Source: Flavobacteriales bacterium
GTDB lineage: Bacteria > Bacteroidota > Bacteroidia > Flavobacteriales_F > PHOS-HE28
Length of the DNA stretch: 64,000 bases
Direction of reading: 5' to 3'
Assembly (NCBI GenBank): GCA_039931265.1
Contig: JBDTSG010000001.1
Location: 4,521 to 68,520 of the forward strand
A program made the translations under genes and the position numbers. Of the stretch, positions 1 to 64,000 are shown one piece after another. The notes beneath the pieces were generated by a model. That model did not search any database and was not told the origin of the DNA. It saw only the letters and a program-made list of their open reading frames with translations. Each line of letters starts with the position of its first letter. Positions within the stretch are counted from its first letter, which is position 1.

Positions 1-1
1 C

Positions 2-511
2 TATGCGCTTCTGGCACACCTCTCCTTATGGCCTTCGAGCGAAGCCTTCATGTCCGTGAGCATCTGTGTTGCCACATGCGACACATGGGCAAGTGAGGTC
101 GGCATGTACGCCCGATGGCACACATGGAACATCCTCACCTTCCGGAAGGTGCAACCCGGCTTGTCGGGTGGCGTTAGTGTTGCCGGTCTTCTCGGCGGTT
201 TGCTGGGTGCCGCATTGATGGCCCTGCTGTGTTGGTGGTTGATCGGCCGGAACGCCGGGGAGGGCATCGGCATGTTGTTGGTCCTGGCACCCATGCACCT
301 CTACATCGTCGGCTGCTTCACCTTAGCCGGGGCGGCAGGCATGCTGCTGGACAGTGCCCTTGGCGCTGCGCTGCAAGTGAAATACGACGATGGGCAAGGC
401 CCGAGCGATGTTGGCACGGATCGCTCAGGTGGGCTGCGCTGGATCACCAACGATATGGTGAACCTGATGAGCAATGCCGTGATCATCATCGCGATCGCCC
501 TGCTGTGGTGA
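2..511 (+). CDS. DUF92/TMEM19-family membrane protein, 5' truncated by window edge
   Basis: Frame open from base 2; motifs DTWASEVG, G.SGGVS..G, DS.LGA.LQ and ITNDMVN typical of DUF92. Confidence 0.85.
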   Translation, partial: YALLAHLSLWPSSEAFMSVSICVATCDTWASEVGMYARWHTWNILTFRKVQPGLSGGVSVAGLLGGLLGAALMALLCWWLIGRNAGEGIGMLLVLAPMHLYIVGCFTLAGAAGMLLDSALGAALQVKYDDGQGPSDVGTDRSGGLRWITNDMVNLMSNAVIIIAIALLW

Positions 512-560
512 TCGTCTTCCGTTGCTTCGGATGGCCGCCCGTACTTTGCGCGTCACCACC

Positions 561-1565
561 ATGAGTTCCGTGTACTACCCCGACTACCTGCAACTGGAGA
601 AGATCCTCGGCGCGCAGGCACCCGAAAGCGACAAGCACGGCGTGGAAGCGCATGATGAGATGCTGTTCATCATCATCCATCAGGCTTACGAGCTGTGGTT
701 CAAACAGATCCTGCACGAGGTGGGCAGTGTGATCCACATCTTCAAAGACGGACATGTGGACGACAACGGGGGTGAGTTGAACATCGCCGTCCATCGGCTG
801 GGGCGCGTTCAGCGCATCTTGGAAGTGCTGGTGAAACAGATCGATGTGCTGGAGACGATGACCCCGCTCGACTTCCTCGACTTTCGTGACCTGTTGCGGC
901 CGGCCAGCGGTTTCCAGAGCATGCAGTTCAAAGTGCTGGAGGCCAAGCTAGGATTGAAGATGGACGCGCGCTTCGGTAAGCAGTACTACACCAGCCAACT
1001 GAAGCCCGAGCACAAGGCCATCATCGAAAGCGTCGAAACGGAACCCACGCTTTTCGAACTCGTGAGCACTTGGCTCGAACGCATGCCCTTTTTGGAAGCG
1101 CGGTTCTGGCCCACGAGCGAAGCACCCTTCTTCGATCGCTTAAAAGCCATTTACACGAGCACCCTTGTGCAGGGCGAGGAACAGAACGCCGCGCTCTGGG
1201 ACAAGCTCTTCGTTGAGGGACCCCCCGAGCGGCGCCTCTCCCCTGCGGCCAGCCGCGCGGCGGTGTTCATCATGCTCTACCGGGACGAGCCCATCTTCCA
1301 ACAGGCCTTCCGTCTGCTGCATGCGTTGCTCGACATCGATGAGGGGCTCGCCCTTTGGCGCAGCCGCCACATGAACATGGTACACCGCATGATCGGCCTG
1401 CGTGTCGGCACCGGTGGAAGCACCGGCAAGGCCTACCTGAAAGGCGCGCTCGATAGCCACTACATCTTCAGCGAGATCGCCGATCTGAGCAGTTTCCTGA
1501 TCGATCGCCGGCGATTGCCCAAGCTGCCGGTGGAGTTGCGCAAGGCCTTGGGGTTCGGAGGCTAG
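561..1565 (+). CDS. kynA: Tryptophan 2,3-dioxygenase
   Basis: Y.DYLQL, HDEMLFIIIHQAYELWFKQI, PASGFQS and GTGGS motifs. Confidence 0.95.
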   Translation: MSSVYYPDYLQLEKILGAQAPESDKHGVEAHDEMLFIIIHQAYELWFKQILHEVGSVIHIFKDGHVDDNGGELNIAVHRLGRVQRILEVLVKQIDVLETMTPLDFLDFRDLLRPASGFQSMQFKVLEAKLGLKMDARFGKQYYTSQLKPEHKAIIESVETEPTLFELVSTWLERMPFLEARFWPTSEAPFFDRLKAIYTSTLVQGEEQNAALWDKLFVEGPPERRLSPAASRAAVFIMLYRDEPIFQQAFRLLHALLDIDEGLALWRSRHMNMVHRMIGLRVGTGGSTGKAYLKGALDSHYIFSEIADLSSFLIDRRRLPKLPVELRKALGFGG

Positions 1566-2971
1566 ATCTCGAACCGCTCTCCCCGCTTCGGCACCACCAC
1601 GTTCCTGAAGCCCGCCGCCTCGCACTTCGCTTTCAAGGCGGTGAGCCCTCGTTCGATCCCGTGGACCAAGAACGTCTGTTGGACTTTCGCAGGATCCTGG
1701 CAACTGATGTAGCGCATCAACTCACTTTGACCGGCATGGGCGCTGTAGAAGTCCATGCGCAATATCGCTGCACGCACCGGGATCACATCGCCGAAGATGC
1801 GCACCTCGCTGGCGCCTTCCATGAGTTTCGCGCCGAGCGAACCGGGCGCGCAGAAACCAACGATCAGTACAGCGTTCTTCTCGTCGTGCAAATTGTACCG
1901 CAGATGGTGTCGGATACGCCCGGCCTCCATCATGCCGCTGGCCGCAATGATGATGCACGGCTCCTTGTGCGCGTTCAATGCCTTGCTCTGCTCCGCTTTC
2001 TGCACCCACTGCACGCCTGGAAAACTGAACAGATCCGGGTCGCGCCGTAGTTCAGCACGTACGTCCTCCTGCAAGAGTTGGCTGTGCTCTCGGTACACCG
2101 CAGTGGCATTGATCGAGAGCGGACTATCAACGAAAACCGGTATGCGCGGCAACTTGCCCGCGTTGCTCAGCACGTTCAAGGTGTAGAGGATCTCTTGGGT
2201 CTTGCCGATGCTGAACGCCGGGATGAGCAACTTCCCTTGCTGTTCCACGCACACGCGTTGCACATGGTGCAGCAACTCATCGTGCGCTTCCTCTACCGAT
2301 GCATGATCCCGATCGCCGTAGGTGCTCTCGCAGATAAGTACATCGCATTGTGGGAAGGGCGCCGGATCGGGCAGCAAGCGGTCCACATAGCGTCCAACGT
2401 CGCCGGTGAAGCTGATGTGCTTGTCCCCATCCGGCTGCTCGATCCGCAAATGCGCCGCTGCGCTGCCCAGGATATGGCCGGCATCGGTGTACATGAGATG
2501 CACACCCTTCGCGATCCTGCGCTCGGTAGCGTAAGGCAGTGTTTGGAATTTCGCGAGGGTCGGCTTCACGTCCTCCGCGGTATACAGCGGCTCCGGCCAC
2601 TCAGGCCTGCGCCCCTGCTTCTTGGCCCGCTTCGCGTCGAACTCGAAATCGCTTTCCTGAATGTGCGCACTGTCGGCCAGCATGATGGCGCACAGATCGC
2701 GGGTTGCGGGCGTACACCAGATGATGCCACGGAAACCCTCAGCGACGAATCGTGGCAGCAGGCCACTGTGATCGATGTGCGCGTGGCTCAGCACCAGCAC
2801 ATCGATGCTGGCCGGATCGAAGCCGAAACTCCGGTTACGCAGGTCGCTCTCGCGCCCCTCGCCCTGGCTCATACCGCAATCCAGCAGGATCCGACTGCCG
2901 TCGATCTCGACCAAGTGCTTGCTACCGGTAACCGTGCCCGCAGCACCGAAAAAGGAAATGGAGATGGCCAT
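1562..2971 (-). CDS. MBL-fold metallo-hydrolase, beta-CASP ribonuclease family
   Basis: GAAGTVTGSKH, SHAHIDHSG, AGHILGS, ESTYGDR, YSAHA and LVHG motifs. Confidence 0.92.
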   Translation of the reverse strand: MAISISFFGAAGTVTGSKHLVEIDGSRILLDCGMSQGEGRESDLRNRSFGFDPASIDVLVLSHAHIDHSGLLPRFVAEGFRGIIWCTPATRDLCAIMLADSAHIQESDFEFDAKRAKKQGRRPEWPEPLYTAEDVKPTLAKFQTLPYATERRIAKGVHLMYTDAGHILGSAAAHLRIEQPDGDKHISFTGDVGRYVDRLLPDPAPFPQCDVLICESTYGDRDHASVEEAHDELLHHVQRVCVEQQGKLLIPAFSIGKTQEILYTLNVLSNAGKLPRIPVFVDSPLSINATAVYREHSQLLQEDVRAELRRDPDLFSFPGVQWVQKAEQSKALNAHKEPCIIIAASGMMEAGRIRHHLRYNLHDEKNAVLIVGFCAPGSLGAKLMEGASEVRIFGDVIPVRAAILRMDFYSAHAGQSELMRYISCQDPAKVQQTFLVHGIERGLTALKAKCEAAGFRNVVVPKRGERFEI

Positions 2972-3073
2972 GCGGGCGAAGGTCGGCACCGGTCGAATAC
3001 GTTGCTTGCGCCAGCCGTCTATATTGGCAGCAACACCCCGGATCCCAGCAGTGCTGCCGAACGGGACATTCCA

Positions 3074-5995
3074 ATGAGCCTGCTTGATCAGACGCGACCA
3101 TCGCTATTGCTGCGCAACCGCGTTTGCTGCTGGCTCTGCGTGCTGCTGGCGTTGGCGATCGCGGGCAGCGCACATGGTCAATACACATTGAAAGGCAAGG
3201 TGACCGACAGCGCGACCGGCGAAGGATTGTACAGCGCAAGCGTCGGTTTGAAGGGCACTTCCAACAATGTGCTCACTGAAGAAGATGGCAGCTTCGCGCT
3301 GCGGGTGGATGGCCTGCCGCCATACACGTTGGTGATCGCCATGATCGGTTACGCACGGCAGGAGATCGCGGTGCAAAGCCTCGACCAGGACCTTAAGCTG
3401 AAGCTGACCACGGAGCAGATCGTGCTCCGTGAAGCGAAGGTGCGCGGCAAGCGGATCACGGATAAGACCAAGCAAGCCGCGCTCACTGTGGAGAGCATGG
3501 ACCTGCTGGCGATACGCGAAGCACCGAGCGGCGATTTTTACGAAAGTCTCGGCAACCTGAAAGGCGTTGATATGACGGCGGCCAGCTTCGGGTTCAAGGT
3601 GATCAACACGCGGGGCTTCAACAGCACCAGCCCCGTGCGCTCGTTGCAACTGATCGATGGCGTGGACAACCAGAGCCCGGGCCTCAACTTCAGCTTGGGG
3701 AATTTTCTCGGATGCAGCGAGCTTGACGTCATGAAGGTGGACGTGATCGCTGGCGCCAGCAGCGCGTTCTACGGACCCGGCGCTTTCAATGGTGTGATCA
3801 ACATGACTACGAAGAGCCCTTGGCTTTTCCCCGGCCATGCGGTGACATACAAGATCGGGGAACGCGGATTGAAGGACCTCGCGATCCGCTTCGCCGAGGT
3901 GTTCAAGAACAAGCAGGGCCGGCAGAATTGGGCCTTCAAGGTGAACCTGTGCGGCATGAAGGCGAACGATTGGGAAGCCAACAGCCTTGAACCCACCTAC
4001 AACAGCCCCACCGGCACGGACAACCCCGGCCGTTACGATGCTGTGAACATTTATGGTGACGAGAACACAACGGTGAACAACGATGCCACGCGCGATTCGC
4101 TGGACCGGATCTACCTGCCCGGCCTTGGCCTCTTTCTGCGCCGCGGCTACCGGGAAGAAGATCTTGTGGACTACAGCACGCACAACCTGAAGATCGCAGC
4201 AGCGGTCCATCACAAATTCACCGACAGTTTGGAACTGGTGCTCGCGAGCAACTACAGCACCGGCAGCACGGTTTACCAAGGCGATAACCGCTACCGCTTG
4301 AAGAACGTCCAGTTCTGGCAACAACGCATCGAACTGCGCAACGAGGGCAAGTGGTTCCTGAGGGGCTACCTGACCAGTGAGGATGCGGGTGACACGTACG
4401 ACATCTTCACAACGGGGATCCGATTGCAGGAAGCCACGGGCGAGCAGACAAGCGAATGGAACCTGCGTTATCTGGATCTCTACCGCAATTTGATCGTCGA
4501 GGGTCAGCTCAATGAGTCGCCCGACTTCATCGATCTGCAAGAGGCCCTCGGCCAAGGCTTCACCTTCCAGGAGTACGACGACTACCTCGCCGCTTACATC
4601 GCCAACAACAACGCGCTTTTCTCCGGCTACCACCAAGCTGTCCTCGATTCGGTGAACAGCGTGAACGCGGGTTTCATCGTTCCGTTCTTCCAACCCGGCA
4701 CTGCCCGGTACGACAGCGCATTCGCAAGCATCACCGGCAAGCGCTTCACCGAGGGCGGATCGCTCTTTTACGACAAGAGCAAACTGGCGCATGTAATGGG
4801 CGAATACCGTTTCAAGCCGGGCCCATTGGAGGTCGTCGTGGGGGGCAACCACCGTTGGTACCTGCCCAACAGTGCAGGCACCATCTTCAAGGACACCGGC
4901 GATGTGGTGATCACCAACAACGAGTTCGGGCTCTACACCGGTGTCGAACTGAAACTTCCCCAGGACAAGCTGCGGAGCATGATCACCGTTCGGCTCGACA
5001 AGAACGAGAATTTCGATGCCCTGCTCAGTCCGGCGGCATCCATCGTCTACACGCCCACGCGCGATCATGTGTTCCGGGTCAGCGCTTCGCGCGCCGTGCG
5101 CAACCCCACCCTTGCCGATCAGTACCTGTACTACAACGTTGGCCGCGCCATCCTGTTGGGCAACATCGAAGGCCAGTTCGATGAGGATGGTGATAGCCTC
5201 TTCACGATCGAGAGCTTCGGCGAGTACCGCAACTCATCAGCATTGGTGGAGGGATTGAGCAAACTGGACTACTTCCATGTGGATGCCGTTCGACCGGAGA
5301 AGGTGTTCACGCTGGAAGGTGGCTACCGCGCAACCCTGGGCAGGAGGATCTATGTCGATTTGGGTGCCTACCACTCGTGGTATCAGGACTTCATCGGTTA
5401 CGTGATCGGGATAAACGGAGACTTCGATATCTCCGGGTTCCCCGTTGGTGGCTTGCAGGTATACCGGTTGGCCGCCAACGCCCAGCAACAGGTAACCACG
5501 TTCGGGGTGAACGCGGGGCTCAACTACTACCTGGACGATCATGTGTGGACCTTCAACTACAGCTGGAACAAGCTGACCAGCGGAGAGGGTGATCCGATCA
5601 TTCCCGCGTTCAACACACCCGAACACAAGTTCAACATCGGTGTTACCGGCCACGACCTGCTGATCCCCGGCACGGACCGACGCAACTTCGGCTGGGGCCT
5701 CAACTACAAATTCATCCAGGGCTACACCTTCGAAGGTTCACCGCAGTTCACAGGCGACCTTCCGACCTACGATAACCTCGACGTACAGATCAACTTCAGC
5801 TGGCCGGAAGCCCATACCATGCTGAAGATCGGCGTCGGCAACCTGCTGGGCGTCGTACCGCTCTTCGACCCCGAGGTGCCGGACGATGAGCGATTTGAAC
5901 GCGCATGGGACAACGACGTGCTGATGGTCTTCGGCGGACCCCGTGTGGGACGATTGGGGTACGTGCAGCTGATCTACGAGTTCAACAACCGCTGA
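3074..5995 (+). CDS. TonB-dependent receptor with N-terminal carboxypeptidase-regulatory-like domain
   Basis: Signal peptide, GKVTD..TGE.L N-domain, plug motifs INTRGF and GASSAFYGPGAFNGVINM.TK, barrel-like C-terminus; start taken at ATG 3074. Confidence 0.92.
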   Translation: MSLLDQTRPSLLLRNRVCCWLCVLLALAIAGSAHGQYTLKGKVTDSATGEGLYSASVGLKGTSNNVLTEEDGSFALRVDGLPPYTLVIAMIGYARQEIAVQSLDQDLKLKLTTEQIVLREAKVRGKRITDKTKQAALTVESMDLLAIREAPSGDFYESLGNLKGVDMTAASFGFKVINTRGFNSTSPVRSLQLIDGVDNQSPGLNFSLGNFLGCSELDVMKVDVIAGASSAFYGPGAFNGVINMTTKSPWLFPGHAVTYKIGERGLKDLAIRFAEVFKNKQGRQNWAFKVNLCGMKANDWEANSLEPTYNSPTGTDNPGRYDAVNIYGDENTTVNNDATRDSLDRIYLPGLGLFLRRGYREEDLVDYSTHNLKIAAAVHHKFTDSLELVLASNYSTGSTVYQGDNRYRLKNVQFWQQRIELRNEGKWFLRGYLTSEDAGDTYDIFTTGIRLQEATGEQTSEWNLRYLDLYRNLIVEGQLNESPDFIDLQEALGQGFTFQEYDDYLAAYIANNNALFSGYHQAVLDSVNSVNAGFIVPFFQPGTARYDSAFASITGKRFTEGGSLFYDKSKLAHVMGEYRFKPGPLEVVVGGNHRWYLPNSAGTIFKDTGDVVITNNEFGLYTGVELKLPQDKLRSMITVRLDKNENFDALLSPAASIVYTPTRDHVFRVSASRAVRNPTLADQYLYYNVGRAILLGNIEGQFDEDGDSLFTIESFGEYRNSSALVEGLSKLDYFHVDAVRPEKVFTLEGGYRATLGRRIYVDLGAYHSWYQDFIGYVIGINGDFDISGFPVGGLQVYRLAANAQQQVTTFGVNAGLNYYLDDHVWTFNYSWNKLTSGEGDPIIPAFNTPEHKFNIGVTGHDLLIPGTDRRNFGWGLNYKFIQGYTFEGSPQFTGDLPTYDNLDVQINFSWPEAHTMLKIGVGNLLGVVPLFDPEVPDDERFERAWDNDVLMVFGGPRVGRLGYVQLIYEFNNR

Positions 5996-6076
5996 AGCTG
6001 TCTACATTTCCAACGGGAATACGACCGGCCACGGGCGTGCTTCCCGCAACCACCGACAACCAAAACCCAACGAACG

Positions 6077-7891
6077 ATGAAACGACACTTACGCTTTGCC
6101 TTGGTGGCGATGGCCGGTGCGGGCGCGGCATACGCGAACGCACAGACCCGCTACATCGATGAGGTTTTCACCGATGCCCAGATCGTCACGACTTCCGATG
6201 TGACCTACGGCACGAACATCAACTTCCTCTACAGCGATTTCAGCAATCCGGGCCTGTTCGGTCCGGAGCTGGTGCAATTGCAGACCGCTGTCAGCATGCA
6301 GCAGCCCATACCCGCACCCTTCTTCGACCCCCTGGATGCCAGCACCGTGGTGAAGGTGAGCAACCTGAAGATGGACATCTACGAACCCGACCAAGCGCTC
6401 GACACCGCTGCCATCCGTCCGGTGGTGTTGTACTTGCACACGGGTAACCTGTTGCCGCCTCCCATCAACGGCAGTCCGAACGGTTTGAAAACCGATAGCT
6501 GCGCCATCGTTACCTGCCAGCGCTTGGCAAAGCGAGGTTACGTGGCCATCAGCGTGCAATACCGCGGTGGCTGGAACCCCCTGGCCGCAACTGTACAGGA
6601 GCGCCGCGGAGGTTTGCTGAACGCAGTGTACCGGGCCATACACGATGTGAAGCAGTGCACGCGCACATTGAAGGCCGATGCCGCCGGAGCCAACACATAC
6701 GGCCTCAATACGAGCAAGATGACCGTGTGGGGCGAAGGGACCGGAGGCTACATCGCTCTCGCCTACGTTACCATGGATGATCCCGCAGAGCTTTTCATCG
6801 AGAAGTTCCGCCCCAACCCCTTCGATCCGACCATCAGCTACATCGACACCCTGCTGGTGGGCAACCTCGAAGGCTTCAACGGGAACTTCGCGTTGTACCG
6901 CCCCAACGGTTTCGATAGTGAAGTGCAGATGTGCGTGAACATGGGCGGCGCTCTGGCCGATACGAGCTGGCTTGCTCCCGGCGATGCTCCCATGGTCAGC
7001 ATGCATACCGTTCGCGATGATTTCGCCCCGTTCAGCGAAGGCACGGTTATCGTTCCGACCACGGATGAGGAGGTGGTGATCGTGCAAGGCCCTAACGTCT
7101 TCATTCCGCTGGCCAACCAATACGGCAACAACGCCGCGTTCGAGAACTTGGCCAACGACCCGATCACGGCCGCAGCGCGCGCACTGTACGGCACAACGTG
7201 GGATCGCTTCGGCGATGGCGGAACGCCCACCACGGTCACGATCGCCGATGCGGAGGGCTTGTATCCCTTCGTTCGCCCGTTGCGTCCTTGGAAAGCGAAC
7301 GAGGCCAGCCCTTGGCAGTGGTGGGATGAATTCAGCCCGTTGGCACAGGCCATCGTGAGCGCCGGCCCACCGCCGGTTACCGCGCACCAAGCCAGCTTGC
7401 AGAGCAACCCCGACATGTCCAGCGCCAAAGGCCGTACCTACTTGGATACGTGCATCGGTTACGCCGCTCCCCGCATTGTATGCGCTTTGCAATTGGGCCC
7501 ATGCCAACTGGGTACGCCTGATTGCTTGGGCGTGATCGATGGACCCGATGTGCCTGGTGCTGTCTGCGATGATGGCAACGCCAACACCGTGAATGACACT
7601 TGGAACATCGGTTGCGTGTGCATAGGCCAGCCGATCGGGATCAACGAACCAGCAGCCGCTGCGGCCTTGGTCATCGCCCCCAACCCGAGCAACGATGATG
7701 TCCGCATTACCAGCCCTGGAGGCAAATTGATGGCCTACACGCTCCACGCCGTTGATGGCCGCTTGGTGCGCACAGTGGGTGTGAACGCGAACAGCACGGT
7801 TATCGAGCGGAACGGCTTGGAGAGCGGCAGCTACTTCGTTACACTCGAGTTCGCCGACGGCAAAGCCACCCGTAAGGTGGTGCTGCAATAA
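6077..7891 (+). CDS. T9SS type A cargo protein with alpha/beta-hydrolase (carboxylesterase-like) fold
   Basis: Signal peptide, RYIDEVF, LKMDIYEP, RPVVLYLH and AKRGYVAISVQYR motifs; C-terminal IAPNP...GSYFV...TRKVVLQ sorting domain. Confidence 0.85.
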   Translation: MKRHLRFALVAMAGAGAAYANAQTRYIDEVFTDAQIVTTSDVTYGTNINFLYSDFSNPGLFGPELVQLQTAVSMQQPIPAPFFDPLDASTVVKVSNLKMDIYEPDQALDTAAIRPVVLYLHTGNLLPPPINGSPNGLKTDSCAIVTCQRLAKRGYVAISVQYRGGWNPLAATVQERRGGLLNAVYRAIHDVKQCTRTLKADAAGANTYGLNTSKMTVWGEGTGGYIALAYVTMDDPAELFIEKFRPNPFDPTISYIDTLLVGNLEGFNGNFALYRPNGFDSEVQMCVNMGGALADTSWLAPGDAPMVSMHTVRDDFAPFSEGTVIVPTTDEEVVIVQGPNVFIPLANQYGNNAAFENLANDPITAAARALYGTTWDRFGDGGTPTTVTIADAEGLYPFVRPLRPWKANEASPWQWWDEFSPLAQAIVSAGPPPVTAHQASLQSNPDMSSAKGRTYLDTCIGYAAPRIVCALQLGPCQLGTPDCLGVIDGPDVPGAVCDDGNANTVNDTWNIGCVCIGQPIGINEPAAAAALVIAPNPSNDDVRITSPGGKLMAYTLHAVDGRLVRTVGVNANSTVIERNGLESGSYFVTLEFADGKATRKVVLQ

Positions 7892-7908
7892 ACGATCGAC
7901 CACAATTG

Positions 7909-7942
7909 AAAAGGGCTCCGACAAGTCGGGGCCCTTTTCTTT
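7909..7942 (+). terminator. Probable intrinsic terminator
   Basis: aaaagggctccgac-aa-gtcggggcccttttcttt hairpin with T tract after the T9SS gene. Confidence 0.75.
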
Positions 7943-7959
7943 GTTGCCCCGACAAGCAC

Positions 7960-8763
7960 ATGCAGCGCCTTACCGAACAGTCGAGCAACCACATGGACCT
8001 GGAGCAGAAGAGCACAGGCGACCTGCTGCGCGGCATCAATGCCGAGGACGGCGGTGTGCCCGGAGCAGTTGCCGCGGCCATTCCGTCCATTGAAGCATTG
8101 GTGGAAGCCATCGTGCCGCGCATCCAACGCGGTGGGCGATTGTTCTATATGGGTGCAGGGACCAGCGGTCGCCTCGGCATCGTGGATGCGAGCGAATGCC
8201 CGCCGACCTTTGGTGTACCGCACGGCATGGTGGTGGGCTTGATCGCAGGCGGCGATCAGGCCATCCGTAAAGCAGTGGAGTTCGCCGAGGATGATACCGA
8301 GCAAGGTTGGAAGGACCTGCAGGAACATGCGATCGGCAGCGATGACACCGTGATCGGCATTGCTGCCAGCGGGAGCACACCCTATGTGGTCGGCGCGCTG
8401 ACCGCATGCAACGCGCAAGGGATCCTGACCGGCTGCATCACCTGTAATCCCGGCAGTCCCGTATCCGATGTTGCTGCCCGCCCTGTCGTGGTTGCCGTTG
8501 GACCTGAATTCGTTACGGGGAGCACCCGCATGAAAAGCGGTACCGCGCAGAAGCTTGTCCTGAACATGATCAGCACGGCGGTGATGATCAAGCTCGGTCG
8601 TGTGAAGGGCAATCGCATGGTGGACATGCAATTGAGCAACAACAAGCTCATTGATCGCGGCACCCGTATGGTGATGGACGGGTTGGGCATCGGTTACGAC
8701 GAAGCCAATGCCTTGTTGAAGACCCATGGCAGCGTGCGGAAGGCGGTGGAAGCCGGGCAATGA
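7960..8763 (+). CDS. murQ: N-acetylmuramic acid 6-phosphate etherase
   Basis: GAGTSGRLG, DASECPPTFG, GPEFVTGSTRMKSGTAQK and NMIST motifs. Confidence 0.96.
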   Translation: MQRLTEQSSNHMDLEQKSTGDLLRGINAEDGGVPGAVAAAIPSIEALVEAIVPRIQRGGRLFYMGAGTSGRLGIVDASECPPTFGVPHGMVVGLIAGGDQAIRKAVEFAEDDTEQGWKDLQEHAIGSDDTVIGIAASGSTPYVVGALTACNAQGILTGCITCNPGSPVSDVAARPVVVAVGPEFVTGSTRMKSGTAQKLVLNMISTAVMIKLGRVKGNRMVDMQLSNNKLIDRGTRMVMDGLGIGYDEANALLKTHGSVRKAVEAGQ

Positions 8764-8884
8764 AGCAAGTGTCAAGGCTCAAGTAGCAAGTGTCAATGCA
8801 AATGAGGGAAACTGAAGTCAAGGCCGTGCACGGGACCGGTTTGTTGAGGCTTGGGCCTTGACACTTGCTACTTGAAGCTTGCCC
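8764..8884. repeat. Inverted pair of heptamer tandem arrays
   Basis: Left agcaagt gtcaagg ctcaagt agcaagt gtcaatg; right gttgagg cttgggc cttgaca cttgcta cttgaag cttgccc; perfect 18-bp inverted repeat 8779-8796/8858-8875. Confidence 0.85.
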
Positions 8885-8893
8885 CGCATCCCT

Positions 8894-9469
8894 ATGCATA
8901 CGATCGAGCCATATTGGAACTGGCGCCATCGCTACACGGCCGAGGAAGACCTGCGCTCGCCCTTCCACGGCAGGGAGTACAGCGAGTTCGAATTCCAGAA
9001 TGCCGTGTACGACCATGTGCTCCACCCTCAGTGGGACGAGATCGGCAGCGAGACGCTTTACATCAAGATCCTCTTCGCCGACTACGATGACGGCTACTGC
9101 ATCATCGAGATGATCGGCGAGTGGAACGACCTGCTCCACAACGATATCATGCTCCTGAAGCGCGACATCGTTGAGCAACTGATGGTGCACGGGATCCACA
9201 GCTTCATTCTGATCGGGGAGAACGTGCTCAACTTCCACAGTAGCGACGACACGTACTACCAAGAGTGGTGGGAGGAGTGCGAGGATGCAGGTGGATGGAT
9301 CGCCCTGGTGAATTTCCGCGAGCATGTGCTGGCCGACATGCGTGCGGCGGATCTGGACCGCTGTTTCATAAGCGGTGGCAGGCTGGATGCCATGGACTGG
9401 CGCACCGGCAACCCCGAGGATCTGTACGAACGCGTTAAGGCCCAAGTGCAACTGCGGCTCGGTGCGTGA
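8894..9469 (+). CDS. Conserved Bacteroidota hypothetical protein
   Basis: MHTIEPYWNWR, HPQWDEIGSETLYIK and GEWND.LHNDIM resemble a conserved uncharacterised family; coding-like codon usage. Confidence 0.8.
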   Translation: MHTIEPYWNWRHRYTAEEDLRSPFHGREYSEFEFQNAVYDHVLHPQWDEIGSETLYIKILFADYDDGYCIIEMIGEWNDLLHNDIMLLKRDIVEQLMVHGIHSFILIGENVLNFHSSDDTYYQEWWEECEDAGGWIALVNFREHVLADMRAADLDRCFISGGRLDAMDWRTGNPEDLYERVKAQVQLRLGA

Positions 9470-9558
9470 TCACATTAACGATCCATTGGATCCATTCCGC
9501 CGTGACCTGTCGGCGTGGCCTGCATCCAAACGCCCTGAAAAGCGTTGAAGCCTCCATC

Positions 9559-9666
9559 ATGTACCCCTACCTCAAGACCCGCCGCCAACAGACCATGAGC
9601 ACAGTGCTCTGGTGGGGCTCCATAGCCGTGGCGCTCGCGATGCTGATCATGCTCACAGCCTGCTGA
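9559..9666 (+). CDS. Possible 35-aa single-TM small protein
   Basis: MYPYLKTRRQQTMSTVLWWGSIAVALAMLIMLTAC fills the intergenic gap; basic N-region then hydrophobic helix. Confidence 0.45.
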   Translation: MYPYLKTRRQQTMSTVLWWGSIAVALAMLIMLTAC

Positions 9667-9678
9667 GGGCGTAGGTGA

Positions 9679-10119
9679 TCACGCGCCCCTCAAGGCCCGC
9701 AACACCACTTGGTCAATGGGCAGGTGAACATCCGTGTCCGAAGCACTTTCAAGCGACAACCAACGGAACGCCTCCGCGCCTTCCTTCTCCACCGGAAAAT
9801 TGAAGGGCGCGGTGCTCACCGGCAATTCTTCCGGTGCATGCACGAAGAAAGTGTAGTAGATGCTCAAAACCTGGATCTCTTCCGCATGGAAGGTGCTGCG
9901 CTGGAAGAAGTCGGTAGTGTAAAAGTGCTCCAGTCCGAAAGCCTCCACACCGATCTCCTCGCGGATCTCCCGCACCAGGCAATCCTTGGTCCCTTCGCCG
10001 TACTCCAGTCCTCCACCCGGGAACTTCGTAACGCGCTGGCCTTTGATGATCTCGTCAGCAACGAGCACAGCACCTTCGTGCACCAGTAGGCCATAGACAC
10101 GGATGGTGAAACGCGCCAT
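9679..10119 (-). CDS. NUDIX hydrolase
   Basis: Nudix box PGGGLEYGEGTKDCLVREIREEIG. Confidence 0.92.
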   Translation of the reverse strand: MARFTIRVYGLLVHEGAVLVADEIIKGQRVTKFPGGGLEYGEGTKDCLVREIREEIGVEAFGLEHFYTTDFFQRSTFHAEEIQVLSIYYTFFVHAPEELPVSTAPFNFPVEKEGAEAFRWLSLESASDTDVHLPIDQVVLRALRGA

Positions 10120-10121
10120 GA

Positions 10122-10793
10122 TCAAAGTGGCTTCGTGGCCCGCAACATTTCCGATTTGCCCGGCGGGCCGGGCAGCCGTTCCACCGAGAACCCTACTTGC
10201 TGCATGGCGCGGCGCACCGCCGCCTTCGCACAGTAAGTCACCAATACACCACTCGGACGCAAAAGCTCGTGCATCCGTTGGAACTGATCCACCGTCCAAA
10301 GCTCGGCTTGCACTTTGGGGGCGAAGGCGTCGTAATAGATCAGATGGTACGGCCCGCAGCTGATCTCATCAATTCTTGGCACCACGGAGCAAGTGAAACC
10401 AAAGGGTTGAATGGTGGTCAGGGCCCCGTTGCTCATGCATTCGTTGTACGCGGATCGCCAGTGCTCCAACCGTAATACGGTGCAGTGGTCCAATTCATCC
10501 AAGCGCTGCTGTTCGAGCGGATAAGGTTCAACAGCCACATATTCCACGGCCCGCCCTGTGCGGCGTGCCTCTTCCATGGTAAGCAGGAGATTCAGGCCAG
10601 TGCCCAAGCCGATCTCCAGCACACGTACTTTCCGATCTTCAACGGCATGGAAACCGGCGTTGATGAAAACATGTCGCGACTCCGAGGCCGCGCCATACAT
10701 GCTGGCATAGGGCTCGTTGGTGACCGGGTTGAAAAGTGTGCGCGACCCGTCAGCGGTGCGGCGCACCTCCAGAAGATGGGCAGTGGGATCCAC
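10122..10793 (-). CDS. mnmD: Stand-alone MnmC-type methyltransferase domain (tRNA mnm5s2U34 methyltransferase)
   Basis: TADGS.TL, ESRHVFI, LEIGLGTGLN, YYDAFAP, ELW, TYCAK and PGPPGK.EM motifs; GTG start. Confidence 0.88.
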   Translation of the reverse strand: MDPTAHLLEVRRTADGSRTLFNPVTNEPYASMYGAASESRHVFINAGFHAVEDRKVRVLEIGLGTGLNLLLTMEEARRTGRAVEYVAVEPYPLEQQRLDELDHCTVLRLEHWRSAYNECMSNGALTTIQPFGFTCSVVPRIDEISCGPYHLIYYDAFAPKVQAELWTVDQFQRMHELLRPSGVLVTYCAKAAVRRAMQQVGFSVERLPGPPGKSEMLRATKPL

Positions 10794-10814
10794 GCCACGA
10801 AGTTGGCGTTCCGG

Positions 10815-12176
10815 CTATTTGCCCTTGTAGCCGGTGTCCTGCCCCGCCGGCGAAAGGTCCACGCGATAGATATCGTCCTGGCCTTCACCACCCGGGCGCA
10901 CGCTGCTGAAGTAGCCCGTTACACCATCGGATGAAAGCACGAAATAGAGATCATCGTCCGGGGAGTTCACGGGCACACCGAGGTTCTTGGCTTTGCTCCA
11001 GAAACCGTTCTCGAAGCGGCTCATGAACACGTCGTAGCCACCGATGGTATTGTGGCCCTTGCTACTGAAGTAGATGGTGTTACCATCGGGTGATACGCAG
11101 ATCCCGTCTTCGTCAAAGGCGCTGTTGACATCAGGGCCCAGGTTCTCGGCAATGCCCCATTCGTTGGTCGCCTCATCCCAGCGGGAACGGTAGATATCCT
11201 GGCCGCCAAGGCTCTCTTCGGGGCGATCGCTCATGAAGTAGATCCACTGTTTGTCAGCGGTGATCCACGCGCTGCCCTCATGGTACTTCGTGTTCACATT
11301 CGCACCCAGCTTCGCTGGCACGCTCCAAGTACCGTTCAACTTGTCGCTGCGGTATATGTCACCGGGACCGGCCACATCGCGGTAGATGAGCATGGTGCCG
11401 CCATCGGCGCTCAAACAGACCGAGGCATCGTTCCCGATCGTGTTCACGGGTGGGGCCATGGGCGTTGGTGCTGAATAGCCGATACCCGAATGCGTGCTGC
11501 AATAGATATCCTCGAAGTACTCATTGGTCGCCTTGTTGATCTTGCCACCGGTCGTACTCGCACGACGGCTGGTGAAGAGGATCCGATCGCTTGTGTTGTC
11601 CACGAGCACACCGTAGTCCGTTTGCTCGCAATTCACCGAAGGGCCGAGCGCAGTGATCGTGGCGTCCGTTCGGACCGCTGAGAGCGCCTTGCCGGAGCGG
11701 CACTCCACCATCAGCTTTTCCAGGTTGGCCATTCGTGGGTCGGCTCCACCAACCATGCTCGCCTGCCCCTTTTTGTGCTGCTCGTATGCTGCCAAGGCTT
11801 TGTCCCAATTACCGTTCAAGTGGTTCCCGATACCAACGAAGAAATGCACGCCCTCGAAGCTCGGATCCAGTTCGGCAGCAGCTTCGAAGTACGGCAAGCA
11901 CAAGTGACGTTGAGCACCGTTCAAGTGAGCAAGGCCCATCTTCATGTTCAGTGCCGCATTGTCGGGATTGATGGTGTAAGCTTCCTGATAGTTGGCAAGC
12001 GCAAGGCCGAGCGCGTGCGCTCCTCCACCGGCGAGCTTGTCCCCTTGCTTGATCGCCTCTTGGGCGAGCTTGAGCGTTGCCGCGTCCTTGATGTGCTCCT
12101 TGTCGAAGGGCACGTTCTGCCCTAAAGCACCAACGCCGGCAACCAACAGAACTATGGACAGGAGAGCGTGTTTCAT
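10815..12176 (-). CDS. Exported TPR plus PD40 beta-propeller protein
   Basis: Signal peptide MKHALLSIVLLV, TPR-like helices, repeated NLG..VNS..DE / IYFSS / GG.DIY PD40 units. Confidence 0.88.
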   Translation of the reverse strand: MKHALLSIVLLVAGVGALGQNVPFDKEHIKDAATLKLAQEAIKQGDKLAGGGAHALGLALANYQEAYTINPDNAALNMKMGLAHLNGAQRHLCLPYFEAAAELDPSFEGVHFFVGIGNHLNGNWDKALAAYEQHKKGQASMVGGADPRMANLEKLMVECRSGKALSAVRTDATITALGPSVNCEQTDYGVLVDNTSDRILFTSRRASTTGGKINKATNEYFEDIYCSTHSGIGYSAPTPMAPPVNTIGNDASVCLSADGGTMLIYRDVAGPGDIYRSDKLNGTWSVPAKLGANVNTKYHEGSAWITADKQWIYFMSDRPEESLGGQDIYRSRWDEATNEWGIAENLGPDVNSAFDEDGICVSPDGNTIYFSSKGHNTIGGYDVFMSRFENGFWSKAKNLGVPVNSPDDDLYFVLSSDGVTGYFSSVRPGGEGQDDIYRVDLSPAGQDTGYKGK

Positions 12177-12368
12177 GATCGTTGCCTTGGCCCATGGGGT
12201 TTTCGGGCGGCCGTTCATACGTGGGGCCGAGGGCTGAGGTTCCCGTCCACCGGAACAACAACCGCTCGTTGACATCCCGATCAAGGAAGACCGCCGCGCG
12301 ATGGCCTGTCGGAATAGTTTCGGCGCATTGTCGCGGGCGATGCGTTCATCGCCACAACCGAGATCAGC

Positions 12369-13493
12369 ATGGCCAAGAAAAGCACCAAGAAAGCCGCCTC
12401 GAAGAAAACCGAGAAGTCCATCCTCACCCCTGCCTCCATGACCTTCATGGAGCGCTACCTGAACAACGCCAGCCCAACGGGTTTCGAAAGCGCTGGGCAG
12501 AAGCTCTGGTTGGAATACATCAAGCCCTACATCCATACGCACTTCGTGGACAACTACGGTACCGCCGTGGGCGTGGTGAACCCCGAGGCGAAGTACAAAG
12601 TGGTGATCGAGGCGCACGCCGATGAGATCAGTTGGTTCGTGCACTACATCACCAAGGACGGGTTCATCTACTTGCGCCGCAACGGTGGCAGCGATCACTT
12701 GATCGCGCCGAGCAAACGTGTGAACATCCATACGGAGAAGGGCATCGTGAAGGCGGTGTTCGGCTGGCCGGCGATCCATGTGCGTACTGCTAAGAACGAT
12801 CCCGCCCCCAGCTTGGAGAACATCTTCCTGGACCTGGGCTGCAGCAGCAAGGATGAAGTGGAAAAACTCGGTGTACATGTGGGCTGCGTGATCACATACG
12901 AGGATGAGTTCATGGTGCTGAACGATCGGTTCTTCACCGGACGTGCGCTGGACAACCGCATGGGCGGTTTCATGATCGCCGAAGTGGCGCGCTTGCTGCA
13001 CGAGCAGAAAGTGAAACTCCCTTTCGGTCTCTACATCGTGAACGCGGTGCAGGAAGAAGTGGGCCTGCGCGGTGCTGAGATGATCGTGGAGCGGATAAAG
13101 CCCGATGTTGCCATCGTGACGGATGTGACGCACGATACCCAAACGCCCATGATGAACAAGATCACCAACGGCGATGTGAGCTGCGGAGGTGGTCCGGTGT
13201 TGAGCTATGGGCCCGCCGTGCACAACAACCTCCTCAAGTTGATCATCGCGGCTGCCGAAGGCGAGAAGATGAAGTTCCAACGGGCTGCCGTAAGCCGCGC
13301 TACCGGCACCGATACGGATGCCTTCGCGTACGGCGCTGCTGGCGTGCCCAGCGCACTGATCAGCCTGCCGTTGCGCTACATGCACACAACCGTGGAAAGC
13401 GTTCACCGCAAGGATGTGGAGAAGGTGATCCAATTGATCGCTGCCTCCCTGAAGCGCATCAAGAACGGGCAGGACTTGCGGTATTTGAAGTGA
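12369..13493 (+). CDS. M42 family metallo-aminopeptidase
   Basis: SPTGFE, AHADEI, RALDNR.G, VQEEVGLRGA, DVTH, GTD and RYMHT motifs. Confidence 0.95.
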   Translation: MAKKSTKKAASKKTEKSILTPASMTFMERYLNNASPTGFESAGQKLWLEYIKPYIHTHFVDNYGTAVGVVNPEAKYKVVIEAHADEISWFVHYITKDGFIYLRRNGGSDHLIAPSKRVNIHTEKGIVKAVFGWPAIHVRTAKNDPAPSLENIFLDLGCSSKDEVEKLGVHVGCVITYEDEFMVLNDRFFTGRALDNRMGGFMIAEVARLLHEQKVKLPFGLYIVNAVQEEVGLRGAEMIVERIKPDVAIVTDVTHDTQTPMMNKITNGDVSCGGGPVLSYGPAVHNNLLKLIIAAAEGEKMKFQRAAVSRATGTDTDAFAYGAAGVPSALISLPLRYMHTTVESVHRKDVEKVIQLIAASLKRIKNGQDLRYLK

Positions 13494-13543
13494 TCAGGGA
13501 GCCGGGAGTCGTGCGTGCTGAATGACCTGATGGATGAACTGAT

Positions 13544-14674
13544 ATGCTTACCTCCGGCCGCATCAGCATAGAGCGCTTCCTGCACTTGGTGGTTGTGGCC
13601 GTTGTGGTGTGGGGCACCGTTTGGGTGTTGAACAGCCTGAGCGCAGTGCTGATCCCCTTCATTGTCGCGCTGATCCTCGACTACATCATTGATCCGTTGG
13701 TGGACAGGGTGCAGAAGCTGGTGAAGAACCGCGTCGCAGCCGTGCTGCTCACCATGCTCTGCCTCCTGCTCTTGGTGGGTGGCGCACTGGCCTTGGCTCT
13801 ACCGATGATCGGCAGCGAAGCCAAGCACTTCGCCGATCTGGTGCGTGCTCAACTACCCGCATTGCAACACCGCGTACAGGACAACCCTTGGTTGCAGGGT
13901 GCGGTGGCCAGCATGGGTGGGATCGACTACCATACTTACCTCACCACGGACAACCTGCTTGCCGCTGCGCGCAAAGTGCTGCCGGGGTTCTGGGGCGGGG
14001 TGGGCAACGTGTTCGGTTGGCTCTTCGGACTTGTCGCGGTGTTCACCACGCTGCTGTACATGGTGTTCCTGTTGGTGGATGAGGCCCAGTTGCAAGGCAA
14101 ATGGAAAACCCTGCTGCCTGCGGACTACCGCGCTCCCATGATCGCATTGGTGCACGATGTGCAGCGCGTTATGAACGCTTATTTCCGTGGCCAGTTGAAG
14201 ATCGCCGGTATCCTCACCGTCGTCTATGTGGTCGGCTTCAATAGCATCGGGCTACCGCTGGCAACATTGCTCGGCATCCTTGCGGGCGCCTTGGGGCTCA
14301 TTCCCTACTTCGGCCTTTTGAGCATCTTGCCAGTGGCCTTCAGCGCAGGCATTCACAGCATGGAGCATCACAGCAGTTGGGGTGCGCTCATGCTCTGGGT
14401 GTTGGTGGTGTATATCGCCGCACAAGCACTGGAGGGGTTGGTGCTCACCCCGCGTATACAAGGGAAGAACACGGGGCTGAGGCCCGTGGTGATCCTTCTG
14501 GCCTTGAGCGTTTGGGGCAGCGTGCTGGGTTTGATCGGCTTGCTTCTCGCGCTGCCGCTCACCACTCTCCTCCTCTCGTATTACCGGCGCTTCATACTGG
14601 GTGAAACAGAGGACGAGGAAGCCCCGGTCGTGGAACGCGCTTCGCCGGACCCGTCGCTTCCAGCAGCGCCTTAG
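13544..14674 (+). CDS. AI-2E family transporter
   Basis: Multi-TM; YIIDPLV, YFRGQ, IPYFG, Q.LEG.VLTPRI.G and GLLLALP motifs. Confidence 0.92.
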   Translation: MLTSGRISIERFLHLVVVAVVVWGTVWVLNSLSAVLIPFIVALILDYIIDPLVDRVQKLVKNRVAAVLLTMLCLLLLVGGALALALPMIGSEAKHFADLVRAQLPALQHRVQDNPWLQGAVASMGGIDYHTYLTTDNLLAAARKVLPGFWGGVGNVFGWLFGLVAVFTTLLYMVFLLVDEAQLQGKWKTLLPADYRAPMIALVHDVQRVMNAYFRGQLKIAGILTVVYVVGFNSIGLPLATLLGILAGALGLIPYFGLLSILPVAFSAGIHSMEHHSSWGALMLWVLVVYIAAQALEGLVLTPRIQGKNTGLRPVVILLALSVWGSVLGLIGLLLALPLTTLLLSYYRRFILGETEDEEAPVVERASPDPSLPAAP

Positions 14675-14720
14675 GCGAAGCATGGTGCCGACCTCGGTCC
14701 TACCCGATACTTTGCGCACA

Positions 14721-15164
14721 ATGCGCATCGCCTTCATCAAAGCCAATGAATGCTGGCCCCTGCGGCACCAAGTGCTGCGCCCGCACCAGACACTCGAGGA
14801 TTGCGACTACCCCAACGACCGCAACCCGGATAGTTTTCATCTCGGAGCCTATGTGGGCAGCAGGATCGTCGGGATCGGTTCCTTCTATCGCGAGAAACAG
14901 GAAACCCTCGTCGGGCATATGCAATGGCGACTGCGGGGCATGGCCATCCATCCTGAATTCCGGGGCGTGGGTGCCGGCGCGCAACTCTTGCGCTTCGGCT
15001 TGGATGAACTGAAGGCCAAACGTGCGGATGTGCTTTGGTGCCAAGCACGGGAAGGTGCTGCGGGCTTCTACACCAAGCTTGGCTTCGCCTTCAAGGGCGA
15101 TGCGTTCATGCTGGAAGGCATCGGTGTGCATTTCATCATGTACAAGCCGTTGCTCGGCGCCTGA
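14721..15164 (+). CDS. GNAT family N-acetyltransferase
   Basis: LRHQVLRP, LRGMA..PEFRG.G.G acetyl-CoA motif, WC.AR and FY.KLGF. Confidence 0.92.
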   Translation: MRIAFIKANECWPLRHQVLRPHQTLEDCDYPNDRNPDSFHLGAYVGSRIVGIGSFYREKQETLVGHMQWRLRGMAIHPEFRGVGAGAQLLRFGLDELKAKRADVLWCQAREGAAGFYTKLGFAFKGDAFMLEGIGVHFIMYKPLLGA

Positions 15165-15186
15165 GCGGGAATAGTTTCGTCCTGAC

Positions 15187-16587
15187 ATGTCGCGCACCGA
15201 TAAGCTGGTACTTACCGTGCTCGTGCTGCTCAATGCGGCGGTAAAACTCGCGTGGCTCCGGGTGAACGAACTCTCGGGCGATGAACCCTTCACCGTCTTC
15301 TGGGCGCAGCAGGGCACGCGCGATCTGTTGGCCATGTTCCAAGAGGAGAACAACCCGCCGCTCTACTTCTTCCTGATGAAATGGTGGAGCGCTGCCGCAC
15401 CGCTTGAAGTGGCTTGGTTGCGCGTGCCGAGCGCAGTGTTCAGCGCGATCGCCGTCTGGCCGTTGTTCTTGTTCGCCCGGAAGCACCTGAGCATATGGGC
15501 CGCGATCAGCGCCTGCTTGCTGTTCACCTTCTGCAACGAACACTACGCGTATGCGCACGAGGTGCGCGCGTACGGTCTGCTCACGCTGCTCGCGATCACG
15601 GCCATGTGGCAGTTGGATCGGCTTGCACGCCGCAAGCCACGCGCATTCCTTTGGCTTGTTGCGGTGAACGCGCTCATGGCCTACACCCACTTCATGGGTT
15701 GGGCGGCCATGGGCATCCAGTTCCTCTGTTTGTTGGTTGTGGCCGAGTGGCGGCATGCGCTGCGCACTTGGCTGAAGACGCTGGGGATAGCGGTCGTGCT
15801 CTTCGTGCCGTACGGTCATGTCTTCGTTCAGCGTGTTGGCTCCAGCGTTGTTCACGGTACATGGCTAGCACAACCTGCGTGGGATGAACCGTACAGCATG
15901 CTCTGGCGGTGGAGCAATCAGCCCGCCATCACGGTGCTTTTCCTGTGTGCGATCGCTTTCGCTTGTTGGCGCACGCGAGCAAAGAACATCGCCATGCGCG
16001 TCGGGCTGCTCTGGGCAGGGACACCGTTGATCGGCTTGTTCATCGTGTCCTTCTTCGTGCCGCTCTACTTGGACCGCTACCTCGTTTGGGCCGCACCGGG
16101 TTTCGCCATGCTCGTTGTAGCCTGTCTTGAACAGTTGACGGACAAGCAAACCGTTGTGCGCGTGGCCCTTATTGCCGCTTGCGCAGCGATGCTGGTGACC
16201 TTCAGACCGTGGGCGGGGAACGGGATGCATCCTTCGCGCGTTGCCGAACAGGTGCGGCAATGGGATGAGGAAGGCGGTACAAGTTTCACGGTGCTGCCCT
16301 ACTGGTACACCTTGAATTGGGCAGCAGCGGAAGACCTCGCACTGTTCCGCGACCCGTATGCATTGGAAACCTGGAACGCCGTCAAGTCGAGGGGCGTTGG
16401 TGGCTATGATCCAACGCATCCTGTTGCGGGATCCGACGCGCCGGACGGCCCGGTCATTCTTATCGATGCGGATGCCCGCACAACTACACCAAGCCCGGAG
16501 GTGCGCAGCTATCTGCGGGCCAATTACCCACGCATCGATTCTGTGGAAGCGGATAGGAAGGTGTGGGTGTACCGGTTCAGGAAATAG
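15187..16587 (+). CDS. GT-C fold membrane glycosyltransferase (GT39/ArnT/PMT-like)
   Basis: DE motif in first loop (LSGDEP), NPPLYF, LR.PS and EVRAY; many TM segments. Confidence 0.85.
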   Translation: MSRTDKLVLTVLVLLNAAVKLAWLRVNELSGDEPFTVFWAQQGTRDLLAMFQEENNPPLYFFLMKWWSAAAPLEVAWLRVPSAVFSAIAVWPLFLFARKHLSIWAAISACLLFTFCNEHYAYAHEVRAYGLLTLLAITAMWQLDRLARRKPRAFLWLVAVNALMAYTHFMGWAAMGIQFLCLLVVAEWRHALRTWLKTLGIAVVLFVPYGHVFVQRVGSSVVHGTWLAQPAWDEPYSMLWRWSNQPAITVLFLCAIAFACWRTRAKNIAMRVGLLWAGTPLIGLFIVSFFVPLYLDRYLVWAAPGFAMLVVACLEQLTDKQTVVRVALIAACAAMLVTFRPWAGNGMHPSRVAEQVRQWDEEGGTSFTVLPYWYTLNWAAAEDLALFRDPYALETWNAVKSRGVGGYDPTHPVAGSDAPDGPVILIDADARTTTPSPEVRSYLRANYPRIDSVEADRKVWVYRFRK

Positions 16588-16698
16588 GCGCCGCTGGTTT
16601 GCCAGTGCCCTTCTGTTCCAACCGTTCGTGTAACCGAGGCCACAATTCGGGCACACGCGATCACCTTTGGCGCCCCAACCCAAAAACCAACGCCCCCC

Positions 16699-18663
16699 AT
16701 GGCCCGATCGTTCATCCCCACCCTGCTCCTTACCCTGTGCTTGGGCGCAACTTCCGCGCTGAGCAGCGCGCAAACGGCCACCATGCTGGCGAGCCCGCCC
16801 AAGAAGATCGAGATGCAGGACTTCTTCAAGAACCCGGAGAAGTCGGGTTTCCGGATCAGCCCGGACGGACAATACATCAGCTACCGTGCACCTTGGCACA
16901 ACCGCATGAACATTTTCGTGCAGAAGGTGGGCGGCGGAAAGGCGACACAGGTCACCACCGACACCATCCGCGATGTCGGCGGCTACTTCTGGAAAGGTGA
17001 CCGCTTGGTGTACAGCCGGGACATCAACGGCAACGAGAACTTCATCGTTTTCAGTGCGAGCATGGACGGCAAAGACGTGAAAGCGTTGACGCCGTTGGAC
17101 AGTGTGCGCGCCGGAGTGCTCGACGACCTGCACGACGTGCCGGGCATGGAGCAGAGCGTGATGGTGCAGATGAACAAGCGCAACCCGCAGGTGTTCGATC
17201 CCTATGTGGTGAACGTCGTGACCGGCGAGATCAAGTCGATGTACGACAACAAAGAGAACTACGAGAGCTGGATCACCGACCATGCCGGTGTGATCCGCAT
17301 GGCGACCCGCACCGATGGGGTCAACCAAGTGTACTACTACCGCGCTAACGCGAGCGAACCGTTCGCCGAGTACATGACCACCGGCTTCAAGGACAGCTGG
17401 GCACCGCAGATGTTCACCTTCGACAACAAGAACCTGATCGTGAACCACAATCTCGGTGGCCGCGACAAAACCGCGATCGTGGAGTGGGATCTCGCCGCCA
17501 AAAAGGAGACCCGCCTGATCCACGAGAACGCGGAATACGATATGGGCGGAGTGGATTGGAGCCGCAAACGCAAGGTGCTCACCATGGTCACTTGGACGGG
17601 TGCCAAGAGCGAGCGCTTCTTCCTGGACAAGGAAACCGAAGCGCTGTACGCCAAAATGGCCCCGAATTTCAAGGGCTACGAATACGTGGTGTACGGTGAA
17701 GACGATAGCGAGACCAAGATGTTGGTGTGGGCCGGGAATGATCGCAATCCCGGCAAGTACTATTTCTACGATGCCAACACGGGCAAACTGGAACTGCTCG
17801 CTACGGCTTGCCCATGGCTGCCGGAAGAGGAACTGGCCACCATGCAACCCATCACCTACACCAGCCGCGATGGCTTGACCATCCACGGTTATCTGACCTT
17901 ACCTAAAGGCCGCGAGGCGAAGAACCTGCCGGTGGTGGTGAACCCGCACGGTGGTCCATGGGCCCGTGACGATTGGGGCTACAACAACGAAGTGCAGTTC
18001 TTGGCCAACCGTGGTTATGCCGTGCTGCAAATGAACTTCCGCGGCAGCACCGGTTATGGCCGCGCCTTCTGGGAAAAGAGCTTCAAACAGTGGGGGCTCA
18101 CCATGCAGAACGACATCACCGATGGCGTGAACTGGCTGATCAAGGAAGGTGTTGCCGATCCGAAGCGCGTTGCGATCTATGGTGGCAGCTACGGTGGCTA
18201 TGCCACGCTCGCGGGCATCACTTACACACCCGACCTGTACGCATGCGCCGTGGACTACGTGGGCGTGAGCAACCTGTTCACCTTCATGAAGACGGTACCG
18301 CCTTACTGGGAGCCGTTCAAGAAGATGATGTACGAGATGGTTGGTGATCCGCAACTGGACAGTTTGGCCATGCGCCAAAGCAGCCCCGTCTACTTCATGA
18401 ACAACGTGAAGTGCCCGCTCTTCATAGCCCAGGGCGCGAACGACCCACGGGTGAACAAGGATGAGAGCGACCAAGTGGTGGCGGCGTTGAAGAAACGGGG
18501 CGTTGCGGTGGAATACATGGTGAAAGACAACGAAGGTCACGGCTTCCACAACGAGGAGAACCGCTTCGATTTCTACGGCGCCATGGACGGGTTCCTCGAC
18601 AAGCACATCGGCAGTGGCTACAAGCCAGCGATGAAGAAGATGAAGGCGTTGCCGACGGAGTAA
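16699..18663 (+). CDS. S9 family serine peptidase (prolyl oligopeptidase/acylaminoacyl peptidase)
   Basis: PHGGPW, NFRGSTGYG, GGSYGG nucleophile, GANDPRV and EGHGF; signal peptide. Confidence 0.96.
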   Translation: MARSFIPTLLLTLCLGATSALSSAQTATMLASPPKKIEMQDFFKNPEKSGFRISPDGQYISYRAPWHNRMNIFVQKVGGGKATQVTTDTIRDVGGYFWKGDRLVYSRDINGNENFIVFSASMDGKDVKALTPLDSVRAGVLDDLHDVPGMEQSVMVQMNKRNPQVFDPYVVNVVTGEIKSMYDNKENYESWITDHAGVIRMATRTDGVNQVYYYRANASEPFAEYMTTGFKDSWAPQMFTFDNKNLIVNHNLGGRDKTAIVEWDLAAKKETRLIHENAEYDMGGVDWSRKRKVLTMVTWTGAKSERFFLDKETEALYAKMAPNFKGYEYVVYGEDDSETKMLVWAGNDRNPGKYYFYDANTGKLELLATACPWLPEEELATMQPITYTSRDGLTIHGYLTLPKGREAKNLPVVVNPHGGPWARDDWGYNNEVQFLANRGYAVLQMNFRGSTGYGRAFWEKSFKQWGLTMQNDITDGVNWLIKEGVADPKRVAIYGGSYGGYATLAGITYTPDLYACAVDYVGVSNLFTFMKTVPPYWEPFKKMMYEMVGDPQLDSLAMRQSSPVYFMNNVKCPLFIAQGANDPRVNKDESDQVVAALKKRGVAVEYMVKDNEGHGFHNEENRFDFYGAMDGFLDKHIGSGYKPAMKKMKALPTE

Positions 18664-18680
18664 CCCGGAACGCATGCAAC

Positions 18681-18711
18681 GAAGAGCCTCCGGAAGGGGG
18701 CTCTTCCTTTT
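18681..18711 (+). terminator. Probable intrinsic terminator
   Basis: gaagagcctcc-ggaa-gggggctcttc followed by cttt. Confidence 0.7.
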
Positions 18712-18756
18712 GCCCCCAAACTGCCCCCTTCTTGATTGCTTTCTTTGACGCCCCAC

Positions 18757-19671
18757 ATGCAACGCAACGACTGGAAAACGCGCCTCTTCATGGCGGTGGA
18801 CCGAGCACATGGGCGGTTCAACAACCGGATCAAGGACCGTTGGCCTTTGTTGAGCGTATGGCTGTACCACAAACCCCGCTCGCGCTTCCTGCACTACCGG
18901 GTTGAGCGCGCCCTCATCGCTGGCAAGCCCTTGAACGTGGGCAAACGGCAGAGCATCGTGCTCTTCACGGTTGCCAAGGCTGCCAGTATGCACGTGCAGA
19001 AAATGGTTGGTACGCTCACCACCGGGCACGGCATGATCCCGGCCGACTTCAACGCGTACTTCAGCACGAGCAGCGGCAAGCTGTACGATCACTTCCACAA
19101 CACTTCTTCTTTGCAGCGCATGTTCCGGCCGCAAGGGTTTTTCTACGGCGCGCTGCGCACGTACTGCGCACTGCCACAACCCGATCGCTTCCGTGTCGTG
19201 GTCGTATTGCGCGATCCGCGCGATGTGCTCACCAGCCAGTACTACAGCCAGGCGTACAGCCACGCGATCATCAACGAGCGCATCGCTGAGCAACGGAAAA
19301 AAGTGTTGTCGCAGTCGATCGATGAGGCCGTGCTTGAAGAAGCACCGAAGCTCTTGGCCATCTACAACGACTACTTGCGCGAATACACCGGAAAGCCGTG
19401 GGCGCTGATTACCACTTACGAACGGATGATCGCCGATCACGCGACTTGGCTGAAGGGGATCGCAGCGCATTGCGGTCTGGACGGGCACCCTGACCTGGTG
19501 GAAAGGTTGGCCAAGGAGGGCATGCAGGTGAAGGGAAGCGGCGACAAGAACCAGCACGTTCGCGTTGGAAAGAGCGGCGACCACAAGAGCAAGTTGGCCC
19601 CTGCGACCGTGACCGAACTCGACCGCTTGTTCGGACGGATGTTGAGCAGTGCACCATGGGGAAACGATTAA
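18757..19671 (+). CDS. Sulfotransferase domain protein
   Basis: PAPS-site-like TVAKAAS, RDPRDVLTS.YYS, YE.M and H.R.G..GD motifs. Confidence 0.82.
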   Translation: MQRNDWKTRLFMAVDRAHGRFNNRIKDRWPLLSVWLYHKPRSRFLHYRVERALIAGKPLNVGKRQSIVLFTVAKAASMHVQKMVGTLTTGHGMIPADFNAYFSTSSGKLYDHFHNTSSLQRMFRPQGFFYGALRTYCALPQPDRFRVVVVLRDPRDVLTSQYYSQAYSHAIINERIAEQRKKVLSQSIDEAVLEEAPKLLAIYNDYLREYTGKPWALITTYERMIADHATWLKGIAAHCGLDGHPDLVERLAKEGMQVKGSGDKNQHVRVGKSGDHKSKLAPATVTELDRLFGRMLSSAPWGND

Positions 19672-19681
19672 TACCACGTCC

Positions 19682-20185
19682 ATGAACTCCGTCCCCGACC
19701 TTCTCCGCTCCTCTTCCATCAAACACTTGAGCGAAGGCCGTGAGCGTTTGCACAAGTGCGTGGGCATGCTCACCGAAGCCCAGGTCCGGCAGCGTGCGAA
19801 CGCGAACACGGCAAGCGTCGGCAACTTGGTGCTGCACCTCTGTGGCAACGTTGGCCAATGGATCAACAGCACGTTGGGCCGGCAGCCCGATCACCGCAAC
19901 CGCGATATCGAATTCAGCGATGCTGGTTCGCTGGACAAGTCGCAATTGCTCGAGCGGCTTGATGCAACGATGGCCACGGCCACGACCATCATCTCCGCGT
20001 TACCCGATGCCGACCTCACCAACACCTTCAAGGTGCAGATCTACGCGGAGACAGGCGCGGCCATCATCATGCACGTTACTGAGCACTTCAGCTACCACGT
20101 TGGACAAGTGACGCTGCACACCAAGCTGCTGCTCGATATCGACACCGGTTACTACGCTGGCCAAGACCTGAGCGCAAAGCCTTAG
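19682..20185 (+). CDS. DinB/DUF1572 family protein
   Basis: SVGNLVLHLCGN, R.RD.EF and EHFSYHVGQ motifs. Confidence 0.88.
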   Translation: MNSVPDLLRSSSIKHLSEGRERLHKCVGMLTEAQVRQRANANTASVGNLVLHLCGNVGQWINSTLGRQPDHRNRDIEFSDAGSLDKSQLLERLDATMATATTIISALPDADLTNTFKVQIYAETGAAIIMHVTEHFSYHVGQVTLHTKLLLDIDTGYYAGQDLSAKP

Positions 20186-20210
20186 TGCCGGCCTGCCCAG
20201 CAGACCTCAC

Positions 20211-22808
20211 TCACTCCGCAAGGAAGGCCTGCACCCATTGCCTGCCGTCCTGCAGCAAGCGCAATGCATACAATCCTTCCGACAGACCAGGCAGTGCGAT
20301 AACGCGCTGCGTTGAACCTCCTCCCAAGGTGCCCTGCACCATCACCTTTCCTTCCGCATCCAGCACTTCAAAACGGAAGTCCGCACCGCTTGCCGTTGTC
20401 GGAAGCTGCACGGTGAGGTAACCCGTGGTTGGCGACGGCCAGATGAGAATATCGCGCCTACCGGGTTGTTCCTGGATCCCGATGTTACCGAAGTAAAGTG
20501 TGTCGCTGATGGCGGTGCAGCCGTTCGCGTCGCTCACCTGCACTTGATAGTTGCCGTTCACCAGAACTTCGAGGTCTTGGTCCGTGGCTGACGTGATCGC
20601 GGTTCCTTCATAGAACCACTGGTATCCTGCGGCAGGTGTGGAAGTCAGGACGGTACCGTTCACAGTAATGTCGGGAACCGCGGGCAGCGGCAGCACAATG
20701 AACTCCAACGTGTCGCTATGTCCCGTACAGCCGCTTCCGTAGGTGACCTGCAGGCTCAACTGCCCCGATGTGCTCTGGTAAAGCTGCGCATCCGTTCCGC
20801 CATTGCTCCATGTGTACAGATCCACACCGGGCGGGCCGCTCACCACCACGCTATCCCCCATGCAGAATGCGGTATCGGCCGTGAGCTCAATGTTGCTCCC
20901 TGAGACTGCTGCGAACGCATCCACTTTGCCATGGCCCCATGCGTTGTTCGGCACAACACCCGTGAATTGATCGGTGTAAGCACTGCCGTTGATCGCGGCG
21001 ATCACCTCGGTATGGGTGGCCAACGAGCACTTTTCGAAATACAACGCTGCTGTACCCGCTACAACGGGGCTGGCCATGCTGGTGCCGGCATTGCGCATGT
21101 GCAGGCTGTCCTGGTGCACCTTCCACACGTTGGTGGGCTGGAGCAGCATGGCCGCCATGGTGCTCAACGGACCCGGGCTCATGGTGTAAGCACCGGTGGC
21201 ACTCAGATCGGGTTTCAGGTACCCCGTGCGTGTCGGCCCCTTACTACTGCTGGTGGCAAGCACGCCTTCAACCGGGGTAACGAAAACAGTGTCCTGGTTC
21301 GCGCCGATGTACCACATCTCGTTCATGTAGTTGGCAACCGTAAGGGTGTGCGGACTGCAAGCCCAACTGTCCACGACATGCTGATCGTTGTCGGGCAGTA
21401 TATAGTGCACAATGCTCGGCAGTGTCGATGCGCTCGGCAAGTTGGCGCTCACCTGGTAGCTCATCCAACCCGGCGCACCCACGCACCAACCATCGTGCAT
21501 TCCGGGGCCCGTGGTCATGAAGCGCCAGTTGAGGTCCGCGCTGTCCGGTGCCTCCATGTGCACTTCCAAATGGTACTGGCCTCCTCGTTGCTCCACGAAG
21601 AAATCAACGGTACCCAGCAGGTCCCCGTTGCTGTTCTCGATCGCATCGGTGAAGGTCATACCAACGTTGCTCAGCACATCGTGGAACGGTGAACTCCCCC
21701 GATCCGCGAAACTCAGCGTATCGAGGTTGGCGCCGAGCGCGTAATGCAGGTTCACCATTTGTGCGCTATCGCCCCACAGATCGAAGTAAACGGCAGGGTA
21801 GCCGAGGAAACTCTGCGGGTTGAGACGGTACCATGTGAAAGCCGTGTCAGCATCGCTCACGGTACGGGTGTGGTAGCCCGGCCAATCGCCACTGTTGCCT
21901 GCGGCGCATACCAGCATGCGCCCGGGCTCGGCATTGAGCATATCATCGATGAGCAACGCGGCCGCATCGAGGCCATCGTGACTTCCCAAGTAACTGCCAG
22001 CGCTCAAGTTCACCACAGCGGGCTGGCCCATGCTCTGCGCGTAATTGAAGATGTACTCCACACCATCCACCACCGTGCTGGGCCAGTCGGTCGCATTGAA
22101 ATTGCTGCTCACCACAACGATGTCCGCATCAGGCGCCACGCCTTTGCAGTTGCCGGTGAGCGAACCATCGCCTGCCGCTGCGCCCGTTACCGTGCTACCG
22201 TGGCCGAACGTGCCGGGTTGGTCGCTGGCGGGGCATTGCAGGGCATTGATCATGGTGCTGTCCCACTGCTGGCCGTAGTTGTACGGTTGCGGGGTCAGCA
22301 CCGCGTCGAACGCGTAGGTCTGTCCCCAGAACTTCATGATCCGAGCATCGCCGTTCGCATCCTGGAAATCGCCGTGGCGCCAATCGCAACCCTGATCGAT
22401 CACGCCCATCACAACGCCATCACCGGTATAACCTTGTGTAAGCGGCGCAACGCCCTGCTGTACCGGGTTCACGCGGTTGTGTACGCGCATGCTGTCGTTC
22501 ATGGCCACGCCCGGAAAGAGCGTGAACTCAATGCACTTCACCGCAGCATCCGCCGCCAGCTCGGCAACGTTGTCGGCCGGCACACGCACGTTCATGATGC
22601 CCTGCATCCTTTGTTTAACTGTTCCCCCCGCGCGCAGCACCGCACTGCCCAATGCCCCATCATCGCCGCGCAGGAACAGATCCACCATGGTGCCGGTGCC
22701 CTGCACGCGCTTCAGATGCGTGCGCAATTGCACGTTCATCTTCTGCGGCACTTGCGCAATGCAGGATGCAGCGAGAACGATCGAGAGGGCGAGCAGGAAA
22801 TGGCGCAT
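20211..22808 (-). CDS. S8 subtilisin-like serine peptidase with T9SS type A sorting domain
   Basis: Triad VIDQG / GHGS.VTG / GTSMASP, oxyanion AAGN, KPDL; C-terminal IWPSP...GLY.LRL. Confidence 0.93.
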   Translation of the reverse strand: MRHFLLALSIVLAASCIAQVPQKMNVQLRTHLKRVQGTGTMVDLFLRGDDGALGSAVLRAGGTVKQRMQGIMNVRVPADNVAELAADAAVKCIEFTLFPGVAMNDSMRVHNRVNPVQQGVAPLTQGYTGDGVVMGVIDQGCDWRHGDFQDANGDARIMKFWGQTYAFDAVLTPQPYNYGQQWDSTMINALQCPASDQPGTFGHGSTVTGAAAGDGSLTGNCKGVAPDADIVVVSSNFNATDWPSTVVDGVEYIFNYAQSMGQPAVVNLSAGSYLGSHDGLDAAALLIDDMLNAEPGRMLVCAAGNSGDWPGYHTRTVSDADTAFTWYRLNPQSFLGYPAVYFDLWGDSAQMVNLHYALGANLDTLSFADRGSSPFHDVLSNVGMTFTDAIENSNGDLLGTVDFFVEQRGGQYHLEVHMEAPDSADLNWRFMTTGPGMHDGWCVGAPGWMSYQVSANLPSASTLPSIVHYILPDNDQHVVDSWACSPHTLTVANYMNEMWYIGANQDTVFVTPVEGVLATSSSKGPTRTGYLKPDLSATGAYTMSPGPLSTMAAMLLQPTNVWKVHQDSLHMRNAGTSMASPVVAGTAALYFEKCSLATHTEVIAAINGSAYTDQFTGVVPNNAWGHGKVDAFAAVSGSNIELTADTAFCMGDSVVVSGPPGVDLYTWSNGGTDAQLYQSTSGQLSLQVTYGSGCTGHSDTLEFIVLPLPAVPDITVNGTVLTSTPAAGYQWFYEGTAITSATDQDLEVLVNGNYQVQVSDANGCTAISDTLYFGNIGIQEQPGRRDILIWPSPTTGYLTVQLPTTASGADFRFEVLDAEGKVMVQGTLGGGSTQRVIALPGLSEGLYALRLLQDGRQWVQAFLAE

Positions 22809-22862
22809 GCGTTGGGCGGTACACGGTCTGCGGGCATAACCGGCGTGTACGGCCCCGCGAAG

Positions 22863-23342
22863 TTAGCCCTGCGCCAAAGCGGCCATCATCTCGTGGTAAG
22901 TCGGTATCAACGGGGCGCTCTTGACTTCTCCCGATGCGTGGTTCACCATGAAGCAGTAGTGCTTCATGCCATTGGTCAGCAGCAGCCAGCGGACTTTGAA
23001 CACGATGTTGTAGCGCGTGGCCTGTTCGAACGTGCCTTGGTCGATGCGGACATTGGGCGCCTTGCACTCCACCAAGGCCAACGGCTTGCCCCGATCATCG
23101 TGTACAACAATGTCGGCGCGCTTGCTCAACGCGTTGAGGGTGAGTTCCTGCTCGGTACGGATAAGGCCCAGCGGGCATTTCCTGTCGTGTACCATGTAGT
23201 TGAGAAAGTGCTGCCGTACGAATTCCTCAGGGGTGTACGCCACCCAGATGCGGCGGCTGGGGTCGAAGATCCGAGGCCCCTCAACGGTACTTCTACATTT
23301 GATCCCGAAGTCGGGCAGGTTCAACCGCTGTTCCGCTGACAC
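22863..23342 (-). CDS. Stand-alone HsdR N-terminal-like (HSDR_N_2) domain protein
   Basis: TPEEFVRQ, RADIVV, VECKAP, Q..RYN and LTNG PD-(D/E)xK-like motifs. Confidence 0.88.
   Translation of the reverse strand: MSAEQRLNLPDFGIKCRSTVEGPRIFDPSRRIWVAYTPEEFVRQHFLNYMVHDRKCPLGLIRTEQELTLNALSKRADIVVHDDRGKPLALVECKAPNVRIDQGTFEQATRYNIVFKVRWLLLTNGMKHYCFMVNHASGEVKSAPLIPTYHEMMAALAQG
23294..23301 (+). promoter_or_regulatory. Candidate Bacteroidota -7 promoter box for amn-holA
   Basis: TACATTTG matches TAnnTTTG about 60 nt upstream of the amn start. Confidence 0.5.
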
Positions 23343-23358
23343 GAAGCAAACCTATCAC

Positions 23359-24132
23359 GTGCGCAACAAGGAAGAGATCGTCAACAACTGGCTGCCCCGG
23401 TATACGGGTGTGCCGCTGAAGGAATTCAAGCCGCATGTGCTGCTCACCAACTTCGATGGGTACCTCGACATTTTCTGCCAGCAGACCGGTGCGGTGATCA
23501 AGGACCTGCACAAGAGCATGCGTGTGGCCGTTGGCGAGGACATGTGCATGGTGAACTTCGGCATGGGCAGCGCCAACGCGGCCACCGTTATGGACCTCCT
23601 GAGCGCCGTGGATCCCAAGGCCGTGCTTTTCCTTGGCAAGTGCGGTGGTTTGAAGAAGAAGAACCAACTGGGCGATCTCATCCTGCCCATCGCCGCCATC
23701 CGGGGCGAAGGGACCAGCAACGATTACTTCCCACCGGAAGTACCCGCCCTCCCGAGCTTCATGATACACCGCGCCGTGAGCAGCGTTACGCGCGATCACG
23801 ATCTGGACTATTGGAGCGGCACCGTGTACACCACGAACCGGCGCGTATGGGAGCACGACGAAGCGTTCAAGGAGCGGCTGCGTGTGATGCGTTGCATGGC
23901 CATCGACATGGAAACGGCCACGCTCTTCATGACCGGATTCGCCAACAGCATACCCACCGGCGCGTTGTTACTGGTGAGCGACCAACCCATGGTGCCATGG
24001 GGCGTGAAGACCGACCTAAGCGATGCACAGGTAACGGGCACCTTCGTTGAAACGCACGTGCGCGTGGGCATAGCGAGCCTGCGCGAGATCATCAATGAAG
24101 GCCGCAGCGTGAAGCACCTCCGTTTCGAATGA
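23359..24132 (+). CDS. amn: AMP nucleosidase (Bacteroidota short form)
   Basis: NWLPRYTG, LLTNF, NFGMGSANAA, FLGKCGG, AIRGEGTS and AIDMET motifs; GTG start inferred. Confidence 0.92.
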   Translation: MRNKEEIVNNWLPRYTGVPLKEFKPHVLLTNFDGYLDIFCQQTGAVIKDLHKSMRVAVGEDMCMVNFGMGSANAATVMDLLSAVDPKAVLFLGKCGGLKKKNQLGDLILPIAAIRGEGTSNDYFPPEVPALPSFMIHRAVSSVTRDHDLDYWSGTVYTTNRRVWEHDEAFKERLRVMRCMAIDMETATLFMTGFANSIPTGALLLVSDQPMVPWGVKTDLSDAQVTGTFVETHVRVGIASLREIINEGRSVKHLRFE

Positions 24133-25145
24133 GCACCTTGGACGGATACAAGGCCGTGATGAAGGACGTGCAGGTGGGCAAGTTCAAGCCACTGTACGTT
24201 TTGCACGGAGAGGAGGGCTACTTCATCGATCGTGTAAGCAAGGAGATCGAGGAGCGTGCCTTGCAGGAACACGAGCGGGACTTCAACCTAACGGTGCTCT
24301 ATGGACGCGATTGTGATGCGGACCAAGTGAAGGACACTTGCTTGCGCTACCCGATGATGGCTGAACGCCAAGTGGTGGTGGTGCGCGAAGCCCAGAGCTG
24401 GCGGCCTGACCAATGGGAGAAGCTGGAATCGTACGCCAACAAACCCACCCCCACCACCGTGCTGGTGATCGGCCACAAACACAAGAAGCTCGATGGCCGG
24501 AAAGGATTCGCAAAGGCCGCAGCGAAAACGGGCGTGGTCTTCCACAGCGAGCCACTGAAGGACCACGAACTGCCGAAGTGGATCCAGGCCTACGTTACCC
24601 ACCACAAGCGGAAGATCGGGCAAAGCGAAGCCATACTCTTGGCCGAGCACCTTGGAAGCGATCTCGGCAAAACGGCCATGGAAGTCGAGAAGTTGGCGCT
24701 CGTTACACAGGAAGGCGCGAACATTACGGCGGACACCATCCAGCGGTACGTGGGTATCAGCAAGGAGTACAACATCTTCGAGCTGCAGAAGGCGATCGGC
24801 GCACGCGACCATTTGAAAGCGCAGCGCATCGCGCACTATTTCGCGAGCGACCCCAAGGATCATCCACTGGTACTGACGGTCGGGTTGCTCAACGGCTGGT
24901 TCAGCAAGGTGGCCATGGTACACGGCCTTGCAGGGCGCCCCGATGGTGAAGTCGCGGCCACGTTGAAGATCCCGCCTTTCTTCGTGAAGGAGTATGCACA
25001 GGCCGCCCAGAATTTCTCCAAGGGATCCGTGGTGAAGGCGCAAACCATCCTGCGCGACACGGACCTGCGCAGCAAGGGCATCGGCAGCGCCACGGCAGAC
25101 GATGGTGAACTGTTGCGCGAGGCGATCGCGAGGATCCTCAGCTGA
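24129..25145 (+). CDS. holA: DNA polymerase III subunit delta
   Basis: YVLHGEE.YFID, FNL.VLYG, YPMMAE.QVV and GISKEYNIFEL motifs. Confidence 0.93.
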   Translation: MSTLDGYKAVMKDVQVGKFKPLYVLHGEEGYFIDRVSKEIEERALQEHERDFNLTVLYGRDCDADQVKDTCLRYPMMAERQVVVVREAQSWRPDQWEKLESYANKPTPTTVLVIGHKHKKLDGRKGFAKAAAKTGVVFHSEPLKDHELPKWIQAYVTHHKRKIGQSEAILLAEHLGSDLGKTAMEVEKLALVTQEGANITADTIQRYVGISKEYNIFELQKAIGARDHLKAQRIAHYFASDPKDHPLVLTVGLLNGWFSKVAMVHGLAGRPDGEVAATLKIPPFFVKEYAQAAQNFSKGSVVKAQTILRDTDLRSKGIGSATADDGELLREAIARILS

Positions 25146-25223
25146 GCCACGGCCTTAACAGTTAGTGGCAACTTCGGCCAGCATCCGGCCGCCACCCAAG
25201 CGTTATTTGCAACAGCATCCTGC

Positions 25224-25244
25224 GGGCGGAAGATCTTCCGTCCC
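25224..25244. repeat. REP-like palindrome, copy 1
   Basis: gggcggaagatcttccgtccc, near-identical to 42544-42563. Confidence 0.75.
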
Positions 25245-25254
25245 AACCACTCAT

Positions 25255-25938
25255 ATGAGCGCCACCCAAAGCAAACTCTGGTATCTGGAGAAGATCGATC
25301 TGCTGAAAGGCCTGCGCGCGGATGAACTGCAAAAGGTGGCGGACCGTACCACGGTGGGCCACGCCCACAAGGATGAGCACATCTATTTCCCGGATCAACC
25401 GAGCAGCATCGTGTTCTTCCTGAAGCGGGGCCGCGTGAAGATCGCCACGATGGGTGAGGATGGAAAGGAAGTGATCAAGGCGGTCTTGTATCCGGGTGAA
25501 GTGTTCGGCGAACTCGGCGCGGCCGGTGAGGACAAGCGCAGGGACCATGCCGTGGCCTTGGACGATGACGTGATGATCTGCGCGATGAACGTGCCCGATG
25601 TGCATGAGATGATGCGCGACAACCCGAATTTGAACATGGCCATGGCACGGCTCATCGGCGAACGGGTCATCAGCGTTGAACGCCGTTTGGAAGGCCTGAT
25701 CTTCAAGGACAGCCGGTCGCGCATCATCGACTTCCTGAAGGAGATGGCCATGAAGCACGGCACACAAGTGGGCCACGAAACACTTTTGAAGCACGCGCTC
25801 ACGCACCAGGACATCGCCGATCTCACGGCGACCAGCCGCCAAACCGTGACCACCGTTTTGAACGATCTCCGGAAGAAAGACATGGCTTACCTGGAACGGG
25901 GAAAGCTCCTTATCCGTGACCTGAACACACTGAAATGA
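25255..25938 (+). CDS. Crp/Fnr family transcriptional regulator
   Basis: cNMP-fold G.VKI and GEVFGE, C-terminal HTH LTHQDIADLTATSRQTVT. Confidence 0.95.
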   Translation: MSATQSKLWYLEKIDLLKGLRADELQKVADRTTVGHAHKDEHIYFPDQPSSIVFFLKRGRVKIATMGEDGKEVIKAVLYPGEVFGELGAAGEDKRRDHAVALDDDVMICAMNVPDVHEMMRDNPNLNMAMARLIGERVISVERRLEGLIFKDSRSRIIDFLKEMAMKHGTQVGHETLLKHALTHQDIADLTATSRQTVTTVLNDLRKKDMAYLERGKLLIRDLNTLK

Positions 25939-26159
25939 ACTTGGTCCTCTATGTGCGCGAGGATTGCCACGATTGCGGCAAGGTGATCGCCCATATCAAC
26001 GCGAACAATAGCGACGTGGTCGTTGACGATATCGATCATCCCCTCGACCCGAATGCGCCCAAGCTCTTCGCCGCGCCGGCGTTGTGCTCCGATGGGGAGT
26101 TGCTGGCTTATGGCTTGGACATCATTGCGCTTCTCGAGCGGATCGACCGCGTGCGGTAG
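25935..26159 (+). CDS. Small glutaredoxin-like CxxC protein
   Basis: LYVREDCHDC N-terminal motif and AAPAL..DG; ATGA overlap with the Crp stop. Confidence 0.65.
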   Translation: MNLVLYVREDCHDCGKVIAHINANNSDVVVDDIDHPLDPNAPKLFAAPALCSDGELLAYGLDIIALLERIDRVR

Positions 26160-26172
26160 ATCCTTGGCAATA

Positions 26173-26198
26173 AGCAAGGGGCCTTCCGGCCCCTTGCT
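26173..26198. terminator. Hairpin, possible terminator
   Basis: agcaaggggcc-ttcc-ggccccttgct perfect 11-bp stem; weak T tract. Confidence 0.55.
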
Positions 26199-26370
26199 CC
26201 TCGACCGGTCGCGCCCGCTCTTTGTATCAAAGCCACGGATGCAGCGGGCTCCGCGTCATCGCGATGCGATGCACCGGAAGGAACGCTACCGTGGGGTCAA
26301 CTCTTGCTCACACGTTGTTAACGTGGTATCGCACCGCTCCTAACTTGCACCACCTGCTCCAGGATCCCTC

Positions 26371-29124
26371 ATGAAGATGAAGCATCGTTCCTACGCATTG
26401 TTGCTACCAATGCTGCTGGCGGTCAGCGCGCGTGCCCAAGTAGTCGTGAACGAAGTAAGCGCCAGCAACCTGGCCACCGTGGCCGACAACTTCGGCGACT
26501 ACGACGACTGGGTGGAACTGTACAATACCACGGCGGCCCCTTATGACATCAGCGGCTGGTGGTTGAGCGACAACCCGAACACGCCCATGAAGTGGGCGCT
26601 CCCGGCCGGAACGATCGTTGGTGCCAATGCCCGGCTGATCATTTGGTGCAGCGGTCGTAACATTTCCGCTCCCGCCCTGCACACCAATTTCAAACTGAAC
26701 CAGACGAGCCAGGAATGGGTGGTGCTCAGCAACCCGGGTGGCACGGTGATCGACGATTTCCAATTGGCCCAACCGACCAAGGAGGATGACAGTTGGGGCC
26801 GCACCACGGACGGTGCCGCCACATGGAGCATTTTCACAACGCCCACGCCTACAACTGCGAACGCCGGGTCCGGTGCGTACTACGCGAACAAACCAGTGCT
26901 TAACCCTGCGGCCGGTTTCTACGCCGGTTCGCAGAACGTGAGCATCGCCCCCGTGGCCGGTAGCGATGTGCGGTACACCACCAACGGCACACTGCCCACC
27001 GCTACGAGCACGCTTTATTCCGGCCCCATCGCCGTTGGCGCCACCACGGTGATCCGCGCTGCAGCCTTCCCCACCGCTCCCGGGGTTCCGAGCAGCATGG
27101 TGGAAACGAACACCTACTTCATCAACAGCCCGCACACGGTTGCCGTGCTCAGCATCGCTGGCAACGACTTGAACGATCTGCTGCAGAACGGCAACCAGAT
27201 AAAGCCGATCGGTTCCTTCGAGTACTTCGGCCCAGATGGGGTCTTGCGCGATGAAGCGGTGGGCGAGTTCAACGAGCACGGCCAGGACAGTTGGGCGTAT
27301 GACCAACGTGGCTTCGATTACATCGTACGCGATGAGACCGGCTACAACGATGCCATCCACTACCCCGTTTTCCGCACGAAGCCCAGAGACAAGTTCCAGC
27401 GGTTGATCGTGAAGGCGCTTGCTGGCGATAACGTGGCATATGGTCCTGGCCAACCCGCCCACATCCGCGATCCCTATGTGCACGCGCTGAGCCAGACGGG
27501 CGACCTGAACTTGGATGAACGCAGCTACGAAGCCGCCGTCCTGTACCTCAACGGCGACTACTGGGGCGTGTACGACATGCGCGAGAAGGTGGACGATCAC
27601 GACTTCACCAGCTACTACTACGATCAGGACGAGAACAACATCCAGTTCATCAAGACCTGGGGCGGCACGTGGAGCGAGTACGGCGGGGCACAAGCCCAAA
27701 CGGATTGGGATGCGTTGCGCACGTTCATCGCCAGCAACAACATGGGCACCGTAGCCAACTTCAACTACGTGGACAGCCTCTACAACTGGCACAGTCTCAT
27801 CGATTACTTCTGCCTGAACAGCTATACGGTTTGCGCCGACTGGTTGAACTGGAACACCGCGTGGTGGCGTGGCCTCAACCCCGCTGGTGACAAGAAGAAG
27901 TGGCGCTATGCGCTCTGGGACGAGGACGCCACGTTCGGGCACTACGGCAACTTCACCGGCATTCCGGATCAGACTGCGAACGCGGATCCCTGCACCGTGG
28001 AGAATCTTGGCGACCCCGGTGGTCAAGGGCACACTTTGATCCTGCAGAAGTTGATCACCGAGAACCCGATGGTGCACGATTACTACATCAATCGATACAT
28101 CGACTTGGGCAACACCGTCTTCAATTGCAGCAACATGTTGGCGCTGCTCGACAGCTTCGTTGCCATCATCGATCCCGAAATGCCCGCACAATGTGCCCGG
28201 TGGCCGAACACTTCATACACCGACTGGCAGGCGAACGTGCAGGTGATGCGCGATTTCATCACTACGCGCTGCGTGACGATTGAGACCGGATTGGTCGATT
28301 GCTATGACCTCAGTGGGCCCTATGATGTGGTCTTCGATGTGGATCCGCCGCTCAGTGGCTCGATCCAGGTGAACAGCCAGTCGCTGCCCTCGTACCCCTT
28401 CACCGGCACGTACTATGGTGGTATCACCACCACCCTCGCGCCGATCCCGGCAACCGGATGGATCTTCAGCCATTGGACCATTGCCAACGATACCATCAGC
28501 CCCAGCACGCTCGATTCCCTGGTGACCGTCGATTTCGATGTGCCTGATAGCGTGGTTGCGCACTTCGTTCCACCCATCCGGTACGATGTGTACGTGGATG
28601 TGGACCCGCGTACCGGCGGGTATGTGCAGCTGGGCAACACGATCATCACGCAGTTCCCGCACATCGAGAGCGTCCCCAGCAGTGTACCGATGACATTGAA
28701 GATCTACCCCGCGGAGTTCCACGATTGGTTGTACTGGGAGATCCTGCACAACCCGATCACCCCGGACGATACGCTGCTACAAGAGGTGAGCATCACTTTC
28801 ACCAGTACCGATACGATCATCGCGCACCTCGATCCGCAGCAGCACGCCTACTACCTGCCCAATGCGTTCACACCGAACGGCGATGGCATCAACGATGTTT
28901 GGTACCCGGGTCAGCAGGTCGTGGATGCCGAGACGTACGATCTCATGGTCTTCAACCGCTGGGGCGAGGTTGTGTATGCGAGCAAAGATCCGTTCGAAGG
29001 TTGGGATGGCAGCGCCGGCGGCAGCACAGCGCCCAATGGCGTCTACGTTTTCAAGGCACACGTAGTGGATGCGATCAGCAAGGAGGACTACGATTTCACC
29101 GGGCACGTAACAGTGTTCAGGTAA
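26371..29124 (+). CDS. CotH kinase-family protein with lamin-tail-like domain and T9SS type B (gliding motility-associated) C-terminal domain
   Basis: VVNEV.ASN / DWVELYN N-domain; YLNG.YWGVY..REK, DW..WN and W.YALWD.D CotH motifs; PNAFTPNGDG.ND...FNRWG CTD. Confidence 0.9.
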   Translation: MKMKHRSYALLLPMLLAVSARAQVVVNEVSASNLATVADNFGDYDDWVELYNTTAAPYDISGWWLSDNPNTPMKWALPAGTIVGANARLIIWCSGRNISAPALHTNFKLNQTSQEWVVLSNPGGTVIDDFQLAQPTKEDDSWGRTTDGAATWSIFTTPTPTTANAGSGAYYANKPVLNPAAGFYAGSQNVSIAPVAGSDVRYTTNGTLPTATSTLYSGPIAVGATTVIRAAAFPTAPGVPSSMVETNTYFINSPHTVAVLSIAGNDLNDLLQNGNQIKPIGSFEYFGPDGVLRDEAVGEFNEHGQDSWAYDQRGFDYIVRDETGYNDAIHYPVFRTKPRDKFQRLIVKALAGDNVAYGPGQPAHIRDPYVHALSQTGDLNLDERSYEAAVLYLNGDYWGVYDMREKVDDHDFTSYYYDQDENNIQFIKTWGGTWSEYGGAQAQTDWDALRTFIASNNMGTVANFNYVDSLYNWHSLIDYFCLNSYTVCADWLNWNTAWWRGLNPAGDKKKWRYALWDEDATFGHYGNFTGIPDQTANADPCTVENLGDPGGQGHTLILQKLITENPMVHDYYINRYIDLGNTVFNCSNMLALLDSFVAIIDPEMPAQCARWPNTSYTDWQANVQVMRDFITTRCVTIETGLVDCYDLSGPYDVVFDVDPPLSGSIQVNSQSLPSYPFTGTYYGGITTTLAPIPATGWIFSHWTIANDTISPSTLDSLVTVDFDVPDSVVAHFVPPIRYDVYVDVDPRTGGYVQLGNTIITQFPHIESVPSSVPMTLKIYPAEFHDWLYWEILHNPITPDDTLLQEVSITFTSTDTIIAHLDPQQHAYYLPNAFTPNGDGINDVWYPGQQVVDAETYDLMVFNRWGEVVYASKDPFEGWDGSAGGSTAPNGVYVFKAHVVDAISKEDYDFTGHVTVFR

Positions 29125-29142
29125 CACACGACCGATCCGATC

Positions 29143-29169
29143 GAACGCCCCGACTTGTTCGGGGCGTTC
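29143..29169. terminator. Hairpin between convergent genes
   Basis: gaacgccccga-cttgt-tcggggcgttc. Confidence 0.7.
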
Positions 29170-29197
29170 TTCATTTCAGGCCTTGTATACGTGGCGC

Positions 29198-29560
29198 TCA
29201 CCACAAGTCGCGCCCGAACAGCCGCAGCGTCATAACGGTGAAACCGATGTAAGTGCCATCGCGGCGTTCCTCCACCGGATAGGTCGCCGCGTTGCCACCA
29301 TCGTGTTGCTTGCCCCGACCTGTCACCAGATCATAGTGGTATAAGTGCCGGGGGCAAACGATGCAGCCTTCGTCTATCCTTCCTCCGGCGAGTGACTCCC
29401 CGTGGTGCGGGCACTTCTCCTCCAATGCATGGAGCGCTCCCTTCCAACGGACCAGTATCAGTTGCTTGCCGTTCACCGCACAGCGCATGGGCCTGCCCTC
29501 AGCAACAGGTGCCGATGTACCAGCGGGAAGTTTGCTCCAACGGATGCGGTCAACGAGCAT
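29198..29560 (-). CDS. Rieske 2Fe-2S ferredoxin-type protein
   Basis: CPH...CPRH ligand pair and YDL.TG. Confidence 0.88.
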   Translation of the reverse strand: MLVDRIRWSKLPAGTSAPVAEGRPMRCAVNGKQLILVRWKGALHALEEKCPHHGESLAGGRIDEGCIVCPRHLYHYDLVTGRGKQHDGGNAATYPVEERRDGTYIGFTVMTLRLFGRDLW

Positions 29561-29565
29561 GGGCT

Positions 29566-31695
29566 TCAGCGCGCCAAGATGAACGCTCCTTGCCTACGTA
29601 CATCGTGGCAATGGATCGCGTGCTCCTCGCACCAGCGGCGAACGTACCTCCTACTACCGAGTTCCATATCGGGTGCCAGCACAACATGTTGCGGAGCATG
29701 CAGGGCCATGAGTTGTTCCACCTCGAAGCGGCCGGGACCATGCAGCACAAGCACATCCAAAGGGAACGGCTGCCCTTGTTCCATGGATGTGTTCTCTCCG
29801 CGTTGATCCACCGGGCCGGCAGAAGCAAGGCGCACACGCAGATCACCGCTGCACCACAGCCCACCTCGGTGCACGGAGGTTCCTGTGCTTGTGGGAAAAG
29901 AATCGCTCACCGCCGAGGAAGTGACGGACCGGATGGTTTCCAAACCCCACTTCCGCACATGCGCATCAATGCGACGGCGCGCGTAAGCATCCGTTGCCGT
30001 TACGCTGTCCTCCATTACATCGATCTCCCGGCCGTGTACCATGGCCGCAAGCACCCCATCGCGATAGTCGTACACCACGAAGGCATCGCGATCCATGGTC
30101 GCATCAATGCGTTGGTACCAACCGATGAAGAGGATCAAAGCATATGCGGCCATCAACCATTTCACTCGGCGCCATTGCCATGCGACCATCGCCGATGCGA
30201 TGAAGATCAGTGCATAAAGCAGGGTACACTGCCAGCCGTCCATGCGGATCGCCGGGTATGCACCAGGCAGTTTGCCGAACCATTGCGCAGCTGCGCCCAT
30301 GAGCCACAACAGGAACTCCAGCACCCACTGTATGCACTCGCCCAATAGGGGTACATGCCCGAAGACCAATGCAACAATGCCTACGATGACAGCGGCGCTG
30401 CTGGCAGTTACCACCAATAGGTTGGCGGGCAGGAACCATGTGGGGAAGGCGCCGAACGCCCACAGCGACAATGGCGTGGTCATGAGCTGCGCGGCTACCG
30501 TAACGCTCAATGCCGACCAGATGAAATGCAGAACAACGTTGGGGGGCGACCACAACCGCATGAACGGTTTGTAGAAGAGGATGATGCCGAGTACCGCCAT
30601 GAACGAAAGCTGGAAACTCAGCTGCACCAGCATGGACGGATCCCATATCAGCAACAGGAAGGCGGCGGTGCTGAGGCTGTTCATCGGTTCGTTCTGCAAG
30701 CCGCGCATGTCGCTCACCGTGAACATGCTGAACATGATGGCAGCGCGTACGATGCTCGGCGACCAACCGGTGAGGCCGGTGAACGCCCACAACGAAGCCA
30801 GTACGAGTGTACCACGCGTCAGACGCGCCCATGTCCTCCTGCCCCACCAGCCCATCAGTTGCATCAGGATCCAATAGATCAGACCCACGTGCATGCCGCT
30901 CACCGCCAGCACGTGCATGGTCCCGCTGCGCGCAAAGGCATCGCGCTGTTCCGTGTCGATGTCGCTCCTGACGCCGAGGATCAGCGCCTTCACCAAACCC
31001 TTCTCGCGTGGCGCAATATCAAGCGCGTCGAACCATCCCGCAACGTTGGTTCGCCACACCTCGAAGAACGAAAAGAACGGCGGATCGTACGCGACACGCA
31101 TCCAGTTGCCGCTCTCAACGAACGCCTCGTGGAAGATCCCTTGCGAGCCCGCCCACTGTCCGCGATCGAAACCGCCCGGGTCGGCCACGCGATCAATGCG
31201 GTTCACCGGGGCGCGGATAGCGATGCGGTCACCTGTCCGCAATCCTTCGGACAAGCTATCGCGGCGCACCATCAACAGCACCCCACCCCGTGTTACTTCA
31301 CCACCGCTGCTGTCCAGCCAAGCCTCAGCGTCGGCCTTGCAGCGTACCACGCTCGGCGAAAGCCCAGTGACTTCCGTAATGTCCACGAGCAGCGGGCGAT
31401 GCTGGTCGGGCGCCACCACCAACCGATGCGGATCGTTGCCCGGCGCCCGCAGTGTCTGCCACAGCAACCCGAAGCCGAATGCGAAACACAAGAATGCCGC
31501 GCCGCGCCACCAGCGCCGGGCATATCGGCGCACCTGCCAGACGAGCAGGACCGTCAACAGCAGTGCACCGCACACGGCCCAAGCACTGGCCAAGTTGAGT
31601 TGCGCCGTGCGCGCGTAGGCCAGGCCCCCGATAAAAGGCAACACGGCCCGCAAAGCAGGCGAACGAATAACATCGCTCCAGGGACCTTTGACCAT
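29566..31695 (-). CDS. comEC: ComEC/Rec2 family competence protein
   Basis: P.GFD, G..HVLAVSGMHVG, S..RAA.M and SFQLSF.AV motifs. Confidence 0.92.
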   Translation of the reverse strand: MVKGPWSDVIRSPALRAVLPFIGGLAYARTAQLNLASAWAVCGALLLTVLLVWQVRRYARRWWRGAAFLCFAFGFGLLWQTLRAPGNDPHRLVVAPDQHRPLLVDITEVTGLSPSVVRCKADAEAWLDSSGGEVTRGGVLLMVRRDSLSEGLRTGDRIAIRAPVNRIDRVADPGGFDRGQWAGSQGIFHEAFVESGNWMRVAYDPPFFSFFEVWRTNVAGWFDALDIAPREKGLVKALILGVRSDIDTEQRDAFARSGTMHVLAVSGMHVGLIYWILMQLMGWWGRRTWARLTRGTLVLASLWAFTGLTGWSPSIVRAAIMFSMFTVSDMRGLQNEPMNSLSTAAFLLLIWDPSMLVQLSFQLSFMAVLGIILFYKPFMRLWSPPNVVLHFIWSALSVTVAAQLMTTPLSLWAFGAFPTWFLPANLLVVTASSAAVIVGIVALVFGHVPLLGECIQWVLEFLLWLMGAAAQWFGKLPGAYPAIRMDGWQCTLLYALIFIASAMVAWQWRRVKWLMAAYALILFIGWYQRIDATMDRDAFVVYDYRDGVLAAMVHGREIDVMEDSVTATDAYARRRIDAHVRKWGLETIRSVTSSAVSDSFPTSTGTSVHRGGLWCSGDLRVRLASAGPVDQRGENTSMEQGQPFPLDVLVLHGPGRFEVEQLMALHAPQHVVLAPDMELGSRRYVRRWCEEHAIHCHDVRRQGAFILAR

Positions 31696-31886
31696 CTTGG
31701 ATATCGTGCGATCGGCGAAGGCCGAAGCACATCATTACCATCCGATCCGGAAATACCCTGTTCACGGTATTTTTTCGGGGGTTCGCGCTGTGCTATCATC
31801 CGATCGCCCAGCACGCTGGGGTCCTCCCGAGCGCACCTGTCGGTCTAGAGCGCTGGCCCGCCTCTGCACAATGCGACTCCGTTGTG

Positions 31887-32049
31887 CGACCCCACCGGGG
31901 TCGGATACCACGTTGGGCTTGGTCATTCTAATTTCTGCGACCCCGCTGAGGTCGCGGACCTCCACAGAATTTGACCCCGAAGGGGTTCAAGGGATCAGAA
32001 CAAGTGAGCACGACGATGCTGCCTTTCGACCCGCCGTACGGCGGGGTCG
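31887..32049. repeat. Array of four GACCCC-n-GGGGTC hairpins (REP/BIME-like)
   Basis: cgaccccaccggggtcg (31887), gcgaccccgctgaggtcgc (31937), ttgaccccgaaggggttcaa (31971), cgacccgccgtacggcggggtcg (32027). Confidence 0.8.
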
Positions 32050-32092
32050 CAGAACTGCGTTGTCGCGAGGCGCAAAGACGTTACACCCAACC

Positions 32093-33283
32093 TCACACCA
32101 CCTGCAAAATGTGGCACTTGAGGTAGTGCGTCTCCGGCGCGCCCCATAGCACGGGATGGTCGGGCGGCTGGTTGCCAGTGTACACCTCGCGTAACTGCTT
32201 GCCGGCATCGCGGGCAGCATCGGAAATGGTCTTTTGGAAGAGTTCAGGCCCCATGTGGAAGGAGCACGAGCACGTTACGAGGAAGCCTCCTGTGTGCAGG
32301 CACTTCAGCGCGCGCAGGTTGATCTCCTTGTAACCACGTACCGCGTTCTCCAAGGCGCTCTTGCTCTTGGCAAAGGCGGGCGGGTCGAGCACGATCACAT
32401 CCCACAGCTTGTTGTTGCGGCTGGCATCCGTTAGGAAGTCAAAGACATTGGCTGCTTGGAAGGTGCAACGTTCCTGCAAGCCGTTCAGCTGGGCATTGCG
32501 GTTGGCCAAGGCAACGGCATCCTCGCTGATATCCAAGCCCAGCACGTCGCGCGCGCCGTGGTACGCGGCGTGCAGTGCGAAACCGCCCGTGTGCGTGAAA
32601 CAGTCGAGCACGCGGGCGCCGGCCGAGATGGGCGCCATGGCGGCATGGTTGCGCATCTGATCGAGGAAGTGCCCGGTCTTCTGGCCGGTGGCCACGTCCA
32701 CCTCCATGCGGATGCCGTTCTCGTTGATCACCAAGCGCGTTGGGAAGTCGGCACCCAAAGGGCCCTTGTGCTGCACCATGCCTTCCTTCTCGCGCACGGC
32801 CACATCGTTGCGCTCGTAGATCCCACGCGGTTTGAAGAGCGCGCGCAGCTCGTCCGCCACCACGTCTTTCCAACGCTCCATGCCCAAGGCAAGGGTTTGG
32901 ATGCTCAGCACGCATTCGCTGGGCGCATCGGCATCGTTGAACTTGTCCACGATGAGGGCCGGCAGCCCATCGCTTTCGCCGAAGACCACGCGGCAGCTGC
33001 CCGTGTAGCCCAGCCGTTGGCGGTGCAACCATGCATTGCGGATGCGGTGCCGGATGAAGCCCTCGTCCACGCGCACATCCATGCTGCGGGTGAACAGCCG
33101 CACGCGGATCACGCTTTTCGGATTGATGAAGCCCTGGCCGATCGGCCCTTTCTTCACATCCACCACCTCAACCACATCACCGGGCTCGAAGTCGCCTTCG
33201 CTCCGCAGCACCTGGCTGTCGAAGATCCACGGATGGCCGCCCAGCACTCGGCGATGCGGATCGGTGATGTAGATGCGGGCCAT
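32093..33283 (-). CDS. rlmI: RlmI-type class I SAM-dependent rRNA methyltransferase
   Basis: PUA-like GHPWIF, ESDGLP, GQKTG.FLDQ, LDCF.HTGGF, LDPPAF, TCSCS and YLK motifs. Confidence 0.9.
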   Translation of the reverse strand: MARIYITDPHRRVLGGHPWIFDSQVLRSEGDFEPGDVVEVVDVKKGPIGQGFINPKSVIRVRLFTRSMDVRVDEGFIRHRIRNAWLHRQRLGYTGSCRVVFGESDGLPALIVDKFNDADAPSECVLSIQTLALGMERWKDVVADELRALFKPRGIYERNDVAVREKEGMVQHKGPLGADFPTRLVINENGIRMEVDVATGQKTGHFLDQMRNHAAMAPISAGARVLDCFTHTGGFALHAAYHGARDVLGLDISEDAVALANRNAQLNGLQERCTFQAANVFDFLTDASRNNKLWDVIVLDPPAFAKSKSALENAVRGYKEINLRALKCLHTGGFLVTCSCSFHMGPELFQKTISDAARDAGKQLREVYTGNQPPDHPVLWGAPETHYLKCHILQVV

Positions 33284-33414
33284 GGTCGGGGGCTGTGGAA
33301 ACGCGGAAGATGTGAGGATGAAAACGGCGCGCCGCGAAGATGCGGGTTGATGGTGCTCTGAAGTGAACGGTTCCTGGCTTCGGTCTTGGGCTTGAGGTGG
33401 GCCAAAGACTTAAG

Positions 33415-33493
33415 GTCACTCGCCACAGGCGAGCGACAGTCCGCGCGATCCGAGCGGATGCGGGGCTGGCTCGCGCGCTAAAGCCGAGCTAGC
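33415..33493. repeat. Clustered REP-like hairpins
   Basis: gtcactcgcc-aca-ggcgagcgac (33415-33437) and gctggctcg...cgagctagc (33465-33493). Confidence 0.55.
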
Positions 33494-33511
33494 GCTGGGA
33501 CTACCGACCGG

Positions 33512-34045
33512 TCAATGCTTGGCCCATCTGCCCTCGATGTAATCTTGGTTAAGTGAGCATCCATCTTTGTTCATGAGGCCGTCATCCACAAACCGGCCAA
33601 GAATGTGCTCTTCAAGGTACTTGGAGTCCAGTCTTTCACGGAGTTGAGCATCTCGCGTGGACAAGTGGAAATTCGGGGCATCGCCACGAACAAAGACCCA
33701 TCCTGAATCGTCTCTTAGAGTAGCGAGGTATACTGTACCGTAGCCATTTCTACTGCCGTTCTCCAGATCGTAAATCTCCAACTCCATCGCAATCGCTTTC
33801 GTCCTGTCACTATTGAAAAGGACATTCCCTCCGGCTACGCGCTCAACGACGCCAGAGCTATCAACTGGTCTACTATCAATACGCTGATTGAATGCATGCA
33901 ATAGGGTTTGGTAGCTCTGTTCAGCACGGAGCGAACCTGTAGCTTCCCCGATACACTTTAGCGCCTTTACCTTAGAGTTGCATCCAATCAACAGAAGAGA
34001 CACGCACCCAAAGCAAACCGCGATCAACTGATTCGAGCACCACAT
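33512..34045 (-). CDS. Orphan putative lipoprotein with atypical, AT-richer composition
   Basis: 177-aa ORF; hydrophobic N-region ending in lipobox-like LIGC; frequent A/T-ending codons unlike neighbours. Confidence 0.7.
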   Translation of the reverse strand: MWCSNQLIAVCFGCVSLLLIGCNSKVKALKCIGEATGSLRAEQSYQTLLHAFNQRIDSRPVDSSGVVERVAGGNVLFNSDRTKAIAMELEIYDLENGSRNGYGTVYLATLRDDSGWVFVRGDAPNFHLSTRDAQLRERLDSKYLEEHILGRFVDDGLMNKDGCSLNQDYIEGRWAKH

Positions 34046-34048
34046 GGG

Positions 34049-34159
34049 TTAATTGTCTTTTCCCCCAACATAAGCTCGTATGGTTCCTTTGCTCTGACAA
34101 TCCCCTTCGCTTTGCAGCACCTGGCGGTGCGGGTCGGTGATGTAGATGCACGCGGGCAT
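34049..34159 (-). pseudogene. Remnant of rlmI 5' end fused to foreign sequence (36-codon mini-ORF)
   Basis: Translates MPACIYITDPHRQVLQSEGD-CQSKGTIRAYVGGKDN*; compare RlmI MARIYITDPHR[12 aa]QVLRSEGD. Confidence 0.8.
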
Positions 34160-34162
34160 GTC

Positions 34163-35386
34163 CTATCGCTCGCCAGCATTGAACGTGGCAGGCGAAGTAC
34201 CGGGCGCGGGTTCCTCGGGCACCAGGCTTTCATCCCGGAAGAAGTCCAGCGCGCTCAGGTCCACCAGATGCACATCGGTATAATAGTGGTGCAGGATGTC
34301 CGTGTAGTTCATGCCCGTGAGTGCCATGTGCATGGCTCCTTCCTGGCAGAGCCCTACCCCATGTCCGAACCCGCGACCTTCCAACAACACGTTCTCGCCG
34401 GTGGTATGGATCGAGAAGAAGCCACTGTTCAACTTCCAGTCGTGGCGCACATCTTCCAGCGGCACCGCAGGTTGCACATTGGGAAGGTAGAATGTGCGGC
34501 GGTGCGGTTCCATGCTCAGCGCACCGGCAATGGCTGCCGTATCCGTTGTGTTCACCTTCCACTTTTTCTGGAGGTACGCCAACCACTCCGCCTTGCCGAT
34601 GGTCCTGCTCCACACCGCATGCGGCTCGTGCATGCAAAAGGAATCCGTTACGGCACGGAGATAGGGCTCGGGCTTGCTCCACACATCCTCGCAGTTCAAG
34701 GTCTCGCCGCCGCAGTTGCTATGGAAGGTGGCGTGGATCAGCTTGATGCCCGCATCCACGAGCACCATGTCCTCCGTGGCCGCAACGGCCGCAACGATAT
34801 CCGGGTTCAGGGTCTTGCCTTGGTACACCTGGCAATGCACGCCGTCGCACACTTCAAAGCCTTCGGGCAGGTGCTTGCGGATATTCGTGAGCGCATAGGT
34901 GCGGCAGGTGACCGCCTGCAGTTTGTAGTACTCGGCGCAATGGTCCTTGCCGGCCTCGCTCTGGATCACGCCCGCCGTGTAGTCCTCCATGCCCACGTGG
35001 TTGGTGAGTTTTAACCGCGTTCCGCTGCGGTCCACGCGCAGATGTCCGGGATAGGTACGTTCCGCCAGTTTGCTGTCGAGCACTTTCAAGCGGAAGTTGC
35101 TCTGCGGGACTTTCTGCACCAACTCGATGTACTGCGCTGTGAAACTCGCTGCCAACGACTTCGCTTGCAGCTTTCCCGCCACCACTTCCACACGCAACCC
35201 GTCGTTGCTGAGCAGTTCGCCGGCTTTCTTCCCATCCGCCATGATGTTGTAGCCGCCCCCGGCGCTCAGCACCACAATGCGTTCCACCGGCCGATCACGG
35301 AGTATGCCCACGCGTAGCGAACGCTCTTGGGCGACGGACGCGACCTGCGCTACGCACAAGAGGATGAAAAGGAAGAGGCTGCGCAT
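34163..35386 (-). CDS. SpoIID/LytB domain protein
   Basis: E.Y..GV...E, K.QAV..RTY, CD..HCQVY.G, FHSNCGG and G.GFGHGVGLCQEGA motifs; signal peptide. Confidence 0.93.
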   Translation of the reverse strand: MRSLFLFILLCVAQVASVAQERSLRVGILRDRPVERIVVLSAGGGYNIMADGKKAGELLSNDGLRVEVVAGKLQAKSLAASFTAQYIELVQKVPQSNFRLKVLDSKLAERTYPGHLRVDRSGTRLKLTNHVGMEDYTAGVIQSEAGKDHCAEYYKLQAVTCRTYALTNIRKHLPEGFEVCDGVHCQVYQGKTLNPDIVAAVAATEDMVLVDAGIKLIHATFHSNCGGETLNCEDVWSKPEPYLRAVTDSFCMHEPHAVWSRTIGKAEWLAYLQKKWKVNTTDTAAIAGALSMEPHRRTFYLPNVQPAVPLEDVRHDWKLNSGFFSIHTTGENVLLEGRGFGHGVGLCQEGAMHMALTGMNYTDILHHYYTDVHLVDLSALDFFRDESLVPEEPAPGTSPATFNAGER

Positions 35387-35421
35387 GACGGCCGCGAAAC
35401 TACCGGCGGGTGTTGCCGTGC

Positions 35422-36543
35422 TCAGGCAACGCCGTTCAGACTTTTCCACACGCCATCGGCAACTCGTGCCGAAGCACCCGCACCACCGAGGACGTGCAGC
35501 AGGTCGGCCATGTCCCGATGCATGTCCCGGATGTACTCCTCGTCGTGCAGCAGGCGTTCCAACTCCGCGCTCAGCACGCGCTCGTTCATGTACTCCTGGA
35601 TCAGCTCCTGCACCACGGGCTTGTCCATGATGAGGTTCACCAAGCTGATGTACTTCACCTTCACCAACCGTTTTGCCAACCATACGTTCACCGCGCTGCC
35701 TTTGTAGCATACCGCCATGGGAACGCCGAACAAGGCCGTCTCCAGTGTGGCCGTGCCGCTGGTGACCAACGCCGCCTTCGACTTCCGTAGCACGCCGTAC
35801 GTGTCGCCGATCACCAGCTGCGCATCGGAGCCCTTCATCATCTCCTCGTAGTAGCTGCGCGGAACGCTCGGCGCAGCGGCCACCACGAAGCGCTCGCCCG
35901 GAAAGCGTTTCGCCACGTCCAGCATCACCGGCAACATGGTGCCGATCTCCTGTCGTCGGCTGCCGGGAAGCAATGCGACCTCACCCCCCTGCCCCCTCTT
36001 CCAAGGAGAGGGGGAGGTTAATACCGTGCTGCCGGAGATCTCGTCCAACAACGGATGCCCTACGAACTCCGCGTCCATGCCGTACTGCGCATAGAACTCC
36101 TTCTCGAAGGGCAGGATGGTGAACATGCGGTCCACCACCCGCTTGATCTTGTGGACGCGTCCTTTCTTCCATGCCCAGATCTGCGGGCTGATGTAGTACA
36201 GCACCTTGATGCCTTGCTCATGTGCCCACTCGGCAATGCGCAGGTTGAAGCCGGGATAGTCGATGAGCACCAAGGCATCCGGTTTCCATTCTGCGATGTC
36301 CTCCTTGCAGACACTGATGTTCCTAAGGATCGTGCGCAGGTTCATCACTACTTCGGCGAAGCCCATGAAGGCGAGCTCGCGGTAGTGCTTCACGATGTGC
36401 GCACCTTCCGCTTGCATGCGATCGCCGCCCCATGCCCGCACTTCTATCGTTGGATCTTTCGCGCGCAGCGCCTTGAGGAAGTTGGCCCCGTGCAGATCGC
36501 CGCTGGCCTCGCCCGCTATCACGTAAAGGCGCTTGCCGCTCAT
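35422..36543 (-). CDS. lpxB: Lipid-A-disaccharide synthase
   Basis: AGEASGDLHG, IDYPGFN, SPQIWAW, ILPFE, VGHPL, LLPGSR and SGTATLE motifs. Confidence 0.97.
   Translation of the reverse strand: MSGKRLYVIAGEASGDLHGANFLKALRAKDPTIEVRAWGGDRMQAEGAHIVKHYRELAFMGFAEVVMNLRTILRNISVCKEDIAEWKPDALVLIDYPGFNLRIAEWAHEQGIKVLYYISPQIWAWKKGRVHKIKRVVDRMFTILPFEKEFYAQYGMDAEFVGHPLLDEISGSTVLTSPSPWKRGQGGEVALLPGSRRQEIGTMLPVMLDVAKRFPGERFVVAAAPSVPRSYYEEMMKGSDAQLVIGDTYGVLRKSKAALVTSGTATLETALFGVPMAVCYKGSAVNVWLAKRLVKVKYISLVNLIMDKPVVQELIQEYMNERVLSAELERLLHDEEYIRDMHRDMADLLHVLGGAGASARVADGVWKSLNGVA
35978..36018. repeat. Palindromic repeat element lying in frame within lpxB
   Basis: acctcacccccctg-ccccctct-tccaagg-agaggggg-aggt hairpin encoding TSPSPWKRGQGGEV. 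Confidence 0.7.
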
Positions 36544-36869
36544 AGCCAGCCCAGCTTGCTGAGTTCATCGTAAGCGATCACCGGTACGATGTAGAGGCCA
36601 TAGGCGATCATTGCCGTGATCACACCCCGCATGGCTTTGTGGTGACCACCACGATCGAACACGAAGAAGAGCGCGGCATCGGCAATGAGGCTCAACGACA
36701 CGATCTGTGTGCGGTATTCGCTCGTACCGAGGAACAGGTCGTTGACGAACCAGGACATGTCGTGGTTCGGCCGTATGCCGGTGGTATAGATGAGGCCGTA
36801 GCCGAAGAACCCGAAGACCGGGAAGATGAGACCGAGGACGAAGCCGATACCGAACCGGTCAATGCGCAT
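36540..36869 (-). CDS. Hypothetical small membrane protein
   Basis: Three hydrophobic segments; overlaps the surE stop and lpxB start (operonic). Confidence 0.75.
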   Translation of the reverse strand: MRIDRFGIGFVLGLIFPVFGFFGYGLIYTTGIRPNHDMSWFVNDLFLGTSEYRTQIVSLSLIADAALFFVFDRGGHHKAMRGVITAMIAYGLYIVPVIAYDELSKLGWL

Positions 36870-37632
36870 GATCCCATGTGTTCAACTCCGCGATGGCATG
36901 GTGCGCCGTCATGTCGAACTGCACCGGTACAACGCTCGCATAGCCATTGTGCGTGGCCCACACATCAGTGTCCTCGCCATGATCCAGATCCTTGAAACGG
37001 CCCTTCAACCAGTAGTAGTCCTTGCCCATGGGATCGCGGCGCGCTTCGAAGTCATCCTCCCAGTTTCCCCATGCTTGGCGGCACACGCGCACACCTTTCA
37101 GCGGTTCGCCACTTTCCTTCGGAACGTTCACGTTGAGGCACGCACCCTTGGGGATCCCGTGCTTAAGTGCATTGGACGTTACGCTGCGCACGATCGGCCG
37201 CACGCGCCCGAAGTCGGCGTCGATGCTATGGTCCATGAGGGAGAAGCCGATGCTCGGTATCGCTTCCAGAGCACCTTCCACCGCCGCGCTCATGGTGCCG
37301 CTGTACAACACATTGATGCTGATGTTGCTGCCGTGGTTGATCCCACTCACCAATAGCGCGGGCTTGCCCTTGATCACTTCGTAGATGGCCAGCTTCACGC
37401 AATCCACCGGCGTACCGCTACAGGCGTACGCCTCCACTCCTTCCAGCAGGTCCACCTTCTGCAAGCGCAGGTAATGGTGTATGGTGATCGCATGGCCCAT
37501 GGCGCTCTGCGGCTTGTCCGGCGCCACCACGAGCACGCGGCCGAAGGCCTTCATCTCCTCCGCCAACGTGCGGATGCCCGTGGCTGTAATGCCATCGTCG
37601 TTGGTGACCAGAATGAGGGGTTGTCGATCCAT
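36859..37632 (-). CDS. surE: 5'/3'-nucleotidase SurE
   Basis: ILVTNDDG, VVAP...QS, GTPVDCV, SGINHG.N and YSGT motifs. Confidence 0.97.
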   Translation of the reverse strand: MDRQPLILVTNDDGITATGIRTLAEEMKAFGRVLVVAPDKPQSAMGHAITIHHYLRLQKVDLLEGVEAYACSGTPVDCVKLAIYEVIKGKPALLVSGINHGSNISINVLYSGTMSAAVEGALEAIPSIGFSLMDHSIDADFGRVRPIVRSVTSNALKHGIPKGACLNVNVPKESGEPLKGVRVCRQAWGNWEDDFEARRDPMGKDYYWLKGRFKDLDHGEDTDVWATHNGYASVVPVQFDMTAHHAIAELNTWDHAH

Positions 37633-37977
37633 TGCGGGGGCGAAGCTAAACCGGTCGGAAACGGAAGAAGGAATTGAAAGCCATGCCTTCCGTATTGAGG
37701 AAAATCGGGCTTGTGAGACCAACGCCGCTTTGGTAACCTGAACGGATCATCCCTCTGGGGGTCTTGCGTCGCGGGGGCCAACTCCTCTATTTTGCCCGCC
37801 CCCGAAAGGATCCAGCCATTCCCCAACACTTCAACGTGCGCATGCACTTACGCGGAGTCCATGCAGCAGGACAGCATGTCCCGTTGTGATCACACCGAGC
37901 CCATGCCTTGCGACCCAACCTTTTGTAACGGCTTCACTCTAACAACCAACTTCCCTAACCCAACAAACCCGACCAAA

Positions 37978-40017
37978 ATGAAACAACGAAGTACACTCGC
38001 CAACGGCCGTGGCCCAAAACCCTGGCTGAAGCGCACCCTGCCCGCCCTGTTCGCGGCTGCCCTACTGAGCGTTCAGCAAGTCTCCGCCTCGCACATCGTG
38101 GGGTCGGAGATCCTCTGGGAATGCATGGGCAACAACCAATACCGGATCACCCTCAACCTGTTCCGCGATTGCGCGGGCATAGTCCCGAACACGCAAGAGT
38201 CGATCACGTTCGATTCGCCTTGCGGCCAGCAATCGCTTACCGTGAACAACACGAGCATTACTGAAGTATCGCAGTTATGCGCCGCCGAGCTCCCGAACAG
38301 TTCCTGCAATGGCGGTTCGTTGCCAGGCGTGGCACAGTGGGTTTATTCCGGTCTCATCACCCTTCCGCCATGCGATACCTGGACCATGACCTGGAGCCAA
38401 TGCTGCCGCAACGGGGCTATCGTTAACCTGGTGGACCCCAGCTCGCTGAGCTTTCAGTTGGAAAGCACGCTGAACAATGCAGGCTCCTCCTGCGATGATT
38501 CGCCCGTGTTCAACAATGCCCCTATCCCGTACGTGTGCGTCAACCAACCGGTTTCGTACAGCTTCGGTGTGAGCGACCAGGACGGCGACCTGCTCTCTTA
38601 TGAGTTCGTCAGCGCGATGCAGTCCGGTGGTACACCCGTACCCTACCAGTCCGGATACACCTTCGGCGCGCCCATTCCCGGGATCACCCTGAATCCTTCC
38701 AGCGGCCTGATCACGTTCACGCCCACGTTGTTGGGCAATTTCGTGGTGACCTTCAAGGTGGTGGAACACGATAACCTGAACAACGTGATCGGCTCCGTGA
38801 CGCGCGACATGCAGTTCGTGGTGATCCCCTGTACCAACCAGCCGCCTGACCCGAACGCAGGTGCCATCACCAACCTCTCCGGCACTGCCCTTCAAACAGA
38901 ATCGTATTCGCTCGATATGTGCGAAACGGATCAGTTCTGCTTCGATCTCGCGATCAGCGATCCCGACGCAACCGATGGGTTGACTTTGACGAGCAACGTT
39001 GGCGCGGTGCTGCCCGGTGCAACGTTCAGCTCCAGCGGTACGAACCCGGCTACCGGCACCGTATGCTGGACGGGCACCGCTGGTAGCAGCGGCTTCTACT
39101 CCTTCATCGTTACAGCTACCGATGACGCCTGCCCGCAGAGTGCGTTCCAGACCTACGTGTACAGTGTTACGGTGCAGTCCTGCGGTGATACCTGCCAGTT
39201 GCGCACGCAGACCATGGGAGGCTGGGGCGCGCGGCCGAACGGGAACAATCCTGCCGCTTACCTGCACGCGAACTTTGCCAGCGCGTTCCCATTCGGGCTC
39301 ACCGTGGGTGGCACCTGCGGCAACGGACGCACGTTGGTGCTTACCAACGCACAGGCTGTCACCGACTTCCTGCCTTCGGCCGGCACACCTGCCAAACTAC
39401 CCCCGGGTTCCTTGGTGGACCCGACCGGCTACGGCAACACTTTGGCGGGCCAGTTGGTCGCCACGACCTTGAGCGTGGCCTTCGATGCTGCGGACCCGGA
39501 CTTCGGCAGCAGTTCTGCGTTGCTCGGTGAAACCTACGTTGCGCAGGGGGTGTTCCTGGGCATGTCGGTGGACTTCATCCTGGGCTTGGCCAACGCCAAG
39601 ATCGGCAACTGTGGCGGCCCGTATTCGCTGAAGCAGTTGAACAAGGTGCTCAACAGTATCAATAAGAACTTCGTGGACGGCACCACCAACAATGGCTTCC
39701 TCTCGTGCGAGAAGAAAGAAAACGAGGAGGACAGGTTGATGACCACCACGGATGGGGCGACGGACGAACTGCTCGCATATCCGAATCCCGCCAATGACAA
39801 ATTGATGGTTCGTACCCTGACCGTAGCCGACGGACAAGTAACGGTTAGGTTGATGGATATCACCGGCCGTGCGGTTGTGACGGGCGTCACCTACAGCGCG
39901 GTCGCAGGTGAGCTTCGTGAGTCGGCCCTTGACGTGTCGGGCCTGCAAAGCGGGGTGTATGTCTTGCGCGTAGAGCGCGATGGCTATGCGATGATCGAGA
40001 CCATCGTTGTGGACTGA
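37978..40017 (+). CDS. Cys-rich secreted protein with T9SS type A sorting domain
   Basis: Signal peptide, SHIVG.EI.W.C...Y.ITL.LFRDC N-domain, CCRN; C-terminal AYPNP...SGVYVLRV. Confidence 0.88.
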   Translation: MKQRSTLANGRGPKPWLKRTLPALFAAALLSVQQVSASHIVGSEILWECMGNNQYRITLNLFRDCAGIVPNTQESITFDSPCGQQSLTVNNTSITEVSQLCAAELPNSSCNGGSLPGVAQWVYSGLITLPPCDTWTMTWSQCCRNGAIVNLVDPSSLSFQLESTLNNAGSSCDDSPVFNNAPIPYVCVNQPVSYSFGVSDQDGDLLSYEFVSAMQSGGTPVPYQSGYTFGAPIPGITLNPSSGLITFTPTLLGNFVVTFKVVEHDNLNNVIGSVTRDMQFVVIPCTNQPPDPNAGAITNLSGTALQTESYSLDMCETDQFCFDLAISDPDATDGLTLTSNVGAVLPGATFSSSGTNPATGTVCWTGTAGSSGFYSFIVTATDDACPQSAFQTYVYSVTVQSCGDTCQLRTQTMGGWGARPNGNNPAAYLHANFASAFPFGLTVGGTCGNGRTLVLTNAQAVTDFLPSAGTPAKLPPGSLVDPTGYGNTLAGQLVATTLSVAFDAADPDFGSSSALLGETYVAQGVFLGMSVDFILGLANAKIGNCGGPYSLKQLNKVLNSINKNFVDGTTNNGFLSCEKKENEEDRLMTTTDGATDELLAYPNPANDKLMVRTLTVADGQVTVRLMDITGRAVVTGVTYSAVAGELRESALDVSGLQSGVYVLRVERDGYAMIETIVVD

Positions 40018-40038
40018 TACCGCAGTTGAATGAGATGG

Positions 40039-40075
40039 CAGCGGCGCGTTCCGAAAGGGGCGCGCCGCTGTTCTT
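40039..40075 (+). terminator. Probable intrinsic terminator
   Basis: cagcggcgcgttcc-gaaa-ggggcgcgccgctg followed by ttctt. Confidence 0.7.
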
Positions 40076-40184
40076 GATGGCCCAGAGGATCTCCGACCGA
40101 AGTGCACCTTTGCTTCCCACCGGACCGCCTTCACGCTGCACTGCATGGGTGAAACGTCCACCGGTGATCCCAATGAACGCAAGC

Positions 40185-40565
40185 ATGAAAAAGCCCATCC
40201 ATCCGCCCGGCGCGGCAAAGCCGATAGCACCGTACACCCCGGCCATGGAAGCCAATGGCTTCGTTTTCATCAGCGGCCAGGTCGCTTTCAGGGGCGCCAG
40301 TGGCCAACTGGCCATGGGCAGTATTGAAGAAGAAACCACACAGGTGATGGAGAACATCGGCATCCTGTTGCGCGCAGCCGGCCTCGGCTATGAGCACTTG
40401 GTGAAAGTCACCATCTTCCTCAGCGACATGGCGCACTACGGCACCGTGAACACCGTGTACGGATCCTACTTCAAGGATGCGCCACCTGCGCGCGAAGCGG
40501 TCGCCGTGAAGGGACTGCCGGCAAACGCGAACGTTGAGATCAGTGGGATCGCGGTACGCGGCTAG
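40185..40565 (+). CDS. RidA/YjgF family imine deaminase
   Basis: PY.PA, FISGQ, VKVTIFL.DM, N.VY..YF, PAR and LP....VEI motifs. Confidence 0.93.
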   Translation: MKKPIHPPGAAKPIAPYTPAMEANGFVFISGQVAFRGASGQLAMGSIEEETTQVMENIGILLRAAGLGYEHLVKVTIFLSDMAHYGTVNTVYGSYFKDAPPAREAVAVKGLPANANVEISGIAVRG

Positions 40566-40567
40566 GT

Positions 40568-41062
40568 TCAGTTCAGCCGCTTCAACTGGCTGCCGAACGC
40601 TGCCGTCATTGCCACGGACATGAACAGTCCGAACACGCCGACCATGCTCCATGCCTGCAAAACCATGGGCAGGAAGATGCCGCCGATCTGGGCCACGGCA
40701 TAAATGAAAAAGCCGCCGCGTTTCGCGCGCCAAATCCCGATGGTACCAACCAGCCGCACTAGTGTGCGCAGGAAGAGCAGGGCACAGAGCAGCGCACCAG
40801 TGTTGTACATGATCGGCATGATCGTGTCGATCTGCGCGTACTTTTCTTCGGGCACGCTCTGACGCATAGGCTCCATGGCCTCCTCCACTTTCGCCGCGAA
40901 CTCTTCATAGGGCACGCTGCTCAACGCGCTCATGCCCCACCAAGCAAAGCCATACAGCAGCAGGAAACCTCCGGTGTTGATGAAACTGAGGATCCCCAAG
41001 AAGGTGACGAGGCCAGGACGCTGGGTGTTTCCCAAAGCATCGGGCTGGTATTGTACAGGCAT
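40568..41062 (-). CDS. Hypothetical membrane protein
   Basis: RP...T.LGILSFI N-terminus and four hydrophobic segments. Confidence 0.7.
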   Translation of the reverse strand: MPVQYQPDALGNTQRPGLVTFLGILSFINTGGFLLLYGFAWWGMSALSSVPYEEFAAKVEEAMEPMRQSVPEEKYAQIDTIMPIMYNTGALLCALLFLRTLVRLVGTIGIWRAKRGGFFIYAVAQIGGIFLPMVLQAWSMVGVFGLFMSVAMTAAFGSQLKRLN

Positions 41063-41154
41063 GGTGTTGTGACTTGTCGGCAAAGTAAACCGCCCGAAGC
41101 CACGCAGGTGAACGGCTACATTCGCACCCACTTTTCCAAGAGCATTCCAACACA

Positions 41155-42543
41155 ATGAGCTACGACGTCATCGTTCTCGGCAGTGGCCCCGGCGGCTATG
41201 TTGCCGCCATCCGTGCCAGCCAACTCGGTTTGAAAACAGCCATCGTTGAGCGCGAGGCGCTTGGTGGCATCTGCCTCAACTGGGGTTGCATACCAACCAA
41301 GGCGTTGCTGAAGAGCGCGCAGGTGTTCGAGTACATCAACCACGCGAAGGATTACGGGATCACCGTGGGTGCTGGCACGCCGGATATAAAGGCCATTGTG
41401 GCCCGCAGCCGTGGCGTAGCCGATGGCATGAGCAAGGGCGTGCAGTTCCTGATGAAGAAGAACAAGATCGATGTGATCATGGGCGTGGGCCTGTTGCAGC
41501 CCGGCAAGAAGATCGAAGTGACCGGCGCAGACGGCAAGAAGCAGGTGCTTGAAGGCAAGCACATCATCATCGCAACAGGCGCGCGCAGCCGTGCGCTGCC
41601 GAACCTGCCGCAGGACGGCAAGAAGATCATCGGCTACCGCGAAGCCATGGTGCTGGCGGAACAACCGAAAAGCATGGTGGTGGTGGGCAGCGGTGCCATC
41701 GGCAGCGAGTTCGCCTATTTCTACAACGGCATCGGCACCAAGGTGACCCTTGTCGAGTTCCTGCCGAACGTGGTGCCTGTGGAGGACGAGGACGTGAGCA
41801 AGCAACTGGAGAAGAGTTTCAAGAAGCAGGGCATCGATGTGATGGTCTCCTCGGAAGTGACCAAGGTGGACACCAGTGGCAAAGGCTGCAAGGTGACCGT
41901 GAAGAGTGCCGCAGGCGAGAAGGTGATCGAGTGCGATATCGTATTGAGCGCTGTGGGCATCGCCTCCAACATCGAAGGCATCGGTCTCGAAGCGGTCGGC
42001 ATCGTCACCGACAAAGGCAAGATCAAGACCGACGAGATGTACAAGACCAATATCCCGGGCTATTACGCCATTGGCGATGCAACACCGGGCCAAGCGCTCG
42101 CGCACGTTGCAAGTGCCGAAGGCATCATCTGCGTGGAAGCCATTGCTGGCCAGAAGCCGCATGCCTTGGACTACGGCAACATACCGGGCTGCACCTATTG
42201 CTCACCGGAAGTTGCCAGTGTTGGCATGACCGAGAAGCAGTGCAAGGAAAAAGGACTGGAGATCAAAGTGGGCAAGTTCCCCTTCAGCGCCAGCGGTAAA
42301 GCCAGCGCGGCCGGAGCCAAGGACGGTTTCGTGAAACTGATCTTCGATGCCAAGTACGGCGAGCTGCTCGGTGCACACATGATCGGCATGAACGTTACGG
42401 AGATGATCGCCGAGTGCGTGAGCATCCGCAAGTTGGAGACCACCGGCCACGAGATCATCAAGACCGTGCACCCGCACCCGACCATGAGCGAAGCGATCAT
42501 GGAAGCGGCCGCAGCAGCGTACGGCGAGGTGATCCACCTGTAG
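41155..42543 (+). CDS. lpdA: Dihydrolipoyl dehydrogenase
   Basis: GSGPGGY, GGICLNWGCIPTK, G.GAIG.E and HPHPTMSE motifs. Confidence 0.97.
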   Translation: MSYDVIVLGSGPGGYVAAIRASQLGLKTAIVEREALGGICLNWGCIPTKALLKSAQVFEYINHAKDYGITVGAGTPDIKAIVARSRGVADGMSKGVQFLMKKNKIDVIMGVGLLQPGKKIEVTGADGKKQVLEGKHIIIATGARSRALPNLPQDGKKIIGYREAMVLAEQPKSMVVVGSGAIGSEFAYFYNGIGTKVTLVEFLPNVVPVEDEDVSKQLEKSFKKQGIDVMVSSEVTKVDTSGKGCKVTVKSAAGEKVIECDIVLSAVGIASNIEGIGLEAVGIVTDKGKIKTDEMYKTNIPGYYAIGDATPGQALAHVASAEGIICVEAIAGQKPHALDYGNIPGCTYCSPEVASVGMTEKQCKEKGLEIKVGKFPFSASGKASAAGAKDGFVKLIFDAKYGELLGAHMIGMNVTEMIAECVSIRKLETTGHEIIKTVHPHPTMSEAIMEAAAAAYGEVIHL

Positions 42544-42563
42544 GGGCGGAAGATCTTCCGCCC
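42540..42563 (+). repeat. REP-like palindrome with GTAG foot, copy 2
   Basis: GTAG-gggcggaagatcttccgccc, a perfect 20-bp palindrome whose GTAG overlaps the lpdA stop. Confidence 0.78.
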
Positions 42564-42618
42564 GCCAAGTGGTGTTCCGATGGACACACCGCGCAACAGG
42601 TGGATGTTACAGAAGACC

Positions 42619-44493
42619 ATGTGTGGCATAGTCGGATCCTATCGCATCAGCGCGAACGCCCCTATCGGCGAGGATCGTTTGCGTGCCGCGTTGCAATGCA
42701 TCGCGCACCGTGGTCCGGATGATGAAGGCCTCCTGCGCGAAGGGCGCGCTTCGCTGGGGCAACGACGGCTGAGCATCATCGACACCAGTTCGGCTGGTCA
42801 CCAGCCTTTCATTGATGATGGTGGGCGGTACAGCATCACGTTCAACGGGGAGGTCTTCAACTTCCAGGAACTGCGCGCTGGACTGGAAAAACAAGGCCAT
42901 ACGTTCCGGAGCCACAGCGACACGGAAGTCGTGCTGCGTCTGTACACGTTGAAAGGCCCCGCGTTCCTGCACGACCTCAATGGCTTCTTCGCCCTCGCCA
43001 TCCACGACAAGGAGACGGATGAACTTTTCGTTGCGCGCGATCGGTTCGGTGTGAAGCCCTTGTGGTGGTGCGAAACCGATGGGCACTTCCATTTCAGCAG
43101 CGAACTGCGCGGGTTGATGGCCTTGGGTGCAACGCGCACCATGGATCGGCATTCGCTCCAGCAGTACTTCACCTACCACTACGTCCCTGCTCCCAACACG
43201 ATCTTCAGCAGCACGCACAAGTTGTTGCCGGGCCATTCGATCACAGTGAGCGCAACTGGCGCTCGTGTGGAACGCTGGTATGATGTGGTGGAAGCGAGCA
43301 AGCAGGTGAAGCGCTCCACCGATCCGAAGAAGACGCTCTTCGATCTGATGGACGATGCCGTGCGCATGCGCTTGATCGCCGACGTTCCCGTAGGCACCTT
43401 CCTGAGCGGTGGCGTGGACAGTAGCATCGTGAGCGCTTTGGCCGCGCGGCACCACAACAACCTGCACACCTTCAGCATCGGGTATACCGATGATCCCTTC
43501 TTCGATGAATCGCGTTACGCGGAGGAAGTGGCACGGCATATCAAGAGCGAACATTCGACCTTCAAGCTCACGCGCGAAGAGTTGGCCGAAGCCTACCCGC
43601 GCCTGCTCGCCGCCACCGACGAACCGTTCGCCGATAGCAGTGCCCTCCCCTCTTTCATCCTGTGCGAGCGCACGCGCAAGCATGTGACCGTTGCGGTGAG
43701 CGGCGACGGTGCCGATGAAGTCTTTGGTGGCTATCAGAAACACCAAGCCGAGTTGCGCTGGCGTTCGCCCGGTGCAGCGGAACGTGCGGTGACTTTGTTG
43801 GCCCCTCTTTGGAGCGCGTTGCCACGATCGCGCAACGGCGCCTTGCAGAACAAGTTCCGCCAGTTCGATCGCTTCGCACGTTTGGCGAAAGGTGAAGAAG
43901 CCTCCCGTTTCCTGGAACTCGCAGCCTTCTCCGAACCCGGTGCCGCCGATCGCTTGGTACCGAACGCCGCGACCAATGAAGAGCGTCGCGCCCGCGCAAA
44001 GGCGATGTCCAATGGTGTTGATCGCGTGACCGGATTGAACGGTGTGTTGCTCGGCGATGTGATGACCACATTGCCCAACGACATGCTGCACAAGGTGGAC
44101 CTCACCAGCATGGCGCATGCACTTGAAGTTCGCACGCCCTTCTTGGACAAGCGCGTTGTGGAATTCGCCTTCAGCCTGCCAGCCGAAGAGAAGCTGCACA
44201 AAGGCTCGGGCAAGCACATCCTCCGCGAAACCTTCGGCCACATCCTGCCCGCGACCGTGATGACCCGGAGCAAGAAAGGATTCGAAGTGCCGCTGCTGGA
44301 GCTCTTAAGGGGACCCATGGCATCCTTGGCGGATGGGCTATTGGAGAAGGATCTGGTGGAAGCAGCGGGCTTGAGTTGGATGGAAGTAAGCGCCGTTCGC
44401 AAGCAGCTTGCTTCGACAAGTCCCGGAAGTGCACAGGCAACCGTACACGCCCTGCTCGTCTACTTATCGTGGTGGAAAAGATGGATGGCATAA
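42619..44493 (+). CDS. asnB: Asparagine synthase-like glutamine amidotransferase (polysaccharide-locus type)
   Basis: MCGI, HRGPD, RLSIID, FNGE.FN, RDRFGVKP, LSGGVDSS and SGDGADE motifs. Confidence 0.93.
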   Translation: MCGIVGSYRISANAPIGEDRLRAALQCIAHRGPDDEGLLREGRASLGQRRLSIIDTSSAGHQPFIDDGGRYSITFNGEVFNFQELRAGLEKQGHTFRSHSDTEVVLRLYTLKGPAFLHDLNGFFALAIHDKETDELFVARDRFGVKPLWWCETDGHFHFSSELRGLMALGATRTMDRHSLQQYFTYHYVPAPNTIFSSTHKLLPGHSITVSATGARVERWYDVVEASKQVKRSTDPKKTLFDLMDDAVRMRLIADVPVGTFLSGGVDSSIVSALAARHHNNLHTFSIGYTDDPFFDESRYAEEVARHIKSEHSTFKLTREELAEAYPRLLAATDEPFADSSALPSFILCERTRKHVTVAVSGDGADEVFGGYQKHQAELRWRSPGAAERAVTLLAPLWSALPRSRNGALQNKFRQFDRFARLAKGEEASRFLELAAFSEPGAADRLVPNAATNEERRARAKAMSNGVDRVTGLNGVLLGDVMTTLPNDMLHKVDLTSMAHALEVRTPFLDKRVVEFAFSLPAEEKLHKGSGKHILRETFGHILPATVMTRSKKGFEVPLLELLRGPMASLADGLLEKDLVEAAGLSWMEVSAVRKQLASTSPGSAQATVHALLVYLSWWKRWMA

Positions 44494-44546
44494 GGCCCTG
44501 CCATCAGTGTGTTACACGGTAAGTTCGCGTCCCTTCAAGCAGACCC

Positions 44547-45773
44547 ATGCCTCGCGTCCTGCGCATCATCAACCGGTTCAACCTCGGTGGCCCCACGCAC
44601 AATGTGGCTTACCTGAGCAAGTACTTGGCCCCGGAATTCGAGACATTGTTGGTGGGCGGCAAATGGGGCGAGAACGAAGAAGGCAGCCAGCACATCCTCG
44701 ACAACCTTGGTTTGGAACCGGTTTTCCTGCCAGAGATGCAGCGCGAGGTGGCCCCATGGCGTGATCGCGCAGCCTACCGTCGGATCAAGCAGATCATTCA
44801 GGAGTTCAAGCCCGATATCGTGCACACGCATGCCGCAAAGGCCGGTGCCGTGGGCCGTATGGCTGCGGCCGATCTGGGCGTGCCTGTGATCGTGCATACT
44901 TTCCACGGGCACATCTTCCACAGCTACTTCGGGCAGGTGCGCACCCAGTTGTACAAGAGCATTGAACGTTTCCTTGCCCGGCGTAGCACGCGTATCGTGG
45001 CTATCAGCGATCGGCAGAAAGAAGAACTGGTGGATGAACACCGCATTTGCCCCGCCGAGAAAGTGACCGTGATCCCGCTCGGCTTCGATCTTTCCCGGTT
45101 CCAAACCGACCAAGCCACCAAGCGCAAACTCTTCCGCAAGGTTTACGGGGTTGATGACGATGAGATCGCCATCGGGATCGTTGGGCGCCTAGTACCGGTG
45201 AAGAACCACGACCTCTTCCTCAACGCTTTGCAGAACGTGAGCGAACGCACCGGCAAACGCGTTCGGGCGTTCATTGTCGGGGACGGTGAGGAGCGCGAGC
45301 GCTTGGAGCAGAAAGTGATCGCCTTGGGCATGAGCATGGCCAAAGGCCCCTACTTCAATGGCCACGGCTTCGGCCATGGTGTTAATGGCAAGCCCGTGGT
45401 GGCCAAAGCCACGGTCACCTTCACCAGTTGGATCAAGGAGATCGACATCGTAAATGCCGGTGTGGATCTGGTGGCCCTCACATCGTTGAACGAAGGGACA
45501 CCGGTGAGCCTCATAGAAGCCCAAGCCAGTAACCGGCCGATCGTAAGCACCGCCGTCGGAGGCATAGAGAACGTGGTACTGCCCGGCCGCACCGCCTTGC
45601 TCAGCGCGAGCGAGGATCAGGGTGCCCTTGCCGACAACATGCTCCGGATCGTGGAAGATGATCAGTTGCGGGCAAGCATGAGCATTGCCGGTTGGCAGCA
45701 TGTGAAAGCCAAATACCACTTCAGCAGGTTGGTGGAGGATACCGCCGACCTGTACCGATCGCTGCTCAACTGA
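44547..45773 (+). CDS. GT4 family glycosyltransferase
   Basis: PDIVHTHAAKAG, HTFHG, GRL..VKN and S.NEG.P.SLIEA motifs. Confidence 0.92.
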   Translation: MPRVLRIINRFNLGGPTHNVAYLSKYLAPEFETLLVGGKWGENEEGSQHILDNLGLEPVFLPEMQREVAPWRDRAAYRRIKQIIQEFKPDIVHTHAAKAGAVGRMAAADLGVPVIVHTFHGHIFHSYFGQVRTQLYKSIERFLARRSTRIVAISDRQKEELVDEHRICPAEKVTVIPLGFDLSRFQTDQATKRKLFRKVYGVDDDEIAIGIVGRLVPVKNHDLFLNALQNVSERTGKRVRAFIVGDGEERERLEQKVIALGMSMAKGPYFNGHGFGHGVNGKPVVAKATVTFTSWIKEIDIVNAGVDLVALTSLNEGTPVSLIEAQASNRPIVSTAVGGIENVVLPGRTALLSASEDQGALADNMLRIVEDDQLRASMSIAGWQHVKAKYHFSRLVEDTADLYRSLLN

Positions 45774-45792
45774 GCCTGCGGGATCGGATCGT

Positions 45793-45800
45793 TACTTTTG
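45793..45800 (+). promoter_or_regulatory. Candidate Bacteroidota -7 promoter box upstream of wza
   Basis: TACTTTTG exact match to TAnnTTTG in the intergenic region. Confidence 0.55.
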
Positions 45801-45877
45801 GCCGCCCACGTACACGGCCACCGGCGCACGGGGGCCCTCAAGCAACCCGGGACAATACACCCACCGTGACGAATAGA

Positions 45878-46648
45878 ATGAAAGGAAGCAGCAAGACCTG
45901 GTGCGTATTGTTCCTTGTCGCAATGCTCGGCGCCAGCTGCACGGTGAACCGGGACATCATGTTCAAGACGCCGGTGGATTATGCGTTCGATCAGTTGCCG
46001 GACAGTGCTCCGGAAACATTCCGCATCCAGGCAAACGACAACATCCAGTTCAGGCTGTTCGCCAATGGAGGCTTCAAAATGATCGATCTGGTGAGCGATG
46101 ACCAAGGCGATGCACGTGCGATCCAGCGCCTCTCGTTCATTTACCCGGTTGAGTTCGACGGCATGGTGAAGTTGCCGATCATAGGCCGCACCAAGCTGGC
46201 GGGGTTAACCCTGCGCGAGGCCGAGATGATGCTCGAGGACATCTATCGCGTTTACTACAAGCTTCCCTTCGTGCAACTGTCCGTCACCAATCGGCGGGTA
46301 GTGGTTTTCAACGGAGGTGGCGGTACGGCGCGCGTGGTTCCCATCGAGAACAATAACGCCACGCTATTGGAAGTGATCGGGCTGTCCGGAGGCCTGGACG
46401 ATAGGGCCAATGCGCACAAGGTGAAAGTGTTCAGGAAAAAGCCCGGAGGCGGACGTTGGGTTTACGAATTCGACCTCTCCGACATCGATGGCTTGAAGTA
46501 CGCTGACATGGTGATGCAAGGCGACGATGTGGTGTATGTGCAACCCAACGCCGACATAGCCAAAGAACTCCTCCAGGACCTCGGCCCTGTGATCTCCCTG
46601 CTTACCAGCGTGATCCTCGTTTACGGGATCGTGAACGGATTCAAGTGA
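45878..46648 (+). CDS. wza: Polysaccharide export outer-membrane lipoprotein (Wza-like)
   Basis: Lipobox-like GASC, DG.VKLPIIG...LAGLT..EA poly_export motif, SLBB-like TLLEVIGLSGG. Confidence 0.88.
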   Translation: MKGSSKTWCVLFLVAMLGASCTVNRDIMFKTPVDYAFDQLPDSAPETFRIQANDNIQFRLFANGGFKMIDLVSDDQGDARAIQRLSFIYPVEFDGMVKLPIIGRTKLAGLTLREAEMMLEDIYRVYYKLPFVQLSVTNRRVVVFNGGGGTARVVPIENNNATLLEVIGLSGGLDDRANAHKVKVFRKKPGGGRWVYEFDLSDIDGLKYADMVMQGDDVVYVQPNADIAKELLQDLGPVISLLTSVILVYGIVNGFK

Positions 46649-46652
46649 GCGC

Positions 46653-49115
46653 ATGCTGAGCGAGGATATCAGCCAGCGGAACCTCAATTTCGAGAGCTAC
46701 CGCGAGCGCATCACGAACTTCAGCAACGAGTTCGAGCTGGGTCTCTTCATATACATCGTAAAGCGTAGTCTGATCTGGATCGTGCTCTGTATCACGCTGG
46801 CCGGGGCAGCGGCTTACCTCTACTTGCGCTACACAGCGGAAACGTTCGAGAGCCGTGCGCTCCTGCAATTCGAACAGAGCAACACCGCGCAGCAGGTGCT
46901 CAAGGTCACACAGTTCGTTGAGGACCAGAACCTGACCGCCGATGTGGAACTGCTGCACTCGCGCTTCTTCATCCTGCGTGCGCTGAAGCGCCTGCCCATG
47001 CACGTGAGCTACTATTTCAAGGGCAACATCCTCACCAATGAACTTTATACCGCCAGTCCTTTCACAATAGAGGATGTGGAGGTCATCGATGGACGCATTC
47101 TGGACGTTCCGCTGTTCTTTTCCCTGTTGGGCGCCGACAAGGTGGAGATCAGCTACCGGCTGCCGGAGTCGGACCACAAGGAGACGGTTGAAGCACGGAA
47201 CGGCCAGCGCGTCACCACCCCGCACATGGCGTTCAACTTCCGCATGGACGAGGAGCAGGTGCGTGAAAAGCTGGAAGACGATGGTGAACTGTTCATGAAG
47301 GTGAACGACCAGAAGACCTTGGCCGCCAAATACGCGGCACAGGTCTTCGTGCGCATCGTGGACCCGAACGCGAAAACCGTTGAAGTATCGTGCAAGGACC
47401 ATAATGCGACCATTGCACGCGACATGGTGAAGGCGCTGACCGATGAATTCGTGGACTATGATGTGGAACGCCGGCGCGAGAGTTCGGAAAGCATCCTACG
47501 GTTCATCGATTCGCAGAAGGACACCGTTTTCGACCAACTGCGGAACAATGAGTTCTTGATGAAGAAGTTGCAGACCACCGACCGTGTGGCCGACAAGAAC
47601 AACCTGACGGCGATCTATCTGGAGCGCCAGACCGATTACGAGAACAAGATGGCCGAGATGGCCATTGAGGAAAGCCTGCTATCGGAGATCGAGCGGGCCA
47701 CCACGGAAGAGAACGGAGAGGTGGATGTGTACCACTTGGTCCCCTTGCTCGTGGGCACGGAATACGAGCGGACCCTTTCCGGATTGATCACCACGCTGGA
47801 GGCGATGATCAAGGAACGCGATGAAATGGGCAGCGATGCCACCGAAGCGCATGAAGGGTACCAAGGCGTGCAGATGCGCTTGAACATCCAGAAACGGATG
47901 ATCATCGAAAGCATTGCGAACATGCGCAAACGCTTCGCAGCGCGGAAAGACCGCTATGAAGCCCAGTTGGCCGAATTCGAGGCGCAGTTCACCACGCTGC
48001 CCGAAAAGGAACTCGAATACGCGCGCATCACGCGCCTCTTCAACATCAACGAGAAGTATTACACCCAACTGTTGGAGAAGGACATCGAATACCGCATCAG
48101 CCGGGCGGGATTCGTTCCGGACAACCGCACACTGGAGGAGCCGGAGATACCGCGCGCCGCCATTTCCCCGGACCGTAAGCTGGTGTCCGTATCCTACTTG
48201 TCCATCGGTGTGATCTTGGGCCTTTTCGTCGTGCTCATCCGGTATATCCTGCACGACAACATCACTTCGCTCTTCGACATCGCCAAGGGTTCCCAAGCCT
48301 CTATCGGCATACTGGGCATGATCCCGAAGTACAAGAAGGAGATCCCCATCAGCCAACTGCTCGTGGACAAGAACCCGAAGAGCCTCATTGCGGAGAGCTT
48401 CAGGACCGTCCGTACGAACCTGCAGTTCGTGGACAATACGCCCGGGGCCAAGGTGATCGCCATTACCAGTACCATCAGTGGCGAGGGCAAGACTTTCGTT
48501 GCCATCAACTTGGCAGGTATCATCAGCTTCAGTGGCAAGCGGGTCATTGTGCTCGATCTGGACATGCGCAAACCCAAGATCCACCTCGGCTTCGGTGTGG
48601 AGAACGTGCGGGGCATGAGCACACTTCTCATCGGCAAGGACACGCTGGGCAACTGCGTGCAGCACAGTGCGATACCCGGCCTCGATTTCATCACCGCCGG
48701 CCCGATCCCGCCCAACCCTTCGGAACTCATCATCAGCGATGCGATGAACGAACTGCTGGAACAGCTCAAGTCCATGTACGATATCGTGCTCATCGACAAC
48801 CCGCCGGTCGGTCTCGTAACGGACGGCCTGCCGATGATCCAGAAAGCCGATTACCCGATCTACATCTTCCGAGCCGACTACAGTAAAAAGCAGTTCGTGC
48901 AGAACGTGGACCGTATGATCAATGAGAACAAGATCACGCGCATGAGCGCGATCCTCAACGGGGTGGATATCGACCGGAACAAGTACGGCTACAACTACGG
49001 TTACGGCTATGGCTATGGCTATGGCTACGGTTATGGCTATGGTGGTTACTACGAGGACAGGGCGGAACAAGGCAACCGGCTGCCGTTCAACATCGGCAGG
49101 AAGAAGCGGGGATGA
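46653..49115 (+). CDS. wzc: Polysaccharide co-polymerase/tyrosine autokinase (Wzc-like)
   Basis: Two TM segments, ESFRT.RTN, Walker A GEGKT, D.DMRKP, IDNPP and C-terminal Tyr cluster. Confidence 0.94.
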   Translation: MLSEDISQRNLNFESYRERITNFSNEFELGLFIYIVKRSLIWIVLCITLAGAAAYLYLRYTAETFESRALLQFEQSNTAQQVLKVTQFVEDQNLTADVELLHSRFFILRALKRLPMHVSYYFKGNILTNELYTASPFTIEDVEVIDGRILDVPLFFSLLGADKVEISYRLPESDHKETVEARNGQRVTTPHMAFNFRMDEEQVREKLEDDGELFMKVNDQKTLAAKYAAQVFVRIVDPNAKTVEVSCKDHNATIARDMVKALTDEFVDYDVERRRESSESILRFIDSQKDTVFDQLRNNEFLMKKLQTTDRVADKNNLTAIYLERQTDYENKMAEMAIEESLLSEIERATTEENGEVDVYHLVPLLVGTEYERTLSGLITTLEAMIKERDEMGSDATEAHEGYQGVQMRLNIQKRMIIESIANMRKRFAARKDRYEAQLAEFEAQFTTLPEKELEYARITRLFNINEKYYTQLLEKDIEYRISRAGFVPDNRTLEEPEIPRAAISPDRKLVSVSYLSIGVILGLFVVLIRYILHDNITSLFDIAKGSQASIGILGMIPKYKKEIPISQLLVDKNPKSLIAESFRTVRTNLQFVDNTPGAKVIAITSTISGEGKTFVAINLAGIISFSGKRVIVLDLDMRKPKIHLGFGVENVRGMSTLLIGKDTLGNCVQHSAIPGLDFITAGPIPPNPSELIISDAMNELLEQLKSMYDIVLIDNPPVGLVTDGLPMIQKADYPIYIFRADYSKKQFVQNVDRMINENKITRMSAILNGVDIDRNKYGYNYGYGYGYGYGYGYGYGGYYEDRAEQGNRLPFNIGRKKRG
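48984..49052 (+). repeat. Hexamer tandem repeat encoding the (YG)n Tyr cluster
   Basis: tayggy repeats giving YGYNYGYGYGYGYGYGYGYGGYY. Confidence 0.9.
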
Positions 49116-49666
49116 CCACCGAAACCACACCGTTGCCAGGACTGCTCGTGCTGCGGCCACGGGTGTTCCGTGATCCGCGTGGCTGGTTCCTGGAATCGTT
49201 CAATGCACGCGGCTTCGAGGAAGCCACTGGGCTGGACGCATGCTTCGTGCAGGACAATGAGAGCCTTTCCTCAAGCGGGGTTTTGCGCGGCCTGCATTTC
49301 CAAGCACCACCGTTCGCCCAAGGGAAATTGGTGCGCGTGATCAACGGAGCCGTGCTTGATGTATGCCTTGACATCCGCCCGGAAAGCGCGACGTTCGGCA
49401 AGCACTTCGCTTTGCGCTTGGACGGCGAGGAAAAAGTGATGCTGTGGATCCCTGCCGGGTTCGCGCACGGCTTCCGCACCCTGGAGGACGGCACCGTGTT
49501 CAGTTACAAATGCACCGCGTTCTACGAAAAGAGCGCTGAGCGCACCATCCTTTGGAACGATCCCGCACTGGGCATTGATTGGGGAATCGAGGAGCCCATC
49601 CTCAGTGAAAAAGACCGCAACGGCGCTCCCTTCGTGGATCTGGCCCGTCTTGTAAAGGCGAAGTGA
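49112..49666 (+). CDS. rfbC: dTDP-4-dehydrorhamnose 3,5-epimerase
   Basis: D.RG.F.E, FVQDN.S.S, LRGLHFQ, Q.KLV, GFAHGF, YK and ILSEKD motifs. Confidence 0.96.
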   Translation: MTTETTPLPGLLVLRPRVFRDPRGWFLESFNARGFEEATGLDACFVQDNESLSSSGVLRGLHFQAPPFAQGKLVRVINGAVLDVCLDIRPESATFGKHFALRLDGEEKVMLWIPAGFAHGFRTLEDGTVFSYKCTAFYEKSAERTILWNDPALGIDWGIEEPILSEKDRNGAPFVDLARLVKAK

Positions 49667-49669
49667 AAC

Positions 49670-50749
49670 ATGTACAGCGGCAGCCAGCTCTTCCTCATCC
49701 TCGCCGGGCTCTTCTTCGCGGCGTTGGCCTTCAGCCTGCTGGTGAATTCAGTGTTCATGCGCTTCGCCACCACGCTCGGCTTGCGCGAGACGAAAGTGCA
49801 ACCCACACGCTGGAGCAACGCCAGTAAACCGGCCTTCGGGGGCATCGGTTTCTTCATTGTGTTCCTTGGTGCTTTCTCCTTCTACAGTGCTTTGTTCCCG
49901 GGGCACGGCGGCCCGTTGCAGCCGGAACTGCTCGGCCTGTTGGCCGCCACCGCCCTGGGCTTTCTCATGGGCTTGGCCGACGACGCCTACAATACCCGCC
50001 CGCTGCTGAAATTCGGTGTGCAAGTGGCCTGCGGCGTGATCCTCATCGCGTCAGGTTCATGCATACAGGCCTTCGATACACCATGGGCCAACTGGTTGCT
50101 GACGATCATCTGGACCGTGGGCATGATGAACAGCATCAACATGCTGGACAACATGGATGCGATCACCACCACCGTGAGCCTGTTCATCGTGGCGAGCGCG
50201 ATCATGGTGCTGCATTTCCAACAGCGCGACGAGAGCGTCCACATGGTGATCTGCGTCGGCGTGATGGCCAGCCTGTGCGGTTTCCTCTTCTTCAACTGGA
50301 ACCCGAGCCGCATGTTCATGGGCGATACCGGAAGCCAGTTCCTCGGTGTGTTCCTTGCATGGATCGGGGTGCAGTGTTTCTGGAACGCCGATCCCGCCGC
50401 CATCCACCACGATTCTTTACGCCAAGCCTTCGCCGCCTTGATCGCCTTCTTGCTGCCCATCGTGGACACCACCACCGTAAGCATCAACCGCATCGCACGC
50501 GGTTCCTCGCCCTTCGTTGGTGGGAAGGATCACACTACGCACCATTTGGGCTACGCCGGGCTGAGCGATGCACAAGTGGCCATGGTCTTTGCGGGACTTT
50601 CCGCGGTGAACCTCCTCCTCGGTTTCGTCATTCTCCGTTTCATCGATGTGTGGAAGCCCGCACATAGCGCGATCTTTGCTGCCTATGCGATCATCGTCTT
50701 CCTCACGTTGTTCATACTGACACGCCGCACCCGACCAACCGCCGAATGA
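49670..50749 (+). CDS. WecA/MraY-family undecaprenyl-phosphate sugar-1-phosphate transferase
   Basis: G..DD, NSINMLDNMD, FNWNP...FMGD.G and DHT.H.L motifs; multi-TM. Confidence 0.9.
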   Translation: MYSGSQLFLILAGLFFAALAFSLLVNSVFMRFATTLGLRETKVQPTRWSNASKPAFGGIGFFIVFLGAFSFYSALFPGHGGPLQPELLGLLAATALGFLMGLADDAYNTRPLLKFGVQVACGVILIASGSCIQAFDTPWANWLLTIIWTVGMMNSINMLDNMDAITTTVSLFIVASAIMVLHFQQRDESVHMVICVGVMASLCGFLFFNWNPSRMFMGDTGSQFLGVFLAWIGVQCFWNADPAAIHHDSLRQAFAALIAFLLPIVDTTTVSINRIARGSSPFVGGKDHTTHHLGYAGLSDAQVAMVFAGLSAVNLLLGFVILRFIDVWKPAHSAIFAAYAIIVFLTLFILTRRTRPTAE

Positions 50750-51705
50750 GCACCCCTGCACGCATCGCCATGAAGAGCACCACCATGTTGGTCGTGCTGC
50801 TCTGCAGTGCATTGGCGGTGCACCTGCTCGCCTACAGTACCACGGCGAAGCTTACTGACGACGACCAACGCAGGCTGTTCAACGACAACTACAAGATCTT
50901 CTCCCTCACCCTGCCCGAGGGCATCGATTTCTGTGGTGAAGCGGTGCCCCTGCAATTGCTCGATGTGCGCGAACGGTTGGACCGCGAACTGCTCGTGAAC
51001 ACCTACTGGCAGAGCAATAGCCTGCTTGCGCACAAGCGCGCCACGCGTTGGTTCCCGGTCATTGAAGCCGTGCTGGCCCGTGAAGGTGTGCCCGATGACA
51101 TGAAGTACTTGGCCATGATCGAGAGCGGGCTCACCAACGCCGTTTCGCCCATGGGTGCCACGGGGTATTGGCAGTTCATGAAGGAAACAGCGCCGAAGTA
51201 CGGGCTGGAGGTGAACGGCGAAGTGGATGAGCGGTACAATGTCGTGAAGAGCACCGAAGCAGCGTGCAAGTACTTGAAGGATGCTTATGCGACCTATGGC
51301 TCGTGGAGCATGGCGGCCGCCAGCTACAACTTGGGCCCGGGTGGGCTCGACAAACAAATAGGAAGACAGAAGACCTCGGATTACTATTCCTTGCTGCTTC
51401 CGGAGGAAACGTCGCGCTACCTCTTCCGCATGCTGGCCGCAAAGGAGATAATCCGCGACCCGGCGCGTTACGGATTCCACTTGCGCAAGAAGGACCTCTA
51501 CCAACCTTACCGCACACGCAGCCTTACCGTGACGGGTGCGATCGAGGATCTGGCCGACCTGGCCATACGCCAGGGTACGGACTACAAGACATTGAAGTTG
51601 TTGAACCCTTGGCTGCGCGATGTGAAACTGACCAACGTGAAGGGAAAAACCTATGAACTCCTTCTCCCAGCGGAGGATTTCAATACTGCGGTGGAGGACG
51701 AGTGA
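50746..51705 (+). CDS. Lytic transglycosylase (SLT/MltD-like)
   Basis: YLA.IES, A.G.WQFM, DERY, AAASYN.G and ET.RY motifs; alternative start at 50770. Confidence 0.92.
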   Translation: MSTPARIAMKSTTMLVVLLCSALAVHLLAYSTTAKLTDDDQRRLFNDNYKIFSLTLPEGIDFCGEAVPLQLLDVRERLDRELLVNTYWQSNSLLAHKRATRWFPVIEAVLAREGVPDDMKYLAMIESGLTNAVSPMGATGYWQFMKETAPKYGLEVNGEVDERYNVVKSTEAACKYLKDAYATYGSWSMAAASYNLGPGGLDKQIGRQKTSDYYSLLLPEETSRYLFRMLAAKEIIRDPARYGFHLRKKDLYQPYRTRSLTVTGAIEDLADLAIRQGTDYKTLKLLNPWLRDVKLTNVKGKTYELLLPAEDFNTAVEDE

Positions 51706-54569
51706 GCAAGACCAGGAACGTTGTGCGGAAGCCGGCTTCGAACGGCACCCACCCACTTATCGAGCAGGAGTACATCGAGGTTCTGGGCGCGCGCGTTCAC
51801 AACCTCAAGAACATCGATGTGCGCATCCCACGCGACAAGCTCACCGTTATTACGGGGCTGAGCGGGAGCGGCAAGAGCAGTCTCGCCTTCGATACGCTGC
51901 ATGCCGAAGGCCAGCGCCGTTACATCGAAACGTTCAACGCATACGCACGACAGTTCCTCGGTGGCATAGAACGCCCCGATGTGGACCTGATCACCGGTCT
52001 CAGCCCCGTGATCGCCATTGAGCAGAAGACCATCAGCCGCAACCCGCGCAGTACCGTGGGCACGATCACCGAGATCTACGACCTGTTGCGGCTCCTCTAC
52101 GCCCGCGTTGGGGAGGCTTACAGCTATATGACCGGTGAACGCATGGTGCGGTACAACGATGGCCAGATCGTGGACCTGATCATGCGGGAGCACAACGGCC
52201 ACGATGTGCAGATCCTCGCACCGCTGATACGGGGCCGCAAGGGCCACTACCGCGAGTTGTTCGAACAGTTGTTGCGACAGGGATTCCTGAAAGCCCGCGT
52301 GGATGGCGCCGTTGTGGACCTCACTACGCGCCCGCGTTTGGACAGGTACAAAGTCCACGACATTGAACTGGTGGTTGACCGCATGCGCGTGAAGGAGGAT
52401 GTGCGGAAGCGGATCGCCGAGAGCTGCAACACGGCGTTGAAATACGGCAAGGGCAACTTGATGGTGCTTGATACCGTGGCTGGAAATGCCCGCTACTTGA
52501 GCAGGCACTTGATGTGCCCGACGAGCGGCATCGCATACGAAGAGCCGGAACCGAACCTCTTCAGCTTCAATAGCCCCTATGGTGCATGCCCGCGGTGCAG
52601 CGGGTTGGGACAGGTAACGGCGGTGGCCTTGGACAGGATCGTGCCCGACCGGCGCAAGAGCGTGCGCAAAGGCGCCATCGTGCCGCTGGGTGCATACAAG
52701 ACGACATGGGTGTTCAAGCAGGTGGAAGCCGTGTTGAGCGGCTTCGGCCACGACCTGGATACGCCGATGGAAGAAATGGACGATGCCGTGCTTGCGGCAT
52801 TGCTCAATGGGATGGACGAACCGCTGCGCGTGAGCAGCAATGTCGGACTGAGCGATCGCACCGTGCAATTCGAGGGCATCATTCCGTACATCCTGGAGCA
52901 GGCTGAAGAAGGACCGAAGACCGCGCAGAAGTGGGCCGAGGGGTTCACGCACATGATCGCTTGTCCGGAATGCAATGGCGCCCGTTTGAAGAAGACCGCG
53001 TTGTACTTCCGTATAGCCGACAAGAACATCAGCGAAGTAGCGCAGTTGAGCATCACCGCCTTGCACGCGCACTTCAAGGACCTTGGCAAGGGCTTGAAAG
53101 GCAACTCAGCCGTGATCGCCCACGACATACTGAAAGAAGTGACGGCCCGCAGCGGTTTCCTCTTGGACGTAGGACTCGACTACTTGACGCTGGACCGGAG
53201 CGCACGGACGCTCAGCGGCGGCGAAGCGCAACGCATTCGACTGGCCACGCAGATCGGCGCGCAACTCACGGGTGTCCTTTATATACTCGATGAGCCGAGC
53301 ATCGGTCTTCACCAGCGCGACAACAAAAGGCTGATCAATAGCCTGCGGCAACTGCGCGATGGTGGTAATACCGTAATCGTCGTGGAGCACGACAAGGAGA
53401 TGATGCTGAGCAGCGATCACGTCATCGACCTCGGACCGGGTGCGGGCGAGCATGGTGGCCGCTTGGTGGCCCAAGGCGCTCCGCACGAACTGCTCGCCGA
53501 CGACAGCGAGACCGCGCAATACCTCCGTGGGGAGAAGACCGTGCCCGTGCCAAAGCACCGCCGGCCCGGCAACGGCAAACGTTTGTGCCTGCGGGGCGCC
53601 ACCGGCAACAACCTCAAGAACGTGGAGATCGATCTGCCTCTTGGCAAGTTCATCTGCATCACGGGAGTGAGCGGCAGTGGCAAGAGCTCCCTCATCGGCG
53701 ATACACTCTACCCGATCCTCAGCAAACACTTCTATCGGAGCGACACGAAGCCTTTGGCCTACAAGAAGATCGAAGGGTTGGAACACATCGACAAGGTGAT
53801 CGAGGTGGATCAGAGCCCCATTGGCCGGAGCCCACGCAGCAACCCCGCCACATACGTCGGGCTGTTCGATCACATACGTGCGCTCTTCGCGGGCCTGCCC
53901 AGCGCCAAGGTGCGGGGGTACAAGAACGGCCGCTTCAGTTTCAACACGCCGGGTGGGCGCTGCGAAACGTGCAAGGGCGCGGGAGTGCGCACCATCGGCA
54001 TGAATTTCCTGCCCGATGTACATGTTCCTTGCGAGACCTGTCGTGGCAAGCGCTACGACCGAGAGACGCTCGAGGTGCGCTTCAAGGGAAAGAGCATCAG
54101 CGATGTTCTGGACATGAGCGTGGAAGATGCGAATGCCCTGTTCGCCGACGTGCCGCACATCGCAGTGAAGCTGCGCACATTGCTGGATGTTGGCCTCTCC
54201 TACCTGCGCCTCGGCCAGAGCAGCACCACGCTCAGTGGCGGTGAAGCACAGCGCATCAAGTTGGCCACCGAACTGAGCAAGCGCGACACCGGCAACACCT
54301 TTTACATCCTGGACGAGCCCACCACCGGCCTGCATTTCGAAGACGTGCGCCAATTGATCGCGGTCCTGGATCGCCTCACCGATCACGGGAACACGGTGCT
54401 GGTGATCGAACACAACCTCGACATCATTAAAACGGCCGACCATGTGATCGACATGGGACCCGAGGGTGGCGATGGTGGCGGGCGCATTACTGCGCGTGGG
54501 ACACCGGAGGAAGTCGCGCGCATGGGCAAAGGACATACGGCAGCATATCTGGAGAGCGAACTGGCATGA
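51702..54569 (+). CDS. uvrA: Excinuclease ABC subunit A
   Basis: Two ABC modules (GLSGSGKSS, GVSGSGKSS, LSGGEAQR twice) and CxxC zinc fingers. Confidence 0.98.
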   Translation: MSKTRNVVRKPASNGTHPLIEQEYIEVLGARVHNLKNIDVRIPRDKLTVITGLSGSGKSSLAFDTLHAEGQRRYIETFNAYARQFLGGIERPDVDLITGLSPVIAIEQKTISRNPRSTVGTITEIYDLLRLLYARVGEAYSYMTGERMVRYNDGQIVDLIMREHNGHDVQILAPLIRGRKGHYRELFEQLLRQGFLKARVDGAVVDLTTRPRLDRYKVHDIELVVDRMRVKEDVRKRIAESCNTALKYGKGNLMVLDTVAGNARYLSRHLMCPTSGIAYEEPEPNLFSFNSPYGACPRCSGLGQVTAVALDRIVPDRRKSVRKGAIVPLGAYKTTWVFKQVEAVLSGFGHDLDTPMEEMDDAVLAALLNGMDEPLRVSSNVGLSDRTVQFEGIIPYILEQAEEGPKTAQKWAEGFTHMIACPECNGARLKKTALYFRIADKNISEVAQLSITALHAHFKDLGKGLKGNSAVIAHDILKEVTARSGFLLDVGLDYLTLDRSARTLSGGEAQRIRLATQIGAQLTGVLYILDEPSIGLHQRDNKRLINSLRQLRDGGNTVIVVEHDKEMMLSSDHVIDLGPGAGEHGGRLVAQGAPHELLADDSETAQYLRGEKTVPVPKHRRPGNGKRLCLRGATGNNLKNVEIDLPLGKFICITGVSGSGKSSLIGDTLYPILSKHFYRSDTKPLAYKKIEGLEHIDKVIEVDQSPIGRSPRSNPATYVGLFDHIRALFAGLPSAKVRGYKNGRFSFNTPGGRCETCKGAGVRTIGMNFLPDVHVPCETCRGKRYDRETLEVRFKGKSISDVLDMSVEDANALFADVPHIAVKLRTLLDVGLSYLRLGQSSTTLSGGEAQRIKLATELSKRDTGNTFYILDEPTTGLHFEDVRQLIAVLDRLTDHGNTVLVIEHNLDIIKTADHVIDMGPEGGDGGGRITARGTPEEVARMGKGHTAAYLESELA

Positions 54570-54720
54570 GCGGTTGTTGATCATCCGCTGTCAGTGAAAA
54601 ACGACCTCGACCGCTCGTTTCCTGTTCATACAACCGCTTCTTTCGCAACTGCGGTGCATACGGCAAGTGATCGCTCAACGGCGCGAAGACCACCAGCACC
54701 ACACTCCATTAACTCACATC

Positions 54721-55470
54721 ATGGCCAAGACCAACAAGCCACAAGGCGCCCCTGCGATCATCGACGCGAGCGAACAACGTATCAAAAAGGCTTTCAAGCG
54801 CAAGGGCTGGAGCGAAGTGAAGGCCAACGACAGCTGGGCGATCTTCAAGATCATGAGCGAGTTCGTGGAGGGGTTCGAAGCGATGCAGCGCATCCGTCCG
54901 TGCGTAACGGTGTTCGGTAGTGCGCGCACGGCGGCGGACAAGAACGAATACCTGCTGGCGGAAGAGATCGGTTTCCTCCTCACAAAGCGGGGGTACGGGG
55001 TCATTACCGGAGGCGGACCCGGGATCATGGAAGCCGCTAACAAAGGGGCCCAGCGCGGTGGCGGCACCAGCGTGGGGCTCAACATCGATCTACCCTTCGA
55101 GCAACAGCCCAATCCGTACATCGACAAGGAGAAGAGCATCAACTTCGATTACTTCTTCGTGCGCAAGGTGATGTTCATCAAGTACAGCCAAGGCTTCATC
55201 GTGATGCCCGGTGGCTTCGGTACGCTCGACGAACTCTTCGAAGCGCTCACACTTATACAAACCCAGAAGATCGCGCGCTTCCCGATCATCCTCGTCGGTG
55301 GTAAGTACTGGCAAGGCTTGTTGGATTGGGTCAAGCAGACCATGGGCGAGAAACACCACAACATCAATCCGGCCGACCTCGATCTCATCAGCGTGGTGGA
55401 CAGTGCCACCCAAGCGGTCGATGCCATCGACAAGTTCTACAGCAAGTACATGCTGCGCCCGAATTTCTAG
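54721..55470 (+). CDS. LOG family protein (TIGR00730-like Rossmann fold)
   Basis: VFGSAR, TGGGPGIMEA, FF.RK.MF and PGGFGTLDE motifs. Confidence 0.94.
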   Translation: MAKTNKPQGAPAIIDASEQRIKKAFKRKGWSEVKANDSWAIFKIMSEFVEGFEAMQRIRPCVTVFGSARTAADKNEYLLAEEIGFLLTKRGYGVITGGGPGIMEAANKGAQRGGGTSVGLNIDLPFEQQPNPYIDKEKSINFDYFFVRKVMFIKYSQGFIVMPGGFGTLDELFEALTLIQTQKIARFPIILVGGKYWQGLLDWVKQTMGEKHHNINPADLDLISVVDSATQAVDAIDKFYSKYMLRPNF

Positions 55471-55606
55471 GCGGCGATCGGTGCCGCGCACCATCAACAC
55501 CACCCTGTTCGCACTACACCTGTAAGCCGCCCCGATCACGGGTTGGGGCGCGGATAGTTTCGTGGCCAACGTTCACGCGCGTGAAACGGCACGAATCCAT
55601 CGCCCC

Positions 55607-57016
55607 ATGAGCAATTTTCTAGTACTCGTCAATTTGATCGGCCTCTTTTTCATGGAGGTGTTCTTCCAGAGCGGCATCAGCATTACGCACGATGCACCGG
55701 CCAACATGGCCCCGGGCAGTCAGGTGAAGGTCACCGTGACGGTTGAGAAGGGCGCCATGGGCGGCTTCGCCAAGTTGCAGATCGATCTTCCCGAAGGCCT
55801 GACGGCCACCGTTGTCGACAGCAAGGGCGCTTCGTTCACCTTCGACGACCAGAAAGCCAAGTTCATTTGGATGAGCCTTCCCACCTCTCCTTCCTTCAAA
55901 GTGAGCTACACACTGTCGGCGTCCGCCACGGTCAGCGGAAAACTTCCGATCAGCGGCCGCTTCAGCTACATCGAGGACAATGAGCGCAAAACCCACGAGT
56001 TGCCCCCGACCGTGATCGATCTTGGTGGTGCGGTGGCCGCCGCCCCGGTCGCCACGGAACCAGAACCCGTGGCAACAGAGCCCGTGGCACAGGAACCGGT
56101 TACCGAAGACACGAATGCACAAGCCACGACCGCGCCCATGGTTACTGCACCGGTGGTTGAGGAGCCATCCCCTGCGATCGCTGCCGAGCAGGGAGCCGGC
56201 AACGTGAGCGCGATCCGCACCATCACCATGGTGAGCGAGACCGAGCTGTTGGTGGAAGTGATGGTGAACAAGGGCAACATCAGGGGATTCGGCAAACTGC
56301 AAGAGACCCTGCCGGTCGGTTTTTCCGCCATCGAGAAGAACAGCGCTACCGCCATTTTCACGGCACAGGACCGCATTGCCAAGTTCGTGTGGCTGAACCT
56401 GCCCGCCAGCAACGAGGTGAAGATCACTTACAAGTTGGTAAGCAAGACCGCCCAACCGGGTGAGCACACGGTGAACGGCGAATTCGGATACCTGCTGAAC
56501 GATGAGACGCAACGCGCGGTGCTCGGCAGTACCACCTTCAGCACCGGCGCCGAGGCTTGGGCGGCTTTCCAAAAAGCGCAGCAGAGCGCGGAACAGGAAG
56601 CCATCGTGATCAACGAGCCGGCCAAGAACCCGGAAGTCCCTCCGACTTCCACCGGATCAACGGACGCTACGGCCCAGAGGCCCAACGGCGAGACCCAACG
56701 TGCCAACCGCATTCCCACGCCTGAAACAGGGGTCACCTACAAAGTGCAGATCACAGCGGCACACCGCGAAGTGGGTTCGGACTACTTCCAAGCCCGCCAC
56801 CACTTCAGCGGCCAGTTCGGCATCGAACGCCACGAGGGCTGGATCAAGTACACCACCGGCCGCTATGCCGCCTACAAGGAAGCGCGCGACCAGCGGCAGG
56901 CGTACGTTTCGGCAGGGCATGCTTTTCCCGGACCTTTCGTTACGGCATACAACAACGGCGAGCGTATCACCGTGCAGGAGGCCCTGATGATATCCCAGCA
57001 GCGCTGGGTACAGTGA
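55607..57016 (+). CDS. Exported protein with duplicated beta-sandwich-like domain and C-terminal SPOR-like domain
   Basis: N-terminal hydrophobic segment; two copies of K...GF.KLQ..LP.G...AKF.W..LP; C-terminal YKVQI...KYT.G...FVTAY.NG.RI. Confidence 0.7.
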   Translation: MSNFLVLVNLIGLFFMEVFFQSGISITHDAPANMAPGSQVKVTVTVEKGAMGGFAKLQIDLPEGLTATVVDSKGASFTFDDQKAKFIWMSLPTSPSFKVSYTLSASATVSGKLPISGRFSYIEDNERKTHELPPTVIDLGGAVAAAPVATEPEPVATEPVAQEPVTEDTNAQATTAPMVTAPVVEEPSPAIAAEQGAGNVSAIRTITMVSETELLVEVMVNKGNIRGFGKLQETLPVGFSAIEKNSATAIFTAQDRIAKFVWLNLPASNEVKITYKLVSKTAQPGEHTVNGEFGYLLNDETQRAVLGSTTFSTGAEAWAAFQKAQQSAEQEAIVINEPAKNPEVPPTSTGSTDATAQRPNGETQRANRIPTPETGVTYKVQITAAHREVGSDYFQARHHFSGQFGIERHEGWIKYTTGRYAAYKEARDQRQAYVSAGHAFPGPFVTAYNNGERITVQEALMISQQRWVQ

Positions 57017-57046
57017 TCGGTCGGAGCCGGCGGTTATCTTTCGAGC

Positions 57047-59098
57047 ATGCCGCACTGCCCCGCTCCCCGATCCATCCTATCCGCTTTCCTGCTGGCCGTC
57101 TGCATGCTGCAGGTGCGTGCCCAAGACGATAGCACCGGAACCTTCAAGCTGCGCCCTTCATTCTCGTTGGGTGCTGGCATGCTTTCCTTCTACGGCGACA
57201 TAGGTGGGAACCACGACGGTTACCATCCCTTCGTAACGCGCGTGGGGTACGACCTGCGTGCCAGCGCGCCGATCACATCGTGGCTCGAAGCGAGCTTGTT
57301 CGCCTTGCACGGAAGGATCGGTGCGAACGAGCGTAACCTCTCGCGCAATCTCAACTTCGAAAGCCGCGTGACGATGGGCGGAGTGCTCTTCACGTACAAC
57401 TTCAAACACTTGGTGCGTCCCACCAGCAAGGTGGCACCATATCTCAGCATCGGTTTCGAGAGCTTGGAATTCCTGAGCAAGACCGACCTGTACGACCGTG
57501 AGGGCCGTATGTACCATTACTGGAGCGATGGTACCATACGCGACATTGATGAGAACGCCTCGAATGCATCCGACGCGGTGGAGTTGCACCGCGATTACAA
57601 TTACGAGACGGACATCCGCGAACTGGACCTCGATGGCTTCGGCAAATACACCGAGCGCACATGGGGAGTACCCTTGGGTTTCGGGGCGCGTATGGACCTC
57701 GGGTCGGGTTTGGACCTGCGCCTGGGGGCCCAGATCCACTGGACGCTCAGTGATCTGATCGACGCTGTTACCGACGAGAGTGTTGAAGGACGCACGGGCG
57801 ATGCCCGCAACGATCGCATCCTGTATTCCTCCTTCAGCGTTGGTTATGCCATACCCATGGACCGCAAGAAACGGACGAGCACCAAGGACGGTATGGACAT
57901 CAGCCCGGAGGACATGCAGGAGTTCGTTATCGCTGCGGATGAGGATGGCGATGGCGTGGACGACTTCAAAGACCTCTGCCCGAACACGCCGCCCGGCACC
58001 AAGGTGAATGCCACCGGTTGTCCGCTGGATACCGATGGTGATGGCGTACCCGACCATTTGGACCAAGAAGCCGGAACGGTGGTTGGTGCTGTTGTGGATG
58101 CTGAAGGGCGCACCATCACGGACGACATGATGCTGAAGGCCTGGCTCAACTACAAGGACAGTGGTAACGTGAACATCGTGAGCAGCCGGGTGGAAAGTGT
58201 TGGTCCGCGCCGGGGAACCACCGCTGAACGCCAGCGCATCTACGTGGTGCAGGTGGGCAGCGAGGTTGAAGGCATCACCGAGTCACAGATGCAGCAGTTG
58301 TTGAGCATACCCGACCTGCGTACTGTGGAGCATGGCGATACGATCAGCTTCGTAGTGGGTGGATACAACGACCTGCCGGAGGCCATTCGCCGCCAAATGG
58401 AACTGAAGAGTGCCGGGGTGGAAGGAACGGTGATGGCCCAGGATGGCGAAGCGTTGAAGGACATCCCCGATGAGGTGGCCGCTGCCACCGTTGCTGCTGG
58501 CAAACCCGGTAGCACACCCGATGGACCGGCGATCGTGCGCGTTCAACTGGGGGCGTTCAAGCAGAAGCTGAGCAAGGACATCTTCGCTGGCATTCCCGAC
58601 CTGGTGGTGCTGAAGGGCGATGATGGATTGACCAGATACTACATCGGTTCCTTCACCGATGTGAACCAAGCTGCTGGCTTGAAAGTGGACATGCTGATCA
58701 AAGGGTTCGAAGGCGCCTTCCTCACTGCGTTCAAAGGGGGTAAACGTGTGTCTCTGAAAGAAGCCGGCGCAAAACTCACAGGACCCGAAGACCTCACCAC
58801 CGTGCCGAAGGGCTCCATCAACAAGGAGATGCTGCGCTTCCGGATACAGGTTGGGACCTTCGCGGGCAACGTCCCAAGCGATGTGATGGGCAAGTACATC
58901 GAGATGGGCAATGTGGAACCTGTCACCAGTCCCGATGCAGTGCGTTACTACTCAGGCTCGTTCAAGACCCGGGCGGAAGCCGATACCGCATTGAAAGCGA
59001 TCCAAGAGAAAGGTCTCGCCGATGCGTTCATCGTCGGCGCGATCGGTACACGCATCATTGGAGCGGATGAGGCCGAGCGCCTGCTGAACGAACCTTGA
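57047..59098 (+). CDS. Outer-membrane beta-barrel-like protein with TSP3-type repeats and three SPOR-like domains
   Basis: Signal peptide, barrel-like N-half, DEDGDGVDD..DLCPNTP and D.DGDGVPD repeats, three (R/V)(V/I)Q(V/L)G units. Confidence 0.72.
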   Translation: MPHCPAPRSILSAFLLAVCMLQVRAQDDSTGTFKLRPSFSLGAGMLSFYGDIGGNHDGYHPFVTRVGYDLRASAPITSWLEASLFALHGRIGANERNLSRNLNFESRVTMGGVLFTYNFKHLVRPTSKVAPYLSIGFESLEFLSKTDLYDREGRMYHYWSDGTIRDIDENASNASDAVELHRDYNYETDIRELDLDGFGKYTERTWGVPLGFGARMDLGSGLDLRLGAQIHWTLSDLIDAVTDESVEGRTGDARNDRILYSSFSVGYAIPMDRKKRTSTKDGMDISPEDMQEFVIAADEDGDGVDDFKDLCPNTPPGTKVNATGCPLDTDGDGVPDHLDQEAGTVVGAVVDAEGRTITDDMMLKAWLNYKDSGNVNIVSSRVESVGPRRGTTAERQRIYVVQVGSEVEGITESQMQQLLSIPDLRTVEHGDTISFVVGGYNDLPEAIRRQMELKSAGVEGTVMAQDGEALKDIPDEVAAATVAAGKPGSTPDGPAIVRVQLGAFKQKLSKDIFAGIPDLVVLKGDDGLTRYYIGSFTDVNQAAGLKVDMLIKGFEGAFLTAFKGGKRVSLKEAGAKLTGPEDLTTVPKGSINKEMLRFRIQVGTFAGNVPSDVMGKYIEMGNVEPVTSPDAVRYYSGSFKTRAEADTALKAIQEKGLADAFIVGAIGTRIIGADEAERLLNEP

Positions 59099-59170
59099 CG
59101 GGACGGTACGGCGTTGGACAGTTCGCGACGGACGTGCTTGCTCGCCGCACTGTTGGGATGCGACGATCGG

Positions 59171-60844
59171 CTATTCCGAAACGAAAATGGGGCCGTGCAC
59201 CTTGGCCGACCCGCTCATGAAGACCTCGATGAAGTAAGCGCTTGCCGCCAGGCCGAGCGTACTGATGGTGATACTACCACACGCCGTCGGAGTGAAATCC
59301 ATGATGTGGCGGCCCCGCAGATCGAACATGATCACACGTTCCGCGCAACTATCATCGTCCCCGAAAACCACGGTGATATGATCACGCGCCGGGTTAGGGA
59401 AAGCGCTTGGCACTGGCACGACCGGTTCCGGCGGATCCACCCGGTTGCAAGGATTGTAGGCGCCACCGAAAACCGTGGCACCGGTCGAAGCAGAGTCCAA
59501 CCAGAAGTGCAATTCCTGCTCAGGCAGGTTGGGATTGTCCGGTCCCCAGTGGTAGCTCATCTTGCCGAAGAAGTCCGGCTTCGTGGGTCCGGTGTTCGTG
59601 CCGCAACCGTTGTCCGTACAACACGAGGCTCCGCCGGTCAGTGTGCCGATGACGAGTCCATTGGGATCAAAAAGTGGTGAGCCGCTCGATCCACCCTCCG
59701 TTACACCCCATCCGTTCGGCGTTGGCCCCCAGACGACGCGCCAATGCGAACCCACTCCCGTTCCCCACTGCGAACTCTGGGTTGCCGTGGTGCATGTGCT
59801 GATCTTCTTCTCATCGCCTGCGGGATGGTGGATGCACTTGCTCGTGTTGCTGACATTCCCCGTTGCATCCCATCCGTTGAAATACGGCGAGTAGCTCACG
59901 GGGATGTAATTGCTTGCTTCCAACAAAAGGAAATCGCTTCCACTTACACCGCCACCGCAGTTGCTGTCCGCCCGACGCACACAGCCGGTCATCACCTTGC
60001 TGGCCAAGGCCGTGCCCGTACCGCAACCACTGCGTTCGTAGCGGAAATAAAACTTGTACTGGTTGAAGTCCGCGTCGGTGCTGTTGACACCGCAGTGCAA
60101 CGCTGTGAGGATATACGGTGTGCAATCCTCCTGGGTATTGTTCATCACGCTTCCGCTGCACCAAGCCAAGCCGCCCGATTCAACGACGCTGATGCGCACG
60201 ACACCATCGCGCTCTTCGGCCAAACCCGTCCCCTCCGGACCACAGCGTACATCAACCTCACAGGCGTCCGCTCTTGTCCCGTCCGTTGAACGGTACGCAT
60301 GCCCAACGCTTGAAACGGTGATCCCACCTTCGCCACGCACCATAGCTGGTTCGAAGTACTCAATGATCGACGCTTCACCACGGATGGGGGCAGTTGTGAA
60401 AAGACCGCTGGGGTGGTTGTTGTATGCGGTAAACCCGCCCAACACCTCGGAACCATCATCGCTGTACACATACAGGATCGCTCCCGCTGGCAAGCGGAAC
60501 CCGGAAAAAAACAATTCAGTTGCCAACGCGCCGGGACTTACAACCCGCAGTTGCCAGAGGCGATCACCATTTGCCAACTCGGTCCATCGGCCGGTATCCA
60601 AGCAGCCGTGGCCCACAGCCTGCAGCCGGGCATAAAAAGGGATCATCCCGGCACGTGCCCGGGACACATCGTCAGCGGCCACGGCACCGGCATCGAACTC
60701 CGCAGCAAAGACGGACGGTATTGCATCATTGGGCAACCCGTGCCTGAAGCTGTACGGCAAACCACCAACGTTCTCCTGTGCATCGGACCGCAGGCCGATG
60801 AGGATGACCGCAAGTGCGATGGCATATTTCAACGTGTACGTCAT
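59171..60844 (-). CDS. Trypsin-fold (lysyl endopeptidase-like) serine protease with T9SS type A-like C-terminus
   Basis: LTALHC, SDFLLL, HHP.GD.KKIS and EGGSSGSP motifs; C-terminal AFPNP. Confidence 0.9.
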   Translation of the reverse strand: MTYTLKYAIALAVILIGLRSDAQENVGGLPYSFRHGLPNDAIPSVFAAEFDAGAVAADDVSRARAGMIPFYARLQAVGHGCLDTGRWTELANGDRLWQLRVVSPGALATELFFSGFRLPAGAILYVYSDDGSEVLGGFTAYNNHPSGLFTTAPIRGEASIIEYFEPAMVRGEGGITVSSVGHAYRSTDGTRADACEVDVRCGPEGTGLAEERDGVVRISVVESGGLAWCSGSVMNNTQEDCTPYILTALHCGVNSTDADFNQYKFYFRYERSGCGTGTALASKVMTGCVRRADSNCGGGVSGSDFLLLEASNYIPVSYSPYFNGWDATGNVSNTSKCIHHPAGDEKKISTCTTATQSSQWGTGVGSHWRVVWGPTPNGWGVTEGGSSGSPLFDPNGLVIGTLTGGASCCTDNGCGTNTGPTKPDFFGKMSYHWGPDNPNLPEQELHFWLDSASTGATVFGGAYNPCNRVDPPEPVVPVPSAFPNPARDHITVVFGDDDSCAERVIMFDLRGRHIMDFTPTACGSITISTLGLAASAYFIEVFMSGSAKVHGPIFVSE

Positions 60845-60911
60845 AGGAGCAGGCCTAATATAAACCCGTGCTCAGCGGCGCGCCCGATATCGCTCCCGAC
60901 CTGTGCATCGG

Positions 60912-60941
60912 AAAAAAGAAAGAGGGGGCCTGAGCCCCCTC
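60912..60941 (-). terminator. Probable intrinsic terminator
   Basis: gagggggc-ctga-gccccctc stem with an A-rich tract on + (U tract on -). Confidence 0.72.
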
Positions 60942-60967
60942 CTTCTCACCGGAAAGCCGGATGTCGA

Positions 60968-63900
60968 TCATTTCTTACGCAGCAAAGTGAGGTGCCCTGT
61001 GCGCACCACGTTGTCGCCGTTCGAGCCCGTGCCGGTGAACTCGTAGTAGTAAGTCCCGTCACTCACCTCACTGGCGGGCCGCCATACGGCATTGTTGCTC
61101 TGCACAGCGGTAACACTGTGCACCTCTTGGCCCCATCGATTGAAGATGGTCATCTTGAAGGAGGCGAACCCACGGAAGTCAACGAAGGCGAACGCATCGT
61201 TCTGGCCATCGTTATCGGGGCTGAACACGTTGGGAATGATCACGATGGGTTGATCCAGAACGTGAACGCTGTCGATGTACGATCCGAAGCATCCATTCTC
61301 ACTCAAGCCGGTGAGGTTCACATAATACCAACCGGGCTCGGTGTAAAGCGTGGTCGGGTTAACATCGGTTGAGGTACTGCCGTTGCCGAATACCCAGTTG
61401 TATCCATTGGTACCGGGAGCGGAAGTGTTCTCGAAGAACACCGAGAGCGGTTGAACACCCTCATCCGGGTTGGGCACGAAGCTCACCTGCGCTGGAGGAT
61501 ACCATCCCACCGTAACCTGCGCATCCGCGGTGCAACCGCTGCCCGACTCACCAACGGTAACAGTGTAGGTGGTCGGAGCGCTGGTGGGAGTAACCGTAGG
61601 GTTGGGCGATGAGGGGTCGGACACGCCGTTGTTCGGGGTCCAGGTGTAAGTGATATCCCCTGCATCCACACCACCACAGAACACGAGGCGGGTGTTCGGC
61701 CGAACGGTGAACGTTTCAGTCAGGAATCCATCCACTCCTTCGCAGAGGTCCGGCATCTGGTCTTGGCGGGTTTCATGTACCGATTGGAATGGGGTGGTGG
61801 ACATGTACGTGGACGAGTTCTGCGTGTAAAAACCATTGTAGGGGTCATTGTTGAAGCAGACTTCCACAACCAAGTTGCTCACACCATCCCAGTTGAACGC
61901 GCTCGGGAATTGGAACATGTTCCAACCCTGCACCACCGTGATCGTGTCATCATAGAAAACATCCGTCAGGCCAGTGACCCAGAACGTGGTGGCCAGTTCG
62001 TCAACAGTGGTGCATCCGATCCGCATGTTCCACTCATAGTAGTTGTCGTCGCCTTGCACCGTGGCAATGTTGAAGCCCAGTTCGCTGATCTTACCGCCGC
62101 TGAAGCCCATTGCTTGCAGTTCACTTGCCAAGTAGAGCATCTGGTGACGAGCGGTTCCGTAGAAATTACCGAACGGAGCGGGATACGAGGTTGAGGTGTT
62201 CGTTTGAACATCCGTACCGAGGTCGCTGGTGCTCAAAGGGCCGCAGCAGGGGCCATCGTAAAGCCCGCAGAAACTCGGGAAAGAACAATCGAGCGTTACG
62301 CTGAAGGTGGTGCTCTCCCCTTCGCAGATCAGCGAATCCGCCTGCGTTACCGAGAACTGAGGCACGTACCCCGGGGTAACGACAACCGTAAGGCTCGTGT
62401 CCAAGTGCACGCAACCATCCGGGCTGGTCACTTCCAGTTCGTATGAATAAGAGCCGGGGTTACCGTAAATTCCGGTGGGGTTGGGTATGGTGGTACTGGT
62501 CAACCCCGTGGCAGGGGTCCATTCGTAGGTGTAACCCGGCACGTTCGGGTTCACGATCACATCGAAGTTCACCTGCTCGCCAAGGCAGATCAACGTATCG
62601 CTCTGCGTGGCGGTGAAGGTGAAGTCAGGCACCACGTTGATCGTTACCGTATCGCTGTTGATGCAGGCACCGGACAGATCACTGACAACTATGTACGTGG
62701 TAGTGATGTTCGGGTCGGCGATCGGATTCTCGCAAGGATTGCAACTGAAGTTGACACCCACCTGCATCGGGTCGCCGGAAAGCACGCTCCATGTGAAAAC
62801 ACTGCCACCATCGGCTTCGAGCTGCGCGGTTTGCTGGCCGCAGATGGTCTGGTCCGGCCCTGCGTTGGTGCGCGCAAGAACCAACACACTGTACACATAG
62901 GTCTGGAAGGCATTCACCGGGCACGCATCATCGGAGGCACTGATGATGAAGGAATGAAACCCACTGGATCCCGGCGTTGCCGTCCAGCAGATCGTTCCGC
63001 TCACCGGGTTGGTACCGGTGTAGCTGAAGGTGGACCCGGGTAAAACGATCCCTGCGTTGGTGATCAGCCCCAATGTATCGATGATGTCCGGATCGGTGAT
63101 CACGAAATCGAAACAGAACTGATCGGTCTCGCACATCTCTATAGCGTAAGGACCCACCTGGGTTGCGCTACCCGCGAAGTTTGCAATCACTCCTTGGGTT
63201 GGGTCGGGAGCCTGGTTCGAACACGGAATCACAACGAACTGGATATCGCGCATCACCGTACCGATCACGTTCCCTTCGTCGTCGAATTCGGTCACCATTA
63301 CCGTAACAACGAAGTTGCCCTGCTGGTTCGGCGTGAAGGTCATGAGACCACTGAACTGATCGATCGTGATGCCCGGAATGGGCTGATCGAAGGTGAAGCC
63401 GGTTTGGTAAGGGACCGGTGCGCCACCGATCACCATTGCCGCAATGAACTCGTAGTTCAGGGAGTCGCCATCCTGATCGCTGACCCCGAAGCTGTACAAC
63501 ACTTGCTGGCCCAAGCACACATAGGGAATGGGCTGGTTGTTGAAGACAGGTGAGTTGTCACATTCGAAATCGGCATTGTTCAATGTCCCCTCGATGTAGG
63601 TATCCAGAAGATCAGGGCCAACGAGGTTCAAAACTGCCACGTTCCGGCAGCAGCTCGTCCAGCTCATTGTCCAAGAATCGCAAGGTGGCAAAGTGACGAT
63701 CCCGGTGAAGGACCACTGCTCGATGCCGGGCAAAGACCCACCATTGCAGGTACTGTTCTGGATCTCTTCAGGGCACAACTGCGAAACCTCGGTGATGCTC
63801 ACTTGGTTCACCGTGAGGTCCACAGTACCACAGGGCGAAGTGAAGGACACGAAGTCCTGAGTGCCCAAGGTGATCCCGAAGCAATCGCGGAAGAGGTTGA

Positions 63901-64000
63901 GGGTGATCTCGTACTGGTTGTTCCCGAGGCACTCCCACAGGATCTCCCCGCCTACGATATGCGATGCGGAGGCATGCTGTGCGCCGATGGTTCCGGCGAG
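60968..64000 (-). CDS. Large secreted protein with PKD-like domain and T9SS type B (gliding motility-associated) C-terminal domain, 5' truncated by window edge
   Basis: Frame open to 64000 (…ASHIVGGEILWECLGNNQYEITLNLFRDC…); PKD-like F.NTS…W.FGNG; IPNVFSP.NDG.ND…FNRWG CTD. Confidence 0.92.
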   Translation of the reverse strand, partial: LAGTIGAQHASASHIVGGEILWECLGNNQYEITLNLFRDCFGITLGTQDFVSFTSPCGTVDLTVNQVSITEVSQLCPEEIQNSTCNGGSLPGIEQWSFTGIVTLPPCDSWTMSWTSCCRNVAVLNLVGPDLLDTYIEGTLNNADFECDNSPVFNNQPIPYVCLGQQVLYSFGVSDQDGDSLNYEFIAAMVIGGAPVPYQTGFTFDQPIPGITIDQFSGLMTFTPNQQGNFVVTVMVTEFDDEGNVIGTVMRDIQFVVIPCSNQAPDPTQGVIANFAGSATQVGPYAIEMCETDQFCFDFVITDPDIIDTLGLITNAGIVLPGSTFSYTGTNPVSGTICWTATPGSSGFHSFIISASDDACPVNAFQTYVYSVLVLARTNAGPDQTICGQQTAQLEADGGSVFTWSVLSGDPMQVGVNFSCNPCENPIADPNITTTYIVVSDLSGACINSDTVTINVVPDFTFTATQSDTLICLGEQVNFDVIVNPNVPGYTYEWTPATGLTSTTIPNPTGIYGNPGSYSYELEVTSPDGCVHLDTSLTVVVTPGYVPQFSVTQADSLICEGESTTFSVTLDCSFPSFCGLYDGPCCGPLSTSDLGTDVQTNTSTSYPAPFGNFYGTARHQMLYLASELQAMGFSGGKISELGFNIATVQGDDNYYEWNMRIGCTTVDELATTFWVTGLTDVFYDDTITVVQGWNMFQFPSAFNWDGVSNLVVEVCFNNDPYNGFYTQNSSTYMSTTPFQSVHETRQDQMPDLCEGVDGFLTETFTVRPNTRLVFCGGVDAGDITYTWTPNNGVSDPSSPNPTVTPTSAPTTYTVTVGESGSGCTADAQVTVGWYPPAQVSFVPNPDEGVQPLSVFFENTSAPGTNGYNWVFGNGSTSTDVNPTTLYTEPGWYYVNLTGLSENGCFGSYIDSVHVLDQPIVIIPNVFSPDNDGQNDAFAFVDFRGFASFKMTIFNRWGQEVHSVTAVQSNNAVWRPASEVSDGTYYYEFTGTGSNGDNVVRTGHLTLLRKK

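Follow-up and report, generated by a model that had tools for sequence, protein, structure and literature searches.

A displaced rlmI start beside a foreign lipoprotein gene in a Flavobacteriales bacterium: probably an ordinary recombination scar

The DNA analysed here, a stretch of 64,000 nucleotides from a Flavobacteriales genome (hereafter the window; the source genome is G000), holds two copies of the start of the rRNA methyltransferase gene rlmI, separated by a predicted lipoprotein gene of foreign origin. On balance, the locus is probably the scar of a horizontal gene insertion that came about by one-sided homologous recombination combined with illegitimate recombination, rather than through a mobile element. 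Two findings back this reading: a sister species has the empty site, and genome G003 offers a second, independent case for which a donor-type allele is known. Neither a novel class of mobile element nor a novel regulatory system is indicated by the locus, which is best understood as an ordinary scar of recombination. It is a clean natural example of how a housekeeping gene of the essential type can take up a foreign gene within its first codons and come to no harm. Scars of this type are useful markers of recombination-driven gene gain in uncultured Bacteroidota, and annotators are warned that short open reading frames (ORFs) behind operon genes may be displaced gene starts.

Anatomy of the locus and the copied rlmI start

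Sequence and ORF reading placed every element where a sequence-only reading of the window had located it, on the minus strand:

34163..35380, minus strand: spoIID-like gene, 405 aa with the start codon adopted here; stop codon TAG at 34165-34163; PF08486 match (E 3e-18)
34049..34159, minus strand: stub, a 36-codon ORF with its ATG at 34159 and its TAA at 34051-34049
34159-34100, minus strand: rlmI-derived part of the stub (its first 60 nt), read as the displaced native rlmI start
34046..34099, minus strand: AT-richer foreign leader, from the rlmI-derived part of the stub to the lipoprotein ATG; the GC drop starts here
33512..34045, minus strand: cargo lipoprotein ORF, 177 aa, ATG at 34045; GC ~0.48; without a Pfam family
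33284..33511, minus strand: spacer of 228 nt with genome-like GC; perfect 10-bp hairpin at 33415-33437
32093..33283, minus strand: intact rlmI, 396 aa; the second start copy is its first 93 nt, 33283-33191

Three nucleotides lie between the spoIID stop and the stub ATG, and another three between the stub TAA and the ATG of the cargo. These coordinates, together with a drop in GC content (0.48-0.49 over 33600-34099 vs. 0.58-0.69 in spoIID and rlmI), bear out the earlier description of a stub that runs into foreign DNA and stops just ahead of an AT-richer lipoprotein gene. The distance from that gene to intact rlmI, previously put at about 230 nt, was measured as 228 nt. In the genus, the gene most often found upstream of rlmI is spoIID.

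A repeat search recovered a 35-nt block of 89% identity at a spacing of 873 and a 28-nt block of 86% at a spacing of 909, and the difference between the two spacings implies that 36 nt are absent from the stub copy. Global alignment of the stub copy (60 nt) with the rlmI start (93 nt) opened a single 36-nt gap (z = 12.1; 0 of 2000 shuffles equalled the score). The deletion falls between two GTGCTG motifs, so the claim that the stub is a diverged rlmI start minus 12 codons between such motifs holds. In-register agreement was 11/15 nt past the second GTGCTG and 4/15 past the first; freed from the register constraint, the second block was not significant (p ~0.14). The two copies also differ by a 3-nt indel. 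Searched against the 4.3-Mb genome, the stub copy had the rlmI start as its only other match (E 5.6e-6 and 0.037). The gap alignment places the window junction at about nt 96 of rlmI, that is, at codon 31-32. The functional rlmI starts with M-ARIY; it has no Pro codon, and Arg replaces the Cys seen in the stub and in the closest relative, G131. Since the native start is retained, the stub is probably still translated.

The source genome is a metagenome-assembled genome of 155 contigs from rhizosphere samples, repeats may mislead assemblers, and in G005, a genome described below, the contigs break within the equivalent spacer. It could thus be asked whether two strains or loci were joined by the assembler. 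Against such an artefact, one Logan contig of 3783 nt (run X1) spans 32000-34815 with 0 differences, and contigs of runs X2 and X3 cross the spoIID/stub, second copy/spacer and spacer/cargo junctions, also with 0 differences; the stub/cargo 5' junction is spanned by the X1 contig only. X1 is possibly the source sample and the three runs come from one study, so that this support is not fully independent. We consider misassembly extremely unlikely.

The empty site and the rarity of the cargo

Comparison of the spoIID-rlmI region across relatives yielded an empty site in G131, whose rlmI has 90% amino acid identity to that of the window. There, the spoIID TAG is followed by 3 nt and the rlmI ATG, the protein begins with MPAC, and no insert is present. 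Because G131 rlmI has both the spacing and the MPAC start of the stub, the stub is taken to be the old native start of rlmI. The proposal that DNA had entered the 5' end of rlmI and that the gene was restored by a second copy is supported by this empty site and by the presence of the cargo in only 1 of 131 genus genomes. A same-strand spoIID lies upstream of rlmI at 62 genus loci, and in 18 of these the gap is 10 nt or less or the genes overlap, according to a crude measure that left the spoIID stop unplaced in 3 of the 18. Tight spoIID-rlmI junctions are thus common in the genus, which argues that the position of the stub is ancestral.

Long spoIID-rlmI gaps were also considered as sites of variable cargo, and this was rejected. 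Most of these gaps are occupied by a conserved opposite-strand gene, its ORF being present in most of the listed gaps of 1.4-3 kb, and from their gene content they are an ordinary synteny difference. The opposite-strand gene reads by eye as a putative ThrE-like exporter.

From the second start onward, rlmI aligns over its full length with G131, G133 and G001 (74-92% identity per 100 nt); the species differ by ~15-20% in DNA. Sliding identity over rlmI gave no clear mosaic boundary, and the site patterns within rlmI were uninformative. Among metagenome contigs queried with rlmI, one locus was recovered, with a G001-like empty arrangement and no duplicate; a scan of genome contigs with an rlmI alignment gave 13 genus loci only, the remaining 67 being mostly Firmicutes. 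At the start of the gene, the base states GCG, TGC and GAC are present in the stub and in G131, and absent from the functional copy, G133, G001 and G048. The state TAC is common to the stub and the functional copy and occurs in none of the four relatives (G131, G133, G001, G048), a pattern suggestive of gene conversion or of a donor very closely related to the recipient.

Identical data also fit a reversed timing, in which the common ancestor with G131 had stub, cargo and spacer, and recombination between the rlmI starts later removed cargo and spacer from G131, which would then be a deletion product and no original empty site. The G131 gene is stub-like over its first ~27 nt (GCG, TGC, GAC) and resembles the functional copy from ~nt 30 (CAT, GTGCTGGGCGG), which is the expected product of a crossover between the two rlmI-start copies, and the divergence of the copies is similar to that of the species (86-89% vs. 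~84% identity). Loss in G131 would, however, make the 3-nt distance between stub and spoIID coincidental, while tight junctions are widespread in distant members of the genus and hence ancestral, and it has to accommodate a cargo found in no other genus genome. We therefore regard reversed timing as unlikely.

The cargo is a predicted bacterial lipoprotein. Its N-terminus has a hydrophobic signal and the lipobox LLIGC at residues 18-22, as judged by eye, and Gly-Cys-Asn-Ser-Lys is invariant in 4/4 sequences of the homologue alignment. Close homologues numbered three only (66-74% identity) among 5.8 billion proteins, and six cluster representatives among 1.84 billion matched at E 0.001 or better. 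The sole carrier is the source genome, whether counted among 131 genus, 132 order or 401 sampled class genomes, the order-level set being one genome larger than the genus set. A donor lineage for the cargo was not found in the 130 other genus, 131 other order and 400 other sampled class genomes, and the viral contigs searched held no relative. By its GC content and these counts, the cargo is foreign and rare. The top ESM Atlas scores (0.76 and 0.75, for unnamed Bacteroidota clusters) are below the useful range, and an AlphaFold2 model built from the 4-sequence alignment reached a mean pLDDT of 53, too low to support a fold search.

The cargo seems to have come with its own leader. About 20 nt ahead of the cargo ATG, the leader carries TTATGTTGG, a candidate promoter-like motif and a near match to TAnnTTTG, which we take to be the Bacteroidota -7 promoter motif. 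A sigma-70 promoter scan returned 0 sites; its consensus is unsuited to Bacteroidota.

A second case and the route of insertion

Duplicated rlmI starts were found in 2 of 120 genus genomes, G000 and G003. The G003 stub comprises the rlmI upstream motif and 15 codons (54/62 nt identical), adjoins an unrelated lipoprotein unit, and stops 15 nt ahead of the ATG of its cargo. In G005, a sister species of G003, rlmI is immediately preceded by the same cargo and its 81-nt leader at 95-98% identity, the lipoprotein unit itself matching at 97-98%. No stub is present there, and the G003 stub's stop codon is altered. Alignments of G003 with G005 show homology beginning precisely where the rlmI stub ends, with ~2 shared bases at the junction as we read it. 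As G005 has the G003 cargo unit beside rlmI, the donor-type arrangement exists. Similarity of the G003 stub to rlmI past its junction was not significant (p ~0.40). The idea that both stubs end at one codon was rejected, given a window junction near nt 96 (codon 31-32) and a G003 junction at codon 15. A genome-wide filter for similar 5' duplications gave 150 matches and was too lax; a stricter one gave 10.

The anatomy, the empty site, the foreignness and rarity of the cargo and the lack of a nearby tyrosine recombinase are observed; donor, succession of events and route are our inference. In the ancestral state, rlmI stood 3 nt past the spoIID stop, an arrangement that G131 retains. The incoming fragment would have derived from a related lineage in which the AT-richer lipoprotein gene and the spacer already lay upstream of the lineage's own rlmI. 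On its right side it would have been integrated by homologous recombination inside rlmI, and on its left side by an illegitimate join to the resident rlmI near nt 96. In the outcome, the first ~32 codons of the resident gene remain behind the spoIID stop as the stub, from which the 36 nt separating its GTGCTG repeats were later deleted, and the incoming 5' end and spacer now head a chimeric, intact rlmI. Translational coupling between cargo and stub, if any, would be a by-product. The recombination event is old, with copies that are now 86-89% identical.

Homology-facilitated illegitimate recombination, in which a homologous anchor on one side is combined with an illegitimate join on the other, is known from transformable Acinetobacter, Streptococcus pneumoniae and Pseudomonas stutzeri. 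The window resembles it in that conserved rlmI can act as the anchor, non-homologous cargo lies beside it and a remnant of the recipient gene is left; in G003, the far-end junction with its ~2 nt of shared bases is a further likeness. Unlike the process as described, the present locus is known from sequence alone, and of the transformation genes it has ComEC only. The ComEC gene lies next door, a weak context for natural transformation.

Two papers propose a recombination route to account for the leftover gene fragments found at T6SS and Rhs loci (PMC3240628; PMC5361080). In the Rhs/CDI/T6SS effector-immunity loci, as one of these papers describes, incoming DNA recombines in the conserved part of a gene and the displaced old part persists as a fragment (PMC5361080). 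The displaced fragment in the window likewise adjoins a new intact gene, as orphan modules do. Those loci have a 5' anchor, displaced 3' ends and immunity genes, often in arrays, and concern toxin genes, whereas at rlmI the 5' end was displaced, in a single event, in a housekeeping rRNA methyltransferase gene.

The architecture, in which the native 5' end is displaced and the restored gene has acquired different upstream DNA, would also fit a decayed site-specific integrative element, inserted at the 5' end of rlmI with a replacement 5' end and promoter, the two rlmI starts representing attL and attR. The duplicated start in a second lineage (G003) is in line with this as well. SXT provides prfC with a different promoter and 5' coding end, and at SXT/R391 insertions in prfC, as here, a conserved gene is interrupted in its first codons and remains functional. 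SXT is conjugative, encodes a tyrosine recombinase and has attP and attB sites that are nearly identical (PMC2791158); its size is ~100 kb (PMC2654960). The rlmI insert, unlike SXT, is 0.9 kb long, with a single gene that lacks a Pfam family, and its repeats are diverged (86-89%, with indels and no identical core), although an old event could have blurred att repeats. Tyrosine recombinases were searched as PF00589. Neither the window contig nor the G003 rlmI contig (C3) has a match; the two matches in G000 are on C54 and C28, and those in G003 on C2 and C4. The integrase part of the earlier statement that neither integrase nor transposase is present thus stands as far as tyrosine recombinases are concerned. 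In addition, the insertion positions are unlike (codon 31-32 in the window, 15 in G003), G003 is accounted for by the G005 comparison, and no empty-site joints or circle junctions were seen in contigs of the three runs of one study, an assembly product that drops rare variants. An integrative element is accordingly quite unlikely, and recombination anchored in rlmI remains our preferred reading.

A transposon or insertion sequence does not fit either: no inverted repeats pair the insert ends, the lone ORF has no Pfam family, and the duplicated target is ~60-96 nt long and diverged.

The sequence-only reading had further proposed that the leftover start may act as a relay plugging variable cargo into a housekeeping operon. 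In such a relay, the stub would be kept as an upstream ORF coupled to spoIID and would hand translation to the cargo by termination-reinitiation, with the rlmI start as docking point for variable surface-protein genes. Upstream ORFs and termination-reinitiation coupling do occur in operons, and the short ORFs here, as in such coupling, close to a following start codon come to their end, at a distance of 3 nt in the window (after 36 open codons) and of 15 nt in G003. In 6 of 120 genomes, moreover, the gene immediately upstream of rlmI belongs to one of three unrelated lipoprotein families (G000; G003 and G005; G024, G072 and G141). However, in G024, G072 and G141 the lipoprotein gene lies on the opposite strand, and G005 has cargo and leader with the stub absent and the stop codon altered. 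The short distance from junction to ATG would make a nearby stop likely by chance, and the cargo leader has a candidate promoter-like motif of its own. With stubs in 2 of 120 genomes, differing junctions (codon ~31 vs. 15) and a stub-free G005, the relay proposal finds little support, and we judge it very unlikely. It is also improbable in our view that in this genus the rlmI start is a recurrent docking point where small surface-lipoprotein genes are swapped in by recombination anchored in the conserved gene, and that joins falling within rlmI leave the native start, along with its promoter or operon context, as an upstream ORF that drives or tunes the newcomer.

The spacer and the restored rlmI

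The spacer must supply or relay transcription for the restored rlmI. A hairpin cluster had been described there; the hairpin is real (one perfect 10-bp stem), but the cluster is only modest, the fold of 237 nt having z = -2.0 and being equalled by 7 of 200 shuffles. No terminator-like site was called in the hairpin region, no repeats of the spacer were found elsewhere in the genome, and Rfam gave nothing at E 0.1 or better over 29000-37000. Likeness of the spacer to spoIID-rlmI spacers of relatives was weak (z 2.7 for G133 and 2.3 for G001).

Both domains expected of an RlmI-type 23S rRNA m5C methyltransferase are present in the predicted product of intact rlmI, namely PF17785 (PUA-like; E 2.3e-18, residues 11-66) and PF10672 (SAM methyltransferase; E 1e-19). 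A conserved GHPW motif directly follows the replaced N-terminal codons.

The displaced copy of the rlmI start and the gene behind it

The rlmI locus, with LpxB and SurE genes upstream and a ComEC gene downstream, carries an unusual arrangement between spoIID and rlmI. A 36-codon ORF (the stub) opens directly behind spoIID, followed by the gene of a predicted lipoprotein (the cargo) and a spacer.

Features of the rlmI locus
35380..34163, minus strand: SpoIID-domain gene (PF08486), TAG stop at 34165-34163
34159..34049, minus strand: stub, 36-codon ORF, ATG at 34159, 3 nt past the spoIID stop
34045..33512, minus strand: cargo, 177-aa ORF with signal peptide and lipobox, ATG at 34045, 3 nt past the stub TAA
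Between cargo and rlmI, minus strand: spacer, 228 nt, genome-like GC
33283..32093, minus strand: rlmI, PUA and SAM-methyltransferase domains

GC content is 0.48-0.49 over ∼34100 to 33600, compared to 0.58-0.69 in the flanking genes. A repeat search returned two blocks, of 35 nt (89%, spacing 873) and 28 nt (86%, spacing 909), and the spacings differ by 36 nt. Global alignment of the 60-nt copy with the first 93 nt of rlmI gave a single 36-nt gap (z 12.1, 0 of 2000 shuffles as high), with agreement at 11 of 15 nt past the second GTGCTG and 4 of 15 past the first. Hence the stub is rlmI-derived up to about rlmI nt 96, minus a stretch deleted between two short direct repeats. This confirms the diverged, gapped copy of the rlmI start that the sequence-only reading had placed between spoIID and the lipoprotein gene; genome-wide, the rlmI start is its sole match.

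Misassembly was assessed by junction coverage in sequencing runs X1, X2 and X3, all from a single rhizosphere study; X1 is possibly the source sample itself. A 3783-nt Logan contig from X1 spans 32000-34815 with zero differences, small contigs from X2 and X3 likewise match exactly across three of the four junctions, and no joint skipping the insert was seen in the contigs of the three runs. As far as checkable, the assembly holds.

The cargo matches no Pfam family, and clues to its function are scarce, with a poor structure model and low Atlas scores. It is a real gene: a search of 5.8 billion proteins gave three homologues, 66-74% identical, each with the lipobox and well conserved. At E 0.001 or better, six proteins (cluster representatives) were found among 1.84 billion. 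Carriers are rare: 1 of 131 genus genomes, 1 of 132 from the order and 1 of 401 sampled from the class, each time the genome of the window itself, and none was found in viral contigs.

An empty site and the probable ancestral junction

Among the 131 species genomes of the genus, 120 gave an rlmI match. The closest relative, G131 (rlmI 90% identical at the amino-acid level), lacks the insert: its spoIID TAG is followed by 3 nt and the ATG of an rlmI beginning MPAC. The stub has the identical 3-nt spacing and MPAC, and shares with G131 three base states absent from the functional rlmI start and from three other relatives (G133, G001 and G048). The functional start is without the Pro codon and has Arg, like the other relatives. 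The stub is thus what remains of the native rlmI start at its original position, and the proposal that DNA was inserted and the 5' end restored by a second copy is supported.

The same data would also fit an insert that G131 lost when the two rlmI starts recombined. By a crude gap measure, the 62 loci with a same-strand spoIID upstream of rlmI comprise 18 with a gap of ≤10 nt or an overlap (3 of them unresolved), 15 with 11-100 nt, 11 with 101-1000 nt and 18 with >1000 nt. From this distribution a tight spoIID-rlmI junction is most likely ancestral, which favours gain in the genome of the window over loss in G131.

Spacers measure 426 nt in G133 and 102 nt in G001. The G133 spacer (L136/L244) contains short tandem repeats of CACATCT and CGACTCA type, and a hairpin resembling that of the window spacer, with one compensatory pair change. 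Many loci of the genus (e.g. L175, L207, L208, L221, L232, L162, L054) have a conserved CTACCTTCGC-like motif 5-10 nt ahead of the start codon of rlmI, even in loci whose spoIID stop is just ∼20 nt away; the motif may act as a promoter or in translation. In this order, rlmI (window 32093-33283, loci L057-L123) is closer to proteins from Clostridia and other Firmicutes (42-56% identity) than to the best hits from other families within its class (32-38%), which may reflect an old gene transfer.

A second duplicated start and the relay proposal

A second rlmI start upstream of rlmI was sought in 119 genus genomes, reaching 1.5 kb upstream in 20 and up to 3.5 kb in 99 (less where contigs end); the 4-kb flanks of 13 loci were scanned additionally, and G005 was checked by hand. 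Only two genomes stand out, that of the window with a score of 50 and G003 with 84; the best of the others reaches 32. G003 has two copies of a 62-nt stretch at a spacing of 1094 nt (54 of 62 identical), comprising the conserved upstream motif, here again CTACCTTCGC-like, the ATG and 15 codons, and a 39-aa stub stops 15 nt ahead of an unrelated 268-aa lipoprotein gene. The sequence-only reading had pointed to relatives as the place to seek empty sites, or other cargo behind the same junction. G131 provides the former and G003 different cargo, but the junctions differ, lying after codon 15 in G003 and at about codon 31-32 in the window.

G005, a sister species of G003, has the same lipoprotein gene (97% amino-acid, 98% DNA identity) directly upstream of rlmI, together with the G003-type 81-nt leader (95%) and spacer; its rlmI-upstream region holds no stub and no T9SS-tailed gene. 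G003 equals G005 plus 2.1 kb ending in the rlmI stub. A perfect 20-nt direct repeat (L054 1042-1061 and 2939-2958) brackets most of this segment, enclosing 1.9 kb that contain the rlmI stub and a DUF5122 gene whose product has a T9SS sorting tail; in G005 the repeat occurs once and the 1.9 kb are absent. Homology between the two genomes begins exactly at the end of the stub, with about two bases shared. To judge from these sequences, G003 looks like an unequal, illegitimate join of two alternative rlmI-upstream arrangements.

In L009 (G024, 690-1514), L220 (G072) and L138 (G141) the gene immediately upstream of rlmI, on the opposite strand, belongs to a third unrelated lipoprotein family (52-58% identity among its three members); in G024 and G072 it sits between spoIID and rlmI.

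Since the stub retains the native start, 3 nt past the spoIID stop, it is probably translated; its own stop lies 3 nt ahead of the cargo ATG. The suggestion that its translation is handed to the cargo, plugging variable genes into a housekeeping operon, nevertheless finds no support: G005 has no stub, the cargo leader bears a promoter-like motif of its own, and a nearby stop is unsurprising because the distance from junction to ATG is short. A weak version of the variable-cargo idea survives in that 6 of 120 genomes have a lipoprotein gene from one of three unrelated families immediately upstream of rlmI.

Proposed mechanism and a similar locus

The locus has no sign of a dedicated mobile element. 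The claim that no integrase is present agrees with the lack of a tyrosine-recombinase match on the contig of the window, as on the G003 rlmI contig; the insert holds a single ORF with no inverted repeats at its ends, the spacer has no repeat elsewhere in the genome, and Rfam gave no match. Most simply, the rlmI-upstream region of a relative would have been imported with rlmI itself as the homologous anchor, and the other end of the imported DNA joined illegitimately inside the resident rlmI. Such a pattern is named homology-facilitated illegitimate recombination (PMC3240628), and has been invoked to explain displaced remnants found at T6SS and Rhs loci (PMC5361080). The window spacer only weakly resembles those of G133 and G001. 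No donor of the cargo was found among the 130 other genus, 131 other order and 400 other sampled class genomes, and rlmI gives no clear mosaic signal because the lineages are too diverged. SXT/prfC-type integration (PMC2791158) has an outcome resembling this locus, but three of the four membership tests came out negative; for the fourth, an excised circle or an empty site within the population, the contigs of the three runs showed no such joints, although contigs drop rare variants. The locus is best read as another example of an already known type of recombination scar.

A scan of the same genome with crude ORF rules yielded 10 candidate direct repeats in which a gene start lies displaced ahead of the complete gene. 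One is similar to the rlmI case: on contig C29 (∼18574-20260, plus-strand coordinates) an intact glycosyltransferase-like gene is preceded, 1656 nt upstream, by a decayed duplicate of its first ∼60 codons, and a 449-aa ORF occupies the interval.

A ∼390-nt block rich in hairpins (window 31700-32092), with several GCGACCCC...GGGGTCGC-type stems, lies between comEC and rlmI. It falls in an alignment gap at the equivalent place in G131 and G133, with no counterpart there, and a 24-40-nt piece of it is found again at 6 other sites in the genome.
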